64,000 bases of DNA, taken from positions 1-64,000 of the IMG/VR virus record IMGVR_UViG_3300023070_000002; one strand, given 5' to 3'. The notes under the pieces are model-generated. The model was not told the DNA's origin. It ran no database searches and saw only the letters and a program-made list of their open reading frames with translations. The stretch is from a virus (taxonomy: Duplodnaviria; Caudoviricetes). The position numbers were made by a program, and so were the translations under genes. The number at the start of each line of letters is the position of its first letter. Position 1 is the stretch's first letter. Below, one piece after another: positions 1-64,000 of this stretch.

Positions 1-151
1 TATCTGGGGGAAATTGGTATGTTGGTCGAGGTTCAGGGGGAAAGGCTGGTTGGAGGGCTGGGTTGGATGTTGGGTGGTGTCAAAGAACTGGATGTTTACT
101 GGAGGGAAGGTAGGGAGATGCGTACTTTTACTCTATTTTCAGGAATATGCA

Positions 152-194
152 AAATAAATTTGGAATTGTCATGTAACGTTACTATATTTGTGTT
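152..194 (+). promoter_or_regulatory. Bacteroidota sigma70-type promoter with a palindromic operator (copy 1)
   Basis: TTTG, a 20-nt spacer, then TATATTTG (183-190). Perfect palindrome GTAACGTTAC at 173-182. Repeated at 1225-1267 with 1 mismatch in 43 bp. Confidence 0.75.
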
Positions 195-437
195 ATGAAC
201 GTAAGGAAAGATATACAAGCTAAAGCCGATGAACTCGGGGCAGAAATAGAAATATGGGCTGACAGCGAGAACAGCTATGTTATTGAAGCTCTGGCGCCAG
301 ACGGCATGGAGTGGGAAGCGACAGGCAGTGTTTCATTAGTTGGCCGCTGGTGGACTTACGACAAAGGCGGTAAGACTAAAGAACTAAATGACCTTCTGGA
401 AAGAATGAGCAAGGGCGTAATATCTGAAACTAACTAA
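195..437 (+). CDS. hypothetical protein, probably from a leaderless mRNA
   Basis: 80-aa ORF; the ATG lies 4 nt after the TAnnTTTG element. Confidence 0.7.
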   Translation: MNVRKDIQAKADELGAEIEIWADSENSYVIEALAPDGMEWEATGSVSLVGRWWTYDKGGKTKELNDLLERMSKGVISETN

Positions 438-449
438 AATATAATAATT

Positions 450-705
450 ATGACAGCAGAACAGTTTTGCGGCTGAATATGTATATGAATTAAGAAGCGG
501 GCGAATCTCGTTTAGCAAAAAGGTAGTTGATAAATTCATATCTACTTATACGCATTTTAAACCTGAAGATTTTACCAAAGCTATGAGAGAAAGATTAAAG
601 GTTTTTGTAATGATACAATTACATCTAGACGGAATATCATCATTCTACCAAGTGCCTGAGATGCCCGCAGAAAAAATAATACTCCCCGATTCAATATTTA
701 TGTAG
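450..705 (+). pseudogene. frameshifted hypothetical gene (MTAEQF/AAEYVYELRSG...PDSIFM)
   Basis: The ATG at 450 reaches TGA at 474. Removing one T from TTTT (465-468) gives an 84-aa ORF ending at TAG 703-705 that fills the intergenic gap. Confidence 0.6.
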
Positions 706-719
706 ATAAAATTTTAATC

Positions 720-1031
720 ATGATACAACTACCAACAAAAAAAGACGTTATAAAATCCCTTGGTGACAGTCTAACTGTTATGATACACCCTATTAGACTA
801 TCCGACAACAGCACATGCAGCGTATGCCGGAGTGCCCCGGATAAATACGGTATATTTCTTGGCTCTGCAAGACTGAGCGATATAATTGGCACTTACTGTC
901 CGCTGCATTTAGGTGATGGTCTAGAAGAGGCCTTTAAGGTTCGGTTACGGCATTTTGAAAAAGGCACTGCGGAAATAGAAAATCATTTTAAAAAACAAGG
1001 CGAATCAAATGAAGAAAAACAGACAAATTGA
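720..1031 (+). CDS. hypothetical protein with a CxxC motif
   Basis: 103-aa ORF; CSVC ... YCPLH. Confidence 0.65.
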   Translation: MIQLPTKKDVIKSLGDSLTVMIHPIRLSDNSTCSVCRSAPDKYGIFLGSARLSDIIGTYCPLHLGDGLEEAFKVRLRHFEKGTAEIENHFKKQGESNEEKQTN

Positions 1032-1194
1032 TCTAAAGGGCTGGATTACACAAGCTGAATATGCACGGCTAACAGGGAAGAAATTAAATACTGTCTCCCA
1101 ATGGGTAAAAAGAGCTAAAGCGGGAGAAGGCGAGCCTAAAATCGACTATTTAGATGTGCCGGAACTAGGTATTACGCTAGTAAAGAATCCTTGA
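1009..1194 (+). CDS. small helix-turn-helix DNA-binding protein
   Basis: WITQAEYARLTGKKLNTVSQWVKR is an excisionase/MerR-like HTH pattern. Confidence 0.7.
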   Translation: MKKNRQIDLKGWITQAEYARLTGKKLNTVSQWVKRAKAGEGEPKIDYLDVPELGITLVKNP

Positions 1195-1224
1195 GTATTT
1201 TTACTCGATCTTCCCAAATGTGAT

Positions 1225-1267
1225 AAATAAATTTGGAGTTGTCATGTAACGTTACTATATTTGTGTT
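1225..1267 (+). promoter_or_regulatory. promoter with a palindromic operator (copy 2)
   Basis: Near-identical to 152-194; palindrome GTAACGTTAC at 1246-1255. Confidence 0.75.
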
Positions 1268-1302
1268 GTCAATCGCACTTAACTAATTAAAAACTATCAA
1301 TT

Positions 1303-1503
1303 ATGTTAGCGAACGTAGAACTAAGAAAAACAGACTTGGGAACCTATGGCGATGGATGGGAGCTATATATCGGAGATATAGAAAACCCTGAAATGCCGCC
1401 TATTAGAGTAAGGCTGTCAGAGTACGAAGGCGAGCAGGCTATGAAATCATTTAAAAAATGTGAGAAGTCAGGTAAATGGCAACAAGATCATAAATACACA
1501 TAA
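1303..1503 (+). CDS. hypothetical protein
   Basis: 66-aa ORF downstream of promoter copy 2. Confidence 0.65.
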   Translation: MLANVELRKTDLGTYGDGWELYIGDIENPEMPPIRVRLSEYEGEQAMKSFKKCEKSGKWQQDHKYT

Positions 1504-1522
1504 TTGTCAGTCAAACACTAAC

Positions 1523-1551
1523 AGCCCGCTACCGTAAATGGAGCGGGCTTT
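1523..1551 (+). terminator. hairpin with a short U-tract (weak terminator or processing site)
   Basis: AGCCCGCT / AGCGGGCT stem followed by TT. Confidence 0.4.
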
Positions 1552-1595
1552 GGAGGCAGAAAGATTTTTTATACACATTCTAAATACCTACTACA

Positions 1596-2252
1596 ATGAC
1601 ACCGGAAATTAAAAACACTTACGCTAAGTATTGCCCAAATGTATGGGTTGCTAAATGCCCTGAAAGACACGAGAAAGGCGAAATAATACCAGTTACAACA
1701 CAATATGGTAAAGATAATGATAGCATCGTATTCAATTTAGTGGCTGAAAGAGACGGATTTTTTTACTATTCTATTGTCCGCGCTGACGGATATAATGTAC
1801 AAGAACGAGCCAAGGCCAAAGCCGAAAGATATAACCAATGGGCTGCAAGTGCTGAAAAGAAAAGTGCTAAATACTATGAAGCATCCAACGAAGGACGGGA
1901 CTTTTTAAGTCTTGGTGAACCTATTAAGGTTGGACACCATAGCGAAAAGCGCCACAGGGCTTTAATAGATCGCAATTGGAACAGGATGGGGAAAAGCGTT
2001 GAAATGAGCAACAAAGCTGAATCGCATGAAAGCAAAGCAGAATATTGGGAAGGTAAGGCTAATGATATTAATTTATCAATGCCTGAGAGCGTTGAGTATT
2101 TTGAATACAAGGTGGAAACTGCCAAAGAACGCCACGAAGGTATAAAGTCAGGTAAATACCCTCGGGAACACTCCTTTACCCTCACGTACGCTAAAAAAAA
2201 CTTGAACGAAGCAGTAAAGAATTTGGCTATCGCTAAAAAACTTTGGAGCTAA
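1596..2252 (+). CDS. DUF3560 family protein
   Basis: LGEPIKVGHHSEKRHR and RAKAKAERY motifs typical of DUF3560. Confidence 0.85.
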   Translation: MTPEIKNTYAKYCPNVWVAKCPERHEKGEIIPVTTQYGKDNDSIVFNLVAERDGFFYYSIVRADGYNVQERAKAKAERYNQWAASAEKKSAKYYEASNEGRDFLSLGEPIKVGHHSEKRHRALIDRNWNRMGKSVEMSNKAESHESKAEYWEGKANDINLSMPESVEYFEYKVETAKERHEGIKSGKYPREHSFTLTYAKKNLNEAVKNLAIAKKLWS

Positions 2253-2326
2253 ATTGTAGTAGTAACGTGCTGCCGGGGCAATTGGAGTACAGCAGCATTT
2301 TTAAAAAACACCTAAAAATTAAATAA

Positions 2327-2731
2327 ATGAAACACACCAAAGACTACACCCTGCACATCCTTTTAGGATTGCTTTTGTTTGCAATTTTTGTTAGCTCATG
2401 CTCAACAAATGAGAAAAAGCCAGTACAGCGACAGTTAATTCAGTTGTCCGATGATGACGGACGGGGTTTGCGCGCTGTTACCTATCTTGAAGATGGCGAT
2501 ACTTGTTTTCTTGACCCCATTGACAGCTTGAAAATTGATAGTTTGTTTGGCCACACCTGCAAATGGTCGCTGTGTCCATATAAAGGCGTAAAATTGGCAG
2601 ATTGGAAAGAAGCGGTACTTAACCACACCAAATCACCAGAAGGTAGTGACGGGTATAATATCGACATTCTGCACCTTCAATACCCTAGTGAAGATTATGA
2701 TCAATTAGAAGAAAGATTAATAAACAGATAA
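2327..2731 (+). CDS. putative lipoprotein
   Basis: Hydrophobic N-terminus ending in the lipobox FVSS-C; two DSL sequons. Confidence 0.65.
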   Translation: MKHTKDYTLHILLGLLLFAIFVSSCSTNEKKPVQRQLIQLSDDDGRGLRAVTYLEDGDTCFLDPIDSLKIDSLFGHTCKWSLCPYKGVKLADWKEAVLNHTKSPEGSDGYNIDILHLQYPSEDYDQLEERLINR

Positions 2732-2754
2732 TAACACCTAAACCAAAATAATTA

Positions 2755-3459
2755 ATGAAACTCACTAAACCACAGTTGAAAATGCACGAGGAGTGTATTA
2801 AGATTCTTGCTCAGAGTCGTTTAACGGAAGATGAAAAAATATTTGTACTTGATAATTACTATCCGGCTTATAATAATCAAATAGGATATTCCGGAATGTT
2901 TTTTACACCTACCGAACTAGCCAGATCATTCAGGATAGAGGTAGACGGCAAGCATATTATTGATTTATGTGCTGGCATTGGAATGCTCTCCTTCTATTGC
3001 TTGGGGCATCACTCTGTAGAAAAGGTGACTTGTGTAGAACTTAACCCTGAATTTGTGGCGGTGGGTAAAAAAATACTCCCTGAAGCAGAATGGATTTGCG
3101 CAGACGTCCTGACACACCAATTTACAAGCAGATATAATTGTGCTATATCGAACCCTTCTTATGGTAAAATAATGACAGGTAGCAATGGAAATCTAAAATA
3201 TAAGGGATCGTCATTCGAATTTAAAGTGATAGAAATTGCTTCTAAAATTTCCGATCGAGGCGCATTTGTATTGCCACCTAATTCAGTCCCATTTAGAATG
3301 TCTCCTTTTTATAAAAAACAAACGGCTTCGGGCTACGAAAAGTTTAATAAGGAAACTGGTATTGTTTTGGAACCAAATTGCGGGTTAGACTGTGAAATGT
3401 TTAAAAACGATTGGAAGGGAACAAAAATAAGCGTAGAAATCGCTGTTTGTGACTTTTAG
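2755..3459 (+). CDS. SAM-dependent DNA methyltransferase (N6-adenine type)
   Basis: FFTP, motif I IDLCAGIG, and NPSY (an NPPY-like motif IV). Confidence 0.85.
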   Translation: MKLTKPQLKMHEECIKILAQSRLTEDEKIFVLDNYYPAYNNQIGYSGMFFTPTELARSFRIEVDGKHIIDLCAGIGMLSFYCLGHHSVEKVTCVELNPEFVAVGKKILPEAEWICADVLTHQFTSRYNCAISNPSYGKIMTGSNGNLKYKGSSFEFKVIEIASKISDRGAFVLPPNSVPFRMSPFYKKQTASGYEKFNKETGIVLEPNCGLDCEMFKNDWKGTKISVEIAVCDF

Positions 3460-3772
3460 CCTATTCCCCAAAATAATAGCTGCTTTAATTCACCTTTTAA
3501 CACCTGAAATTATGCAAACCATTCAACGAATAATCGAAGTCCCGCTAAGCGAGCTCCAAACTGAAAAAGGGCGACAACTTAGCAATGAAGGAAATCACCG
3601 CTGTTTAATCTGCGGGAAAGAGATCAAACCGACTGCTAAATTCAAGAAAGTCCACCTGCTGACTAATGGGAATATCGTTAGCTATTCTGGTGATGATATA
3701 GAAAATAGTCAAGGGTTCTTCCCAATTGGGATGGAATGCGCTAAAAAACTCATTATTCAGTTTGCTTTCTAA
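3449..3772 (+). CDS. hypothetical protein with Zn-ribbon-like cysteines
   Basis: CLICGK ... IGMECAKK; the true start may be the internal MQTIQ. Confidence 0.6.
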   Translation: MTFSLFPKIIAALIHLLTPEIMQTIQRIIEVPLSELQTEKGRQLSNEGNHRCLICGKEIKPTAKFKKVHLLTNGNIVSYSGDDIENSQGFFPIGMECAKKLIIQFAF

Positions 3773-3807
3773 AACAATTCCCCTTCACCTATTAACACCT
3801 TAAAATT

Positions 3808-4335
3808 ATGAAACAGAAATTAACAGCCGAACCCAAAAACCCCCGTCCAGAAATAGCCAATATTGACGATGATACATTCGATGGCTCAACCGATCCTGAA
3901 GCATTGGATAATACCGTACAACGGGCAGAATTAAAGGTTAAAGAATTGGGGGAATTGTTGCCATCTTCTACCGTATTGGAAGAGTTGCTTAAAAATATTT
4001 CAAAGGGTAAATGGTTTTTTACTGATTCAGTTGCTTATGATCGCATGATTCGATCCGATGAAAGCATATACGCAATAGCCATTCCTTGTTTCAAGTACAG
4101 AGAAAAGCCGATAAGTGAAGCTAATGCCAAATTAATCGCTCTATCCCCATCCCTTGCAAAAGAGGTATTAGCATTGAGAAAAGAGAATGAGGAATTGAAA
4201 AAAATATTTACTGAAAGAGGCGCAAAGTTGAGAGAATTTCAAGAATCTTTAGAGATGTTGGTTAATGCGGCACAAGGAACCGAGATAACTAATTGGCCTC
4301 AAATGAAAATAGCAAGTTCATTACTCAATAAGTAA
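3808..4335 (+). CDS. hypothetical phage protein (Ead/Ea22-like middle region)
   Basis: 175-aa ORF; ANAKLIALSPSLAKEVL is a common phage motif. Confidence 0.6.
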   Translation: MKQKLTAEPKNPRPEIANIDDDTFDGSTDPEALDNTVQRAELKVKELGELLPSSTVLEELLKNISKGKWFFTDSVAYDRMIRSDESIYAIAIPCFKYREKPISEANAKLIALSPSLAKEVLALRKENEELKKIFTERGAKLREFQESLEMLVNAAQGTEITNWPQMKIASSLLNK

Positions 4336-4372
4336 ACCACATTATTAAACTTTTATAACGTTTATATTATTT

Positions 4373-4609
4373 ATGAAAATAAAAGAAGGAGTCGACCTAG
4401 GCAAAGCCTTTGAAGCGCTCAAAAACGATTTAAGACACGCTAATGCAGTATCAAATACTACTGATACAGACCCACTTGCGCATTCAAAAGCCTTGGGTTA
4501 CCTATCTGCAAGCGTTCAGTTCTTTCTTTTTGAAAACACCGATACAGCCACTATGCAGGAAGTATTGGAAGATAAGGACGAAAAACTTTTAACCCAATTA
4601 CAAGACTAG
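4373..4609 (+). CDS. hypothetical protein
   Basis: ORF within a co-oriented gene run. Confidence 0.6.
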   Translation: MKIKEGVDLGKAFEALKNDLRHANAVSNTTDTDPLAHSKALGYLSASVQFFLFENTDTATMQEVLEDKDEKLLTQLQD

Positions 4610-4629
4610 TATTAAAATCAGAAACCAAA

Positions 4630-4785
4630 ATGAAGCCCGGAATTCATAAGCTAATCAAAGAGTTATCGCCAATTGAAAAACGCATATATAACTCAATCAT
4701 GAAAGCGTTTCCCGCAACCAGCCATGAAATAGCCATAGATTATGCAAAGGATAAGGGCGTTAATTTCCAATTTCTACCTAAATAA
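4630..4785 (+). CDS. hypothetical 51-aa protein (absent from the ORF track)
   Basis: MKPGIHKLIKELSPIEKRIYNSIMKAFP...FLPK fills the gap and ends 3 nt before the next ATG. Confidence 0.6.
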   Translation: MKPGIHKLIKELSPIEKRIYNSIMKAFPATSHEIAIDYAKDKGVNFQFLPK

Positions 4786-4788
4786 ACA

Positions 4789-5043
4789 ATGCTCATGAAA
4801 AAGGAACTACGTAACCCCAACCGCATGCAATTCCAAAATCGAAATACCGTAAGAAGGTATTTAATGGCAAAGGAAGAAAGGGATAACAGGTTGTGGAGAA
4901 TGGCAGGGAGCGAATTTGTCACTTTTGTTGCCGATCAATGGATAACCCTTCGGGAATATGAAAGATCTAAACCTATACTTACTCAACCAAGCCTGTTAAC
5001 TAATTTAGACAACCCTAACATCCGAAAAAACTATAGCGTATGA
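4789..5043 (+). CDS. hypothetical protein
   Basis: ORF with an ATGA overlap to the next gene. Confidence 0.6.
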   Translation: MLMKKELRNPNRMQFQNRNTVRRYLMAKEERDNRLWRMAGSEFVTFVADQWITLREYERSKPILTQPSLLTNLDNPNIRKNYSV

Positions 5044-5252
5044 ATTGTAAACTGTATTCTGACCTAAGCATAGTAGATAAGTACCAATTGGTTGGGAAAG
5101 CAGTCCATTTACTTCAGAACGACCAAACCGCTTGTGAAATCATTAAAGAAATGGTACAGGCGGCAGAAAGAAAGGGATTATTCGAAGGCGTAGCCATACT
5201 CCCAGAACCAGAACAAAACCACATTGACACACCTAGTAATATTGAACAATGA
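5040..5252 (+). CDS. hypothetical protein
   Basis: ORF with coupled overlaps. Confidence 0.6.
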   Translation: MNCKLYSDLSIVDKYQLVGKAVHLLQNDQTACEIIKEMVQAAERKGLFEGVAILPEPEQNHIDTPSNIEQ

Positions 5253-5443
5253 AGAAATATTTAGAAATAGTTCATTACAATGGCGATGTTGATACGCGCA
5301 TTGATGTATCCACTCAATCCCAACACAACATTGATCGAATCGAAAGAGGGGCAAACATAAACCTCAACCATGCAAACTACTATACACGAGTAATTGAATC
5401 CCCTACCGAACTCCCTACTGACCTTAAAAAACAAGCAAAATGA
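5249..5443 (+). CDS. hypothetical protein
   Basis: ORF with coupled overlaps. Confidence 0.6.
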   Translation: MKKYLEIVHYNGDVDTRIDVSTQSQHNIDRIERGANINLNHANYYTRVIESPTELPTDLKKQAK

Positions 5444-5709
5444 AAAAAACAATCCTTGTAGCATTTTCAACCCTTTTACTGTCCTATTCTTTAAAGGCGC
5501 AAACTACTTCGGTAAAGATAATTGAGGTTAAAAACAAGGGCGCGAAAGCCGCTGTAATCAAAGCAATAAACGATAAAGGGGAAATATTTACTTTGCGTTA
5601 TGGATGGAGTAAGCATGATCCGGCTCCAACTGTCGGGGAATGGCTGCAAATAACCCCATTAAAAACAAAAAGAGGTAGGTACCTTAAAGCGAATATTTCT
5701 GTTTGGTAG
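5440..5709 (+). CDS. small secreted protein
   Basis: Signal peptide MKKTILVAFSTLLLSYSLKA followed by Gln. Confidence 0.7.
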   Translation: MKKTILVAFSTLLLSYSLKAQTTSVKIIEVKNKGAKAAVIKAINDKGEIFTLRYGWSKHDPAPTVGEWLQITPLKTKRGRYLKANISVW

Positions 5710-5721
5710 TTTTCAGGTGTA

Positions 5722-5770
5722 AAGCCCCGGACGAGCCGTAGGTGGCGGTATTGACTCCGGGGCTTCTTTT
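5722..5770 (+). terminator. intrinsic terminator with a large structured loop
   Basis: AAGCCCCGGA / TCCGGGGCTT 10-bp stem, 24-nt loop, then CTTTT. Confidence 0.6.
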
Positions 5771-5784
5771 AAAAAATAAATATC

Positions 5785-6006
5785 ATGGCCTTAGTAGTTA
5801 AGATAACAACAAATGATGCCGGGGAAAAAATTAAGCAGCCAAAATGGTGTTTAGTTGTCAATAGGGCTGGTGGCGAAATGACTTTTTGTGGTGGTGAATT
5901 CTTTGGTTTTGGAGGGAGCCATTGTGAATATGAACAAAAGGAGGGGCGTATTACATGCCCGGAATGTATTGAATTTATCAAAGAAATAAAAGCAGTCAAA
6001 TTATGA
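5785..6006 (+). CDS. hypothetical Cys-rich protein
   Basis: 73 aa; contains CPEC. Confidence 0.6.
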   Translation: MALVVKITTNDAGEKIKQPKWCLVVNRAGGEMTFCGGEFFGFGGSHCEYEQKEGRITCPECIEFIKEIKAVKL

Positions 6007-6515
6007 GTAAAGTATTAACCGCCGAAGATTTAGTGATAGGTAATAAGTATGTGCCAGTGAGTAAAAGTGTGGGGATTAAATTCCATGAGTGGATTAGAGA
6101 TGTTTCATATAAACAAGGCGATCCAGTTATATATCATAGTCTTGACTATGAGGGCGATCATAGATTTTGTTACGGATCTGGTAAATGGGATTGGGGAATG
6201 TTCCTTCCCTCAGATGTGGTAGAATATGTGGAGCCGGATGAAGAAGCGGTAACCGATATGACCGTACAGGAGTTTTATAGCGGTTTCAATCTGTCATTTT
6301 TGACGGAAGAAGAAAGGCAAACCATTTATACCGCTACTGAATTATTTGCTAAAGGAAAGGTTCGTGTTGCCCTCACCAGCGCCCCGCCATCAGCAAGCGG
6401 GAAGGATTGGGCAGATGTGGAAGAAACAATAAAGTTAAGCATTGGGCTTGACCCGTATCGTGCGAGTAAAATAGTTGGCTACTTGAAAACGAAATACGCC
6501 ATATCAAAATTATAA
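6003..6515 (+). CDS. hypothetical protein
   Basis: 170-aa ORF. Confidence 0.65.
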   Translation: MSKVLTAEDLVIGNKYVPVSKSVGIKFHEWIRDVSYKQGDPVIYHSLDYEGDHRFCYGSGKWDWGMFLPSDVVEYVEPDEEAVTDMTVQEFYSGFNLSFLTEEERQTIYTATELFAKGKVRVALTSAPPSASGKDWADVEETIKLSIGLDPYRASKIVGYLKTKYAISKL

Positions 6516-6518
6516 AAT

Positions 6519-6746
6519 ATGATTTATACAAACTACCACTCAATAAACATTGCTTATGCCATTAAATCTTATTTGTTTAATCACAAGATGGCGAAAGGTG
6601 AATTAGCGGAAAAGGTCGGAGTTTGTCCGTCCCTTGTTACAAAATGGGTTAGCGGTAGCCACAACTTTACCATTAAAACCGTTGAAAAAATTGAAGATGC
6701 TTTGAACATAAAATTAATTGACAGTTTAAACCAACGAGTAGCATAA
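6519..6746 (+). CDS. XRE-family HTH regulator
   Basis: ELAEKVGVCPSLVTKWVSGSHNFTIKTVEKIEDAL. Confidence 0.85.
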   Translation: MIYTNYHSINIAYAIKSYLFNHKMAKGELAEKVGVCPSLVTKWVSGSHNFTIKTVEKIEDALNIKLIDSLNQRVA

Positions 6747-6970
6747 TGAATACAACAATTAAGCATATCGTCCCAATAAATGACACTCATACACATTGTG
6801 AAGATGTGAATTATAATGAAATTATGGGAAACATACCTTTCCCAAAATGCAAATGTGGTGCAGAAGCACAGTTTAATCCGGATGTGCTTAATCATTTTAT
6901 TATCGTTCATAATTCTTTCGATGGAAGAGAAGGCATTGAATGGACAAATGAACTCTTAAACCAAAAATAA
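6746..6970 (+). CDS. hypothetical protein
   Basis: ORF with HTH(C)E and CKC motifs. Confidence 0.55.
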   Translation: MNTTIKHIVPINDTHTHCEDVNYNEIMGNIPFPKCKCGAEAQFNPDVLNHFIIVHNSFDGREGIEWTNELLNQK

Positions 6971-7458
6971 TGATACAGAAATTCAGAAAGAAGCCAGTAG
7001 AAATTGAAGCCATTCAATGGACTGGTTATAACGGGCACCAAATAATAAAATTTGTAGGCCAAAATCTTCACTTTAGTCAACCCCCATCCGGTTACAAACA
7101 TTCCAACGACGATTCACTTGAACTATTAACAATACAAATTCCTACTCTTGAAGGTGTAATGACTGCTAACCAAATGGACTGGATTATAAAAGGGATTAAC
7201 GGTGAGTTCTACCCTTGTAAGCCCGACATTTTTGAAAAGACTTACGAGCCTGAAACTCCGGGCGAATCAAACCAAGCCCACCCCGAGGGAGTAAAGGAGG
7301 TAGTGGATTGTTATAACAAACTGGTAAAAGAATATACTTTATTGAAAGAACAAAGTTACTCAAAAGAACTACTGAAAGGATATAGCGATGCTATTTGGGA
7401 TTTATCTGTGATACTCAAAGATGATTATGGAATCGAAGTCGCAGGAATGCAAGTATAA
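6970..7458 (+). CDS. conserved phage protein (RKKPVEIEA...GEFYPCKPDIFEKTY family)
   Basis: Widely occurring phage motif set. Confidence 0.75.
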   Translation: MIQKFRKKPVEIEAIQWTGYNGHQIIKFVGQNLHFSQPPSGYKHSNDDSLELLTIQIPTLEGVMTANQMDWIIKGINGEFYPCKPDIFEKTYEPETPGESNQAHPEGVKEVVDCYNKLVKEYTLLKEQSYSKELLKGYSDAIWDLSVILKDDYGIEVAGMQV

Positions 7459-7491
7459 CCCCCAAACCTACTAACCTCTAAATTATAAAAT

Positions 7492-8298
7492 ATGAAATGG
7501 ACGAAAGCAAGCGATATGAAAGGCTTTGCCTTTGATTATCTGGCAATGTATAAGGATAGGGACTTTTGGATTAGAGGAACTTTCTATGTAACCGATAATG
7601 GTTACGAGTTTAACCATAAAGGCGGCACGATGACTATAACTAATTCTATGCTGAATAAAGTTTTCATTGTGGATGAATCCACCCCATCAGTTACAGAAGG
7701 AGCGCAGAAGGCGAAAAATAACGGTATAAATATTATAAGAATAGAAATGCCTCAACATGAAAATCTGATTGGGTGTATTGATGTTATTTCCGATGACTAT
7801 GATTTTAATTATGCTGATTTAGGAACTCATCACGGTATGAAGTGCGCTTACGAAGCTGACACGGAACAATACAACGCTCTGATGACCTGCTTATCTACAA
7901 TTGCCAATGAAGCTAAAAAGATAATTAAAATACACAGTGGGGATATAGCTTTCCTTACCAGCACCCCTGAAGAAGGGAAAGATGCTGCTAAGGAGTATGC
8001 AAAAGATAAAAGATTTGGACTGGCTGGAAGCGATACAGATGAGCAAACAATTTATTTAATTGAGAGGGCTTTCCTCGCCGGTGCATCGTGGCGAGCGTCC
8101 CGCCCACCTGCCGTAGAGAGTGAGGCCGGTCTGTTCGCAGAATGGTGCAGTAGAAATGGGTGGAGCTTTTGGCCAACGTTTCCTGGCACACCAACACGAG
8201 ATAAACAGCCCGTTTGGATACATGAATCAGACGCTAATCCTGAAAATCCGTTGCCAACCACATCCGAACTCTACCAATTATTCCTTAACAGTAAATAA
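7492..8298 (+). CDS. hypothetical protein
   Basis: 268-aa ORF. Confidence 0.65.
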   Translation: MKWTKASDMKGFAFDYLAMYKDRDFWIRGTFYVTDNGYEFNHKGGTMTITNSMLNKVFIVDESTPSVTEGAQKAKNNGINIIRIEMPQHENLIGCIDVISDDYDFNYADLGTHHGMKCAYEADTEQYNALMTCLSTIANEAKKIIKIHSGDIAFLTSTPEEGKDAAKEYAKDKRFGLAGSDTDEQTIYLIERAFLAGASWRASRPPAVESEAGLFAEWCSRNGWSFWPTFPGTPTRDKQPVWIHESDANPENPLPTTSELYQLFLNSK

Positions 8299-8307
8299 GT
8301 AAACACC

Positions 8308-8700
8308 GTGATTCTACCAGCAATAATACTTAATGAGCCTTATGCCACAAAGGTGATGACGGGGGAAAAGACTATCGAGACCCGCATGAGGCTATTTAAA
8401 TTCACGGGCGATATACTGATTTGCTGTGATAAAGAAAAGTCTAAGGACAGTCCTAACGCAGGGAAGGCCTTGTGTATTGTTCAATGGAACCAAGGCGTAC
8501 CAATGACAGAAGAACACGAGCAAGGGGCTTGCATTGAATCTGTGCCCGGCCGGTATGCTTTCCCACTCACCAACCGGCGTTTGCTTAGCTATAATTTTTT
8601 GATAAGTCATTATGTGGTAACAAAGAACTTTCAGGGAATATTTGAAGTTCGAATACCTGACTTTGTAACAATAATTTCTCCGCTCACCAACCACAATTAA
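8308..8700 (+). CDS. ASCH/PUA-like domain protein
   Basis: EPYA..VMTGEKTIETR is the ASCH GxKxxExR signature. Confidence 0.8.
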   Translation: MILPAIILNEPYATKVMTGEKTIETRMRLFKFTGDILICCDKEKSKDSPNAGKALCIVQWNQGVPMTEEHEQGACIESVPGRYAFPLTNRRLLSYNFLISHYVVTKNFQGIFEVRIPDFVTIISPLTNHN

Positions 8701-8714
8701 ATAAGTAAACAATC

Positions 8715-9299
8715 GTGGAAAAGAAAATTGAAGTATGGCTGCCAGTTGTAGGATACGAAGGACTGTATGATGTTTCCGACTTAGGAATGATAAGAAGCGT
8801 TAGACGAAACAACAAATTATTGAAACGATATATATGCAAAAGCGGCTATTATGAGGTCGGGCTTACCGTAAATAATAAAGTAAGAACGTTACGGGTTCAT
8901 AGGTTGGTAGCTAAGGCGCATATAGAAAATCCACACAATTTCCAAGTTGTGAACCACAAAGATGGGAATAAATTAAATTCTGCTAAGAGCAATCTTGAGT
9001 GGTGTACCTCTTCATATAACGTAAAACACGCCTACGCCATTGGGCTGTCAAATCCTTTTTGTCCTAAGAGGCTGAAAAGATTGTCAGATGCATCAATCGC
9101 GCTATGTAAACCTGTTTTGGTTACAGATGTAATAAACAACACTATTTTTAATTTCCCTTCTATAAAGAAAGCCGCCGAGTTTATCGGCATTTCCCATTCA
9201 GGCGTATCTCATGGCATAAAGCATGGTCGTAGGCTTATGAATAACTATACAGCCTCATACGCCATCGATAAACCCTCTCTCCCAACCACAGTAAAATAA
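8715..9299 (+). CDS. NUMOD4-HNH homing endonuclease
   Basis: EVWLPVVGYEGLYDVSDLG (NUMOD4); VHRLVA...VNHKDGNKLN...NLEW (HNH); C-terminal SIKKAAEFIG HTH. Confidence 0.9.
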   Translation: MEKKIEVWLPVVGYEGLYDVSDLGMIRSVRRNNKLLKRYICKSGYYEVGLTVNNKVRTLRVHRLVAKAHIENPHNFQVVNHKDGNKLNSAKSNLEWCTSSYNVKHAYAIGLSNPFCPKRLKRLSDASIALCKPVLVTDVINNTIFNFPSIKKAAEFIGISHSGVSHGIKHGRRLMNNYTASYAIDKPSLPTTVK

Positions 9300-9304
9300 A
9301 CGTT

Positions 9305-9781
9305 ATGAAATACTGGAACAAAGTCACTTCATTATTGCCGAAAAGTGCTGGGACTTATGAGACAATTGACCACGTTGGCGCGCAGGCCGATCGTCACTTT
9401 AATGGTTCTTCATTTACAAATCACAATGGTTACCGGGTGGAGTTGTGGCGGGAAAAGTCCGCATCTACCATTCAGGCGGAGGATGTGTTATATAAATTCA
9501 CCCCGATAGAAACATCTAACGGTGGCGACGCATTCCGTTCCGACGATGTTTTAGCCGCCATGCAATCCTACCGCCAGCCATTAGAGCAGGAAGTGGAACA
9601 ATTCAAGGCGTGGAAGGAATCGGCAATGACCGTAATGAACAATATCGATCTCCAGGAGTGCGCTAAGGTTATTGGTTTGCCTTGGGGGGCAGATATTAGC
9701 ACGTCTATTTTACCGGCGTTGAAATCGATGAAAGCCGAAGTAGAGAGATTGAAGCAACAGGCGGAAGGTCTAAAATATTAA
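9305..9781 (+). CDS. hypothetical protein
   Basis: 158-aa ORF. Confidence 0.6.
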   Translation: MKYWNKVTSLLPKSAGTYETIDHVGAQADRHFNGSSFTNHNGYRVELWREKSASTIQAEDVLYKFTPIETSNGGDAFRSDDVLAAMQSYRQPLEQEVEQFKAWKESAMTVMNNIDLQECAKVIGLPWGADISTSILPALKSMKAEVERLKQQAEGLKY

Positions 9782-9835
9782 CCAGATAAACCTATAAGCA
9801 ATGAAGATTTACGCAAATTTTAAAAGTCATACATC

Positions 9836-10213
9836 ATGAATTACAAAATTAAAACCATAAACCTAAAGAAGGAGAACGAATGGTTAGATAACGCGCTCGT
9901 AGGCAATAAACACCGACCCCTGAAATGGCTGTCTTCGTTTATTTATCTAAATCTTTTTAGATGCGAGAAAGAAGGTGTTGAATACACATATAAAAACTGG
10001 GAGCATGTGTGTAAGGTAAACGCGGGTATTCAGCATAAAAAGATAATGAGAGAAATAAAGGAAGAATTTGAGGAATTGAATAAAGGTGCAAAATTCTATA
10101 TTATGAACAGAATTATTAAAGACCACTTTGAGAAAGAGAGATTAATGTCAACAGTGGCCGATAGAACTTGCGAGATAAACAGATACTTAAAACTATTATA
10201 TTCTAACCCATGA
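9836..10213 (+). CDS. hypothetical protein
   Basis: 125-aa ORF. Confidence 0.6.
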   Translation: MNYKIKTINLKKENEWLDNALVGNKHRPLKWLSSFIYLNLFRCEKEGVEYTYKNWEHVCKVNAGIQHKKIMREIKEEFEELNKGAKFYIMNRIIKDHFEKERLMSTVADRTCEINRYLKLLYSNP

Positions 10214-10446
10214 AGCAAGAAGTATATATCAAAGTGCCGGTAAGTGGGTACGATGCTGGCGACAACGAAGTATTACTAATGGACGAAAAAGATCTGTTTG
10301 TATTCGTTGATACTGAAGAAGTGTTTTCCCTCAAGCCAGCAACGATGCATTGTTTTACCGACGAAGAGCTAGCAGAAAGGGACAGAAGGATTGAAAGGAA
10401 AGGGTTTATCTCGGGCTACGATCAGGCTAGAATACGATTTAGATAG
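10210..10446 (+). CDS. hypothetical protein
   Basis: 78-aa ORF. Confidence 0.55.
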   Translation: MKQEVYIKVPVSGYDAGDNEVLLMDEKDLFVFVDTEEVFSLKPATMHCFTDEELAERDRRIERKGFISGYDQARIRFR

Positions 10447-10493
10447 TTCTAAACCAAAATAAAACCGACTACATCAACTCAATAAAGTAAAAC

Positions 10494-10712
10494 ATGAAGG
10501 ATCAATTAAAAAAAGGCGACAGGGTTCGCGTAATGGATAAGGGATTGTTGATGATGCAACAATTCGCTCCAAAAGGTGCTAAACCAAATAACGAAGGGAC
10601 TGTGTTTGATATCTGGGAAGATGGAACTATCGAGGTTGAGTTTCCGCTCGAAGGAGAAAATCATAGTCAGGTTGCCCCATATTCACCTGATATTGTTTAT
10701 AAAATTAATTAA
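10494..10712 (+). CDS. hypothetical protein, KOW/SH3-like
   Basis: LKKGDRVRV...GTV..I..DGTIEVEF. Confidence 0.6.
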   Translation: MKDQLKKGDRVRVMDKGLLMMQQFAPKGAKPNNEGTVFDIWEDGTIEVEFPLEGENHSQVAPYSPDIVYKIN

Positions 10713-10718
10713 TCAACC

Positions 10719-11120
10719 ATGACACTACCACTACAAGTACAGGCGAAGATTGACGAACAATTAAATGAAAAGTTTAAAGTCGCAGAGAGTGTTGGATATG
10801 GCTTCATCCAAAGTAATCATAAAGCTATTGCTAAAAGAAGGCGCGACTACAAAGAAGGTGCTCAATTCGGCTACGCACTAGCGAATGAATGGGTGAGTGT
10901 GAAGGAACGGTTGCCTGGCGAACTAGAAACGGTTTGGCTACTAAATATAAAAACCGGCTGGTTATGTTTGGGTTGCCGAGTTTATTTCGAGGATAGTTGG
11001 CATTGGGCTGAAAGCAATGGAATAATATATTCAGAAAACGGTAAGATCGTGGCGGAGTGTGAAAGTGAAGACTTAGATGTAACCCATTGGTGTAAACTGC
11101 CAACACTCCCCATCTATTGA
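10719..11120 (+). CDS. DUF551-like phage protein
   Basis: WVSVKERLP ... VTHWCKLPTLP. Confidence 0.75.
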   Translation: MTLPLQVQAKIDEQLNEKFKVAESVGYGFIQSNHKAIAKRRRDYKEGAQFGYALANEWVSVKERLPGELETVWLLNIKTGWLCLGCRVYFEDSWHWAESNGIIYSENGKIVAECESEDLDVTHWCKLPTLPIY

Positions 11121-11156
11121 TGGTTACATACCATAAAACTGTAAAACCCCTCAACC

Positions 11157-11522
11157 ATGATACCAATAAACTTACCTAGCGGGAATTACCTGATTGTTCC
11201 GGTACTCGATCCTTGTACAGACATTGAGTTGACCCAAATGAAACATGGGTCATTTATAAATTATTGTGGCCCCATGACAGAGGGTTATAGCATCGCCCTT
11301 CCACCCGGCACCTACGAAATAGTAGGCAAAGGGCTATGCAGTGAGATAACAGATGAGGAGGCGGTAAAAGTGGTGGAAAGTTATAGCGATCAGGGTTTGT
11401 TCTGCCGCGACTACTCTTTAGGTTCTCCTGTCTACGGCCTTTTCGCCATCGAATCTCTCAACAGTTTAATTCAATCACACAACCAGCAGCCAGACAGGTG
11501 CGTGCTGGTAAAACAATTATAA
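11157..11522 (+). CDS. hypothetical protein
   Basis: 121-aa ORF. Confidence 0.6.
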   Translation: MIPINLPSGNYLIVPVLDPCTDIELTQMKHGSFINYCGPMTEGYSIALPPGTYEIVGKGLCSEITDEEAVKVVESYSDQGLFCRDYSLGSPVYGLFAIESLNSLIQSHNQQPDRCVLVKQL

Positions 11523-11525
11523 GTT

Positions 11526-11960
11526 ATGGAACTTAAAAACCAAGTATGTACGCTTGAACAAGGAAAACGATTGTACGAATTAATTGAGAAGGATACTGAA
11601 AGCCTTTTTGTTCATTGGTTGACAATCGAAAATGAGGATTACGTTTGGAAGATCGGGACTCTTAATGAAGCGGGAAATGCCACCGAAAGTTATCCCGCTT
11701 ATACCGTAGCAGAATTAGGCGAAATGCTGCCGGAGTTCTGCCCCTCTTACAAAGGAAGAAATGACGAGTATGCGTGCGTTATAATACCGTGGGAAGTTGA
11801 ATCCGGTGTAATATCTTCTGAAGATTTGGCTAGCGCTGTTGACGCTGGAATGACTCAAATAGGTCACTATGAAATTGCTCCAACCGAAGCACAAGCCCGC
11901 GCCGCGATGCTTATCTATTTGCTTGAACAAAAATTAATCACCCCTAACCAACAAAAGTAA
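11526..11960 (+). CDS. hypothetical protein
   Basis: PAYTVAELGEMLP and TEAQARAAMLIYLLE motifs recur in Bacteroidota phage proteins. Confidence 0.65.
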   Translation: MELKNQVCTLEQGKRLYELIEKDTESLFVHWLTIENEDYVWKIGTLNEAGNATESYPAYTVAELGEMLPEFCPSYKGRNDEYACVIIPWEVESGVISSEDLASAVDAGMTQIGHYEIAPTEAQARAAMLIYLLEQKLITPNQQK

Positions 11961-11971
11961 AATCAAACACA

Positions 11972-12442
11972 ATGAGAGAGCTAAGATTTAGGTGCTTTGA
12001 CACCCTTTCGCCAAAAATGTACACGGGTCATTCGTTGAGTATTGGGTCTAACGGATCCTTCGCGTATCTCGAAGATGATGGTAACTGGAAAGAGTACCAC
12101 GATGACAATATAATTAAAGTAATGCAATTCACCGGCCTGAAGGATAAGAATGGCACGGGAATTTACGAAAGCGACATTCTTAAAGGGTTTCGTAAGGAAC
12201 AAAAAGATAAAGATGGTACAAGTGGTTATTGGATTCAGGATAGTGTTATTTGGAGAAACGGAGGCTTCAAATTATTTGGACGAAACCTAACTGACTGTTA
12301 TACTAAAGATAATAATCACATTTGGCAGTTTATGTGGCATGAACAAGGTGGGCTTATTAACAAAACTGGTTGGTATTACCAAATTGATGAAATAGAAGTC
12401 ATTGGCAACATCTACGAAAACCCGGAATTGCTGACTAAATAA
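11972..12442 (+). CDS. YopX family protein
   Basis: MRELRFR...MQFTGLKDKNGTGIYESDIL...EVIGNIYENPELL. Confidence 0.9.
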   Translation: MRELRFRCFDTLSPKMYTGHSLSIGSNGSFAYLEDDGNWKEYHDDNIIKVMQFTGLKDKNGTGIYESDILKGFRKEQKDKDGTSGYWIQDSVIWRNGGFKLFGRNLTDCYTKDNNHIWQFMWHEQGGLINKTGWYYQIDEIEVIGNIYENPELLTK

Positions 12443-12454
12443 ACTACAAACACA

Positions 12455-12673
12455 ATGAATAAAATTACAGGTAATGAACCAGCGATGCCTATAACGGCTG
12501 AACCTATTGCAAACGACGGTTACGGCCTTTCTATCCGGGAAGAGTTTGCATCCAGAGCTATGCAGGGACTATGCGCTAACTCTAATCCGGGCGTACACCA
12601 CATGCCTGCGAACCTCGCAAAGGAAGCAGTTGAATACGCTGACGCCCTTATAAAAGCCCTTAACGGGGAGTAA
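12455..12673 (+). CDS. conserved phage protein
   Basis: GLSIREEFASRAMQGL...AVEYADALIKAL. Confidence 0.75.
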   Translation: MNKITGNEPAMPITAEPIANDGYGLSIREEFASRAMQGLCANSNPGVHHMPANLAKEAVEYADALIKALNGE

Positions 12674-12684
12674 AAGATATATAT

Positions 12685-13035
12685 ATGATAGTAAGTAATG
12701 AACTACGGATAGGGAATTGGGTTTCGTTCAAAGGGCTTTGGAGTGGCCAAATAGCCTCTGTTAGCAAGTCTGGGCTAATAACCATTATAGGAAACGATGG
12801 TTGTTTTGATGAGGAAGAACTTCAGCCAATAGAAATAACCGAACATTTGTTAAGGCATATTGGCGCGACTGACTTTGTTGACAGCGATTTGCTTTTAGAT
12901 CATAGAGTACTTTGCTTCGCGGAATGTAGGGGTGTTTTTTATGACAAAACAACGCTGGTAGACATCCCATCCCTGCACCAGCTCCAAAACCTATACTTCG
13001 CCCTTACTGGTAAAGAACTAGAGGTGAAGTTGTAG
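12685..13035 (+). CDS. conserved Bacteroidota phage protein
   Basis: NELRIGNWV...LHQLQNLYFALTGKEL. Confidence 0.75.
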   Translation: MIVSNELRIGNWVSFKGLWSGQIASVSKSGLITIIGNDGCFDEEELQPIEITEHLLRHIGATDFVDSDLLLDHRVLCFAECRGVFYDKTTLVDIPSLHQLQNLYFALTGKELEVKL

Positions 13036-13105
13036 CAACTACGGTTACCCGTAAAATAAAAACCAGTGATAGTTTATACATTACAGTCCTAAAACATTTT
13101 AAACT

Positions 13106-13381
13106 ATGGTATTAAAAACAACCTTCCCGAACGGGAAGCACGTAACTGAAGGTTACACTGAATTAGGCGCTGACTTTTCAATAATAACTAAAGAAACCGC
13201 CGAGCCTTCAGAATGGGAAAGGGCGGTATTCGTAGAGTTTGGGGACAGCCCTTTATCAGCGGATTGCTATGCTATTATCTTTTATAAAAACGGTAAATAT
13301 AGTACCCCGCTATACAAAGGACAAAGAAATGAACTTATAAGCGACACTGGATTTTTGTTTAAAGATCTTACGGATCGTTAA
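13106..13381 (+). CDS. hypothetical protein
   Basis: 91-aa ORF. Confidence 0.6.
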   Translation: MVLKTTFPNGKHVTEGYTELGADFSIITKETAEPSEWERAVFVEFGDSPLSADCYAIIFYKNGKYSTPLYKGQRNELISDTGFLFKDLTDR

Positions 13382-13422
13382 CTATTTAAAACCGGGGACG
13401 GGGTTACCGAACACCAAAAACA

Positions 13423-13914
13423 ATGAGAAAGTTCACACTAATTGCAGTGCTCTTTTGTGCAGCACTCACAACAACCAACGCGCAGTCCATTTCCTACATT
13501 TCTAAAATGAACAACTACGTCAATCAGGCGCAAACGTTCACCCAATGGTATGCAACGCATGACGCAACTCCAAGTCAGGCTATGGCTTCTACAGAATTTA
13601 ACGATATGCTGAATGCAGCAAAGGCGTTTACACAAGCGGAGCACGATGCGAATTTTCAGATTCTCATGGGCAATATTACTGAACTGGAAAAAATGGGTCA
13701 TCCCGGGAACCCCGTGCAAGTAGCCCAATGTTTAATGACCGGCGTTGCAACGTTTGTGCAATGCAACCAACAGGCATTGAATTATCCAAATCCTCATGGC
13801 GCACTTTGGTTATGTGGGCGTGATTTAGCGAGCTGGAACCTGGCCTGTACCGGTCAGGGATCTTTCCCGCCGCCTACTGGTGACGAAACAAGCAATTTTC
13901 CTCCCGGGCGTTAA
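13423..13914 (+). CDS. secreted protein with a four-cysteine C-terminal domain
   Basis: Signal peptide MRKFTLIAVLFCAALTTTNA then Gln; four Cys in the C-terminal third. Confidence 0.7.
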   Translation: MRKFTLIAVLFCAALTTTNAQSISYISKMNNYVNQAQTFTQWYATHDATPSQAMASTEFNDMLNAAKAFTQAEHDANFQILMGNITELEKMGHPGNPVQVAQCLMTGVATFVQCNQQALNYPNPHGALWLCGRDLASWNLACTGQGSFPPPTGDETSNFPPGR

Positions 13915-13934
13915 CGAATCAAAAATAATCCACA

Positions 13935-13964
13935 CCCCGCTTGCAGGAATGTAGGCGGGGATTT
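13935..13964 (+). terminator. terminator-like hairpin
   Basis: CCCCGCTTGCA-GGAA-TGTAGGCGGGG followed by ATTT. Confidence 0.55.
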
Positions 13965-13971
13965 AAAACAC

Positions 13972-14190
13972 TTGAAAGTGATTAATAAGATTTTAAATTA
14001 TTGCGCCCTTGTTTTGTTTTTAACAAATTGCAATCATTCGCCAAAGAATAAAATGTATAGCCAAGAATACGTTGATTCGGTTTCCAATACTTGCGCAGTA
14101 AGGTATTATAAGCAGGGTTTTTTAGAAGCGTGGAATATATGTCGCCCACTTATTGATAGTATTCAAAAAATGTCTGCTAAATATAAATAA
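13972..14190 (+). CDS. putative lipoprotein
   Basis: ALVLFLTN-C lipobox-like; DSV and DSI sequons. Confidence 0.55.
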   Translation: MKVINKILNYCALVLFLTNCNHSPKNKMYSQEYVDSVSNTCAVRYYKQGFLEAWNICRPLIDSIQKMSAKYK

Positions 14191-14200
14191 AGTTGATTTG

Positions 14201-14926
14201 CTACCCCAATACTTGATTGATCTTATTGTAGTATTTCAGGCGTACGTCGTAGCCGATAGCTGTACGCTCTTTACTGCCTGTATTGATGACAGAGCACACC
14301 TGTTTAAAGGTGCCTGTTTTGGACAGTGAGATTAGGTTTCGGTATACGGCAAAGAACCAGCAAGCAGAATCGAGCGCGCCTGTATCGGTATCTTGCGCAA
14401 ACTCTGCCGCCTCTTCCGGTGTCATACCTTTATATTTTCCATAGTCGGCATAAGTAGCACGTCCTGTTAGTCCTATGAACCCACCGCCTTTAAACGTCCA
14501 CCCATCCCTTGTACCGGGAATATTTCCCATTCTTGACCCGTAGCAATCTATGGCAATCTCAACGGGCTTTCGGTGGAAGTACTTCGCCCGGTCGTTGGGG
14601 ATATAAGGCGGCTTCGAAGTGGATGAATAACGGCCGGGGAAAGTATTCGCGAGCCCCTGCGCGCTGTAATTCATATTTTCTTCTTTGTGCGCAAATTCTC
14701 CACTCTCCTGAAGCAGGTTCGCCAAGAACATTCGAAAAGGCAATTTCTCTGTTATCCCATAGTGGGTACATAGTTCGTTGATTAAATCCGCTAGTTCCTT
14801 GCAACGTTCTTTACTTAACGTTGAGGTCACTGCGTCCAATTGTTCCCGGGTAATGAACATAGTCTTAGGCATTTTATCTATAGCAAAGGATGATATTAGG
14901 CGGGCGAACCAGCCGGGCATCTGCAT
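14201..14926 (-). CDS. endolysin, glycoside hydrolase family 19
   Basis: FLANLLQESGEF..KEENMNYS, and GWTFKGGGFIGLTGRATY. Confidence 0.9.
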   Translation of the reverse strand: MQMPGWFARLISSFAIDKMPKTMFITREQLDAVTSTLSKERCKELADLINELCTHYGITEKLPFRMFLANLLQESGEFAHKEENMNYSAQGLANTFPGRYSSTSKPPYIPNDRAKYFHRKPVEIAIDCYGSRMGNIPGTRDGWTFKGGGFIGLTGRATYADYGKYKGMTPEEAAEFAQDTDTGALDSACWFFAVYRNLISLSKTGTFKQVCSVINTGSKERTAIGYDVRLKYYNKINQVLG

Positions 14927-15429
14927 TACACTGTCCTCCTTTTAACCGTCCACACAACCCCGCCGCCAAGTACAGCGGCCAGCCCGATGATGATCCAGAA
15001 GCGTATAATGGCTATCCTTCGCCATTTATCGTACTCCTTGGTCTTGGCTTCAAGTAAGGTGATTGCGCGCCGGGAATCGCCGCGGGCTAGCTCCAGGGCG
15101 GCTGTATTTTCAATCTCGATAGTATCGTGGATGGTAATACGCTCCACGGTTCGGATGCCTGGAAGTTGCACGGTCTTGTATATGCGTACCGTATCGTGGC
15201 TGTAAAGGGTATCGTAGAAGGTTGTCCCCTCTGTGTAAAAAGTATCGCGCCTGGTAATAGTATCGCGCCGGACCGTCCCAACCTTCGGAGGGTAAGTAAT
15301 AGCGCAATACTCCTGCCCTACCTGCGGGAAGGTCGTAACGGCTTTCCCCAGTGCTATCTTAGCCTTTCGTTCAGAGTAGCAGGAGACGAAAAGAATGCAC
15401 AGTATAGTGGCGGCAAGGGTCGTCCTCAT
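14926..15429 (-). CDS. unimolecular spanin candidate
   Basis: N-terminal lipobox LFVS-C, C-terminal TM helix (FWIIIGLAAVLGGGVVW), next to the endolysin. Confidence 0.7.
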   Translation of the reverse strand: MRTTLAATILCILFVSCYSERKAKIALGKAVTTFPQVGQEYCAITYPPKVGTVRRDTITRRDTFYTEGTTFYDTLYSHDTVRIYKTVQLPGIRTVERITIHDTIEIENTAALELARGDSRRAITLLEAKTKEYDKWRRIAIIRFWIIIGLAAVLGGGVVWTVKRRTV

Positions 15430-15722
15430 TTCTCCACTACTTTAACCGTTGAATCGCCGTCTTTCACCGCTTCTACCGTAGCCTCCGGTGCATTCTTGAT
15501 CGTTATCTCTGCAGGAGTACCAAAGTTCTTTATAAGATAAGCAATACCACCGGCGAGGGCGGATATGACAATCAGTTTAACGTTGAATGTCAGCGAGCCC
15601 TGGTTAAGCGAGTCCATTACTATTGCAAGCACCGGCGTAATGACGGCCATCAGCAACCCGCGCGTGAAGTCGTTAAGGTTCAGGGAAAATTTTTTCGAGG
15701 TCGTAACCGTTTGTTGTGGCAT
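15426..15722 (-). CDS. holin
   Basis: Two TM helices with a charged C-terminus, upstream of the spanin and endolysin. Confidence 0.7.
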   Translation of the reverse strand: MPQQTVTTSKKFSLNLNDFTRGLLMAVITPVLAIVMDSLNQGSLTFNVKLIVISALAGGIAYLIKNFGTPAEITIKNAPEATVEAVKDGDSTVKVVEK

Positions 15723-15797
15723 ATAGATTATATTAGTTGAGACAATAGTATCAAGATAGCCATAATTACCAGCATGGCAAAAAAGGCTTTAACGCCT

Positions 15798-16121
15798 TCA
15801 TTTAATTTTTGCCAGTCGTTCCTTATATTCAAGTTCTTTCATTTTAATATCAATCTCTTCCTGGCGCTCTATTCGGAACTGCTTTTTGAAGTAGAAATAA
15901 ACCCTTCCCGCTCCATAAACGGTACCCATTATAAAAGCGATCGCTATTTTAACATCGTTAATATCACTCACAATTCCCGCCAGTATGCCGGTTATGCCAA
16001 GCAGATCAGCAACACCAATAATAAATTTTATATGCAACATTCTGACAGTCTTTAATAATGCGATCGAAGGCAACACATACATAGCAATATGTTTTAGGGT
16101 ATATGTTTTTCTATTTTCCAT
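15798..16121 (-). CDS. membrane protein (lysis region)
   Basis: Two or three hydrophobic segments and a charged C-terminal tail; start uncertain. Confidence 0.55.
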   Translation of the reverse strand: MENRKTYTLKHIAMYVLPSIALLKTVRMLHIKFIIGVADLLGITGILAGIVSDINDVKIAIAFIMGTVYGAGRVYFYFKKQFRIERQEEIDIKMKELEYKERLAKIK

Positions 16122-16450
16122 AGCGCATAGAATGATATAGTTCCTACTGACGCTGTAAGCAATAGAAATGCCACCATTACAGGTAATTCATCATTTATTG
16201 CAAACCCTGTATAGTGGTAAACTACCTCCCATATTGCCATCGCTATGGAGTAATAAAGAACTGGCTCAACAATTTTCCGACGTTCTTTATCGAGCATTGA
16301 GTAAAGAGATGCCCACGCAAACACCCCACCGTGAGCAATTACCTGCCACAAATAGTAGGCATTACACCAATAAGACGTATTAAAATCCGCAAAGCAATGA
16401 AAGCAACCGTTGCCGATCAGGTAAAATAGTATAAAGGCTATTATAATCAT
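16094..16450 (-). CDS. four-TM membrane protein
   Basis: Four hydrophobic segments in 118 aa. Confidence 0.6.
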   Translation of the reverse strand: MIIIAFILFYLIGNGCFHCFADFNTSYWCNAYYLWQVIAHGGVFAWASLYSMLDKERRKIVEPVLYYSIAMAIWEVVYHYTGFAINDELPVMVAFLLLTASVGTISFYALWKIEKHIP

Positions 16451-16626
16451 GACCCGCTTGGTCTTGTTGGGTGAATCCCACCGCGCATAGCTTCATCTTC
16501 ATCGGTATCGGAAACTACCCTTTCTTTTAGTTCATTAACAATTTCTTCAGCCGTAAACGGGTTTGCATAGTTTCCGTATTGTTCAATTAAGAACTTTGTG
16601 TCGTAAGTGTCAATAGTCTCTGGCAT
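16447..16626 (-). CDS. 59-aa acidic protein (absent from the ORF track)
   Basis: MPETIDTYDTKFLIEQYG...DEDEAMRGGIHPTRPSGS; ATGA overlap with the next gene. Confidence 0.6.
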   Translation of the reverse strand: MPETIDTYDTKFLIEQYGNYANPFTAEEIVNELKERVVSDTDEDEAMRGGIHPTRPSGS

Positions 16627-16646
16627 GGTATTTTGTTTTTAATAAT

Positions 16647-16982
16647 TTATTTTATAGTTTGAATATACGATATAATATCTTTTAATATCAGCAATATAAC
16701 CGCTGCCGCAATTCCTGCTATCCACTTACGGTCTGCATCCCTTCTTAATTCTTTTTGCTTCAGCCTGTCCAACTGGAACATTACGCCGGTGTCCTGATTA
16801 TAAAGCAAGTCATGCAGTTTGTCATATTCTGTATGAAGCCTTGCGTTTGCCCTTGATACTGTTCCTTTTTCGCTCTCCTGATCGGCCGCTATACGAAGCA
16901 TTTGCAACCTGATATTTTCCAATTGCCCCGACATTTCAGTTTGCTTTATCGACAGTTCCTGTATCTTATCGGCATCATTCAC
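16647..16982 (-). CDS. coiled-coil protein with a C-terminal TM helix (XhlA-like/holin-associated)
   Basis: Long helical N-terminus, then WIAGIAAAVILLIL. Confidence 0.6.
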   Translation of the reverse strand: MNDADKIQELSIKQTEMSGQLENIRLQMLRIAADQESEKGTVSRANARLHTEYDKLHDLLYNQDTGVMFQLDRLKQKELRRDADRKWIAGIAAAVILLILKDIISYIQTIK

Positions 16983-17019
16983 TTCACATTTTTAGTCGTA
17001 TCAATATATTTTAAAACTG

Positions 17020-17109
17020 TTACAAAGGGACAAGTGCTGCAAACACGTCGTGCGTATGCTGGCAAAATGCGCTGATCGGAAATAACAATAAAACGGTTAT
17101 GTTTCTCAT
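17020..17109 (-). CDS. 29-aa micro-ORF: signal peptide plus a 13-aa peptide
   Basis: MRNITVLLLFPISAFC-QHTHDVFAALVPL; starts 4 nt after the SGNH stop. Confidence 0.45.
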   Translation of the reverse strand: MRNITVLLLFPISAFCQHTHDVFAALVPL

Positions 17110-17113
17110 ATTT

Positions 17114-17839
17114 TCACAATGAAGTTATTAAAAAGTTCGCTATAACTGAATCTCCCACCGCGTTCGGATGGAGTCCGTCAACGTCGAAGTATGTCGCATC
17201 CAGCCCGTTCATTGCTGCGTATACATTTCTGTACAAACAACCGTTTTCACTTGCAACATCCTCGGTTACTTTTACATAAGATAATGCCCGGGCTGCGTCT
17301 GCTGCAACAGAAGTTCCGCAGGCGCCAACATAAGCGTTCCATGAATATGGCTGATAAGGGGCAAGAAGAATAACCCGGCTGGGCGGCCACCCATAAGTTG
17401 ATATTGCACTTGTTACGGCCGTCGTATAGGCTGTTTTAAATTCTGCTGGTGTTGATCCTGCACCCCCGGAGTTCCATCCTATATCATTTTCGCCTAAAGA
17501 AATAAATAGTGCCGAGTGTGTTGACGGATTGTAGGCTGGAATCGTAGCCGGATTAAAGACAACAATCCCGCAGGAATTACTCATAGTTTGCCCGTCAATG
17601 CCCATATTGAGTTCTGTGGCGTATTTTGCGTGGCAAAATACACTAGTCCATTTCTGGTTACCAAGGTTAACAGGCAGCACTCCCCGGGTAATAGAATTGC
17701 CAATAAATACACAGGTTTTATCACAGAAATTAATCCCCGAAGCTCCAATACACGGGCTCCCAACCGTTCCAATTACTATGTTTTGGCTTTTTGCTGAAAA
17801 AGAGATTATAAAAATAAGTATGGCGAGTAGGTATCTCAT
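17114..17839 (-). CDS. exported SGNH/GDSL esterase
   Basis: FIGNSIT (block I), GIDG (II), LGEND (III), DGLHP (V). Signal peptide MRYLLAILIFIISFSAKS-Q. Start moved to ATG 17839, which forms an ATGA overlap. Confidence 0.85.
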   Translation of the reverse strand: MRYLLAILIFIISFSAKSQNIVIGTVGSPCIGASGINFCDKTCVFIGNSITRGVLPVNLGNQKWTSVFCHAKYATELNMGIDGQTMSNSCGIVVFNPATIPAYNPSTHSALFISLGENDIGWNSGGAGSTPAEFKTAYTTAVTSAISTYGWPPSRVILLAPYQPYSWNAYVGACGTSVAADAARALSYVKVTEDVASENGCLYRNVYAAMNGLDATYFDVDGLHPNAVGDSVIANFLITSL

Positions 17840-20364
17840 AAACCGTATTGCTGAGGGTAGTAACATTTTCCTGACACGAAAACATTCAGGTTTAAATAAA
17901 AGGTTGCGGTACTGGTTGTGCCGAAGGTGTGTCTGGTTGTCCACGTGTTGCCATCTGGTGATGTTTGGATTGTAAATAAATTACCCGTCCTGTTTAACAT
18001 TACATAATCACCAACTGAAAGAATATATCCTGTGGGAGCCGGTGTGCCGTTAGTAACTGAATATACATCACCACCCGGATCGAGGTACATGCCATATTCA
18101 TAATGTGTATAATCCTCATTTACGTTCGAGGAATTAAACCCTATTATTATACTTTCACCGTCACTTGCCTGATATTTTATACGGTAACTTCCATCGCCTG
18201 TGAGTGTCTTTGAATCAAGCCCGTATTGATCCCAAAGTGTCCCTCCTACAGGAGTCCAGACATTTGAGGTTACGGCTATATTATATCGGGTTGTAAATGT
18301 TAAATCCTTCCAGCCTGTGTTTTGGCCGGTTATTCTGTAGTTACTTCTATAATTATATGCCTTGATTGTTATCCTGTCCAGGGTATCAAATGCAGGCCAT
18401 ATCTGAACGCGGCCAATTGTTGTGTCAACCCTTATTCCATAGGTCGTGTCCGGTTGCATCAATAACCCGTTTCGATAAAGTTCTATGTGCTTCCCTATAA
18501 AACCAGTATTTGTAATTGTTGAATCCCCTATTTCAGGGTAAGATGGCTGCCCAACTATAAAATTCATCGTTCCCGTACTGTCAGTTCTGCTTGGAGTTGT
18601 AAGAATAAAATTATTACCGGATACCCACGTTACTACCTGACCTGTAACACCCCCTGTCGTATTAATGTTGCCAGCCTGTCTCCTTCCGACATTACCATGT
18701 ATTGGATCCCATACTAATGCGCTGTCGGTAACTGCACCGGCTTGAACACTATCAATAATAAATCTGCCCAAGTGTGGTCTGGCTATAATTGAATCCGGAT
18801 ACACATAAAAGTCGGAAGCTGCGCCTGTTTTGAATGTTTGGAAACTATTGTAAGCCCCGATAGATTGAATATCCGATATGTTGTCGCCAACCGTAGTTCT
18901 GAACAGCATTCCGCTTGATGCGGCAATATTAAATTCTCCATTATTATCAAATGTCAGATCATTGCCATCGCCGTCTACTGTTCTGTTCCCTGTTAATGTT
19001 CCGTCTGTATTATAGATGTTGGCAATCCCACTTTTCAATGTTTTAACCAATCTGCCAGATGGAGTAATTCCTACCATATAGGTGGTTGTATCGGTAAGCG
19101 ACAGGTTTTTTGCTCGTATATCTCCTGCTGTATTGTTTAACAATAAAGAGTCGTACAAACTTAACGAAGACATTGCACCTGAAGTTATTGAACCCCGTAA
19201 AAGCATATTATCCCCGGCATCATGCTGTACCTGTCCTGATACTGAAGATGTCCATTGCCCAACATCGGTAATATCGAAATCGAACCCGCCGCCGTTAACT
19301 GACCTATTAGCTGTAAATATGCCATTACTATTGTATATGTTAGGCAATCCGCTCTTTAGTGTTTTTACCAACTTCCCATCTACACTAATACCTGTTATGT
19401 ATTGTGTTGTATCGGATATTGGCAAAGTATTTATTCTTAAATCAGGTGTATTAAGATTAATCCGGTCAGCAGTAACACTAAATTGTCCAACATCGGAAAA
19501 GTTTATGTCGTTTCCCCCGGCATTAATATCAGTAGCATCAAGCAATGTCCCGCCCCATTGAATATTGTTTCCTGTCTTTGTTAGACCATTATCGGCGGTT
19601 ATTCCCCCTCCGATCAAAGAATCGACTACAAACCGTCTTGTTACTAAAGAATTGGGGGTAAATAATGATCCGGGATATATAATCCGTCTTGTTGTTGATG
19701 TGGAATCGGCGGTTATAAAAAGAGTATTATTATTATTATTAAACCGGATTGGTGATGCAAAAACATCAAATTTTGCCAAGTCAGTAAATGTTAACCCGTA
19801 TGTCTCATCCCCGGTCAGCGTCCTTTCGCTTGTTAAGGTTAAGTTGCTATTACCTATATTAGCTAAATCTTGTTTCAATGCAATAGTGCCTGAACTATCG
19901 GGTAAATTCCAACGTCTTGTTCCCGATAATGGATTAGGAGTAAGGTAGGCAGGAATTGTAGATTGTACAAATGTTAAGGTATCTGGCCTCATTTGCAACT
20001 CATCGCTCCCTTTATATACCAGTATCATATTATTGGTAGTATTGCCAATATCAGTCACCTGTTGCAGGTTTTGTGATCCACCACCACCAGAGCCGCTTCC
20101 AAGCTTAATCCACTTGTTTGCATTTATTGACCTGATCCAAATGGAAGTGTCGCCGCTGGTAAATATTTGTGCTCCCGGGTATTGCCTTATTCTTTCGAGG
20201 TTGGCCGCTGTGGTATCTGCATAAACATAATTAATGATACGCCCCTTTAAACCACCCCTGCTCGTAACTAATGTTGAGTCTGCGCCTAATGATTGACTTA
20301 TTGGGTATTGACCCGATGCGTTTAAAAATATGAAAAACAATACAAAAGATAAAACCAGCTTCAT
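17836..20364 (-). CDS. tail-fibre-like protein with a Sec signal peptide and many D-S/T sequons
   Basis: G/T/N-rich beta-type sequence with internal repeats, located between tail and lysis genes. Signal peptide MKLVLSFVLFFIFLNASG-Q. Start moved to ATG 20364. Confidence 0.7.
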   Translation of the reverse strand: MKLVLSFVLFFIFLNASGQYPISQSLGADSTLVTSRGGLKGRIINYVYADTTAANLERIRQYPGAQIFTSGDTSIWIRSINANKWIKLGSGSGGGGSQNLQQVTDIGNTTNNMILVYKGSDELQMRPDTLTFVQSTIPAYLTPNPLSGTRRWNLPDSSGTIALKQDLANIGNSNLTLTSERTLTGDETYGLTFTDLAKFDVFASPIRFNNNNNTLFITADSTSTTRRIIYPGSLFTPNSLVTRRFVVDSLIGGGITADNGLTKTGNNIQWGGTLLDATDINAGGNDINFSDVGQFSVTADRINLNTPDLRINTLPISDTTQYITGISVDGKLVKTLKSGLPNIYNSNGIFTANRSVNGGGFDFDITDVGQWTSSVSGQVQHDAGDNMLLRGSITSGAMSSLSLYDSLLLNNTAGDIRAKNLSLTDTTTYMVGITPSGRLVKTLKSGIANIYNTDGTLTGNRTVDGDGNDLTFDNNGEFNIAASSGMLFRTTVGDNISDIQSIGAYNSFQTFKTGAASDFYVYPDSIIARPHLGRFIIDSVQAGAVTDSALVWDPIHGNVGRRQAGNINTTGGVTGQVVTWVSGNNFILTTPSRTDSTGTMNFIVGQPSYPEIGDSTITNTGFIGKHIELYRNGLLMQPDTTYGIRVDTTIGRVQIWPAFDTLDRITIKAYNYRSNYRITGQNTGWKDLTFTTRYNIAVTSNVWTPVGGTLWDQYGLDSKTLTGDGSYRIKYQASDGESIIIGFNSSNVNEDYTHYEYGMYLDPGGDVYSVTNGTPAPTGYILSVGDYVMLNRTGNLFTIQTSPDGNTWTTRHTFGTTSTATFYLNLNVFVSGKCYYPQQYGL

Positions 20365-20366
20365 AA

Positions 20367-20615
20367 TTAACAACAATTTGATTTAGTATATAAAATAATT
20401 AATTTATTATTTGTAACCCATGTACCTATTTGAATGGTTATTGTTCCTGTTGTACTGTCAAATACGTAATCCGGGGAAGGCTCCAAGTCGTTTTGCGGTA
20501 CGTTGTCGATGATTATTAAATGCACAATTGCATTACGTATAATCTCACTGGTAAAATAATTAGTCCCTAATAATGGTCCTCCGGGGAAACCCGCCACAAC
20601 TTTAAGCGAAGTCAT
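20367..20615 (-). CDS. small tail-associated beta-module protein
   Basis: Resembles a module in both neighbouring genes. Confidence 0.55.
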   Translation of the reverse strand: MTSLKVVAGFPGGPLLGTNYFTSEIIRNAIVHLIIIDNVPQNDLEPSPDYVFDSTTGTITIQIGTWVTNNKLIILYTKSNCC

Positions 20616-20657
20616 TAATGTCGAATTTTATTTGTTTAAAATGGTTAAAAAGTTTCT

Positions 20658-21227
20658 TTATAATTGAGGATATATTTGGAATATTTCGCCTACTTGTGCC
20701 GGGCTTTCCGGGTACGTAGGGCTGTTTACATCATCTGACAAGAACGACATAATCCCATTTACTTTGTCCCAAGAATAATACGATGCGCCGTTTGGTACTA
20801 CTGACTGAGTTATTCCATTTCTTACAAACAAAACATTATACCCTATAAACAATGGTATGTGTACGTCAGGAGACCCATCGCTAACAAATGAACTACTACT
20901 AACAATAAAATCGTAAGGGGCTGGATAACCACCCGGATTTATTGGGGTAACTGTTCCGCCACCTGCTTGTCCAGAAATCGCTTGCGCCTCCTGCCCCCAC
21001 ATGTTCGTTAGCCAAATGAGATAATTTGCCGTTGCTCGTAATGATTCATTAGTTTGTGCGCCCCCGTCATATCCAAACCTCAAAGCATCCGTAACCATAG
21101 CTATTGTAACGGCAGATACCGGCGCTTTCGTCCCCCCAAATAAAGTACCACGACTATTATAATTAGCCGCCAAATACGTACTTATGTCGCCGCGTATTGT
21201 TGTTTCTGGTACTGTTGGATATGCCAT
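20658..21227 (-). CDS. putative tail-fibre attachment/adapter protein
   Basis: Helical N-terminus, GGG linker, C-terminal beta module; start moved to MAYPTV. Confidence 0.5.
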   Translation of the reverse strand: MAYPTVPETTIRGDISTYLAANYNSRGTLFGGTKAPVSAVTIAMVTDALRFGYDGGAQTNESLRATANYLIWLTNMWGQEAQAISGQAGGGTVTPINPGGYPAPYDFIVSSSSFVSDGSPDVHIPLFIGYNVLFVRNGITQSVVPNGASYYSWDKVNGIMSFLSDDVNSPTYPESPAQVGEIFQIYPQL

Positions 21228-21228
21228 T

Positions 21229-21738
21229 TTAGAAAAATACATTTTGGTTTTGCTGCATCCATATTTCACGATCAAAACAGGCTTGTGCCGCAGATAAATC
21301 GCTACCGTATGTTATCGCATTGATACCGGCAATTAAGTTTGTCCAAAATATCGCCAGATTGCCCGAATAATTTGTGTCTTGATAAATTCCGGGAGTTAGC
21401 CCCTGCAACCCTATGAGATAGTAAAAAAACTGCATCCCAAATTGACACAGTGCAAAAGTGTTCTCCACTTCATCAACCACTACATTAGTTACCGTCAGCC
21501 ATTGAACTTTAATGAGTGCCGCCGTGTCGTTTACTAAAATATCCAACGTAATTGAGGATTGAGCAAGCGGCCATTCTGTGTAGTTTACCGTCCCGTCCCC
21601 GGTCAAGTATGTGCCATCGCTTTGGGAAACAAAGACGCGCCGTTGAGTGATTGTCCCGCTTAACCCGGTCGAATCATCCGTAATGGTGACATTAGCCGGA
21701 GTACTTGCGCTTTGACTAACTTGGAAGGATGCGGGCAT
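21229..21738 (-). CDS. putative tail structural protein
   Basis: 169 aa, beta-rich; first gene after a likely promoter. Confidence 0.5.
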   Translation of the reverse strand: MPASFQVSQSASTPANVTITDDSTGLSGTITQRRVFVSQSDGTYLTGDGTVNYTEWPLAQSSITLDILVNDTAALIKVQWLTVTNVVVDEVENTFALCQFGMQFFYYLIGLQGLTPGIYQDTNYSGNLAIFWTNLIAGINAITYGSDLSAAQACFDREIWMQQNQNVFF

Positions 21739-21813
21739 TTTTTAAGGTTTATCGAAATTAAGTTAATTACCTTGAAAATTCTTTATCAAATGAGGTTATT
21801 TTTTTACAAACTT

Positions 21814-24800
21814 TTATTCTTCCATACCAAAAAGTTCTTTTTTGGCTTCCCGTCTGGCTTGTTGCTTTACCTCTTTTTCAAAGTCCTCACGTTGTTTTTT
21901 GTCCAGTTTTTTAACTAAAATAGTGTCCCATGTGCCTGCCTCTGCATCGCTTGTAGTCCCTTTGGAGAGGTGTATTTCCCCACTAGCGTCTACATATATA
22001 AAATCATTTTTGTATAGATTAAGCAAGTCTTCCATCTTTTTTTCGCTCAACTTTATAAACTCCTCATTTTCTTTTTTTGTAGCTTGCCTTTTTTTGAATG
22101 TTACCGGGTCTTTTATGTCAAATGTCTTTGCCTCTTTAGCCGCATAGGTTTGTGTGCCTACACCAAACGCATTAGGCACTGTAACAGTAAATAGAGATTT
22201 CCAGCCCTGATCTTTTATTGACTCATCCATGCCTGAGAATGTCAGTGGAGTAAGGTGTTGCAACAAATATTTCCCCATACCAACCTCCCCGTCATCACCC
22301 TTCCATTTTGTGGTTAGTTTATCGCCTGTTGTTGTTTTGCCATCCAAAATATCCCACATTACTGAAGCTACGGGAGCTGACTTGCCGCGTAAAAAGCTAC
22401 TAAGCGCCGTAAGCCTTGTGCCTGCAAATGGGGTTTTACCATCCATATTAATTATAGCCCCACTGGTGGAAGACTTCTTTTGCCCCGTAATTAACATAGC
22501 TGCCAGCCTTATGTACTGCTGATGCCCACCCCAAATATCCCACCGGGTATTCCCTGACTTTATTTTACCAAAATCCGGGCTTCGCGGATCGTCTTCAGTT
22601 TCGGCACCTCCCGCTTTTGCTAAGGCAAGGATGGTCAGCCCTACACCAGCCGTAGCTAATAAACTTTTAAAATAATCTAACCTTACTTCTTTTGGAAGGC
22701 TTTTGTAAAACCTTGGTTGCGCCAGATAGGTTAATGTATTGATCCTAGAAGCCATTAGTCTGGGAGAAAAGAACAGCCCACTAAGCAACGGGGTTGCCTG
22801 ATTCATTGTTTCTCCCAAATCTCCACGACCAGTTATATTGTTTATGTAAGATGCAAGCTCTTTATATTCCGTTTTGCTATTTTCAAAATTTCTACCGTCT
22901 TTTTGCATTAAGGCAGTAAAGTTATTAAACAAGTCTGCCCTCATTTTATTCAGGAACATGGAATACGCCCTTTCGCTACCTTTAATCAGTCGCCCCAATA
23001 ATGGTATTCTTTGCGGCAGGTTGCTCATATACGCTTCTTCTTTCTGGCTTAAATGGGGGTTGTCTTTGTCAGTTATGGCAAGTCCAGACTCTTTCATCAA
23101 TTCATAATTAGGGCTTTCCTTCAGGTTTTCAAACCACCTGTTATAAGCCTTTTCGCTAAAAGAAGCCTGAAACATTTTTCCAAATGCTTTCGTTCCAATT
23201 ATGGGATGCCCCAATACTGCAAACAACCCTTGTCTTAAGGGCGCTGAATAGTCAACAGAAGCCATTAGGGTACGAGGTATGTTTAGGATATTGGCGGCTT
23301 CGTTTTGTGCCTTATTTATGGCTGAAGAATTTTTGTACTCTTCCTGAAGTATTCTTTTCTCCCGCTCATTTTTTAATGCAATAAGTTTGTCTTGCAACGC
23401 TCTCGCTTCTTTGTCAAGAACAACCGGCTTTGGCGGTTCTTTTTCAAAATCCCCTGACTTTAATTGTTCTTCAAGTTTTTCAATCTGGGATTTCACCTGC
23501 TTTTTATAATCTGCCAGTTTTGACAAGTCGTGCTCTTTGACCTGCTTTTTTAGCGCCTCAATGTCCTGATTACGTTTTATTTTTTCCTTCTCTGAAGATG
23601 GCTCTTTCCCGGCATTAAGTTCTTCTAGTTTGTTAATCAGTTTAGCTTCTGTTCTTAAATCCCGCAATTTGGCAGCCAACTCATTTCGTGTCTTCTTCTT
23701 TTCATTGTATTCCCCTGCAATAATATCCAGCACATCTTTTTCAGTAATGTCCTTTATTTCTTCTTTTAAAACACCGTGAACTTCTTTTACAATGTCTGAC
23801 AATTTAGTTACACCTTCTTCAACTAGGTTTTTTACAAGTTTAGCTACGTCCGGAGCAATCGCAAACAGTTCTTTTGCATAGGGAATAACTGTTACCTGCG
23901 TATCTTTTCTGGCTTTTGCTAATTTTTCCTTTATAGAAGACAGTATTTCTTTCCTTTCTGAAACGAAATCGCTGTGCGTCTTCCTAGACCTTTTGGGCGC
24001 ATCTTTTTTTATGGTTGCTTCGGCCTTTAATCTGGCATTTTCTGCCTCCAGCTTAGCAATTTTAGCGTCATATTTTTCTTGCGCTTCACTAATATTTTCA
24101 TATTCCTTCTTGACTGTTTCTTTCTGGTTTTCTGTAAGCGGTGCGTCTTTGTTGGCCTCTATTTCTCTGAGCAAGTAATCAGCCAGTGTTTCTTCTACTG
24201 GCAATAACCCTTTTCTGGCTACCAGACTTTTACCAATCGCCCTTCCGGCTATATCACTTATACTTCTGGCTCGTTTAAATTCACTTAACAACTCATCGGT
24301 TGGGTTCTTATTGATTTTTGCTTTAAGGTTAGCTATATACCTTAACATCATCCGCTGATCTATCGGGTCATCAGTCTTGCCCTCGCGTAACCGGTTCAAC
24401 ATTTTTGCTACTGCGTTCGGGTCTTTTGCGAGTCTTTCATTTACTTGCTCATCCCACCCCTTAACCGTTTCAGGGTCTTTTTCGTAATCTGGCAACCCTA
24501 ATTCTTTAGCTGTTTTATTCATTTCAGCATGGGTAATACCTATTAGTTCACTTCCTTCAGTTAAGGGTTTTGTTTCTCCGGGCGCTGCTGTTGGCGGTTC
24601 TTTTGCACCTCCTTCTGTTGCTGCTTCGCTATTTTTATCAGGTTCTGAAGTTGAAGGGCTGACTTCTTCTGCGGGGATTGGTTCATTGTTTTTAACTGGC
24701 TCTTGGATATTTTCATTCTTTGATTGATCTTTTACTGAATTATTTTTCCATAAATTATCCCCCTCCAGCGTTGTAGTGTCTGTTTTTTTAACCTTGCCTA

Positions 24801-27800
24801 CATTCTTATCCACGTAATCGTAGATGGCTTTTGCGAGTCCGATATTTTTGGTTTTTGATTTTACATCAGATCCTAATGCAATTGAATACGAATTGTCGCC
24901 GTTGTTTTCAAAAGTAGCAGATGAAACAACATCTCCATCCCCTGATTTAACTTCAACTACTACTTGTCCGTTTTCTCCCTTTGAACTTGATATGTAATAT
25001 TGATCCCCGTTTTTGGCTATAAATGATTCCCCGTTTTCTGAACCATTAAACTCAGTACCCCTGTTATTCCAAACTTCCCCTTTTTTATTTTTCTCTTTCT
25101 TCCAGTCGTTCCAACTTGGTACTTGGGCTTCTGTCTTTCCTTGTGAAGGTTCATTCCCATTATCCAGTTCTCTTTGTTGGTCTATGGTTGGTATGTTTAC
25201 CTCAAACTCAGGTTGCGATTGTTCAGGTGGTTTATACCCTTCAGGTAATTCCGGGTCAAGTTCTATTGGTTCAGATATTTTTTCTTTCCCCTCAGTCGCT
25301 TTATCAATTTCCTTTTCCCACCTTTTATTTGCTACCTCTATCAATGTTTGCGGATACGCTTCCCGTGCTGCTTTACTTGAATTTCCTGCTGTGTTTTCTT
25401 TCCATTCCGAATCCAGATTATTTGCTCTTTGAGCAACTTCTTTTATAAATTCTCCTACTTTGGTTGGGTCAAACTTGTTTGTTGGCCTTCCGCTTTCATC
25501 TCTTACAGATAAAAGTTCCATACTTGACTTACCTAATAAGTCATTATCATAAAGTTCTTCAATAAAATTAGTATTAGACATGTCCGGGTTTAACGCCATC
25601 TCTTTTTCAATTTCAATCACTCTTAAATCCCTTTCTTCTTTACGTACTAATGACTGATCAGGGCTGTTTTTAAGCCTGTCTTTTAAAGCCTTTTCCCGTA
25701 ATGATAAGACCATAAATTTACCGGCTGCTTCCGCGGGGACTCCCTTTGTCTCTAAGACTTCATTCAGGGATTCCAAGTGTTCAATATTGGCTAGTTTTTC
25801 TTTAGCAGATTGTGGATTAGTTAAGGCTTCCTGATTAACAAGTTCCCTGTACTTATCCCCGTTATTAGCTATTTCAAGATAGGTACGTCCTAAATTCTCC
25901 TTGGACACCGGCAATTTACCAACTGCACCAGCTAAAGATAAAAATGTGGGCGTAAGAAAGTTTGTTTTATAATTTGTGATCGCGTCAGTAACCTCATCGG
26001 CAATATTAAATTTTCTTTGCCCGAATGCGGCGTCGAGTGCATTATGTGCAGTAGTAAACGCTGTTAGTACGCCCCCGGTCTTGGCGTTTTCTTTAACCGT
26101 ATTGCTGAGCAAGGAAAATAACTTATCTCCCAAGTTGCTTTTTGCAGTGGCTTCAGTTATTTTTTTATTTGCCAAGTCGTCGATAGTTGAGACAATTTCT
26201 TCGGAAAACAATTTTTTGATGCCTTCCGCCGCCTTTTTAGTTGGCAATGCCTCCCCTAATGTCATATCAATTCCGGTTGATAATAGCGTGTACAGGTTTT
26301 GCTTGCCTATGTCGTTGGGGAACTCCTTTCTTGCTTTGTCTGCATTTTGACCCTCAAACATCAGAGCCATAGTTACCGCTTGCGGGATTCTTAACTCTCC
26401 GCCCAATATCATCGGAACTGTAAAACCAGCAAATTGACCGCCCTGCTGAATAGTTTTCCTGAAGCCCGTACTTGGAATTACGCTTGGCATATTAGCTTCT
26501 TCTTCTTCCAGTCTTTTTGACCGGTCTTCATTTGTTTCCATTAAGCCTAAGTTCTGGAACAAACTATTCCCTTTAGGGTCTAAAAAACCGCCCCCAACTG
26601 TTTTGTTTAAAATGTCGCGTGCAGAAGACGCCACGTCATTAACCCCTTTATAGATACCATATCCTGCATTATGAACAAGATCGGTTAATGGTATTACTGC
26701 ATCAGAAGCGCCCATAACTGCATAGGGTCGTATCTTCTCATTGTATACGTCATATTCTTGTTGAGTCCAGTCGCCATTATCCAAGAGCATTTTAGCTGCC
26801 TTATCTGTCTTTTTTACGGAAGGATTAGCATACAGCCAGCCAGTCATTTTCTCATCCTCTAGTTTCTGCGCTAATTGTGAGGCTATTTTCTTTTGGGCAT
26901 ACGCCGGGAACTGGTTATACAGGTTGAATTTTTCGTCCCTGTATTGCCGGGCAAACTCAGGATCGGTTTCAGCCAGTTTAATGACGGTTGGATTATTTAA
27001 GAACTCATCCACCCGTAACCCGGCCATTGCTTGCGGCATTTCTTCAAGCCTTTTCCCGTTATATCTTGATGCCATTTCAGGTATAGAGCCGCCCTTTTGA
27101 ATAGCATCCTCTAACGCTCTCATACGTTTCATGGTATTGAACGCAGAGACCTCGGTTACATTATTTTTATCTATATGTTTGGCTATTTCGTCTGCGTCAA
27201 ACTCTTGGATAGGCGTTTGAGATGCACTTAATTTCTGTTCTGAAGCGATCTGTTCTGATAGTCCGGGGATAACCCCGGTTGACTTAGGGGATAACATGGC
27301 GCCCTTTTTTGCTAGGCGTTCCTGAAGATATTGTTCGGCAGCGTCCTTGTTGTCGCCAAACGCATTTTTAATGGTATTAGAATTTTCCTGAAGTGCTTTA
27401 GACACTTTGAATGTATCGAATGCTGTTACCCCGGTTGGCTTACCTGATGTAACGTCTGGGTAAATATATTGTGCAGCCTGCCTTTTTTCTGCATTTAATG
27501 CAGTCCCTAATGGGTCATCATTATCTGGAATGATTATTTTTTTACCACTTATCCATTCGTCAAAGTCTTGCTGGTTTTTGTTTTGGGAGCCGGGACTCTT
27601 CTTATCAGCATATTGCCTTTCCTGGTCTTTATGTAATTGCTGGGCATAGGCAGTCGCGGCTTCCGGTGTTTTAAATATCCCAAGATGCCTGCCAGTTTTT
27701 CTGTAATTGGCAATAGCTTCTTTTTCGGACATTATTCTGCCGTCATCCGAAACCGTTGGTATAAGCACCTCCCCCTTATCAGTGCCTATTGAAATACTCC

Positions 27801-28233
27801 TTACTGTGGAAATTGATCCGTCCTGATTTTTAACTACAGGGCGCTTGTTAAGGTCAATATTCCCTTCCTGAATTAAGTCGCTGCTACCAGCGTCCATCGT
27901 AACAGTAGGTATTCCACCCGAAGTTTTCCCGGTTGGCGTTAATCCTGTAGCCCCGTTGTCCTTTGGTTGTTCTGGAAGTTGCCTGGTTTTGTATTCTCTT
28001 TCCCACCAAGGTTTAGAGGTCATTTTTGCGCTTTGCGACTGGCCATCGGACGTACCAACTGTCCCACCACTTTTTGAAACGGAAGAAAAAAGATTTGATA
28101 AAAATCCAGACTGTTCTTTTTTTTTTGGAATTGGCAATCCTTCGTCATCAAATTCAACATCTGACTTAACTCCCTTAGGGATTGGAAGTCCGTCGTTATC
28201 AAACCTTACCTGATCTAAAGTACCTTTTCCCAT
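21814..28233 (-). CDS. large ejection/internal virion (polyvalent) protein with a GNAT-like domain
   Basis: 2139 aa; largest of three consecutive helical proteins after the tail genes; [14 protein letters not shown]...[12 protein letters not shown]-like segment. Confidence 0.65.
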
Positions 28234-28235
28234 AG

Positions 28236-29675
28236 TTATTGCGCTCCAATGCTTTTAAGATAATCTGATTCACTCATATTATATTTAGCTGCCCCTTTTT
28301 TAATCTGATCGGCAGTAAGTGTTTTGCTGCCTACTTTATATGTTTTTTTATTAGCCGGTGCAGTGTTTGTTTTCGGGACAATGTCATCTTTCAATCGCCC
28401 TCTTTTAACTTCGTTAACACTAGTTTGATCCATGTTTTTTTGTGCGGCCACTCTTCTTGATATGACTTGGCCGTTTCTGCCTTCCCAATCGCCGTCATCC
28501 CTTCTAATGTAGTATTTATTCCCGTTCTCATCAACAACAGGAGGCACGTCTCCAAATAATTTTTTATGATTTACGTCTACTTTATTAAAAGGTATGATCA
28601 TTACTTCTTTTTCTTCATAATGCGGGAATGGGCTTCCGTCGTCTATTTTTACTTTTATTGTTTTCGGCTCAATAGACTTATTTGTTTCGTAATTACCGAA
28701 TATATCATAATCACCTAATCCCGGCCTTTCCTGATTTAATGAAGCCCTGTAATTTCTTCCCCCTTCAGCCATGTTGAACATTTTTTCTCTGAAGGCTTCT
28801 TGGCGTTTCATTATGGCATCCTTGTTATCAATCTGTTTTGGCGGTAACTTTATGGTAGGCTGTATCAATTCCATTGAGTAAGCTGTAGCATAATCTTCGG
28901 GGATAGATGGATCAACACCATATTGAGATTTAAATACGTTGGCCAGTGCAGCCCGTCTAACAGGGTCTTTTATTTCATTTTGTACCTGACTCCTAAAACT
29001 GTAGCTATTTTCAAACTTATCGGCTGCCCGGCTCGCTATAACCTGTTTGCCTTCATCATCAAAACCAAGTTCAGTTATTTCGCTCAGTCTTAAGTCATTC
29101 CCTTTCAATGGCTCTGTGTACACCTTCGATTTATTCCTTTTTATATCGCCAAAGCCTTTTAGAAATGTTTGTTGATTGAATGGTTTTGGCTGAGACAGCC
29201 ATTTTACGCCATCGAAACTAATGCTCCCGTCTTCATCAACCCCTTTATCATTTAGATGTAGTTCAGTAATAAAATCATCTGGCACTACCCCGTCCTGTTT
29301 TAACCTGTCCTGATAGAGTTTCATTGCCATGTCCTGCTTCGCTGTTCTTTCTTTGCTCTGGTTTACATAGCCGCTTACATCACGAAGGATCTTTTCATAT
29401 TCAAACGCTTCCGGCGTCGTTCCTTTTCGTATCTTATCCTTGTTTAAATTATAGAATGCCTGAACATTACTTAACCGTTGGTCGAACCCCTGCCGGTCTA
29501 CATCTCTTAACCCTTGCGGGTTGATGTTATTGATACGGGCACGGTCATATTGGTCTAACGCATCCATTTTAGCCTGCCTTTTAGCTAACAGGTTCCCGTA
29601 CAGGTTTACCGTTGGCGTACTGTCAAATTCTACATTGCCTCCGCTATAAAGCCTTGGATCGTTTTGGGTTGCCAT
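28236..29675 (-). CDS. putative ejection protein 2
   Basis: 479 aa, helical and charged; podovirus ejectosome synteny. Confidence 0.55.
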
Positions 29676-30361
29676 TAACCAAGTATTGATTTACGTTTCC
29701 TGTTTCTCAATAGCCAATCTGAGGTTATTCCGGATAAGCCATTATTATTTCCACTCGCTGACGTTTCGGTATTGTTTGAGTTGCTCCCGGCGCCATACTC
29801 TTTGTTGAGCATTTGCATATTAGTGTAGTTCTGCAACCCATTGAATATATTAGACAGACCGGCATTAACGCCTTGGTTTGCAGCGCCTGCTTTCATAGCT
29901 TTCAGGTTATACTTTCTTTCGAAAGGCTGCATTTCATTTATATCGAAGGCTGTACGATCTTCCCCTGCTTTCATTTGTGTGGCTGTACCCAATTGGTTAA
30001 ACCTATTATTTCTTTCCTGTTCGGCGGTAGCTTCTGCATTTAGTGTCGCATCACTTGCACCGCGTAAAATAGAAGATATACCCGCAATGCCGCTACGCCT
30101 GTCCTGTAATGCTCCAACACCATTTGCCACCCCTCGGTTGATGTTCCCTATCTGGCGCTTGTACATTGCACTATCGGTTGGAGAAACGTTATAGCGGTCA
30201 AGGGATTGATTATAGTAATCCAGAATGCCTTGATTCTTTTTATACAAAGGCGAGTTCATGCCTTCCAATTCCTTCTGCGCTTTCTTGGCTTTGCCCGCAT
30301 TAATAATTGACTGAATACCTCCCGCTGCGGCGGTAATTAATGGCAATAAAGGTAACGGCAT
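29675..30361 (-). CDS. putative ejection protein 1
   Basis: Hydrophobic A/G-rich N-terminus, Q/N/A-rich helices. Confidence 0.6.
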   Translation of the reverse strand: MPLPLLPLITAAAGGIQSIINAGKAKKAQKELEGMNSPLYKKNQGILDYYNQSLDRYNVSPTDSAMYKRQIGNINRGVANGVGALQDRRSGIAGISSILRGASDATLNAEATAEQERNNRFNQLGTATQMKAGEDRTAFDINEMQPFERKYNLKAMKAGAANQGVNAGLSNIFNGLQNYTNMQMLNKEYGAGSNSNNTETSASGNNNGLSGITSDWLLRNRKRKSILG

Positions 30362-30379
30362 TGTATACTTTTTATAGGG

Positions 30380-33300
30380 TTAGCGTACATTTAAGGGACT
30401 ATCAATGTATCGGCAGATTAATTCATTCAAATTTACGAGTTCTGACGCGTTTGTAATTTGAAATTTTGCTACGAGCCAATTACCTTTCATAAAATCACCG
30501 TTCCATTTTCCGCCTCTTGAATTAACATCTCTTTTCCAGCTAGCGGACGGCATCGCTTCCAGGATTTTAAATTCTGCCTCTACAAGGTTTGTTTCCTGAC
30601 GCTGCGCCCCGTAACTTTTTGTATCAGTGTATGCAATAGGTACCGCCCATATTACATCCGCATCCTCGGAAATGCTTTGCCACCCCTTTTTGGGCATCCC
30701 TTCAGGGTTAAAAACAACGGTAATCGAACAGTCATATTGCTGTCCGAAGAAATTACAATACGGGGCTAAATCACTTTTCTTCCACAGTTGGCCATTCAGG
30801 AACATATATACATTGTCATCTGCGCTCAAAGCCCATTCAGGGTGTTCGTCAAAATCGCCAGTAAATCCATTTCTTGTTTCATTAAAACAATAATTCCGGT
30901 CGGGCAGTACATTCGTCCCTTGCAGAATAGTATGGGCTTCACTCTCAAAGCTATCCCAATACTTCATCACTTTGGCAATAAACCCGTTTGGTCTTATTTG
31001 AGTGCGGTTATATGGCGTTACATATCCCGATAACGTAAATTGTCCCTTGTATAGTAACCCGAGATCATTTAAGCCATCACCCGCAAGTCTCACTTCCCGC
31101 CCTGTTATCACATCGTTAAAATAATCGGCATCTGCGCTGCTGCAAAGGTTGGTTGGGTAACCACCCAACCCATACATTCCCTGATAATAATTGATATTAT
31201 TCTGTGTGATAATTACATTGGTTGTTACTAGTTGGTTGTCGCCATCATTATTTTGAATAAACCGGGAGTATACCCCCCACTGCCCTACACCCCTGTCCTG
31301 AAAAGTCCGGAGTATTTTTTCGCGTATTTTAAACCTTCTTATATCGCCATAACTTCTGATTGCTTCATCATATTCGTCTTCCTGAAAAATATTCAACCGG
31401 TTAATATTTGTTCCGGGCTGATACGCGCCCCCCCACCTTACTAAAACACCATTATATTCTGTTTTCGCATCGGGGTTTATTGGCCATCCGCGCCCATCAG
31501 AATTTACTTTACTTAAAAAATAATCACTATAACCAGTGTCCATTACGGTCATGGTCTTGGTTGTTGTGGCATCAACGTCAAGATAAAATATTCTTGGCTT
31601 AAAATAATTATCCCCTTTATAAAAAAGAAATGTTGCCGGTTGTGTGGCATTTTGTTCCTGTAAATTACCTCCGTGGTATAACTGACCGCTTCCGGGCTGG
31701 TTAGCATTGATCTCAAATGTTTCACCAAATTCAAAAAATACCTGTTCATCCCCGTTTGTTCTTAGAAGTGGCGAGTATAGTTCAATAAAAGAATTGGCCG
31801 TATATGCCGGGAAGGAGGTGCTTGGCTTTTTAACTTTAATAAACCTGCCTAGCGATGCCGGGCTTGTCATTGTCCTTTGAACCGTTCCCAATACCTCAAA
31901 ATCAAGTACCGGGGCATATAACGTCCTGTCACCATTGGCGGGATTATAATTTGCAATTACCCGGATCCTGTCCCCTTCTTTAAAATCGTAAGAAGGGATA
32001 AATCCGGTGTTTTTTGTTTTAAGGTAAGTCAGGTTCTGAATGCAGAAATATAAATAATCTGTATCGGTTTGATAATCGTTAGTTACCAACTCAATGTATG
32101 AATTAGTTGTTTGATTGGATGTTCTGACCCACTGGAAACGTCTTGCCCAACTTGGCGGCAGGTGGTTAATACTAGCCATCATGTACGGTATGTACTGATT
32201 TGATGGCGGCTCTGACATGGTAGCAAAGTCACGGCTGTTATATCCAAAATTATTCAGTACAGTTTCCGTATTAACGAAGGAGATAACCCCGTTTGTTTTC
32301 CCACGTTCATCAAAATAAATCAATCCCCAACGGTACTGACTTGACCATTTTAAAACTGAGTTTGGATATGGAACTGTGAAACTGGAAAGGTTAGTATATT
32401 CCACATATTGGTCAGGAAATGATCCTGCCGGGTTAGTTGTTACAATAGAAATAGTATTGCCCGTTCCTGCCTGCGTTGCAGAAACTTCGGTGTTAATCCC
32501 AAGTGTAACTAACTCTGCGTTCAATAGCGCCGTAAAGGCTGTTGTTATATCTGAAAGTGTGTCTGTTAACCCCGGCGTATAGCTAACATCAATTGTGAAC
32601 ACAACGCCGTTATCATACCTAACCCTTAGCTGAATGGTTGTATTACTGGCAGCGCTGCCTCCGATAATAACAGTAAGTTCCGTATCGGAAATATTCTCCG
32701 CGTTTATAACTAATGCTCCTTCCCCTTCGCCAAGACCTGAATACATATAAACCTCACATTGGGATTCAGCAAGGTTTGGATAGCCTTCTGTAATACCCCC
32801 ATAGATAATTACATTGCCATTTAATACCTCTAAAGTATTTGCCTTATCTGGAAGGTAGCTGTAATATAAATCACTTTCTTCTATTGGGATAGTCGTGTAA
32901 ACGGAATCATTTGTAAACCGGAAGGTAAACGTGCCAAGTGTAAAATCTGAAGCTGGAATAGTGGTAATAGAAAAATAGTCGCTCCATGTGCTCCCTTGGC
33001 ATTCCTGTCCCGCTATTTCCACACCTGTAATATCACCAACCGTTGTATTATCGCTTAGTCTTGCCACCCCTTCAATAATAATAGTGTTATTTTTTGTCGG
33101 GTCTGTCAGGTTGGTTTGATTGAATCCGTCGATTGGGAGTGGCATTTTCGACAGAGAAGAAAATGCAGACTTTTCAAGATTGGAGAATAAAAACCTGTAT
33201 GCGAACCTAAACAGTCGTTTGGCTAAATTATTTACATTAAAATTAGCATCATTAGCGTAAATCACGGAAAGCGTTTGCATCGGCCAATCTTTCCCGGCAT

Positions 33301-33796
33301 TTAGCATATCTGAAATAAAAGGAGATAATGCTGCTACGGTATCAAGATTAAGATACTTTGGCCGGTTATTTCCGTCAGTCCAATATAGTAAATCACCGTC
33401 TCCTTGCGTCCTGTATACGAGTGCTGCGGAGTGTACCGGGTAGTTGGGGCTGAAATTTAAAATGTCTGTGGCGCTGTTTGTCCCGCAAATGAATATCGGG
33501 GAAATAAGTTCGGTATTAATTGACAACTGGTAAATACCATTATCGCCGTTGCTATTCCAGTTAAACCAAATTATCCGGCGTTTAACGGAATCATAGAACG
33601 CGCCGATACACTCATTCTCTCCCCCCGGAAGGCTGGCGTTATTTATTAGATAATTACCGCGAATGTTTTGAAATGACAGCCCGTTTGCACCGCCATAAAA
33701 TCTACCGTTGAGGGCTTGTATATGCTGCGCAGGGAGTATGTCCGGGTTTTGATCGTCCGAATTTAAAACCCCCGCAAATCTTTTTACAACAACCAC
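30380..33796 (-). CDS. tail stabilisation/nozzle protein (P22 gp10-like, crAss-type)
   Basis: 1138 aa; FAGVLNSDD...ALNGRF start, LYWTDGNNRPKYLN propeller blades, RWGLIYFDERG. Confidence 0.75.
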   Translation of the reverse strand: MVVVKRFAGVLNSDDQNPDILPAQHIQALNGRFYGGANGLSFQNIRGNYLINNASLPGGENECIGAFYDSVKRRIIWFNWNSNGDNGIYQLSINTELISPIFICGTNSATDILNFSPNYPVHSAALVYRTQGDGDLLYWTDGNNRPKYLNLDTVAALSPFISDMLNAGKDWPMQTLSVIYANDANFNVNNLAKRLFRFAYRFLFSNLEKSAFSSLSKMPLPIDGFNQTNLTDPTKNNTIIIEGVARLSDNTTVGDITGVEIAGQECQGSTWSDYFSITTIPASDFTLGTFTFRFTNDSVYTTIPIEESDLYYSYLPDKANTLEVLNGNVIIYGGITEGYPNLAESQCEVYMYSGLGEGEGALVINAENISDTELTVIIGGSAASNTTIQLRVRYDNGVVFTIDVSYTPGLTDTLSDITTAFTALLNAELVTLGINTEVSATQAGTGNTISIVTTNPAGSFPDQYVEYTNLSSFTVPYPNSVLKWSSQYRWGLIYFDERGKTNGVISFVNTETVLNNFGYNSRDFATMSEPPSNQYIPYMMASINHLPPSWARRFQWVRTSNQTTNSYIELVTNDYQTDTDYLYFCIQNLTYLKTKNTGFIPSYDFKEGDRIRVIANYNPANGDRTLYAPVLDFEVLGTVQRTMTSPASLGRFIKVKKPSTSFPAYTANSFIELYSPLLRTNGDEQVFFEFGETFEINANQPGSGQLYHGGNLQEQNATQPATFLFYKGDNYFKPRIFYLDVDATTTKTMTVMDTGYSDYFLSKVNSDGRGWPINPDAKTEYNGVLVRWGGAYQPGTNINRLNIFQEDEYDEAIRSYGDIRRFKIREKILRTFQDRGVGQWGVYSRFIQNNDGDNQLVTTNVIITQNNINYYQGMYGLGGYPTNLCSSADADYFNDVITGREVRLAGDGLNDLGLLYKGQFTLSGYVTPYNRTQIRPNGFIAKVMKYWDSFESEAHTILQGTNVLPDRNYCFNETRNGFTGDFDEHPEWALSADDNVYMFLNGQLWKKSDLAPYCNFFGQQYDCSITVVFNPEGMPKKGWQSISEDADVIWAVPIAYTDTKSYGAQRQETNLVEAEFKILEAMPSASWKRDVNSRGGKWNGDFMKGNWLVAKFQITNASELVNLNELICRYIDSPLNVR

Positions 33797-33805
33797 GTTT
33801 AAAAT

Positions 33806-34078
33806 TTATGGCAAATCTGCCGACTCTGTGAAAATTATTTTTGCTTCTGGTATAATTGTATACGACTGCCCATTATACACAAATACTCCGACTATATCAG
33901 TATTTTTAAACATAACAGAACTACCCACGGTTCTTTCTCCATTGTTAACCCACAACTGATCTATTGCCCCAAACAGGAACCCTGTGTCAGGCGGGACTAT
34001 ATTTTGTGTTGAAGATGTGCTACTCCCACTTCCATATATGGAAACGTATCCAGCGGTTAAAAATACAGGTAGAGACAT
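33806..34078 (-). CDS. small tail protein
   Basis: 90 aa within the tail operon. Confidence 0.5.
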   Translation of the reverse strand: MSLPVFLTAGYVSIYGSGSSTSSTQNIVPPDTGFLFGAIDQLWVNNGERTVGSSVMFKNTDIVGVFVYNGQSYTIIPEAKIIFTESADLP

Positions 34079-34846
34079 TTATGCTTTTACAGTTAATCGG
34101 CTGGTTTCTAAATTTTGAATGTATGCCTGATCCAAATAAAAAGGGCGGAATCTTGCTTTGCCTCTTCGTAAGGCTTCAAAATAATCATGTCTTCTGATTT
34201 GCTTATCTCCTAAATTCCCTTTCCTTGAAGATGGCATATTAGCTATGTCCTGCCAAGCCAACCAGCATATCATTGTCTCCCTGAATTCTACGGGGATATA
34301 ATATTCACTTCCTTCCGTTGGACTTGCGGTGTACTCCAAAATGCAATTATCCCATAAGAAGTCACTGCCCAAGAGTATAACACCGTTATGGTTATCAATT
34401 TTAAAGCCACCACCATAACTATAATCCCCGGCAATTCCATAGAAATTATCGCAGCTATCACCGTTCCAGTAGTTAAAAAAAACAGGTGAACTAAAAGAAT
34501 AAACGTCCGCGATTTCTGATTGATTTACTTGGGCAATCCTGTTTGGTTGCAAATCTGCAAACGTAGTAAGTTTTTCGTTATACTTAAGCGGGATTACTTC
34601 CCCTGCACCATTTAAGACACCAAATTTATTGTAGTGGATAAAATCTGCGGGTAGTGTAATGGTTTTGTTCGCATTGATGGGCAATTTTACTGACTTGACT
34701 TGGTAAAAAAAATCTATCCCCAACTCTTCCATAAGCGTGAATGCTAAATGAAATAGTTTGAAGTATTTGCTTTGCGAAAGTTCTGCCCTGTTTATATAAT
34801 CATAAATAGCAGAATCTAACGTTATCCATTGCCTGCGCTGCGACAT
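34079..34846 (-). CDS. tail tubular/ring protein
   Basis: VKSVKLPINANKTITLPADFIHY...CILEYTA; crAss-type ring protein pattern. Confidence 0.65.
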   Translation of the reverse strand: MSQRRQWITLDSAIYDYINRAELSQSKYFKLFHLAFTLMEELGIDFFYQVKSVKLPINANKTITLPADFIHYNKFGVLNGAGEVIPLKYNEKLTTFADLQPNRIAQVNQSEIADVYSFSSPVFFNYWNGDSCDNFYGIAGDYSYGGGFKIDNHNGVILLGSDFLWDNCILEYTASPTEGSEYYIPVEFRETMICWLAWQDIANMPSSRKGNLGDKQIRRHDYFEALRRGKARFRPFYLDQAYIQNLETSRLTVKA

Positions 34847-34855
34847 TATTAAATA

Positions 34856-35278
34856 TTATTTTTTCTTAGATTTCTGCACTGACTTATCGCTTTTTGATGG
34901 CTTCTCATCGGATGCCAGTTTATGAAGTGTTTCTTCTTCATTATCCGGTGCATCGGAATCGGGCAGCGCATCAATTGTTTCATCTACCAATTCAATGAGA
35001 TCGGCATTTTCAACGGTATGCCCGGCTTTATTATCCGTAGAATTGGTATGCTCTGAACTGTTCTTGGCTGCCATACAAAAACCTTGTGGAAAGTTTTGCA
35101 ACTCAACTGGCAGGTGCGTAGAAAGACCGACAAAATATTCCATTTGCTCCGAAGTAATTCTTTCCGTTGGTTCTACTTCTGCGAACCATTTTTCATACTT
35201 TGATTTTACGATGCTATCGGGTATCTTGTTTATAAAAACAAGGAGAGAGGCTATGGCATTTGGCGTTAAAGTGTACAT
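34856..35278 (-). CDS. hypothetical protein
   Basis: 140 aa with an acidic tail. Confidence 0.55.
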   Translation of the reverse strand: MYTLTPNAIASLLVFINKIPDSIVKSKYEKWFAEVEPTERITSEQMEYFVGLSTHLPVELQNFPQGFCMAAKNSSEHTNSTDNKAGHTVENADLIELVDETIDALPDSDAPDNEEETLHKLASDEKPSKSDKSVQKSKKK

Positions 35279-35297
35279 AATATTTATAATTTAATTT

Positions 35298-35933
35298 TTA
35301 CGTTGTTTTTACTGCTGGCTGGCCGTCATTCGAAGCATCTACAGGTTGATTTCTTTCCAATAGAAGTTGTTGTTGAATATAGGACACAACGATTGGCAAA
35401 CTATCGTCAGGCAGGTTTAATGTACTGTTTAGATTCGTACTGTCACCCCCGCTAATCAATGTTACCGTTGCTGTATAATCTGTCATTATGATAGTAGTTA
35501 TCACAAAACAAAATTCACCTTCCGGGTAAGCCAGCACTTTATTAGGTATGACTCTCATTGACCTGTAATAGCCAACTTGGTTTTCGCTTAACAGGACAGC
35601 GGGATAGCTTATGTTGCTATTACTGTCCTTAAATAATATCCTCGAAATACCTTCTGTGTTTCCTATTGATAATGGTATTTGCGGCAATGTAAACTTATAT
35701 AAAAACTGTTCATCTTTTGTGACAGTAAGTCCTTTAAAGGTTGAATAGAAGCTATTGTTTACAAAACCTATCCCTTCAAGTTGAATGTTTTCTTTATAGT
35801 TGTTTTTGGCGGCCACTGCAATGCCCTGATTAATCCAAAGGTTAATAAGATTGTCGGTTATATCAGCCTCATCGACAGGGAACCCGCCGTATACCTGCCG
35901 CCTCAACATTTCTATAAAAGTCCTTCTGGTCAT
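35298..35933 (-). CDS. tail tubular/ring protein
   Basis: Helical N-terminus, beta core and C-terminal helix, as in head-tail adaptor rings; synteny. Confidence 0.55.
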   Translation of the reverse strand: MTRRTFIEMLRRQVYGGFPVDEADITDNLINLWINQGIAVAAKNNYKENIQLEGIGFVNNSFYSTFKGLTVTKDEQFLYKFTLPQIPLSIGNTEGISRILFKDSNSNISYPAVLLSENQVGYYRSMRVIPNKVLAYPEGEFCFVITTIIMTDYTATVTLISGGDSTNLNSTLNLPDDSLPIVVSYIQQQLLLERNQPVDASNDGQPAVKTT

Positions 35934-35947
35934 TCTTTATACTAGTT

Positions 35948-36220
35948 TTATGGATACACGCCAAATACCGAACTCAACGCAGTTAACGCGGCTGCAACAC
36001 TCGCTGGCGCACTTCCGCTTCCAGCTACCCTCAAATCTGCCAACGCACAAGAATACTCGCCAAATGTACCTATCTGCACATTTATCGTTGTACCCGCTGA
36101 ATTAAACGAGTACATAACCGGGAATCCTATGTAACATTGTATTGCTCCTGCAACACCTTCAACTGTTGTTGTTACCTGAATTTGATTGCCTTGCTTTGTA
36201 AAGTCGATTGTAGTTGCCAT
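35948..36220 (-). CDS. small structural protein
   Basis: 90 aa, T/V/G-rich. Confidence 0.5.
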   Translation of the reverse strand: MATTIDFTKQGNQIQVTTTVEGVAGAIQCYIGFPVMYSFNSAGTTINVQIGTFGEYSCALADLRVAGSGSAPASVAAALTALSSVFGVYP

Positions 36221-36891
36221 TATTGACCATTTTGTTTTTGTTCTTGAGAGAATTGCATTACAGCGCCTGCGCTCAAATTAACACCGACTAACATCAACGC
36301 GCGTGAAATAATGTCGAAAATAGCTACCTCGTCCCAAACCGGCTGCGTACTTGTGGCGGGATTATACACCGGGATGCCATTAATATCAAATGTATACCCC
36401 CACACCATATCCGGACATTCTTTTACGTAATGTAATCTGGCTGACTGCCTGTTTTGCGGATAAAAAACAAACCCTGTATCTTCTAAAACGTAAATTGGGT
36501 TTGTTGATACTGGATCGATTGTGCTATTGTATATCGAAACAAACTTATGCTGATCTGCATATCTTATTCGCTGAAAGCCGTATAAACTCCACATTGCATC
36601 TGTCTGCAAGTAATTACCGGGATATGGACTATATCCGTTAACATCAACATTTAAATTATACCCGTAAATAATTGGGGCAAGCCTCTGCCTTACGACTGAA
36701 TTTTGCCCCAATTCAACTCTGGCCACCGGTCGACCGGGTGTATATTGTTGAAATACCCCTAGAAGATAAGCGACGTAATTTTTCTGCGCTTGATTTATTG
36801 CCGTATGAAAGTCTTCAGGGCTAAGATAGCCTTGTTGTAGGTTTTTAGCTACTACATACAACATCGTACGATAGACTTCATCTACGTTCAT
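36220..36891 (-). CDS. head-tail adaptor/ring protein
   Basis: MNVDEVYR.M...AKNLQQGYLSPEDF..AINQAQ; crAss-type ring protein start. Confidence 0.65.
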   Translation of the reverse strand: MNVDEVYRTMLYVVAKNLQQGYLSPEDFHTAINQAQKNYVAYLLGVFQQYTPGRPVARVELGQNSVVRQRLAPIIYGYNLNVDVNGYSPYPGNYLQTDAMWSLYGFQRIRYADQHKFVSIYNSTIDPVSTNPIYVLEDTGFVFYPQNRQSARLHYVKECPDMVWGYTFDINGIPVYNPATSTQPVWDEVAIFDIISRALMLVGVNLSAGAVMQFSQEQKQNGQ

Positions 36892-36911
36892 CCTTTAGGG
36901 TACTTTTATTT

Positions 36912-37805
36912 TTATCCGAAAAACGTTCTCAATTGTTTGCTAAAGTTAGCATTATCTTCCCCATGAAGTTGTGCAAACTCAATTAAATATTCTACCGCAT
37001 CTCTTCCTTCCGGCAACGCGGAAATAAATCCACCGTCAACCCAATATGCTGCACCGGGTTGTTTACCTAAATCTATCTTGCCTTCATTGATCCCCCGCCT
37101 TACCATGTGGGCTACTTTTACGGTAGGTGACTGAATACTAACAAGAAATTTTTTCGCGTTATTTTTTGCATAGCGGATATAGGCGTTACGCAATGCGCTT
37201 TCATCCAATTCAACGCCCATTTCATCCTGAAATTCGATATTTAAATATTTCGCGTGAGGGATTACCTCTGCAATAGGCGTGGTCATTGCGAGTTGCATGG
37301 CTTTTATCACATCGTTTTCCTCAGCAATTGCCACTTGATTTAATTCTACTGGATTCCACTCATAAAAGTAAATATCTTTGGGACGTGCTTGATCCTTATA
37401 CTTCTTTTGATTTGATTGATTTCGCATTGTTAATTCCGCCGCCTGAAGGTGCATAGGTTTATTTATAGGAATAATACAAATCCCTTTATCAAATTCCAAG
37501 CACTCAACATTTTTAGCAACGTACTCTTTGGGGAATACGGACGGTGGTTGTTCATCAAACCAAATAGTATTTGCCCCTCTAAGCAGTCGCATCCTTCTTT
37601 GTCTGCCTGTTTTTGGGTCAATCACATCTTCTTCCACATCTAAAATTACTTTGCCCTGCCTTTTATCATTGGACAGTATAAATATTCTATTAACTGCCTT
37701 TTTAGAAACAAGAGTTTCAGTTGTTGGCGTAAACACCGATTCTGTTAATTCCGGGGCTTGCAATACTTCTGTATCGCTTATGGTGTCCGGCTGATCTTTT
37801 TTCAT
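36912..37805 (-). CDS. conserved virion-associated protein downstream of the major capsid gene
   Basis: 297 aa; conserved position in crAss-like head modules. Confidence 0.5.
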   Translation of the reverse strand: MKKDQPDTISDTEVLQAPELTESVFTPTTETLVSKKAVNRIFILSNDKRQGKVILDVEEDVIDPKTGRQRRMRLLRGANTIWFDEQPPSVFPKEYVAKNVECLEFDKGICIIPINKPMHLQAAELTMRNQSNQKKYKDQARPKDIYFYEWNPVELNQVAIAEENDVIKAMQLAMTTPIAEVIPHAKYLNIEFQDEMGVELDESALRNAYIRYAKNNAKKFLVSIQSPTVKVAHMVRRGINEGKIDLGKQPGAAYWVDGGFISALPEGRDAVEYLIEFAQLHGEDNANFSKQLRTFFG

Positions 37806-37828
37806 TTTATTTTTAATTATTGATTACT

Positions 37829-37862
37829 AAAAGAAGGGAACCGTCTAGTAAACGGTTCCCTT
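37829..37862 (-). terminator. intrinsic terminator after the major capsid gene
   Basis: AAGGGAACCGT / ACGGTTCCCTT 11-bp stem, then CTTTT on the minus strand. Confidence 0.8.
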
Positions 37863-37869
37863 TATATAC

Positions 37870-39321
37870 TTATGAACCCGAGACGGTAAAGAACTGAGCC
37901 AAGCCCGCAGCCCTAACGGCCTTGTACGTAACCATACTTACAGTGTGATCCAAAGTACCGGTTTGGTTAACATCTGCGTTTCCGCCATACTCCCAAACTT
38001 TTACTCCGTTGGATATTGTACCGCCTCCAAGTGGTTCTTGGTACATTACCTGTACGTTTTTCAGTCGCCCGGTTACTGGCGCACCGCCGCCGTTACCATA
38101 CTTCGCTGTTACCTCACCTTGCGGCATGATAATACCAAAGTTTCTGTATTGGTCAACGTCTGGTGTTTTACCGTGAGTAACCTCTGTATTGAACCCACCA
38201 TACATCTTCAATTGAAGCATATAGTTGTCAATTTTGAAGCTGTCAAATCCATAAGCTACACTTGCTTGTTCAGAAGCAGCACCGCTACCCCAAACATACG
38301 CGCCCGCTGGGTATTGAGCAAAAAGCGTATCATCAAACTCTTGCCTTTGGAAAATATCCATCAACCAAATGTTTTGTTGAGCGTTTCCGTTCACCATCAT
38401 TTGGGCTGTAATAGCGTGTAGTTTGGAAATACCCAAAGAACCCAAAGAATAGGTTACTGCATTACCCCGAGATACTATTTCAGGAACGAGTCCTTTTGTA
38501 CCCACATCTCCTGCGTTTAATCCAGTATTATTTTGCAGACCGCCAAACAAAAGTTTGAAGTCAACATTATTGAGGAAACGACGGTTTGCCAAAACCAAGC
38601 CTTTATAAGTAAAGGCTCCCTGCTTACCTCTCTTGATACCGGCTGACATGAACCCGCCATCTTCCACATAATCGTAGTAGATTTTTTCCATTTCAGAACG
38701 ATCGGTCGCCTTCCAGTCATCCCGAATAACGGTTGTACTGTTAGTTATTTTTTCGTCGATTGGGATTTGCGGGTCAATGTTGGTAGAGGCTTCCCCTGCT
38801 TCGGTATTGGACGCCAGTTTAATGATTTCACCCGCCAAAAGATTGGCACTTCCTGCTGACACAAATGCTTGTGTTGATTTCAATGGCCGTACGGTCATTG
38901 TGTGCGCGTTGGCTACTGTTTTGTTTACAGTAAGCACCTTACCTTCAACGCCATTCGATGCGAGCCGAACCGTTTCACCTACACGAATAGGGGACTGGGT
39001 TCCTGCATTATAGTGATCATTTGTAGAAATCGCTACCGTTACGGTTGCCCCTGCTGCTGGCGCAACAACGGCCGTCTTATTAGTAACCGCAGCCATCAAT
39101 TTACCTAAATCTTCGAAGTGAAAGAAATCCCTTCCTTCTACTTTTTCCATGCCTCCAAAAGTTGAAAGCCATGTTGTAAAGTCTTGCAGGCCATATTTTG
39201 TTACAAACTGACGATAATTGTGAGGTTGTAAGATATTGAGTGCCGATATAAAGTCGTAGTTGGCTGCTGGTAAACTCACGACATTCGGGGACGCAATATT
39301 TGAGGTACTTATTCCGGGCAT
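37870..39321 (-). CDS. major capsid protein (crAss-related HK97 fold)
   Basis: 483 aa after portal and scaffold; NSTTVIRDDWKATD, GTKGLVPEIVSRG; followed by a strong terminator. Confidence 0.8.
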   Translation of the reverse strand: MPGISTSNIASPNVVSLPAANYDFISALNILQPHNYRQFVTKYGLQDFTTWLSTFGGMEKVEGRDFFHFEDLGKLMAAVTNKTAVVAPAAGATVTVAISTNDHYNAGTQSPIRVGETVRLASNGVEGKVLTVNKTVANAHTMTVRPLKSTQAFVSAGSANLLAGEIIKLASNTEAGEASTNIDPQIPIDEKITNSTTVIRDDWKATDRSEMEKIYYDYVEDGGFMSAGIKRGKQGAFTYKGLVLANRRFLNNVDFKLLFGGLQNNTGLNAGDVGTKGLVPEIVSRGNAVTYSLGSLGISKLHAITAQMMVNGNAQQNIWLMDIFQRQEFDDTLFAQYPAGAYVWGSGAASEQASVAYGFDSFKIDNYMLQLKMYGGFNTEVTHGKTPDVDQYRNFGIIMPQGEVTAKYGNGGGAPVTGRLKNVQVMYQEPLGGGTISNGVKVWEYGGNADVNQTGTLDHTVSMVTYKAVRAAGLAQFFTVSGS

Positions 39322-39354
39322 TGTTTGTTCGGATTAAATTGTTTTTAAAAATTG

Positions 39355-40524
39355 TTATACAAAGAAAGCATTTGCTAATCCTTGTTGGGCTTGTTCAACG
39401 GTAATACCTAATTCAGCGTTATTGTTTTTAACGCCTGAATAATCGATATTTTTTATCGACTTAATAGATTCCTGATGCCTTTTATTCCCTGTTTCACTTA
39501 CGAGGCGAGAGAACACGCTTTCCTTATGTTGTATAAGGTGTAAGTCTTCCATCATCTTAGCTGTTTTTACCTGACCTTTTTCGTCTACCCAACCAACCTT
39601 GGTGAAGAAGTCTCCGAGGTCTGTAAAAGCACTTTCAAGAAGTGGTTTAATGGAATTTTTCTCTTCCTCTGTAACCACGTATGCTACTGGTATCTCGACT
39701 TCCTTGTCTTTGAAGGTAGCATTGTAGCCATTGAAGGTTTTAGCACTGGATTCTACATCTTTCAGGAAGTTTTCCTTTTGCAATTTTAGTTCCGCCAATT
39801 CCTCTTGGGTAGGTTCTGTTTGCGTAGGAATATTCCCTGCTTTAATATCTGGTAAAACTATTTCCTTTGATAATTTAAGAAGTTCTGCCATTGCGGGCTT
39901 TGCATCTCGTTTGATCCTGTTTTCTATTTGCTGCAATCTCTTTTCATGCGCCGCTACCCTATCCGCAAATTCCTCATCCAATTCCGATATTCCCTGAACT
40001 GGTTTTTCAGGCATCTCGTATTGTTCTAAGAAAAGGTCGTTAACTTCTTCTGGCGTAAATTCTTTGTGCTGATACTGAAGGTTTAATTTCAATATGTCAG
40101 CGGGTTGCATTTTATCAACTTCTTTCAACTTCTTTTGCTCATTTAAGATTAAAAGAACCTCGTCCGTTTTCCCTTCTTTTATAAGGTTAAAAACTTTTTC
40201 ACTCTCTTCATTTGCGAATGTAATAGGTTCGCCTACTGTCGCTTCTGGCTTGGCTGGAATTGATTTTTTCTCTGCGTTTGCGTCGGCTGGCCTATTCTGA
40301 ATAGGATCGGGAGTTGCTGTTGGCGTATTTTCTGGTTGCCCGGGAGCGGTAATCTCCGGTTTCGTTTCCTCTATCTTTTTATCCTTCTCATCTATAACCG
40401 GGTCTTTACTATTAGATGCAGGTTCTATGATTGTAGGTGTGGACTTCCAAGTATCAGTATCAAAAAAATTTTGTACTTCGGGAGCTAACTGGGTAGTTTC
40501 AACTGGTGTTACTGTTTCTGACAT
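39355..40524 (-). CDS. capsid scaffolding protein
   Basis: Very acidic, low-complexity N-terminus; lies between portal and capsid genes. Confidence 0.7.
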   Translation of the reverse strand: MSETVTPVETTQLAPEVQNFFDTDTWKSTPTIIEPASNSKDPVIDEKDKKIEETKPEITAPGQPENTPTATPDPIQNRPADANAEKKSIPAKPEATVGEPITFANEESEKVFNLIKEGKTDEVLLILNEQKKLKEVDKMQPADILKLNLQYQHKEFTPEEVNDLFLEQYEMPEKPVQGISELDEEFADRVAAHEKRLQQIENRIKRDAKPAMAELLKLSKEIVLPDIKAGNIPTQTEPTQEELAELKLQKENFLKDVESSAKTFNGYNATFKDKEVEIPVAYVVTEEEKNSIKPLLESAFTDLGDFFTKVGWVDEKGQVKTAKMMEDLHLIQHKESVFSRLVSETGNKRHQESIKSIKNIDYSGVKNNNAELGITVEQAQQGLANAFFV

Positions 40525-40539
40525 AAATCTGTTTTTATT

Positions 40540-42897
40540 TTACGCGGCAGGCTGCATACCTTCTGGGTTTTGCGCTTGTTGCTCTTGATTTTGTTGAATA
40601 TTATTTGTTATCGCTTGGTTTTCTTGCCCTAATGATAATTCAAGCCCGGGCATAACTTGTTGAATAATAGGCAAGAGCCATGCAGGCATTTCCGGGTTTT
40701 GGCTTTTCGATGCAATTTGGAAACTGCCTTCAATTATTTTTTGTTTGATCGTTTGAAGAGAATCAAATTCTTTAATTTTCATTTCGAACGACAACTTATC
40801 TTGTGCCAACTGAATTTCTTTTTGCGCTGCCTGCTCATTACTAGCCTGCTGTTGCTTGGCATTCATTTCGCTTTGCGCTTGGGCTTGTTGCATCTGACCT
40901 TCCAGCGCCTTCTTTTGCGCTCTCTCGAAGTATAAATTTGCAAGTTTTGTATTTTCTTTGGCGATCTCCCTTATTTTAAAGGGGCTAATATATAAAATGA
41001 AATCTGGGTGGGTTATAACGTATTGATCCACGTCTTTCATCAACTGTGTTACTTCTTCAGTCGTCGGGAGCATATCTATTTTAACCTTAAAGTTCCTCCC
41101 TTTTACGTTTTCTTCTTTGAGTATTTTTCTATACTCCTCACTTCCAAATTCTACGGAATCATGCAAAAGGCACGCTATTTTATCCGCTGTTTCATTCATT
41201 AATGATACAACAGCATCGCGGATGTAATCCGTGGCATTAAAACTTACCTCTAAGGCAGTTTCGACATTTTGAACCCCTACTCTTGGCTTAATGGTTTGAC
41301 CCTCGGCAAATTCATTTATTCCTATTTCATCCCTTAATACCTGAAGGTGATAATTGTATATTTCTATAAGCGCCTGAAGCTGTTGGACACTACCAGCATT
41401 CGGAAGTTCTTTTACTGGCGTTTCTATTCTATTCCCTTCAGCATCGCGGCTCCTGAAGTAAACATTACCGGTCTGATCGGTTATTTTCTGTAACTCCAAC
41501 GGCTTTACAATACCATTGCCTAAGTCCATTGCCTGCATCCCATCAATATCATACTGATAACCAGAGGGACGTAACTTGGCAACAAGTTGCTGAATTTTCA
41601 GCCTTGCCAAAATCATTTGCTCTACGGGTTCTTCTATTTTTTCTGGCACTGCAAGGTTTCTCATCCCCACATTCTGGTACATATAGAAACTGTACGGAGA
41701 TGATACTTCGCTTATCTTTTCATAGTCTTGGGGTTTAATCATGTTTTTCTCAAGACCCCATTCCAGTATTTTTTTTGACGATCTAATATATACTCCGCGA
41801 TAAATATTCCATATCTTCCTTTCTACATATTCACTGTCATTCGCCGGTTTTCTGTCTAATCTATCGACAACTAAATTTCCGGATTTGGTTACTTTCATCT
41901 CGTAACCGGCATTATCCAATGACTTTAAAGTAAACCTGACAACATCTACATTCCAGTCATCAATGGGCAAATAAGTATTTATGTTCCACGTGGAATCGAA
42001 TGTTATATTGCTATTCGCCTGCCATTGTTTAGAGGCTTTAGAAATCTCAAACAACTCTTCTGCCTTTAAGTGCGGATAAAGGTTTCTTAGTTGTGATATT
42101 TTATAAGAAACTATTTCTCCCTTTATATCTGCATCCCTGAAATCGTCGTATTCGGAATACGAATAAAACATATTTTCAGGCTTGCAATAGTTCACAATTA
42201 TCTTGCCTTTGCTGTCTGCAATAGTTTCAGTGCCTATTAAACCAACCTCCGCACTATCCCTAAGGATTCTTCTTCTTAGAACATCATTCCAGCCGCACTC
42301 ATCTAAAACATTATTGATGCCCTTCTCATTTAATATTTCTTCTGGCAAACGCTGTTCTTCGGCTGCCCATAGATCAAGGTGATCTTTGTCTTCTGGAATA
42401 AATGAATTTTGGGGAATTGTTGGCAATCCGCTCTCACTTTGTAACCGCAACAACACCTCTTTATTATCCATGTAAAACTCGGCTTCGTCTTGTTGATCTT
42501 TTTTTGCTTTTATGGAAATAGGGTCAGTTGCTGTAACAGAGGCTTTTTGCTTTTGAGTCATCCACCGACCTACTAGTCTGGAAATGATAGTATTAACTAT
42601 CATTATAGATTTCCAATTGATATTAACATAGTTGGTCTTGCCGTTAATATTTAGAAAATCCATAAACTTTACCATATCCATCTTCCCTGCTCCCAAAGAA
42701 CGGTTTAAGGCAAACCTAGCATTCCTTTCAGTAAAATATCCGCTGTTGATGATATTTTCACATTGCAGAACGATCCTTTCCCCAAACTTAATATCAGTTT
42801 TTTTATTAGCATCTCCGGAGAGTTGGAATGCCTTTAGGGCATTGTCGGGAATGCCAGCAAACTTCAAATCATTGCTATTAGAAGCAGGATTTTGCAT
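40540..42897 (-). CDS. portal protein
   Basis: 785 aa; NINWKSIMIVNTIISRLVG resembles crAss-type portals; Q-rich tail. Confidence 0.8.
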   Translation of the reverse strand: MQNPASNSNDLKFAGIPDNALKAFQLSGDANKKTDIKFGERIVLQCENIINSGYFTERNARFALNRSLGAGKMDMVKFMDFLNINGKTNYVNINWKSIMIVNTIISRLVGRWMTQKQKASVTATDPISIKAKKDQQDEAEFYMDNKEVLLRLQSESGLPTIPQNSFIPEDKDHLDLWAAEEQRLPEEILNEKGINNVLDECGWNDVLRRRILRDSAEVGLIGTETIADSKGKIIVNYCKPENMFYSYSEYDDFRDADIKGEIVSYKISQLRNLYPHLKAEELFEISKASKQWQANSNITFDSTWNINTYLPIDDWNVDVVRFTLKSLDNAGYEMKVTKSGNLVVDRLDRKPANDSEYVERKIWNIYRGVYIRSSKKILEWGLEKNMIKPQDYEKISEVSSPYSFYMYQNVGMRNLAVPEKIEEPVEQMILARLKIQQLVAKLRPSGYQYDIDGMQAMDLGNGIVKPLELQKITDQTGNVYFRSRDAEGNRIETPVKELPNAGSVQQLQALIEIYNYHLQVLRDEIGINEFAEGQTIKPRVGVQNVETALEVSFNATDYIRDAVVSLMNETADKIACLLHDSVEFGSEEYRKILKEENVKGRNFKVKIDMLPTTEEVTQLMKDVDQYVITHPDFILYISPFKIREIAKENTKLANLYFERAQKKALEGQMQQAQAQSEMNAKQQQASNEQAAQKEIQLAQDKLSFEMKIKEFDSLQTIKQKIIEGSFQIASKSQNPEMPAWLLPIIQQVMPGLELSLGQENQAITNNIQQNQEQQAQNPEGMQPAA

Positions 42898-42927
42898 ATT
42901 TTCTAAGAGGGTAGGGAATTATTTGGA

Positions 42928-42958
42928 TAAAATTACAGAAATCTTATTCAAAAACAAA
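42928..42958 (-). promoter_or_regulatory. putative promoter for the portal operon
   Basis: TTTG, a 19-nt spacer, then TAATTTTA (variant of TAnnTTTG). Confidence 0.4.
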
Positions 42959-42965
42959 TAAATTT

Positions 42966-45053
42966 CTAATATCTCGCATCGACTGGGTTTGCATATTTTT
43001 TTTGTTGCTGGCCATATACCTTGATAACGGGATCGGGCGGGGGCAAAGGCGTATAGTTAGGTTGCATCACGCAAGCTAGCCATATTAAAAAAGATACCAT
43101 CGTATCAAACTCAGTTCTCTTGTAGGGATCAAATATTAAAGCGTTTTCAAGTATAGCCTCAAAGTCTATAAGGTGAGAATAGTGTTTAAAATACCATACC
43201 CCATAATCCATTTGTTTACTTAAACTAAACGGAGTTATTGGAGTGCCCCTGTGTCTTTCTACGTCTTCTTCTTTCTTTTTCGGATCGATCAAATTCATTG
43301 GATATACTCCTAAATACCCTCTCATGCCACGGTCTTTAAAATACCCATCATAATCGTCTGCGGTATGCTCGTACCAAATTTTATAACCAAAAAACCTGCC
43401 CGCCAACATTACTTGATAATGTAAATCATCCTTTTCAGGGGGCCGCCCGTATAAATGCCCGGTAACCTTCCCAGAGTTATTTGGGTCAAGAACATCAAAC
43501 TTTCTACCTATTAATGCAGAAGCCTTTGACCCATATTTTCGACCGCCCTGACTGTTGGAATAACTATCCACAGATATGGCGCCATCGGCAGGGTTGCCGG
43601 GCAATGGGAATAACCCGGGTTTAATTTGTTTGTTCTCTTGCCCATTAGGCGGGAACCAAGTCATCTCCCAACAAAAACTTTCTTCCCCTTTTTTTATATC
43701 CCTCCACATTGGAATGCCTTGCTGATCTTCGTAAAATAACACCTTTCGTTTAAATACAGGATTATCTTTTAGATATTTCAATCTGTTATTTATAGCATAC
43801 CCATCAAATGCGCAATCCACATTTGCGGCCATAAACATTTCATCTTCGTTGCAGGGGTTTTGCCTTATCTCTTCTTCTAAATCAGTTCCGGCCAAGCCTG
43901 CTCTCCTTTTAATCAACACGTAGGCTTTTGCCCCAAGACGAATATCTTCATCGGTAAGCTCACTTATAATTTCCCCTGTATGCTCATCCTTTAACACCCA
44001 TTTACTACATAAATATTCAAATTGATCTTCAGTCGGAGCGTCGATCACGCTCATCCCGTATTCATCAATAAAACCTTCATACCCATCATAAGCCGCCGAT
44101 AAATATTTAACAAGGCGATTGGCAGTTACATTGCCAACCTTGCTAAACTGATTTGCACCTTCCCATATTTTTTTAAACTCTGATCCTCCTTTCTTCCAGC
44201 TATTTACCGTAGATGGCATTTCTGCGAAGCCTACTCTTTTAACCCCTTTTACTAAAACTTTTTTCAATATAGCGAACAAAACAGAAGCAGGAATATCAGC
44301 TTCTAGCTTTCCGAACTCATCAAGCAGGACTCTGCTCAACCGTCCTCTGTCATAAGCGTTAAGTACCGGGGCACGATAATTAATTTTAGACCTCGCAGAT
44401 TTTTCCTTTGGATCTGATGAAATATATTCAAATACAAGTTCTGTTACACTGTTTTCACGATTTAATAATTTAGGCTTTAAGAAGAATGGTAATTCCCTAT
44501 ACCCTTTAGCAACCATTTCAGTAAAGGTCTCCTTACTGTCTTTTTCAGACTTTGAAACCAAGCCGCTATTGGTGTTTTTAAAGAAAATACACTCGTATAT
44601 AAGATTAGAAGTAGCCTGAGAACTTGCACCCTCTCGTCTTTTTTTGCCCCTCACAATACCCAAACACCACATTATTCTTTCCCAATAACCAAGGAAAAGA
44701 AAATACCTTCTGTCCACATCACGATATTCTGGGTAAATGTCATCTTCCAGTTTCCACCATTGGATATAAAAATAGTGCTTACCCGTTATATAGGTAAGCA
44801 CGCCGTTATTCATAAAATAAAATCCTTCTTTACATCTCCGTACCTCTTCTTTTATGTAATAAGATTGCTCTTCGTTCAGGATTGGAGTAACAGTTTTTCC
44901 ATCTCTTTCGGTTATTACATCGTCAAAAATAGATGGGAGTTCTTTCCTGCGCCATTTTTGTTTTTGATCGCCCTCCCATTTTTCTATAACTGAATCGTCT
45001 TTGGGTTCAGGAATACGGATTTCGGCATTAAATATAACCTCAATTAAATTCAT
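42966..45053 (-). CDS. terL: terminase large subunit
   Basis: RGKKRREGASS (Walker A), RVLLDEFGK (Walker B), C-terminal nuclease ISVDSY...FDTMVS. Confidence 0.9.
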   Translation of the reverse strand: MNLIEVIFNAEIRIPEPKDDSVIEKWEGDQKQKWRRKELPSIFDDVITERDGKTVTPILNEEQSYYIKEEVRRCKEGFYFMNNGVLTYITGKHYFYIQWWKLEDDIYPEYRDVDRRYFLFLGYWERIMWCLGIVRGKKRREGASSQATSNLIYECIFFKNTNSGLVSKSEKDSKETFTEMVAKGYRELPFFLKPKLLNRENSVTELVFEYISSDPKEKSARSKINYRAPVLNAYDRGRLSRVLLDEFGKLEADIPASVLFAILKKVLVKGVKRVGFAEMPSTVNSWKKGGSEFKKIWEGANQFSKVGNVTANRLVKYLSAAYDGYEGFIDEYGMSVIDAPTEDQFEYLCSKWVLKDEHTGEIISELTDEDIRLGAKAYVLIKRRAGLAGTDLEEEIRQNPCNEDEMFMAANVDCAFDGYAINNRLKYLKDNPVFKRKVLFYEDQQGIPMWRDIKKGEESFCWEMTWFPPNGQENKQIKPGLFPLPGNPADGAISVDSYSNSQGGRKYGSKASALIGRKFDVLDPNNSGKVTGHLYGRPPEKDDLHYQVMLAGRFFGYKIWYEHTADDYDGYFKDRGMRGYLGVYPMNLIDPKKKEEDVERHRGTPITPFSLSKQMDYGVWYFKHYSHLIDFEAILENALIFDPYKRTEFDTMVSFLIWLACVMQPNYTPLPPPDPVIKVYGQQQKKYANPVDARY

Positions 45054-45056
45054 TAT

Positions 45057-45407
45057 TTATTTTCTTGTCTCTGCGAACTCCAACACATTTTTATTAGCCG
45101 TGTCTATTTTTTCATCGCCCGTTATCTTAGCCGATGTTTCTAACAGACTTAGCGTTTCAACTAATGGCTTTGCTGATGCCCATAACATTTTTAGTCGTTC
45201 CATTGTCTTATCATCTTTGTCGTTTAAATTGATTTGTTTAAAAGCTATTTGATTTAGCATATCTGCTATATCTGCCATATTGCGGTTTAACGCGTAATAA
45301 AGTTTTGCCTTGCCCCTTAAACCGAGCTGATCAAATTTCCTTTCAAGAGCAGAGTATTTTGCCTTCTCGTCCTCGTATAATTTCTTATAATCAACTTCTC
45401 CCTGCAT
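45057..45407 (-). CDS. putative terminase small subunit
   Basis: 116-aa helical protein directly upstream of terL. Confidence 0.5.
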   Translation of the reverse strand: MQGEVDYKKLYEDEKAKYSALERKFDQLGLRGKAKLYYALNRNMADIADMLNQIAFKQINLNDKDDKTMERLKMLWASAKPLVETLSLLETSAKITGDEKIDTANKNVLEFAETRK

Positions 45408-45413
45408 AATATA

Positions 45414-46076
45414 TTAGTTTAACACTTTTGCATCTTTCAACCCATTCCCTACTAAAATCTTCCCACATCTAACTTGCTCTGTTAACCCTTCATCAATACC
45501 TTCTATCTCTCTATGTAGAGTTCTTATTAATGATTGGGGTTTGTTTTTTTCGTCATGAAAATGCACCTCATAATCAGAGTTTAACGTTACTGCACAAACC
45601 TTTCCTGATAAATCTGTTTGCTCCCCATCCCACGTATCTTTCCCTTTAACGATATATAGACGGTTCATTATTCTTTCTGGTTCGATGCCTACTAAATTGC
45701 CTTCGTACTCTCTAAATAGCCTTTTGGTTAACAATACGTTTTCAAATGGTTGCCATTCGTCGTTTTCTAAATATGCAAAGATCATGTCTTTGGGAATATT
45801 CCTTATCTGGTAGCCGTCTGCTATTTCTTTTTCACTTAAAAAATCTTCTTGGTAAGGCATATCATAACTCTTTTCCATAGCAAGATAATTTACCAATACT
45901 TGCGCTCCTTCAGGAATGCCTTCACAATCTAAACAATAACCTCTTGTTCCGCGATCTACTCGTAGGTTGAATTCCCACCCAGTACTTTGATATATTTCAA
46001 GGCCGCTATCAAAAGCTAATGTTTCTCGTTGTTTTACATTTATTCTTATAATTGCAAAATTCCTTAACGCCTTCAT
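45414..46076 (-). CDS. tandem GroES-like co-chaperonin
   Basis: MKALRNFAII..SGLEI and WQPFENVLLTKR look like two GroES-type N-termini. Confidence 0.5.
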   Translation of the reverse strand: MKALRNFAIIRINVKQRETLAFDSGLEIYQSTGWEFNLRVDRGTRGYCLDCEGIPEGAQVLVNYLAMEKSYDMPYQEDFLSEKEIADGYQIRNIPKDMIFAYLENDEWQPFENVLLTKRLFREYEGNLVGIEPERIMNRLYIVKGKDTWDGEQTDLSGKVCAVTLNSDYEVHFHDEKNKPQSLIRTLHREIEGIDEGLTEQVRCGKILVGNGLKDAKVLN

Positions 46077-46100
46077 ATAATTAAAGTTAAAAAATATTTA

Positions 46101-46871
46101 TTAATCTTCATAAACCCGTTCTCTAGCCCACTCTTGCATTAATTTTGGAAGAGGCTCATCAATCAATTTCAAATCTTCTTTAGAGAACCATAGGTAAGGG
46201 TCGAACATTTCGCACTGATCTAGCTTCTTATCATAATCAATCATTTCAAATACACCCTGTTGCATATTCTTAATCTTGTTAATCATAACTTCCCGTTTTC
46301 TTACAAAGCCATTATGGTAAATCCTTATTTGGTTTAAATAGGAAATATCTGCAAACGGGACAGCCAACGATTCAGCATCGCCATGCGCTTTATAATCTGT
46401 TTTAGCTAACCTTATAATGTCTGTCGAGCATGGCAGCCTTTCTACTGGCACATCAAGTTTGTAATAAGGGGATGCCCATAAATTTACTCTTTTAATCATA
46501 TACCCCGGTGCGTCCATTGATATTGCCTCTCTTATAAAAGGATAGCTTTTTTCATGAATTATTTCGTCACACTGCACATACAAGTGATATTCATATCCTG
46601 CTTCCCTTGCTGCCTGAATAGCTATATCTGTAAAATAGCATAGTTTGGCATATCCTGTACCTTTTTGTCCATCCCATTCCTGTTTAGTCCGGGTTATTAT
46701 TGTCAAATTCTCACTCGGCAATGTGTTCAATATCTCGGCAGTTCCATCATCGCTTCCTGCTTCCACTACGAAAACATGGTCACAACACTCAAGCAGGCTT
46801 AGGATTGTTTCTTTAAAACTGTAATCGTACTGTACGCCATTCCTTATAAATGTAGTTCCTGCTAGTTTCAT
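46101..46871 (-). CDS. glycosyltransferase family 2
   Basis: TFIRNG, VVEAGSDDGT, and VQCDE (DxD-like). Confidence 0.85.
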   Translation of the reverse strand: MKLAGTTFIRNGVQYDYSFKETILSLLECCDHVFVVEAGSDDGTAEILNTLPSENLTIITRTKQEWDGQKGTGYAKLCYFTDIAIQAAREAGYEYHLYVQCDEIIHEKSYPFIREAISMDAPGYMIKRVNLWASPYYKLDVPVERLPCSTDIIRLAKTDYKAHGDAESLAVPFADISYLNQIRIYHNGFVRKREVMINKIKNMQQGVFEMIDYDKKLDQCEMFDPYLWFSKEDLKLIDEPLPKLMQEWARERVYED

Positions 46872-47539
46872 TCGCTTTTCTTTTTTAGCAATGCTATGTA
46901 AAATCCATTCCAGTACGAATTATTATCGTGGCCGCCATCAGGTCTTGAAATATCCGATTGCAAATGCTTTTCAAATAATTTTTCTAATTGGCATTCCCTT
47001 ATCCCGTCTTGTGTACCCTTCTGAACTTCAGACCAATCGTAGTCATCGCACAAATAAATAAATTCATCTGCCATAGCATCAATATAATAAGTAAGCGCCT
47101 TTTTTTGTGCCGTTTCGCTATGGTCTCCGTCATACAAATAAATGTCAACGTTTTTAGGAATATCCGATATGTCTAATTCAAAAGAATCGCTTATCACCAA
47201 CTTTAGTTCACACTTATCTGGTTTATGTAACTGGGAGTTATTCAAAAAATCCACCCTAGCACCTTCTCCATTCATGTGATCGGATTCAAAACTATCGACC
47301 GCTGTTATAAATTCCAAGTTACTATTCCCCCGTATTGAGGCAGTGAATGTACCACCTCGATGAACCCCGCACTCTAAATAATTACGGCCTAACGCGCCAA
47401 TATTGTTTAATAAATGACGTATTTTAAGACTTGTTAGTGCTGGCACATCATAGGTTAGGTGCCCATGTGGTGACTCCATTTTATCTGCTTTTTCGATAGC
47501 CGCCTTTATCATTCCTATTTTTTCTTCAGTACTTACCAT
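46868..47539 (-). CDS. class I SAM methyltransferase (Methyltransf_24-like)
   Basis: YLECGVHRGGT, IYLYDGDHS, LCDDYDW. Confidence 0.85.
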   Translation of the reverse strand: MVSTEEKIGMIKAAIEKADKMESPHGHLTYDVPALTSLKIRHLLNNIGALGRNYLECGVHRGGTFTASIRGNSNLEFITAVDSFESDHMNGEGARVDFLNNSQLHKPDKCELKLVISDSFELDISDIPKNVDIYLYDGDHSETAQKKALTYYIDAMADEFIYLCDDYDWSEVQKGTQDGIRECQLEKLFEKHLQSDISRPDGGHDNNSYWNGFYIALLKKKSE

Positions 47540-48108
47540 TGTATACTTTTTAAACTTTCGTTTATCTTTTGACTTGTATAGTTGTCTTTGTTATGCCAGA
47601 AGAAAAATGCACCGAAGGAGGTATGAAACCTTGGCATTACAATAAATGAAAAATAGTCCGGGAAATGATAGTTTATTATCTCTGGAGTCCACCCTGATTT
47701 ATGCGTATCGGGATGAATAGCGTTCTTGTCAACCATATTTTCCCCCAATGGAGTGAATAGGACTTGGCAATCTGAACGTTGCTTCATCAGGCTTATAAGT
47801 TCTAATCCCTTATCGCTTGTTAAATGTTCAATCCCATCGCTTGAAATCATTATATCCACCACTTCTTTATTGTGTGCTAAATAATCGAATACGTCGCTTA
47901 AGACAAAAAACTGTTGCTCTCTCTTATCGTCTAATTTTCTATCCTGAATATCTACGTAGGTTCGTTTTTTAAATCCCATCTGCGGAATATATGGCGAATG
48001 ATAGCACATTAAATCCACTACTGATTTGTCAGATACATCGCCACAAATAAGTTTCATTATCTGCAAGTATATTTCTCCACTACCAATTTTATTTATTTCT
48101 ATTGTCAT
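47533..48108 (-). CDS. SAM methyltransferase-like protein
   Basis: SVVDLMC, YVDI, DIMISSDGIEHL. Confidence 0.65.
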   Translation of the reverse strand: MTIEINKIGSGEIYLQIMKLICGDVSDKSVVDLMCYHSPYIPQMGFKKRTYVDIQDRKLDDKREQQFFVLSDVFDYLAHNKEVVDIMISSDGIEHLTSDKGLELISLMKQRSDCQVLFTPLGENMVDKNAIHPDTHKSGWTPEIINYHFPDYFSFIVMPRFHTSFGAFFFWHNKDNYTSQKINESLKSIQW

Positions 48109-49537
48109 GGAGCTTTTTTATGCCGTTGACTATTTGTTCGATCTTAAATATGCTACAAAGTGGACGGCTTTCGTCTATGTAGCATTTTACCCCTGAAGTA
48201 CCAATAACACTATTCCAGCAAAATGGCTTGTCGCAAACATTTTGATCATGGTTGTGAATTATAACTTTATCTGAAAGGTCAGGGTGTATTACTTTTGGGT
48301 CAACGCTGCCAAAGCAAATGACTGACGGAACTTTAAAAGCGCTGGCTATGTGCGAAATTCCCGAATCAATCCCTATCATCATAGACGCCCCCGCTACAAC
48401 GTAACACAGAAAGTTTTCGTTGGTACAATTTACCTGAATGGCGTTCTTAATTATTGCTGTGTCGTCTTTACCAACTTGTATAGGTGTATATCCTAATTCT
48501 ATAACATAGTCAACTACTTTTCCCCAATCAACTCCGTGGATACGTCTGCCCCCTTGTGGCCTATTATCGGTATGAAAAACTACATAGTTCTTAAATAGCC
48601 TTGTTGCTCCATCTATGGGAAAGCCTAACGATAAGGTTGGATTTTTTATGTAAGGCCTATACTCTTCTTCCAACACTCCAGAATATTCAAAATAGGTTTT
48701 CAAATGAAGTTCACGCGGTTTACTTTCGTATGAAAGATCCAAGTTAATATACTTCGCGTTTTCTAATAATCTCTGGTCAACGGTTTGAAGTGAGAATACG
48801 GGGAAATAATGATTTATAAATAAGTAAAGAAATTGCGGTAAGGTATCAAGAACAATCCTATACCCTTTATCGTGGAAGTATTGCATAACCGGCTCTACTT
48901 GAACTACATCACCTAAGGCGGCTTTACGGGATATTACTATTGTAGGCTTAAACTTTTCATGAAAATTACCATGAAATGAAAAAGTAGGTTGAACAGGTGT
49001 TTTTAACTCATAGGAATATTTATCCGCCAACTCAACCGGAGCGAATTTAATACCATACTTTTCTTCAAGGTACATTTTATAAACGATGCAAATAGAATGA
49101 TCTTCGGGGTGTAGTACACTTATTGTTTCATCACTGGCAAGTATTTCATGTAGTCGCTTTGAGCGAAACGAACTCCCACCATTGCCTACTTGCCTATCAT
49201 GGTCAAATACCCAACTAGCGCCAATATAATCATACTCAAAATACCGGTCGTCCCATTGACTACCGTCAATTATATACCCGTCCCCTTGAATAACACAGAA
49301 ATAATCGGTTGGGATGTATTTAACCAACTGCTTAACCATAAACTCACTATATGCTCGTTTGGATGTGATTGAAGGTATCTGAACAACCTCGATCCCATCC
49401 AATTTTATCGGAATATCCGTTAAGAATAAAACGCGCTCAAATTGAATTTCAGACACGCTTTTATTTATGGCAGACACGGCAGACCCATATCCATAGCAAT
49501 CAACGCAAATAAGGCTTACATTATTTAGTTTTCGCAT
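48089..49537 (-). CDS. DUF5672 domain fused to glycosyltransferase family 9
   Basis: QGDGY...YDYIGASW...GNGGSSFRS (DUF5672); ALGDVV and IGIDSGISHIASAFKVP (GT9). Confidence 0.85.
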   Translation of the reverse strand: MRKLNNVSLICVDCYGYGSAVSAINKSVSEIQFERVLFLTDIPIKLDGIEVVQIPSITSKRAYSEFMVKQLVKYIPTDYFCVIQGDGYIIDGSQWDDRYFEYDYIGASWVFDHDRQVGNGGSSFRSKRLHEILASDETISVLHPEDHSICIVYKMYLEEKYGIKFAPVELADKYSYELKTPVQPTFSFHGNFHEKFKPTIVISRKAALGDVVQVEPVMQYFHDKGYRIVLDTLPQFLYLFINHYFPVFSLQTVDQRLLENAKYINLDLSYESKPRELHLKTYFEYSGVLEEEYRPYIKNPTLSLGFPIDGATRLFKNYVVFHTDNRPQGGRRIHGVDWGKVVDYVIELGYTPIQVGKDDTAIIKNAIQVNCTNENFLCYVVAGASMMIGIDSGISHIASAFKVPSVICFGSVDPKVIHPDLSDKVIIHNHDQNVCDKPFCWNSVIGTSGVKCYIDESRPLCSIFKIEQIVNGIKKLHDNRNK

Positions 49538-49667
49538 TAGGATTTTGTTTAAACATATTATACTTCCCTTTCATCATTTTATAAGTTTCTTTTAGCGTCA
49601 ACGGATTATTTTGACTCATGGCTAACCTTGCCAGTTTGCGCAATCCCTTAGCTTTTTTGCTGTTCAT
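49521..49667 (-). CDS. 48-aa basic protein (absent from the ORF track)
   Basis: MNSKKAKGLRKLARLAMSQNNP...NAKTK overlaps both neighbours. Confidence 0.55.
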   Translation of the reverse strand: MNSKKAKGLRKLARLAMSQNNPLTLKETYKMMKGKYNMFKQNPNAKTK

Positions 49668-50469
49668 TATTAAAAAGTTTATAAACATAGTACTGAACGG
49701 CTAGCTGATTATAAAAATCATATGCTTTTTCCCCAATAGGTATTACATTGGGATTTAATGGAAAACATTCAAGTATTCTCGGAGTTTTGGTGGCTTCAGC
49801 CAGTTGGAAGCAAAAACTTTGACACCCCAGAAAGAACTTGCTTCCGCTTATTATTTTTGCCAACTCATAAAAATTATCGACCTGTAACAGGGGTATTTCT
49901 AAGTCCCATTCTCTACAAAACAAATCTCTTTCTTTTTGTAGTCCAGCAAATGCAAGTTTGTGCTGGTATTGTTTTAAAAAGTGATATGTGATAATAGGGT
50001 TTCGATGCCGTTGTGTAAAATTTATAATTCCCTTGTCGCTATATAAATTCGAAATAGTCTCTGGGATTTCGATCCATTTTTTTGATAAATCTGAAGTCAT
50101 TTCAGGAAATACATAACTATACCACCTGTTTAAACTCCCATTAGGCTGATTAGTGAACCGGTCTTGCCTTATAAGGTCAAAATCAAATATAACATCTTCC
50201 CCTTTATACTTTCTGAAGTCTTCAATATAGGGTTGCGATTTTATCAATGGGCGAAGCATATCAAACATATACTCGTTCATGCAAACTGGTTCGCCGTCTT
50301 TTGTTTCGAATGGGTGAACGCTTCCCAAGTAGGAAGATCCTATCATCCCAATTCTTTGATAAATAACAGCCTTTTTACCCGTTTGGTGCCACAACTGTTT
50401 AATACCCGCCAAGAAACTAATTAAGTCTCCTGCGGGGCTGCTTGTTTTAAACGTAATAAAGTCTGACAT
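49648..50469 (-). CDS. GT-B glycosyltransferase, GT9-like
   Basis: AGDLIS near the N-terminus; ELAKIISGSKFFLGCQSFCFQLAEATKTP. Confidence 0.75.
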   Translation of the reverse strand: MSDFITFKTSSPAGDLISFLAGIKQLWHQTGKKAVIYQRIGMIGSSYLGSVHPFETKDGEPVCMNEYMFDMLRPLIKSQPYIEDFRKYKGEDVIFDFDLIRQDRFTNQPNGSLNRWYSYVFPEMTSDLSKKWIEIPETISNLYSDKGIINFTQRHRNPIITYHFLKQYQHKLAFAGLQKERDLFCREWDLEIPLLQVDNFYELAKIISGSKFFLGCQSFCFQLAEATKTPRILECFPLNPNVIPIGEKAYDFYNQLAVQYYVYKLFNNEQQKS

Positions 50470-50484
50470 TTTTTAGACAATATT

Positions 50485-50492
50485 CAAAAATA
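50485..50492 (-). promoter_or_regulatory. -7 promoter element for the glycosyltransferase/terminase operon
   Basis: TATTTTTG on the minus strand, 15 nt upstream of the ATG. Confidence 0.5.
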
Positions 50493-50543
50493 CATTACTT
50501 TTACCTACGATATTTTTAATTAAAAACAATCAAATTTTTTAAC

Positions 50544-50801
50544 ATGGCTCAAATTCTTTCCGTAAGCGTTTATGGCCGCAACAATCAGAACTACGGCACT
50601 TCACAGGGTCGGACTATTGGCCTTCCTGTAAGCCGCCTAATGATTGAAAGCGCCCCGGCAAATTCCGTTTACAATGGGGTAACAACTGTAACCCAAATCA
50701 CTGTACTGCCAACAGGGGATGTATACCCGGGTTCTCCTTCAGTTTCGGTGTTTTTTACACCGACTGCACTCGCTACTGTTATTACTGCTGCGAACGCTTA
50801 G
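50544..50801 (+). CDS. isolated plus-strand gene, structural-protein-like composition
   Basis: 85 aa, S/T/V/N/G-rich, ends TALATVITAANA. Confidence 0.65.
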   Translation: MAQILSVSVYGRNNQNYGTSQGRTIGLPVSRLMIESAPANSVYNGVTTVTQITVLPTGDVYPGSPSVSVFFTPTALATVITAANA

Positions 50802-50819
50802 GCTCGTTTCTAATCCGCC

Positions 50820-51035
50820 CTACAAGAATTGCTCCGGCCAACTGCCGGAGTTTTTTATTAATTGTATGTCTTCAAAATAATTGATCTTTTGTTTATTATT
50901 TAAAATCCAAAACCCATTCTCGAAAACAAGGGTATCCGCGTCTCTTTGGTAGATTGTTTTTGGTATCAAAACTTTCTTTTCTTCCCACCCTGTTTTTAAC
51001 AATTCTGATGAATTTATTGCACGTACCTCTCTCAT
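50820..51035 (-). CDS. hypothetical protein
   Basis: 71-aa ORF coupled to the cupin gene. Confidence 0.5.
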   Translation of the reverse strand: MREVRAINSSELLKTGWEEKKVLIPKTIYQRDADTLVFENGFWILNNKQKINYFEDIQLIKNSGSWPEQFL

Positions 51036-51394
51036 ATCATCGCGGGGGTTATTCTGTAAGTATCGCTATCATCGTGAGTGGTGGAAACCTCAAAAATAAC
51101 TGACTCTTTTATGGCTTTTACTTTGTGGGGTTGTCCGGGTGAAATTGTGATCGTATCGCCTTCCCGCATGGTTATCAACGACAATTCGCCGGTCAATGTA
51201 TCAATTAAGGTTACCTGAACTTTACCAGATTGCAAATACCAGCTTTCTTTTTTTAGCAAATGGTAGTGCAGGCTTCCGCTTGCATCTTGGTTAAAGCAAA
51301 GAAGTTTACCGCAATAGTCCGCGCCATTGTAAATTATCTTTTCGCATCCCCAAGCCTTTTCAATTGCAAATGGTTGTTTAGTCGCAGGTACCAT
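51032..51394 (-). CDS. cupin (sugar isomerase/epimerase-like)
   Basis: EKAWGCE, SLHYHLLKKESWY, GQPHKV, FEVST. Confidence 0.85.
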   Translation of the reverse strand: MVPATKQPFAIEKAWGCEKIIYNGADYCGKLLCFNQDASGSLHYHLLKKESWYLQSGKVQVTLIDTLTGELSLITMREGDTITISPGQPHKVKAIKESVIFEVSTTHDDSDTYRITPAMI

Positions 51395-51396
51395 AC

Positions 51397-51579
51397 TTAC
51401 TGAAGATTTAAAACCCTATCAACCTTTGATTGCAATTCTGTTGCTTTGTTTTCGACTTGTTTTTGCTCTTCTGACAATGCCTTTCCAACAGCTTCTTTTA
51501 TCTGTATCCAAGCCTCATACTGTTCATCTGCTGATCCTTTGGAAAGCTCTTTGAGTATTTTATCTGTGTTTATTGGCAT
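51397..51579 (-). CDS. hypothetical coiled-coil protein
   Basis: 60-aa ORF. Confidence 0.55.
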   Translation of the reverse strand: MPINTDKILKELSKGSADEQYEAWIQIKEAVGKALSEEQKQVENKATELQSKVDRVLNLQ

Positions 51580-51584
51580 TTTAA

Positions 51585-51896
51585 TTAATCTTTGGAGATT
51601 ATCCTATTCAGATGACGTTCTATGCCCTGAAGCACACACAAATTATAATCCAGTCGCGCAAGTTTTTCGAACGATGCTTCAATAAAACTATTTGGCGCAT
51701 CCTTCTGTGGTTGTTCTTCATCATCATGTTTGTCAACCGACAGGTTCAGTATTTGGTTGACGCTTTTTTCTATTTCAGACAGAATCGCACTCTGTTGGTT
51801 TATCGACAGACTTAAACGCTGAATAAAATTATCAAGGGCAGGGGCTTCTTCAGGAGATACCCCAGCTTTAGCCGTTTTTAGTGATGTGGTTATCAT
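51585..51896 (-). CDS. hypothetical protein
   Basis: 103-aa ORF. Confidence 0.55.
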   Translation of the reverse strand: MITTSLKTAKAGVSPEEAPALDNFIQRLSLSINQQSAILSEIEKSVNQILNLSVDKHDDEEQPQKDAPNSFIEASFEKLARLDYNLCVLQGIERHLNRIISKD

Positions 51897-51903
51897 ATTT
51901 TGA

Positions 51904-52044
51904 TCATGGTTTAATTTTGAAGTACTTTTTAAGGATAGTAGTAACCGCTTCGGTCATATTCTTAAACCGGTTTTCTTTTATCGCCTTTTCTATGGCCTCC
52001 TCTACCTCTTTCCCCCACCTTACTGTATGTCCTTTTTTCTGCAT
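51904..52044 (-). CDS. ribbon-helix-helix regulator, 46 aa (absent from the ORF track)
   Basis: KGHTVRWGKEVEEAIEKAIKENRFKNMTEAVTTILKKYF: strand, helix, helix. Confidence 0.7.
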   Translation of the reverse strand: MQKKGHTVRWGKEVEEAIEKAIKENRFKNMTEAVTTILKKYFKIKP

Positions 52045-52048
52045 GGGG

Positions 52049-52081
52049 CAAATGTAATTCGAATGTAATACACAAACCAAA
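52049..52081 (-). promoter_or_regulatory. promoter with two direct repeats upstream of the RHH gene
   Basis: TTTG, 21 nt, then TACATTTG; ATTACATT twice at an 11-bp period; ATG 4 nt downstream. Confidence 0.65.
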
Positions 52082-52082
52082 C

Positions 52083-52316
52083 TTATTTTTTCAATGCCTT
52101 GTGCTGTATGTTCATTTCAGGTTTTTTATTAAACCCGTTTTCGTCTACTAAATCTGGTTCTGCAAATGGCGTAATGATGAAATGGCAGCTATCTATTCCT
52201 TTTGCATATAGCCTTTGCCATGTCCAGATAATATCCTTTCTGTTTCTCTTTGACGAATAATACTTCAGGTCTGCTTGTTCCCCGTTTCTTTTGTGCAGTG
52301 ATATAATTCCTTTCAT
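52083..52316 (-). CDS. hypothetical protein
   Basis: 77-aa ORF. Confidence 0.55.
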   Translation of the reverse strand: MKGIISLHKRNGEQADLKYYSSKRNRKDIIWTWQRLYAKGIDSCHFIITPFAEPDLVDENGFNKKPEMNIQHKALKK

Positions 52317-52336
52317 TTTTGAATAAGTTGGGAAGG

Positions 52337-52525
52337 TTATTCTATTTTATTTTCAGGAAACATTTTATTGTACTTCTCTTTGATCTCGGCAACATGTATT
52401 TTATCCTGCATTTTTTCATAGGCGCGTGTCTTTTTTAACTGCCTATACCATTTTATTAGAAAAGGGATCTTGGTAGCCCACCCTAATAAAAATCCATAGA
52501 TTAAATACCAATATTTATTTTCCAT
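52337..52525 (-). CDS. small membrane protein
   Basis: N-terminal TM segment. Confidence 0.5.
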   Translation of the reverse strand: MENKYWYLIYGFLLGWATKIPFLIKWYRQLKKTRAYEKMQDKIHVAEIKEKYNKMFPENKIE

Positions 52526-52536
52526 ATATTTTCTGT

Positions 52537-52791
52537 TTAAGTGCTTTTACTTTTGGGAATTAATAATTCGTGCGGTTTTATTTTGACAACTGTTTTACTC
52601 CATTCATCCAACAACCTTCTTATTTCATGATATTCATCCCAAAGTAGTTTTCGTTCTTTCCCTACTACTCCGTTTTGTATTATTTTGCCAATGCGGTGTC
52701 CCCTTATCCTTAAATCTCCCATTGCCGCTCCGTAATCATTTGGATATTTTTCAATAACTATTTGGCATCTTCTGTTAGTGCTATTTCCCAT
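52537..52791 (-). CDS. hypothetical protein
   Basis: 84-aa ORF. Confidence 0.55.
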   Translation of the reverse strand: MGNSTNRRCQIVIEKYPNDYGAAMGDLRIRGHRIGKIIQNGVVGKERKLLWDEYHEIRRLLDEWSKTVVKIKPHELLIPKSKST

Positions 52792-53383
52792 AAACTAGTT
52801 CGGTTAAATGGTGATACAATTTATTTTGTCTTTCCAGTGGCGTTACCAATGGTAAAACGTTCAATAGCTTTTCTTTCAGAACATCCCATTCCTTACTGTC
52901 TTTTAGTGTTAACCACGTGATTTTGTTTTGGTCAAAAGAAGTGTGGCATTGTAAACAAAGTTCAATCCAATTATCTTCATTTGCTGCTTGACTTGGGAAT
53001 CCGCCTTTATCAACTGGACGTTTTGGCAACAGGTGTGCTACCGACGCACGTTTCATGGTCTCGATAGTTCTTTCGTGTTTTTTATCATTGGCTTCTTTTG
53101 ACCAATTGGAATTGTCGTCTCTCCAAAACTTTGTATCAATTGCAGTTGTTTTCCCGCCACAAAAAAAACATTTCCCGGTACATCGCCGTAGCATTTTATC
53201 AAAGAATTTATCCAGTTCGCTATCTGACCCTTTTTCTTTCGCTGCTTTATTTTCAGCCTCTTTTTTCAAAGACACTTTTCTAGGTGCCTTGGGAGTTTTC
53301 TTCACTGCCTCTTTTGGCAACTGACCTAACTTTATCTTTTGCAGTCTTGCAAAGTAGGAGAGTATTGGTTTTTCTTCGCTCAT
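52781..53383 (-). CDS. HNH-like nuclease (NinG/Ref-like)
   Basis: CFFCGG, VAHLLPK, NWIELCLQCHTSFD. Confidence 0.7.
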   Translation of the reverse strand: MSEEKPILSYFARLQKIKLGQLPKEAVKKTPKAPRKVSLKKEAENKAAKEKGSDSELDKFFDKMLRRCTGKCFFCGGKTTAIDTKFWRDDNSNWSKEANDKKHERTIETMKRASVAHLLPKRPVDKGGFPSQAANEDNWIELCLQCHTSFDQNKITWLTLKDSKEWDVLKEKLLNVLPLVTPLERQNKLYHHLTELVYGK

Positions 53384-53581
53384 GTAATTATTTTTTACCC
53401 GTTATGAATTAGAACTATTAAAATGAATATCCCCGTAAGACACAGTAATATAAAAACACTTGCCCAGCACATTTCAATACATTCAATTCCTGTCATGTCT
53501 TTCTTTTTCCACTTGGATATATACCATTTAAAAATGTTTTTCATATTTTTTTATAGGTTTTTATCTTGGTAGATCATTTGG

Positions 53582-53899
53582 TTAGCTTGTTAAGATGCCG
53601 ATTGTATAAATTATTTTCAACGCTTCAAGTCTAAATTCAGGCGGAGTACCCGGAAATGTTTCGTTTACGAATTTTCTCCATCCTATTTTCTCCTCATTAT
53701 CTATGGTCTCAATTGGAGGGACGGACTTATATTTGGAAAGAAAAACGTGTCTTGGTATTGCCAATGTGCAGTAGGCCTTTAAAATAGTCTGGTAAGACAG
53801 GTAATGGTGCTGCCACTCCCCGCTAATTTTTACAGGATATTTCATCCCCGATTGCAGGTCATTTAAATATCTTTCAACAAGACTTTCGGTCAGGTTCAT
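53582..53899 (-). CDS. hypothetical protein
   Basis: 105-aa ORF coupled to the replication gene. Confidence 0.55.
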   Translation of the reverse strand: MNLTESLVERYLNDLQSGMKYPVKISGEWQHHYLSYQTILKAYCTLAIPRHVFLSKYKSVPPIETIDNEEKIGWRKFVNETFPGTPPEFRLEALKIIYTIGILTS

Positions 53900-54561
53900 T
53901 AGTTATTATAGTTTTTACGTTCCCTTCTTTCGTCTCTTTGTATCTGGGCTTTTGTTCTGTACTGTTCCATCATTTTACCAAAGGCGCTGCCGTCTTTCGG
54001 ATTTTGCCGGTCAAAAATATTAGCATCCCCCATACTTTTGTAATATTCGTGCTGAGTATCTCTTATTTTTATCGCCTCCTGCCATCTTTCATCCCTGTAT
54101 TTATTAAAAAACAGGTTAAACTTTACTGCATCAATAGAGCCATACAAATCGCCATACTTCCCTCGTGTTAGCTGTTGAAGGAATAAAAGAAGGTCTGGTA
54201 TGGAAATTTTATCATCTTTAGAATCATCAATAATCATTTCAGCAAGATCGACTATCTGAATCGGCGTCATTGGCGACTTCAGGTTCATTGCTTCCATTGC
54301 AAGGGTAATAGCAACCGTAATTATTGTAACGGTACCTCTCATGTCTCTTTCAGCCATTGCACATATCCTTTCCTCGTTTGGGATTTTAATAAGTTCCGCA
54401 TAATTTGGCGCCGCTCCGTCCTTATACTTGCGTAGTTCATTATTCACGCCAACCCTGTCAATTCCCGTTACATCTACCTTCCCATCTTTAGTAAGTCCTT
54501 GCGCTAAGTATATCAGTAGTGATTTTTCTGTTTTGTTCGACTGAAGCTGATTTTGTTCCAT
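53899..54561 (-). CDS. replication-associated protein (helicase-loader-like)
   Basis: DLLLFL..LTRGKYGDLYGSID pattern and position after the initiator; start moved to MEQNQL. Confidence 0.5.
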   Translation of the reverse strand: MEQNQLQSNKTEKSLLIYLAQGLTKDGKVDVTGIDRVGVNNELRKYKDGAAPNYAELIKIPNEERICAMAERDMRGTVTIITVAITLAMEAMNLKSPMTPIQIVDLAEMIIDDSKDDKISIPDLLLFLQQLTRGKYGDLYGSIDAVKFNLFFNKYRDERWQEAIKIRDTQHEYYKSMGDANIFDRQNPKDGSAFGKMMEQYRTKAQIQRDERRERKNYNN

Positions 54562-54811
54562 TGTTGTTATTTTTAAGCATATAAAATCCTGACCATGTAT
54601 TCTCGATAGATTGCATGATAATAGCCTTAGCAACTTCTTCTACACCCCCTGATAAAGTTACAAGTTGCATAAGGCGGGCTTGTTCGCTGATTACGCCCTT
54701 GTATTTAAACTTATGTTCTTCCCATCGATAATCTTTCCATAGCTGCCATGTGTCTAAAAAGGCTTCTGAAAAGGGATTAACAATGTTTTTAGGTAGTTGG
54801 CGTGTTTTCAT
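54488..54811 (-). CDS. replication initiator C-terminal-type domain protein
   Basis: FLDTWQLWKDYR.E...YK...SE...L..LSGG...A..II.QSI.N.WSG motif; start moved to MKTRQ. Confidence 0.6.
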   Translation of the reverse strand: MKTRQLPKNIVNPFSEAFLDTWQLWKDYRWEEHKFKYKGVISEQARLMQLVTLSGGVEEVAKAIIMQSIENTWSGFYMLKNNNNGTKSASVEQNRKITTDILSARTY

Positions 54812-54812
54812 T

Positions 54813-55787
54813 TCATTTCTCCTTTTTAAAATTATAACCAATAACAGGGGTTGTGACAATGGCTCTGTCAATAAGATTGTTAAATCTCCACAACGGCGTT
54901 TTATCTCTATGATTAAACTTCCAAACTATTTCATCCATATAATTTTGCACATACTCATGCCCAATTTTAGTATGCGCCCCGCGTATATTACGTTTCATAA
55001 CGCCCCAAAAGTTTTCAATACTATTAGTATGTACCTCTTCCCGAACATATTCATGTTTAGAATGCTCTACAAAATCATGCTCATAACTTTTTTTCAGGTT
55101 ATTATATCCTGACCATCCGTCCGTAAATATTGTTGTATTTGGTTCAACATGCCTGCCGATAACCTCGTCAAGTGTTTTAATATTTCTTTCTTCAATCAGT
55201 TCGACCTTAATCAAACCTGATTTTCTTTCCAAGAATCCCAAAATAGGCTGTTTTCGAGTTTTGCAAATCGAACCCCACCTTGACCATTTGGTGCCGCCGC
55301 CAATAAAGGCTTCGTCAATTTCAACTACCCCAGAAAACTTTCCCAGAGGGACTTGAAAAAGGCTTTTCCTAATAGACTTCATCATTCGATGCGCCGTTTT
55401 ATACTCAATATTTAGGTTTTTACTTGCCTGTATTGCTGAAATATTTTTCTTACTTATGCTACTGTTATACATCAAATAAAACCAGTAAGGAAGCGGAGTT
55501 GTCGTTTTTTGAAAAATCGTCCCCGCAGTTACGCATATTTGTTTTGAACATTTTACGCATTGATAACGCTTTCCGCCTTTCATCATCTTGAACGTATCTT
55601 CTTTTGATTTAAGACACACACACCTATTGCCTGCTTTGTTTTTTTTTAAATATAAGAACCTAAAGCATTTTTCTATATCAGATGTTTTCTGCAAAAAGTC
55701 AAACAAACTAATATTCTCATCGGTTATTCCGAAAATATCGCTGAAGATTTCTAAATCAGTATTATTCATAATTTCTTTTTTTTGCAT
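54813..55787 (-). mobile_element. IS1595-family DDE transposase gene
   Basis: Zn ribbon (CVC...CVKC), HTH, VVEIDE, IFTDG, HTNSIENFW; no terminal inverted repeats found by eye. Confidence 0.9.
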
Positions 55788-56320
55788 AGCACACTTTCCT
55801 TAGCATCCTATATTGAATGCTAATGTAACTAGCTTATTTTACTGGCATCCTTCAAAAGAATAGTTATCTCGTAATTATCGTAGTGCTCGCTAGCCGTTCT
55901 ATTCAATTTAAGCCTTAAAAAGCATTCTCGCTAAGTAAGGCAACAGTATCACAGGTCTTTCTCGTAACGGTACGATATGCTTTGTTGTTCATCTGACAGT
56001 GCTGGGTCAGAAGTTTTACCTGTATGGCGTAGAAACGCAATAAACTTAAAATTCGTAACTTTGAGTTGAATAGGGTTAATAATCCCCTACGCTGTCAATG
56101 CTTTAAAAACACAGCGGATATGTTCAAAATTGTGGGAGGCGTTAAAACCTCCCACTTGCGTATATAGTCTGGGCGAAGCGCAATAGTTGTTTCTCGTTTG
56201 AACATAGCAGGGCAACTCTTGGAAAACCCCTTTCTGCGTTTTAAAAATCGTATTGTATGCCGTTATTCGGCTTTATTCACTCGCTTTTTACCACCCCTAA
56301 TTGTGATCAAGAACTAAAAT

Positions 56321-56407
56321 AAAAAAAGCCCTGCCGGAAAACCGGAGGGCGAAGCTGCTAAGCTAAATGCTGAAAAATATACGTGAATATTGACGAAACC
56401 CGTCAAC
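56321..56407 (-). ncRNA. candidate ~87-nt small RNA or attenuator
   Basis: TACATTTG promoter element (56412-56419), 5' hairpin TTGACG/CGTCAA, terminator GCCCT-CCGG/CCGG-AGGGC plus T7. Confidence 0.5.
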
Positions 56408-56501
56408 AGGACAAATGTAAGAAGAATTTCTTAAAAACATATTAATACAGCATTAAACTTAGCAGAACAAATTTATAAAAAATAAAACGAGACCAGCAAA
56501 T

Positions 56502-56699
56502 TTATTTTTCTCTTGCCTTAAATTCTTCATCCACAAAGGCTTTCATTTTCTCCCAATCTTCCTTTGTAATAGTAAACCAGAAGGATCCTGCCATATCATT
56601 GTTTTCGGCAACAAACAACTCTCCGATCGCATTCATGTGCATTACCATTTCGCACCCATCCGAAGAAAAGATCAGGTGTTTGCATTCGCTGGTTGCCAT
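56502..56699 (-). CDS. hypothetical protein
   Basis: 65-aa ORF. Confidence 0.6.
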   Translation of the reverse strand: MATSECKHLIFSSDGCEMVMHMNAIGELFVAENNDMAGSFWFTITKEDWEKMKAFVDEEFKAREK

Positions 56700-56890
56700 T
56701 ACTTTTTGATTTTACAGTTTAGCACTTGATTAATTCGGCTTATTTCTTCGTCCGTAAACTCCCAAACGCCGTTTATCTTTTTAGACAAATCCGCTTCAGG
56801 TATACGAGCGCTAAAAGACAGCCAGCGCTGCGTTCTGCCATCCAATGCAATCTTTACTTGCTCAGGCACTGTTAATGCTACTTTATCCAT
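56699..56890 (-). CDS. Cro-like HTH regulator
   Basis: GRTQRWLSFSARIPEADLSKKING; first gene of the leftward unit. Confidence 0.8.
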   Translation of the reverse strand: MDKVALTVPEQVKIALDGRTQRWLSFSARIPEADLSKKINGVWEFTDEEISRINQVLNCKIKK

Positions 56891-56997
56891 AGTAATAATA
56901 ATTAGTTATGCGAAGTAAATAATTTTCCGCGAAACAACCAATAATATTTATTTTATTAGATTTACCAAATTTTCTTGGTGAATTGAAAAAGACTTCT

Positions 56998-57005
56998 TAC
57001 GTTTG
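56998..57005 (+). promoter_or_regulatory. -7 element of the rightward divergent promoter
   Basis: TACGTTTG in the AT-rich divergence region. Confidence 0.6.
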
Positions 57006-57041
57006 CTTCATCAATCGAAAATAATCTCTAAACTAACAATT

Positions 57042-57245
57042 ATGGCTATTGTGAAAGACTTAGCACAAGACAGTACATTAATTTCTGATTGGGATGCCGA
57101 AGGTGCGGCAGAACAACCTATTATTGTAGAAAACTACAAAGGAGGCGGTGTTTTAAAGATCGTAGGAACGGATGGAGAATCGGTAAACATTCCATACCGG
57201 TTAATACCTGCTCTTATTAAGGTTATGAAAAAATATTCGGCTTAG
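57042..57245 (+). CDS. hypothetical protein
   Basis: Start moved to MAIVKD. Confidence 0.6.
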   Translation: MAIVKDLAQDSTLISDWDAEGAAEQPIIVENYKGGGVLKIVGTDGESVNIPYRLIPALIKVMKKYSA

Positions 57246-57302
57246 TTTAAAAAACACCGTTTGTAAAAAGACAATTACATTTCACTCGATAAAAAAAATA
57301 TT

Positions 57303-57527
57303 ATGCGATTAAAATCAACCACCTTTTGGGTGGAGTCAAAAGATGAAAAAGGGAAAGAACAAATTGTCGGGCATAGCCAAGACCAAAAAACGGGTGAGAT
57401 ATACTTTCTACACCTGACTAAAGCAAGTGCTAATAAATTACTTAAAGCAGAAAAGAAAATAAGTCCTGAATATAAGTATCGTGTAGTGAGGGAAATTAAA
57501 GAGATGTTTAGGACTGAATGGGAATAA
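57303..57527 (+). CDS. hypothetical protein
   Basis: 74-aa ORF. Confidence 0.6.
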   Translation: MRLKSTTFWVESKDEKGKEQIVGHSQDQKTGEIYFLHLTKASANKLLKAEKKISPEYKYRVVREIKEMFRTEWE

Positions 57528-57561
57528 TAAAAGTTCTTTGTAAAAATAGTTTGGAGTAGTA

Positions 57562-57723
57562 GAGAATGTGGCGGAGTTAAACGCATAGTTTGGTTGGACA
57601 TTTAGAAATTGCACTTACGGCTTAGAAAAGCGTGAATTTGCGAACCGTATTGAGGCATCACGTAAAAATCGAACTATAAGCCGAACGTATTTTGGTTGCA
57701 GGTATCAAATCCTGTCATTCTCT
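57562..57723 (+). ncRNA. tRNA-like RNA with an 81-nt anticodon-loop insertion
   Basis: Acceptor GAGAATG/CATTCTC, D arm GCG/CGC, anticodon stem TAGTT/AACTA, long variable arm, T arm GCAGG-TATCAAAT-CCTGT. Confidence 0.6.
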
Positions 57724-57769
57724 ATTTACTCCTTACAAAAACAGTTCGTAATGTTTAAATTTTAATACA

Positions 57770-58060
57770 ATGACAAAAATCCTTGACGAGGTACGGGCGA
57801 TAAGTTCCGATGCTATCGCTAAAAAACAAGACAGCGCAAAAGTTAATCTACCCCAACTGATTGAAGATATTAAAAAGGCAGCAGCGCTTGGAAAAACAGA
57901 ATGCATATTTAGGCAGCACGAAATCGACCAGTATGCAAAAAAGTTACTTGAAGCAGAAGGGTTTCGTGTTTATTCAACCACCCGCGCCCCTTTATCTTAC
58001 GACAAACTTAGTTATTTACCAAAGGAGCCGGAACCAGTTTGGCAGGTAACATGGCTGTAA
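57770..58060 (+). CDS. hypothetical protein
   Basis: 96-aa ORF. Confidence 0.6.
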   Translation: MTKILDEVRAISSDAIAKKQDSAKVNLPQLIEDIKKAAALGKTECIFRQHEIDQYAKKLLEAEGFRVYSTTRAPLSYDKLSYLPKEPEPVWQVTWL

Positions 58061-58066
58061 AGTTCT

Positions 58067-58465
58067 TTGGCGGTTGAGGGTTTTCCAGAAATGGGGGAGA
58101 TAAGAGCAGTTAGAGTGATAGGCGCATACCACTACTATGCTTCCTGTATGACTAACAATAGCAACCGCCAATTTTTCAAATCAAGTAACCACATTTCTGT
58201 AGAATCGTTAAAATTTAAATTCATGGCTTTATTAGAGCGAATATTTGGCAAAAAAGATTGGAAAACAGTAGAGGCTTTGAAAGGAGAATGGCAGTGTACT
58301 TCTATAATAACCGGAAGAGATTGTATTGATACGGCCAATTATGAAATCCAGTTTTCCCCTTCCAGAAATAGTTACCGGGTTAAAACGTCAGGGCTTAATC
58401 CAAAAGGCCATAGTGCTTATCAAAAAGCTATTGAGTTAATGAATAAATACGAATCACAACTATAA
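58067..58465 (+). CDS. hypothetical protein
   Basis: ORF; the true start is probably the internal MALLER. Confidence 0.5.
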   Translation: MAVEGFPEMGEIRAVRVIGAYHYYASCMTNNSNRQFFKSSNHISVESLKFKFMALLERIFGKKDWKTVEALKGEWQCTSIITGRDCIDTANYEIQFSPSRNSYRVKTSGLNPKGHSAYQKAIELMNKYESQL

Positions 58466-58506
58466 CCCTACCTTCCGATCTATTCATTTAATTTAAAAAT
58501 AAAAAC

Positions 58507-58785
58507 ATGGCACAAGAATTAAATTGGGAATCGGCTACTATTATCGGTATGGCTATGCTTAAGATAGAGTTTTGGGCGAGCCAATATCAAATTTCTTTTC
58601 AGTTTTGGGGCGAAGGTGATAATAATGTGTTCATCTATCGAGATCATGTTGAAATTGCATCTTTCGGAGGCGAATCCAGTCCAATTGATATTATAGAGCG
58701 CACAGTTGCTTGGTGTGAAAAATCAAACCCAAGTAAAGAATATCCTGAATCCCTTGTTGGGAAACAAATTGATTTACCTGACTAA
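58507..58785 (+). CDS. hypothetical protein
   Basis: 92-aa ORF. Confidence 0.6.
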   Translation: MAQELNWESATIIGMAMLKIEFWASQYQISFQFWGEGDNNVFIYRDHVEIASFGGESSPIDIIERTVAWCEKSNPSKEYPESLVGKQIDLPD

Positions 58786-58822
58786 TCAACATTCTACCCA
58801 ACCAATAATCAAACAATAAACT

Positions 58823-59059
58823 ATGACACCTAAAGAAAGGGCTCAATCACTAGTAAATTTATTTACGAATTCAATATTTGAAAGCGGATCATGTGTGTCT
58901 AAACCATTGGTTAAGAAATGTGCTTTGATAGCAGTAGATGAAATTATCCCTTCCACATGGAGTTTGGGATGGTATCAAGATCAAAATTATACATACTTGG
59001 ATGAAAGGCTAACAACTGATTATTGGAAAGAAGTTAAAAAAGAAATACAAGCGCTATGA
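58823..59059 (+). CDS. conserved Bacteroidota phage protein
   Basis: MTPKERAQSL...CALIAVDEII...YWKEVKKEI. Confidence 0.75.
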   Translation: MTPKERAQSLVNLFTNSIFESGSCVSKPLVKKCALIAVDEIIPSTWSLGWYQDQNYTYLDERLTTDYWKEVKKEIQAL

Positions 59060-59244
59060 CACCAGAACAAATAAAATTAGCTGAGCAAATGCAGGATGAA
59101 CTACACGCTAAAGTTGAAGATGCTATGAAAGACGGAAAAACATCCTATCAGGATTTTACAAACGTCTTTCTAATGATGAAAATCGCAGAACTTCAACAGC
59201 GGGTTGACGAATTAACTTTCCTTAATAAAATTCAATTATTATGA
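59056..59244 (+). CDS. hypothetical protein
   Basis: 62-aa ORF. Confidence 0.55.
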   Translation: MTPEQIKLAEQMQDELHAKVEDAMKDGKTSYQDFTNVFLMMKIAELQQRVDELTFLNKIQLL

Positions 59245-59374
59245 TACCCTTCTTACAAACAGCACTCATTACAAATGAAATTCCTTTGGAAGACTTCCAT
59301 GACCCAAAAAATGTGCAGGAAGAAATACTTTCCGAATTGGACGTTTCGGAAGGGCATAAACCTAAAATATAGAT

Positions 59375-59662
59375 ATGATACAAGGAATGTTTAGGGGCAA
59401 CAACGGCAACGAGATAGTTTCCCATTTGTACGAAGGAGATTTTGCCAACCCCGGGAATCCATATTGTTCTAACGGCTGGAATAGAAAATACTTCAATGAA
59501 AAAGGAGAATTGATAGATTGGCAATATTCTATTTTTAGGGGGCATATGTCTCCAAAAGGAACATGCGAAATTTGTCGTAGAAGATACTTGCAAGGACGCA
59601 AAGCAATATCAAAGCCAACGGCCAAGTATAACCGAAATAACCCTAATCATAGCATAATTTAA
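59375..59662 (+). CDS. hypothetical protein with a Cys/His cluster
   Basis: PYCSNGWN ... CEICRRR. Confidence 0.55.
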   Translation: MIQGMFRGNNGNEIVSHLYEGDFANPGNPYCSNGWNRKYFNEKGELIDWQYSIFRGHMSPKGTCEICRRRYLQGRKAISKPTAKYNRNNPNHSII

Positions 59663-59720
59663 TCACAATGAAAATCAAAGAATCTGAAACTGAAGTTTCT
59701 GAAGGATAAAAAATACTATT

Positions 59721-60479
59721 ATGCACGATCCACAAACGGTAGCCCACGAAATCTATTTGGGCAGAAAGAAAAAGAAGAATGGCTATTACCGATCCCCGTT
59801 AATAACTATTTGGCACGTTGACCCAGAAAAGCATACGCTTGGCACAAGGCGCGACGACTCTTGCGGGTGGTCATCCCCGCCTTATACAGAGAAAGAGCAG
59901 TTGATAGTAAAGAAACTTGCCAAAGATCAATACTATCAATTATTTTCAAAGAAGGTTGCATACGAGCAAGAAAAAAGCTATGCTTATATCTGCTATAATC
60001 AAGATTGCTTTGGCACTATTTACTGGATATGGCGGGCATTGAAAAACGAGTTTAATAAGAAGGTTCCTTGGCAGTATGGGGTTGGGTTGTCTAACAAGGA
60101 TATGCAGTATGTTATGCAGTTAGCCACAAACCCCGTTGATAATTTCCAATGGCACATGAAGGGAATAATGGAGCCAGGAGAGAAAGGATTGAAAGCATTT
60201 GAAGAATTTGTGATGCTATTATTTCGTGCCTTCCGTGGCTACTACCGCCCGTGGTACAAACACCCTCGCTGGCACATTAGGCATTGGAAAATCCAGTTTC
60301 ATCCGTGGCATAAATTCAAAAGGCGCTGGCTGGACAAATGCTGCAAGTGTGGGAAACGAGGGTTTACGGGTTCTGCCTATGGGAATTGGGACGGTAATCA
60401 GATATGGTGTGAAAAATGCGAAGAAACAACAGTTTATCCATCTCCTAAACCACCAGAAGGTAAAAACAAGCAGCAATGA
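59721..60479 (+). CDS. hypothetical protein with a C-terminal Zn finger
   Basis: CCKCG ... WCEKC. Confidence 0.65.
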   Translation: MHDPQTVAHEIYLGRKKKKNGYYRSPLITIWHVDPEKHTLGTRRDDSCGWSSPPYTEKEQLIVKKLAKDQYYQLFSKKVAYEQEKSYAYICYNQDCFGTIYWIWRALKNEFNKKVPWQYGVGLSNKDMQYVMQLATNPVDNFQWHMKGIMEPGEKGLKAFEEFVMLLFRAFRGYYRPWYKHPRWHIRHWKIQFHPWHKFKRRWLDKCCKCGKRGFTGSAYGNWDGNQIWCEKCEETTVYPSPKPPEGKNKQQ

Positions 60480-60694
60480 AGACGTTTTATTTAGTACTAA
60501 TTCTTTTCTTTACCGCCTGTGGTGACCCAAAGAAAGATAAAACCATTAAAGGTGAAACTCGTGGATTGTATGGATTAAGGATTGTTATTATCGAAGGATG
60601 CCAATACTATCAATTCAAAACATATAATACCTATTATAGCATATGCCATAAAGGAAATTGTAATAACCCCCAACATAAAATAACTCATCAATGA
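60476..60694 (+). CDS. small lipoprotein
   Basis: Lipobox FFTA-C; IEGCQY...HKGNCNNP motif. Confidence 0.7.
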   Translation: MKTFYLVLILFFTACGDPKKDKTIKGETRGLYGLRIVIIEGCQYYQFKTYNTYYSICHKGNCNNPQHKITHQ

Positions 60695-60993
60695 AAATCA
60701 AAGAAATTAAATTCGGGAATACGATTTATGTATTTGGTGAAGGACAGGAAAGTTGGCCAAGGTTTGAAGCAATGGGAGAAATCGGAGAGGATGAGGATGC
60801 AAAATTAGCGGCTAAAGAACTAAAGGATTTTGTAATGGAACAGTTAAAAGACTGTATGCCGGTTTACTCAACCCCATCCAAGCAAAAACCTAAAATGGAT
60901 ATTATTGCTTTGAAGCAGTACCAAAGAGCAATTGTTGAAGGCGATAACGCTACAATAGGCCGTTTAAAAACGCAGTACCATGTTGAGCCTTGA
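60691..60993 (+). CDS. hypothetical protein
   Basis: 100-aa ORF upstream of the exonuclease. Confidence 0.6.
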   Translation: MKIKEIKFGNTIYVFGEGQESWPRFEAMGEIGEDEDAKLAAKELKDFVMEQLKDCMPVYSTPSKQKPKMDIIALKQYQRAIVEGDNATIGRLKTQYHVEP

Positions 60994-61672
60994 TAAAATA
61001 TCAACCCTTGTCCCATATTCAGAGGATTGGTTTAAGCACCGCCTTGGCTATATGACAGGGAGCAGAATATCGGTATTATGCGCTCCAAAGGGTATTGGTG
61101 TTGGCGGGATGACCTATATCCGAAATAAGGTTTCTGAAGCGATAACGGGAGTTTCAACCGAACGGAATATAACGAACGAAGGTATTCTTTTTGGTATTGA
61201 GAACGAACCGAAATCACTAAAGGAATGGCAAGAGGCTAATAACATACCAATGCTGATAACAAACAAGCATATCGTTTTCGATGATCGATATTCTGTTACC
61301 CCGGATGCTTTAGCGATAAGAGATGAAAAGTTGATTTACACTAGCAATGGCGAACTTAACTGCGAAACAGTAGAAAGCAAAAGCTACATAACGCCTTCGG
61401 TTCACATGGCACACGTTCAATGTAAAACACCTGATGATATAAAAGCATTAAACCCTGAGCTTTTCTGGCAGGTTGTAAGTCAGGTTTATTGGACGAATGT
61501 ATTGAAGGGTTGGGCTATTTTTTTTAATCCAAATTTCCCTTTGGGAAGTCCTTACCGACGTAGCGCTGTTGAGTTTAGAAAGGTAAATATGATCGCTGAC
61601 TTTAAAATATTTGAACAACGCACCAACGAAGGAAAAACTCTTTTCGAAAGAGAACTAAAATGGAAACCATGA
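60980..61672 (+). CDS. YqaJ/lambda-exonuclease family nuclease
   Basis: EDWFKHRLGYMTGSR, GIENE, SVTPDAL, ESK, WQVVSQ. Confidence 0.85.
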   Translation: MLSLDKISTLVPYSEDWFKHRLGYMTGSRISVLCAPKGIGVGGMTYIRNKVSEAITGVSTERNITNEGILFGIENEPKSLKEWQEANNIPMLITNKHIVFDDRYSVTPDALAIRDEKLIYTSNGELNCETVESKSYITPSVHMAHVQCKTPDDIKALNPELFWQVVSQVYWTNVLKGWAIFFNPNFPLGSPYRRSAVEFRKVNMIADFKIFEQRTNEGKTLFERELKWKP

Positions 61673-61753
61673 CCTGCTCTATATGCTCCAGAATAATTGA
61701 AGAAGAAAGCCAATACTGTGAGATAACTGATTGTCCACATCAAAATAAAAGAG

Positions 61754-61960
61754 ATGACAGAAATTGAAATGATAAAAAACAGAATGCTAAAGTGGAGAGA
61801 TTTTTTCGGTGGTGATTTGTTTGATACTGATGCTATAAAGAAGGCCACTACTAAAGACGAATTAAAGGCTGTTCTTTCTCGCCACTCATCTCACATGGAA
61901 CAAATGGGATCAGATGCAGAAAGACATTTAATTGATTTTAAAAAAGAATTGGGACTATGA
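61754..61960 (+). CDS. hypothetical protein
   Basis: 68-aa ORF. Confidence 0.55.
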   Translation: MTEIEMIKNRMLKWRDFFGGDLFDTDAIKKATTKDELKAVLSRHSSHMEQMGSDAERHLIDFKKELGL

Positions 61961-62004
61961 CAAAGTATTGATATTTAGCGTATTTAAAAGTAAAAACCAA
62001 ATAT

Positions 62005-62229
62005 ATGGCATACGAAATAAAGAAAGTTACAGAAGAATTGATGCTGGGCAAGGCGTCAAGATTCCCGGTTTTAAAATTGGAAGTTGGAGAATATTTTGAA
62101 CTGGATGAAAGCGAATCAAGAGCAGTTAGGAGCTTTATAGGAAATAGTAAACAAATGTTATCTGGGAAAAAGTATTCAGTTAAAAAAATATTTGGTACGA
62201 ACCGTTACGTTTGCCTAAGAATTCTATAA
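62005..62229 (+). CDS. small putative DNA-binding protein
   Basis: SRFPVLKLEVGEYF...YSVKK...VCLRI. Confidence 0.5.
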   Translation: MAYEIKKVTEELMLGKASRFPVLKLEVGEYFELDESESRAVRSFIGNSKQMLSGKKYSVKKIFGTNRYVCLRIL

Positions 62230-62249
62230 ATCCATAACAACTAAAATAA

Positions 62250-63251
62250 ATGAGTAACGAACCCACAACCGTCCAAACGCTAAGCCCTGAAATAGTTCGG
62301 AGTAAGCTGGCTATTGCATTGTCCAAAAACGAACAAAACGTACAGAAACTGCACGATGCTGAAGCAACCTTAGTTTATAACGAAGATAATTTGCTTACCA
62401 TAAAATCCTTTCTCGACGAATGTAAAAAGGCAAACAATGTTGTAGAAGCAGAACGGGAGGCGCTAAAAAAGCCATACTTAGAATCAGGACGCGCAGTTGA
62501 TGCCGGGGCAAAGCTGATCACAAGTGAAATCGCTTTAGTGCAGTCAAAAGCCCAATCCAAGTATAATGCACTTTGTCAGGAGGTGGAACGAAAAAGAAAG
62601 GAAAAGGAGGCTGAAGAAACCCGCGTAAGAGGCATAAAAACCGCCATGTCCGAATTTCTTTCGCATTATTCAACCGCAATAGCAGGGGCTAAGACCAACG
62701 AAGAACTTTTAGCCATCGAACGGCTTATAAACCTTGAAACCGGCAATTCCAGAAAGTATGCCGAATTTCTGCCGGAACTTGCGGACGCCGCAAAAGGCAT
62801 TCGCAGCCTCTTGGCTGACCAAAAAAATAAGGTGAGGCAACTGGTGGAACTCGAAAAAAAGGAGCAGGAAGCGGCGGAAAAGCAGGATGACGAGGCTTTT
62901 TTGGAAATTCAGGACAAAAAAGAAGCGCTGGAAGCCTCAATAAGCGCCAATTCGATCAAAATTCAGGAAACTTTTGTCAACGCAGCCACGGAAGCAAGCC
63001 CTTCGGGTGATAGCGGAGCCAGCATAATCCTACCCGAAATTCCAAAAGGAGCAAGGCGCCAATGGGACTATGAATGTACCGACCTTGCAGCCTTGTATAA
63101 AAAAGCACCTGAGCTTATAGAATTATCTTTGAATAAAGAAGCGGTAAAAAAAATAATGGAAGAAAAGAAAGAAAAAGGGGAATTGAAGGATAGGGAAGAA
63201 ATTTTGTTGTTTGGTGGGTTGCTTCGTTTTTTTGTTAAAAAATCTTACTAA
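62250..63251 (+). CDS. coiled-coil recombination-region protein (DUF1351/Gam-like)
   Basis: VEAEREALKKPYLE..RAVDA; C-terminal WDYE..D...L...NK.AVK. Confidence 0.55.
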   Translation: MSNEPTTVQTLSPEIVRSKLAIALSKNEQNVQKLHDAEATLVYNEDNLLTIKSFLDECKKANNVVEAEREALKKPYLESGRAVDAGAKLITSEIALVQSKAQSKYNALCQEVERKRKEKEAEETRVRGIKTAMSEFLSHYSTAIAGAKTNEELLAIERLINLETGNSRKYAEFLPELADAAKGIRSLLADQKNKVRQLVELEKKEQEAAEKQDDEAFLEIQDKKEALEASISANSIKIQETFVNAATEASPSGDSGASIILPEIPKGARRQWDYECTDLAALYKKAPELIELSLNKEAVKKIMEEKKEKGELKDREEILLFGGLLRFFVKKSY

Positions 63252-63460
63252 GGTGGAGAAAAGGCATTACCATAGGTGGAACCTAGGAATAGACGAGGAT
63301 ATTTGTATTAACTGCGGTATTAAGCGAAGAAAAAGATCTATCATTCACGACAAATTACGGATGGTTTTTACCTTAGTTAACGAGTACTTTATTAATGGCG
63401 AATGGACAGCTAAAAATAACCAAGAAAACAAATTTTGCTCACAACATAAATTTAAAACAA

Positions 63461-63664
63461 ATGGCAACTAACAATGCAAAAAAAGTAATTATAGAAAAAC
63501 ATGTAGAAAGGATGCTAGAAGATTTAGGGAAGATGAACGACCCTATAGGGTGGATACCCGAAAACGCCACCGATGTTTTAACGGAAATATTCTGCTATAT
63601 ATTGTTATACGGCAAAGGAGTGGAAGATTATTTAGAGAAAAATGGGTTGTTGAAAGAACAGTAA
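63461..63664 (+). CDS. hypothetical protein
   Basis: Start moved to MATNNA. Confidence 0.55.
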   Translation: MATNNAKKVIIEKHVERMLEDLGKMNDPIGWIPENATDVLTEIFCYILLYGKGVEDYLEKNGLLKEQ

Positions 63665-63738
63665 CCCCATCAGCCAAGGAACAATAAATAACTGCGCTAA
63701 AGAAGCGTCCGGCACTATAAAAAATGAAGTGGGACGTG

Positions 63739-63815
63739 AACCCGGAGTTGCACTAAAACAATGTCGTAATTTGATTGAATGATTTAACTAGGGAAGTGCG
63801 CTCCGGTTATTTTTT
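63739..63815 (+). terminator. long-loop hairpin with a U-tract
   Basis: AACCCGGAG-TTGCACT pairs with AGTGCG-CTCCGGTT across a 40-nt loop, then T6. Confidence 0.45.
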
Positions 63816-63832
63816 AACTGCTTCAAAAGAAC

Positions 63833-64000
63833 ATGATGCGGCCACAGACAAGAGCAAAGACAATATCTGTTATACAACGCAGGTTACAAGGTAAGTCCCT
63901 CGCTGAAATAGCTGAAGAGGACAATGTAAGCATAAGGGTTTGCGAGACTAATTTATATTCGCTTCGGATGGAACTTGGAGCAAAAGATTCATTACATTTA
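63833..64000 (+). CDS. LuxR/sigma-region-4-like HTH protein, truncated by the window end
   Basis: QGKSLAEIAEEDNVSIRVCETNLYSLRMELGAK. Confidence 0.75.
   Translation, partial: MMRPQTRAKTISVIQRRLQGKSLAEIAEEDNVSIRVCETNLYSLRMELGAKDSLHL

Follow-up and report, generated by a model that had tools for sequence, protein, structure and literature searches.

A tail-fibre-like phage protein with a predicted signal peptide and an excess of Bacteroidota O-glycosylation motifs

The locus of the fibre-like gene

The window analysed here, 64,000 nucleotides long (positions 1 to 64,000 of the IMG/VR virus record IMGVR_UViG_3300023070_000002, from a member of the Caudoviricetes), contains at 17836-20364, on the minus strand, a gene (ATG at 20364, stop codon 17838-17836) for a fibre-like protein of 842 aa. 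The gene is part of a late structural operon, and its position is conserved in related phage contigs. The features of the locus are as follows (a slash within a sequence marks a predicted cut; sequon denotes the motif D-[ST]-[AILVMT]).

14201-14926, minus strand: endolysin (phrog_181, 2.5e-43)
14926-15429, minus strand: spanin-like lipoprotein with the lipobox LFVS/C and a C-terminal transmembrane helix, rich in sequons
17114..17836, minus strand: SGNH/GDSL esterase of 240 aa, predicted to be exported, with its own leader MRYLLAILIFIISFSAKS followed by QN (PF13472, 1.5e-12, above the cut-off)
17839..18300, minus strand: tip of the fibre-like protein (aa 689-842), a concanavalin-A-like / SPRY / CBM66-like jelly roll free of sequons (AlphaFold pLDDT 96-99)
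18352..18591, minus strand: small beta domain (aa 592-671) with four sequons, D595, D614, D639 and D647 (model pLDDT 93-97)
18640..20073, minus strand: shaft (aa 98-575), rich in Thr, Gly, Ser and Asn, with 9 of the 16 sequons (delimited by composition and sequon positions)
20080..20310, minus strand: N-module (aa 19-95), QYPxxQxxGxDSxLVxSxGGLKGR...DTTAAN...YPGAxI...W.R...W, with the conserved sequons D29 and D50
20311..20364, minus strand: predicted Sec/SPase I signal peptide (aa 1-18, MKLVLSFVLFFIFLNASG), with the predicted cut before Gln19
20367..20615, minus strand: 82-aa protein immediately upstream of the fibre gene, with a 2-nt spacer
20658..21227, minus strand: conserved, signal-less late protein of 189 aa (the 205-aa open reading frame read from Met17)
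21229..21738, minus strand: conserved, signal-less late protein of 169 aa, upstream of the 189-aa protein

Five related contigs (L002, L004, L007, L009 and L010) share the order of a giant protein, proteins of ~170 and ~180 aa, the leader-bearing fibre and the lysis genes. In the phage studied here, a 2139-aa protein precedes the 169-aa and 205-aa proteins, and downstream of the fibre gene lie the esterase, transmembrane proteins, the spanin-like lipoprotein and the endolysin. A preliminary description of this DNA had placed the gene between tail adapters and the lysis cassette; the position stands but the label "adapter" does not, being a guess, because the upstream genes match no known family. 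The 189-aa protein, as a rule encoded directly upstream of the fibre (homologues 40-66% identical precede the leader-bearing fibre in L002, L007, L009 and L010), has no match in Pfam, PHROGs or the PDB, and its comparison with the T7 tail-fibre N-domain yielded an Atlas score of 0.83, which is under the trustworthy level; it is a candidate docking partner of the fibre. The 169-aa protein is 36% identical to a 175-aa protein at the equivalent place in L002, and L009 and L010 have genes for 169 and 172 aa at the same place, with N-termini alike by eye. No counterpart of the 82-aa protein was found in L002, L007, L009 or L010.

The ATG of the esterase gene overlaps the stop codon of the fibre gene, and the two are translationally coupled. 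The esterase displays the blocks GNS, GEND and DGLHP, and its orthologues (47-50% identical) lie right behind C-module fibres in L006 and L007, while other members of the fibre family carry a fused SASA esterase (PF03629). Relatives have a run of leader-bearing enzymes behind the fibre, including a GDSL esterase, a beta-helix/PKD protein and a protein carrying an S74 domain. The esterase and other predicted exported proteins of the phage bear a leader of the same type as that of the fibre, and the host would be a member of the Bacteroidota, as suggested by these leaders, which fit the Q-rule, and by distant kinship to phages of Flavobacterium and Cellulophaga (the phage TerL is 27% identical to those relatives).

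Leader and domain architecture

The first residues of the 842-aa protein, MKLVLSFVLFFIFLNASG followed by QYPISQ, comprise Lys at position 2, an uncharged hydrophobic core of 12 residues, Ala at -3, Gly at -1 and Gln at +1; parsed as M-K / LVLSFVLFFIFL / N-A-S-G, the leader satisfies both the n/h/c rule and the (-3,-1) rule, the assignment of leaders here being a heuristic on the n/h/c layout and small residues at -3/-1. The next Met is residue 116, which rules out a near alternative start. Of the 109 homologues with the N-module, 100 retain a hydrophobic leader (15-30 aa), and the remaining nine are gene calls truncated within the leader (eight) or with a longer upstream start (one). The residue at -1 is A, G or S in 59/60 homologue rows, S, V, G and A are the most frequent residues at -3, and the Gln at +1 (Q19) is invariant in all 61 aligned rows; Q occupies module position 1 in 95/109 N-module proteins, the others being shifted by one residue. 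Among homologues, the hydrophobic core is free to drift in sequence, as is the case for signal peptides. The earlier observation of a Sec-type leader with Gln behind the predicted cut is thereby confirmed, and since Gln after the cleavage site is a rule specific to Bacteroidetes (PMC5837995), the leader layout and +1 Gln mark the product as a predicted Sec/SPase I secretory protein fitting that Q-rule, very likely to be exported. Type IX secretion was considered for the same protein and rejected, as it has no model of the C-terminal sorting domain and its C-terminus is the ConA-like domain: an NCBIfam scan (E up to 0.1) for domains of the TIGR04183 / TIGR04131 type found none in the 842-aa protein and three relatives. 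No lipid anchor for cell-surface retention was found in the protein either.

Behind the leader come, in order, a conserved N-module (~75 aa), a shaft with repeats, a small beta domain and, as the tip, a ConA/SPRY-like domain. The N-module, closed by a Gly-rich linker (aa 88-97), is common to 109 of 161 representative homologues, always immediately past the leader, and its invariant residues are Q19, G37, D50, T51, N55, R78 and W85. A monomer model of aa 19-230 is confident (pLDDT >90) solely at the module core, aa 46-90, and the weak fold matches (Z <=4.2) are mostly neck or trimerisation domains of tailspikes and fibres, together with Mtd_N. The shaft holds two copies of a ~105-aa unit with the pattern NIYNxxGxxTxNRxVxGxG and shows multi-stretch matches to fibre-like homologues, and its monomer model is poor (pLDDT ~50). 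The repeats mentioned in the preliminary description are borne out in part: laid side by side, aa 316-371 and 423-478 agree at 28/56 positions, but a self-BLAST of the whole protein gave no off-diagonal match at E<0.01. The small beta domain has D-S/T motifs at three aligned positions in the homologues inspected, and may share ancestry with the C-terminal half of the 205-aa cytoplasmic protein encoded upstream (hhalign probability 49%, E 1.7e-4, 80 columns; hmmsearch i-E 0.016-0.066).

The tip resembles the SPRY domain 2yyo (VIA Z 14.2, rmsd 2.9, 144 aligned residues), CBM66 4b1m (Z 12.7), the baseplate of phage Douge 8zdo (Z 12.5) and the receptor-binding domain of TM4 gp23 9n6a (Z 10.8), and its Foldseek matches in the PDB and BFVD include lectins, minor tail proteins and structural proteins of Cellulophaga phages. 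On the strength of this modelled fold, aa 689-842 are likely to be a glycan-binding tip. Across the 109 proteins, the distal parts that follow the N-module vary, ranging from lectin tips to SASA esterase, PTL_trimer and K1-lyase_C; many N-module homologues carry PF26696 PTL_trimer according to precomputed tables, and the 842-aa protein lacks it. The protein matches no curated tail-fibre family in Pfam, PHROGs, NCBIfam or PDB sequences, and the complete genome (72,464 bp) yielded no second fibre-like gene. The fibre-like, receptor-binding character proposed earlier is thus supported by the fold of the tip, the combination of a common N-module with variable distal parts, the esterase partners, the syntenic position and the status of this gene as the sole fibre-like one.

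Distribution of the O-glycosylation motif

The 842-aa protein has 58 Asp residues, 19 of them followed by S or T, and 16 of these complete the motif D[ST][AILVMT], counts that exactly reproduce those made by hand in the preliminary description. All 16 sequons (D29, 50, 128, 220, 248, 318, 405, 425, 524, 538, 547, 595, 614, 639, 647 and 660) lie past the leader. The chance number, put at about 5 before, is 4.82 analytically and 4.80 (sd 2.05) on average in 20,000 shuffles of the mature-chain composition, the maximum of which was 14, so that none reached 16. The last sequon is D660 and the final 182 aa are therefore free of the motif, in agreement with the sequon-free stretch of ~180 aa noted earlier. 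For the tip alone (aa 689-842) the absence of sequons, with 0.73 expected, is not significant in a single protein; pooled over 52 homologues, tips hold 9 sequons against 38.3 expected (O/E 0.23), and the small beta domain (O/E 4.7 in the 52 homologues) and the shaft (4.5-4.7 times expectation) are strongly enriched.

The excess is family-wide, and it is specific both to the D-[ST]-[AILVMT] motif and to exported proteins. In 160 pooled homologues, 1442 sequons were counted versus 548 expected (ratio 2.63), as opposed to ratios of 0.99 for the reversed motif, 0.95 for N[ST]H, 1.02 for D[GN]H and 0.98 for D[AV]H; D[ST] followed by a non-permitted residue reaches only 0.66 of expectation. Compared with the homologues, the other, signal-less proteins of the phage are close to chance (54 versus 48.2, ~1.1x), its structural module included (19 versus 19.7), and the 2139-aa protein has 2 sequons versus 5.9 expected. 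The spanin-like lipoprotein, which is exported and unrelated to the fibre, has 4 versus 0.57, and its L002 counterpart 5 versus 0.49. Within the N-module, D29 is a valid sequon in 44 of 61 rows and D50 in 55 of 61; because several sequons occupy conserved positions, the family-wide excess is partly a product of common descent and does not consist of independent gains alone.

In the Bacteroidota, this motif is used on non-cytoplasmic proteins only, with almost full occupancy of its sites, and glycans are also attached to engineered motifs and to foreign ones (PMC12871550). The 842-aa protein carries the motif in regions predicted to be soluble and non-cytoplasmic, and is likely to be glycosylated by the O-glycosylation system of the host. 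The secretion signal and the threefold chance number of sequons together suggest that the fibre probably matures in the periplasm and not in the cytoplasm. Of the earlier interpretation, by which the fibre is exported, glycosylated and joined to the particle at lysis or active at the cell surface, the parts with strong support are thus export and adaptation to the motif, backed by the conserved leader and +1 Gln, the motif-specific excess across the family, the depleted tip and the signal-less proteins without any excess; the remainder is weighed below.

A possible route of maturation and its alternatives

In our preferred reading, to which we assign a probability of about one half, the protein is a distal glycan-binding fibre that is exported, cleaved, capped with pyroglutamate, O-glycosylated and docked on virions at lysis. 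It would be made late, from a co-oriented, tightly packed string of genes shared with the tail and lysis genes, and translocated by the host Sec system, with signal peptidase I cutting after Gly18 and the exposed N-terminal Gln being cyclised to pyroglutamate as in other proteins following the Bacteroidota Q-rule. The fibre would then fold in the periplasm, probably as a trimer, and the general O-glycosylation system would decorate up to 16 D-(S/T)-(A/I/L/V/M/T) sites in the N-module, the shaft and the penultimate beta domain, leaving the ConA-like binding tip free of glycans; the separately exported SGNH esterase would have the wall, or the surface polysaccharide bound by the fibre, as its substrate. 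The N-module would attach the glycosylated fibre to cytoplasmically assembled particles once the envelope has been breached by holin, endolysin and spanin.

Joining to the virion is the least certain of these steps, and the case for it comes from the status of the protein as sole fibre candidate and from analogy with the cultured Cellulophaga podovirus phi18:3 (Pachyviridae; NC_021794). The phi18:3 proteins gp085, gp086 and gp087 are likewise encoded by late genes just ahead of the lysis genes, start with an SPI-type leader followed by Gln (...FGYS/Q, ...GVSA/Q and ...GLNA/Q, respectively), and carry the annotation of virion or tail proteins "based on experimental MS/MS proteomics". Their leader and first 60-115 aa recur in PHROG families named tail fibre protein and pectate lyase, so that in these proteins, too, a constant N-terminus precedes distal parts that vary. 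They differ from the fibre described here in having no detectable sequence homology to it or to its N-module and in being poor in sequons (1 versus 3.65, 1 versus 3.15 and 1 versus 2.93; in total 3 versus 9.7). We found no discussion of the phi18:3 leaders in print.

The strongest alternative, which we regard as less likely, is that the protein is exported and glycosylated without ever becoming part of the virion, and targets the infected cell's envelope from the inside, jointly with the esterase. Binding and deacetylation of the receptor polysaccharide or wall would then prevent trapping of progeny by debris, block superinfection or aid lysis, and after lysis the two proteins may persist as a free soluble lectin-esterase pair. 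Sec export does separate the protein from cytoplasmic assembly, and the coupling to an exported esterase, the adjoining lysis cassette and the run of leader-bearing enzymes in relatives all fit such a role. Exported phage-like fibres working on a cell surface are also known, namely the MAT fibres of Bdellovibrio bacteriovorus, which combine a signal peptide, a conserved beta-rich N-domain, a trimeric phage-like fibre and swappable adhesive tips (Caulton et al. 2024, PMC10769870). Receptor binding proper would in this case fall to another tail protein, for instance the 1138-aa muzzle-like protein, whose resemblance to the crAss muzzle is weak, so that the other tail proteins are poorly understood. 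However, the 842-aa protein is the only fibre-like, lectin-tipped protein in the complete genome and its late-operon position is conserved; receptor binders docked on virions are classically built from a conserved N-module and interchanged distal parts; the leader-bearing proteins of phi18:3 were, according to their annotation, found in purified virions; and neither a T9SS C-terminal domain nor a lipid anchor that would retain the protein at the surface was found.

Alternatively, the protein might be exported while the excess of D-[ST]-hydrophobic motifs is an inherited structural habit (an Asx/ST turn leading into a strand) that is hardly or never glycosylated, which we consider improbable. 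It would agree with the conserved alignment positions of several sequons (D29, D50 and the GDST of the beta domain), with their location at loop-to-strand borders in the confident model, and with phi18:3, whose leader-bearing virion proteins stay below chance, so that export in itself does not force a gain of sequons. The motif sites of exported proteins are, on the other hand, occupied almost completely (PMC12871550), equal turn-then-strand motifs are not enriched in the family and D[ST] with a non-permitted residue is depleted, and so, fourfold, is the equally beta-rich tip. The unrelated spanin-like lipoprotein is likewise enriched, and the fibres gp085 and gp087 of Cellulophaga phage phi38:1, which start with MARIKNT... 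and, unlike the fibre here with its threefold excess, have no leader, are at chance level (5 versus 5.1 and 1 versus 2.9). Finally, it is very improbable that the N-terminus is not a working export signal (for instance being buried in the tail, or the start mis-called) and the protein folds in the cytoplasm, as to our knowledge all tailed-phage fibres do, given that the signal-peptide layout, small -3/-1 residues and +1 Gln are kept in essentially every family member while the core drifts, that no other start precedes residue 116, that the esterase and other predicted exported proteins bear the same type of leader, and that the sequon excess makes sense only outside the cytoplasm.

Morphogenesis of tailed phages is classically a wholly cytoplasmic process. 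If generalised, our preferred reading would amount to assembly in two compartments, with heads and tails made in the cytoplasm and the fibre, brought out by Sec, capped and O-glycosylated, clicked on by its N-module once the lysis proteins open the inner membrane; that this holds lineage-wide in podoviruses of Bacteroidota (hundreds of relatives, with the phi18:3 group as an independent case) is a tentative proposal, whose chances we put slightly short of even. In the literature we found no described precedent for a periplasmic part added to a tailed phage after lysis, no description of an exported, sequon-rich phage fibre, and none of phage proteins as substrates of Bacteroidota O-glycosylation. 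Should the proposal be true, phages of Bacteroidota, dominant in gut, soil and sea, would borrow two host envelope pathways, Sec with glutaminyl cyclase and the general O-glycosylation system, to finish their organ of host recognition, and the view of the timing of lysis and assembly would change. Prediction and expression of receptor-binding proteins would be affected, since cytoplasmic expression in E. coli would give an unprocessed, unglycosylated product, and so would the understanding of host range, because the glycan coat is host-specific.

The known substrates of O-glycosylation and the Q-rule in Bacteroidota share with the fibre the Sec/SPI leader, the +1 Gln and D-(S/T)-(A/I/L/V/M/T) motifs in soluble non-cytoplasmic regions (PMC12871550; PMC5837995). 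Those described are cellular proteins, phages being absent from the review (PMC12871550), whereas the fibre is a late phage protein of tail-fibre design with a motif density ~3x chance and a motif-free tip. With classical cytoplasmic fibres and tailspikes that have esterase (SGNH, SASA) or lectin tips it shares an N-module followed by variable distal parts, the lectin-like tip fold of phage receptor-binding domains and the association with carbohydrate esterases. As for the MAT fibres, compared by architecture from the description in the paper (PMC10769870), the order of parts is the same, but the MATs are chromosomal genes of a predatory proteobacterium whose products it presents at its own cell surface, the MAT N-domain measures ~130 aa and no O-glycosylation sequon logic is described for them, whereas the genes studied here belong to genomes of lytic-type phages and lie between tail and lysis genes. 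S74 chaperone domains occur in some MAT members and, here, in some neighbours of the fibre family.

Genomic setting of the fibre gene

The record of 72,464 bp, of which the window is the first 64 kb, is rated complete by CheckV. Its terminase, portal and several PHROGs named 'virion structural protein' point to the Flavobacterium elemo phages and the Cellulophaga podoviruses as distant relatives, with a TerL identity to these of 27%. At 30380-33796 (minus strand) there is weak similarity to the C-terminal domain of the crAss muzzle (PF25729, E 1e-3), and at 35298-35933 (minus strand) to crAss ring protein 2 (PF25702, E 2e-3); both matches are below cut-off and hint at a tail architecture of the crAss type. 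In the window the Bacteroidota promoter motif TAnnTTTG occurs no more often than expected (68 observed versus 80), and no tRNA genes were found; neither helps with host assignment. The late genes form a long co-oriented string that runs from terminase, portal and structural proteins through a 1138-aa muzzle-like protein and proteins of 228, 479 and 2139 aa to those of 169, 205 and 82 aa, and then to the fibre; 3' of it lie an SGNH esterase, small TM proteins, a spanin-like lipoprotein with a C-terminal TM helix and the endolysin. The features discussed here are as follows.

17836-20364, minus strand: fibre gene (842 aa), at the end of the late gene string
17114-17836, minus strand: SGNH esterase with its own Q-rule leader, its ATG overlapping the fibre stop codon
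14926-15429, minus strand: spanin-like lysis lipoprotein (lipobox LFVS|C, C-terminal TM helix), with a short RRDT-rich stretch that holds its sequons

Apart from the fibre and the esterase, the leader-bearing products of the present genome are only small proteins and the lysis lipoprotein, and no second fibre-like or lectin-like gene was seen in it.

The homologue lies within a phage late operon in every contig examined, and the idea of a captured host adhesin was set aside for this reason. In four related phage contigs (L002, L007, L009 and L010) the fibre has the same position, 3' of 169-like and 205-like proteins, whose genes are preceded, where the contig reaches that far, by one for a giant protein of 2300-3200 aa. 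The layout is repeated in contig L004, where the relation of the small upstream proteins is doubtful, and the short contig L006 keeps only the fibre-esterase pair. This pairing of the fibre's C-terminal module with a GDSL esterase is conserved (esterase identity 47-50%), and lysis genes lie 3' of the fibre in all contigs long enough to show them. In several relatives the fibre is followed by further genes whose products bear SPase I-type leaders and then Gln; among these are a GDSL esterase, small proteins, proteins of the PKD and beta-helix kinds and one of 543 aa that contains a Peptidase_S74 chaperone domain. In L002 a 251-aa gene (9246-10001), with an N-terminus that by eye resembles a GIY-YIG homing endonuclease, sits between the 205-like gene and the fibre.

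The catalytic blocks of the esterase (GNS, GEND and DGLHP) appear intact by eye. A possible role of the predicted enzyme is the deacetylation of a surface polysaccharide or, before the endolysin acts, of O-acetylated peptidoglycan. Other fibres with the same N-terminal module carry a fused SASA esterase, which ties the functions of fibre and esterase together.

Leader, modules and folds

The first residues of the fibre, MKLVLSFVLFFIFLNASG|QYP, follow the n/h/c pattern expected of a Sec/SPase I signal: Ala occupies position -3, Gly -1 and Gln +1, and no further Met occurs before residue 116. A cyclised Gln at +1 is a trait found specifically in SPase I substrates of Bacteroidetes (PMC5837995), and by its sequence the fibre is a predicted Q-rule substrate of this kind. 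HMMER, run in full against 1.84 billion representatives, returned 574 relatives. Residues 1-95, comprising the leader and the N-module (aa 19-95), match one large set of proteins, always from residue 1-3, and residues 540-842 (the C-module) match a different set. An HMM of the mature N-module found it in 109 of 161 proteins, 100 of which have a hydrophobic leader of 15-30 residues; eight of the remaining nine gene calls begin inside the leader and one has a longer upstream start. P0021 and P0023, which have this C-module but N-termini that seemed different, likewise proved to have a leader and a divergent N-module (1e-16). The Sec-type leader of the preliminary description is thus borne out by its layout and kept across the N-module homologues.

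Searches outside this family gave little. Neither the fibre nor the 205-aa protein had a tblastn match among 50,697 cultured phage records, from which a cultured homologue is thus absent, and the N-module HMM matched no ORF of the phages phi38:1, phi18:3 and elemoA. Pattern scans for N-module motifs in 185,579 species genomes and IMG/VR yielded no confirmed relative; as the patterns were narrow, this argues only weakly for the family's absence from cellular genomes. PDB sequence searches with the fibre and with profiles of the N-module and the 205-aa protein returned nothing meaningful. The fibre matches no curated tail-fibre family despite its tail-fibre design, shows no internal repeat when compared with itself by BLAST and has no T9SS sorting domain. 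In the 25-kb contig carrying the homologue P0019, a 116-aa phage protein (16747-17097) matches PF22827 (GldL_N), the N-terminal domain of the gliding and T9SS motor protein GldL.

The C-module, modelled with 52 homologues at a pLDDT of 90, ends in a predicted concanavalin-A-like jelly roll of 154 residues (the tip, aa 689-842). It resembles SPRY 2yyo (Z 14.2, rmsd 2.9, 144 aligned), CBM66 (Z 12.7), the baseplate protein of phage Douge (Z 12.5) and the receptor-binding domain of TM4 gp23 (Z 10.8). Among predicted viral structures the top match is a structural protein of Cellulophaga phage phi13:1, with many minor tail, lectin and tail-fibre proteins lower down. The model of aa 19-230 is good for aa 46-90 only, and its weak matches (Z <=4.2), mostly to tailspike neck or trimerisation domains and the N-domain of Bordetella phage Mtd, may be taken as a lead only. 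By profile-profile comparison (hhalign probability 49%, E 1.7e-4) the beta domain preceding the tip (80 residues, aa 592-671) can be aligned to the C-terminal half of the 205-aa neighbour, which has no signal. The link is weak and visible by profile methods only; pairwise BLAST of the fibre with either the 82-aa or the 205-aa neighbour gave nothing significant. A likeness of the 205-aa protein to the T7 tail-fibre N-domain was rejected, its Atlas score of 0.83 lying below the trusted level.

Distribution of O-glycosylation sequons

Recounting gave exactly the 58 Asp, 19 D[ST] and 16 D[ST][AILVMT] counted by hand in the preliminary description, the last being the Bacteroidota O-glycosylation sequon. 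Shuffling the mature chain yields 4.8 +/- 2.05 sequons, in accord with the earlier rough estimate of about 5, and 16 was reached in none of 20,000 shuffles. The last sequon of the fibre is at D660. The excess does not extend to the phage's own signal-less tail proteins, the structural module being at chance (19 versus 19.7 expected; the 2139-aa protein has 2 versus 5.9), and all other proteins of this phage pooled have 54 versus 48.2 expected. The signal-less fibres of the cultured relative phi38:1 are also at chance (5 versus 5.1 and 1 versus 2.9).

The excess is common to the homologues, 160 representatives of which, when pooled, carry the sequon at 2.63 times expectation. In the same set the control motifs lie near unity (reversed motif 0.99, N[ST]H 0.95, D[GN]H 1.02, D[AV]H 0.98), and D[ST] followed by a non-permitted residue is at 0.66. 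Counts by domain in the 52 proteins with the common C-terminal module give 9 sequons versus 38.3 expected in the lectin-like tip (0.23), 123 versus 26.2 in the beta domain (4.7) and 200 versus 44.6 in the parts upstream of it (4.5). The sequon GDST of the fibre beta domain (18352-18591, minus strand) has a counterpart without a sequon in the cytoplasmic 189-aa protein (20658-21227, minus strand; the ORF of the 205-aa protein read from Met17).

The spanin-like lipoprotein holds 4 sequons versus 0.57 expected, and its L002 counterpart (15226-15771) 5 versus 0.49; it thus seems to be a second, unrelated exported phage protein tuned to the host glycosylation motif. According to a review (PMC12871550), occupancy of the motif in exported proteins is almost complete and foreign proteins become glycosylated. 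The sequence of the fibre marks it as a predicted O-glycosylation substrate. A cluster of glycan enzymes (46101-51394, minus strand) lies directly upstream of the GroES-like and terminase genes; it comprises a DUF5672 and GT9 fusion above Pfam cut-offs, GT2-like and methyltransferase-like genes below cut-off, and a cupin or lyxose-isomerase-like gene.

Virion component or envelope protein

The cultured Cellulophaga phage phi18:3 offers a comparison. Its gp085, gp086 and gp087 (32891-38583 of that genome), encoded directly upstream of the lysis genes, bear the annotation of virion or tail proteins 'based on experimental MS/MS proteomics analysis'. Like the fibre, all three have SPase I-type leaders followed by Gln, and the leader with the first 60-115 residues is common to PHROG families named tail fibre protein and pectate lyase. 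They have no detectable homology to the fibre family, and their sequons, unlike those of that family, are below chance (3 in total versus 9.7 expected). The annotation and the leaders together indicate that purified virions of a Bacteroidota phage contain, in processed or unprocessed form, modular fibre-like proteins that are made with a leader. The addition of fibres or tailspikes to fibreless particles in vitro is classical for T4 and P22, and attachment after the envelope is breached is thus biochemically plausible.

We propose, with a probability of about 0.5, that the fibre is the receptor binder of the phage and is added to particles when the inner membrane has been opened by the lysis proteins. 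Of the preceding steps, export through Sec with cleavage by SPase I is very likely, and the host O-glycosylation system probably modifies at least some of the sequons. The preliminary description had proposed an exported, glycosylated fibre that joins the particle at lysis or else acts at the infected cell surface; its leader, sequon excess and sequon-free C-terminal part stand, and joining the particle would rest on the fibre being the only candidate of its kind in the genome and on the analogy with phi18:3. We class the protein, from sequence, as a putative tail fibre with a different place of maturation. We found no paper on Sec-exported or host-O-glycosylated tail fibres of tailed phages, nor anything relevant on leader-bearing or glycosylated tail fibres of Bacteroidota phages or on PF26696/PTL_trimer, and a review of O-glycosylation does not mention phages (PMC12871550).

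The main alternative is that the lectin and esterase are exported as a pair and never enter the virion, acting instead on the envelope of the infected cell itself or as free protein. The same architecture can indeed serve on a cell surface, as in the Bdellovibrio MAT fibres, which share with the fibre family the 'signal peptide, conserved N-domain, variable tip'. Set beside the phi18:3 virion proteins, we consider this reading possible but the less likely one. That the sequons are merely structural is improbable; some sites are conserved (D29 is a valid sequon in 44 of 61 rows and D50 in 55 of 61), so part of the family-wide excess is inherited, and the specificity for the motif and the depleted tip would be hard to explain by fold alone. 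A leader without function is most improbable, the Gln after the cleavage site being invariant in the alignment while the hydrophobic core drifts freely, with no cleanly leaderless start among the 109 N-module proteins.

Four further small proteins, predicted to be two lipoproteins and two SPase I substrates with a +1 Gln, may serve in envelope remodelling or superinfection exclusion.

2327-2731, 5440-5709, 13423-13914 and 60476-60694, plus strand: small predicted exported proteins of the early and middle regions, without a family match
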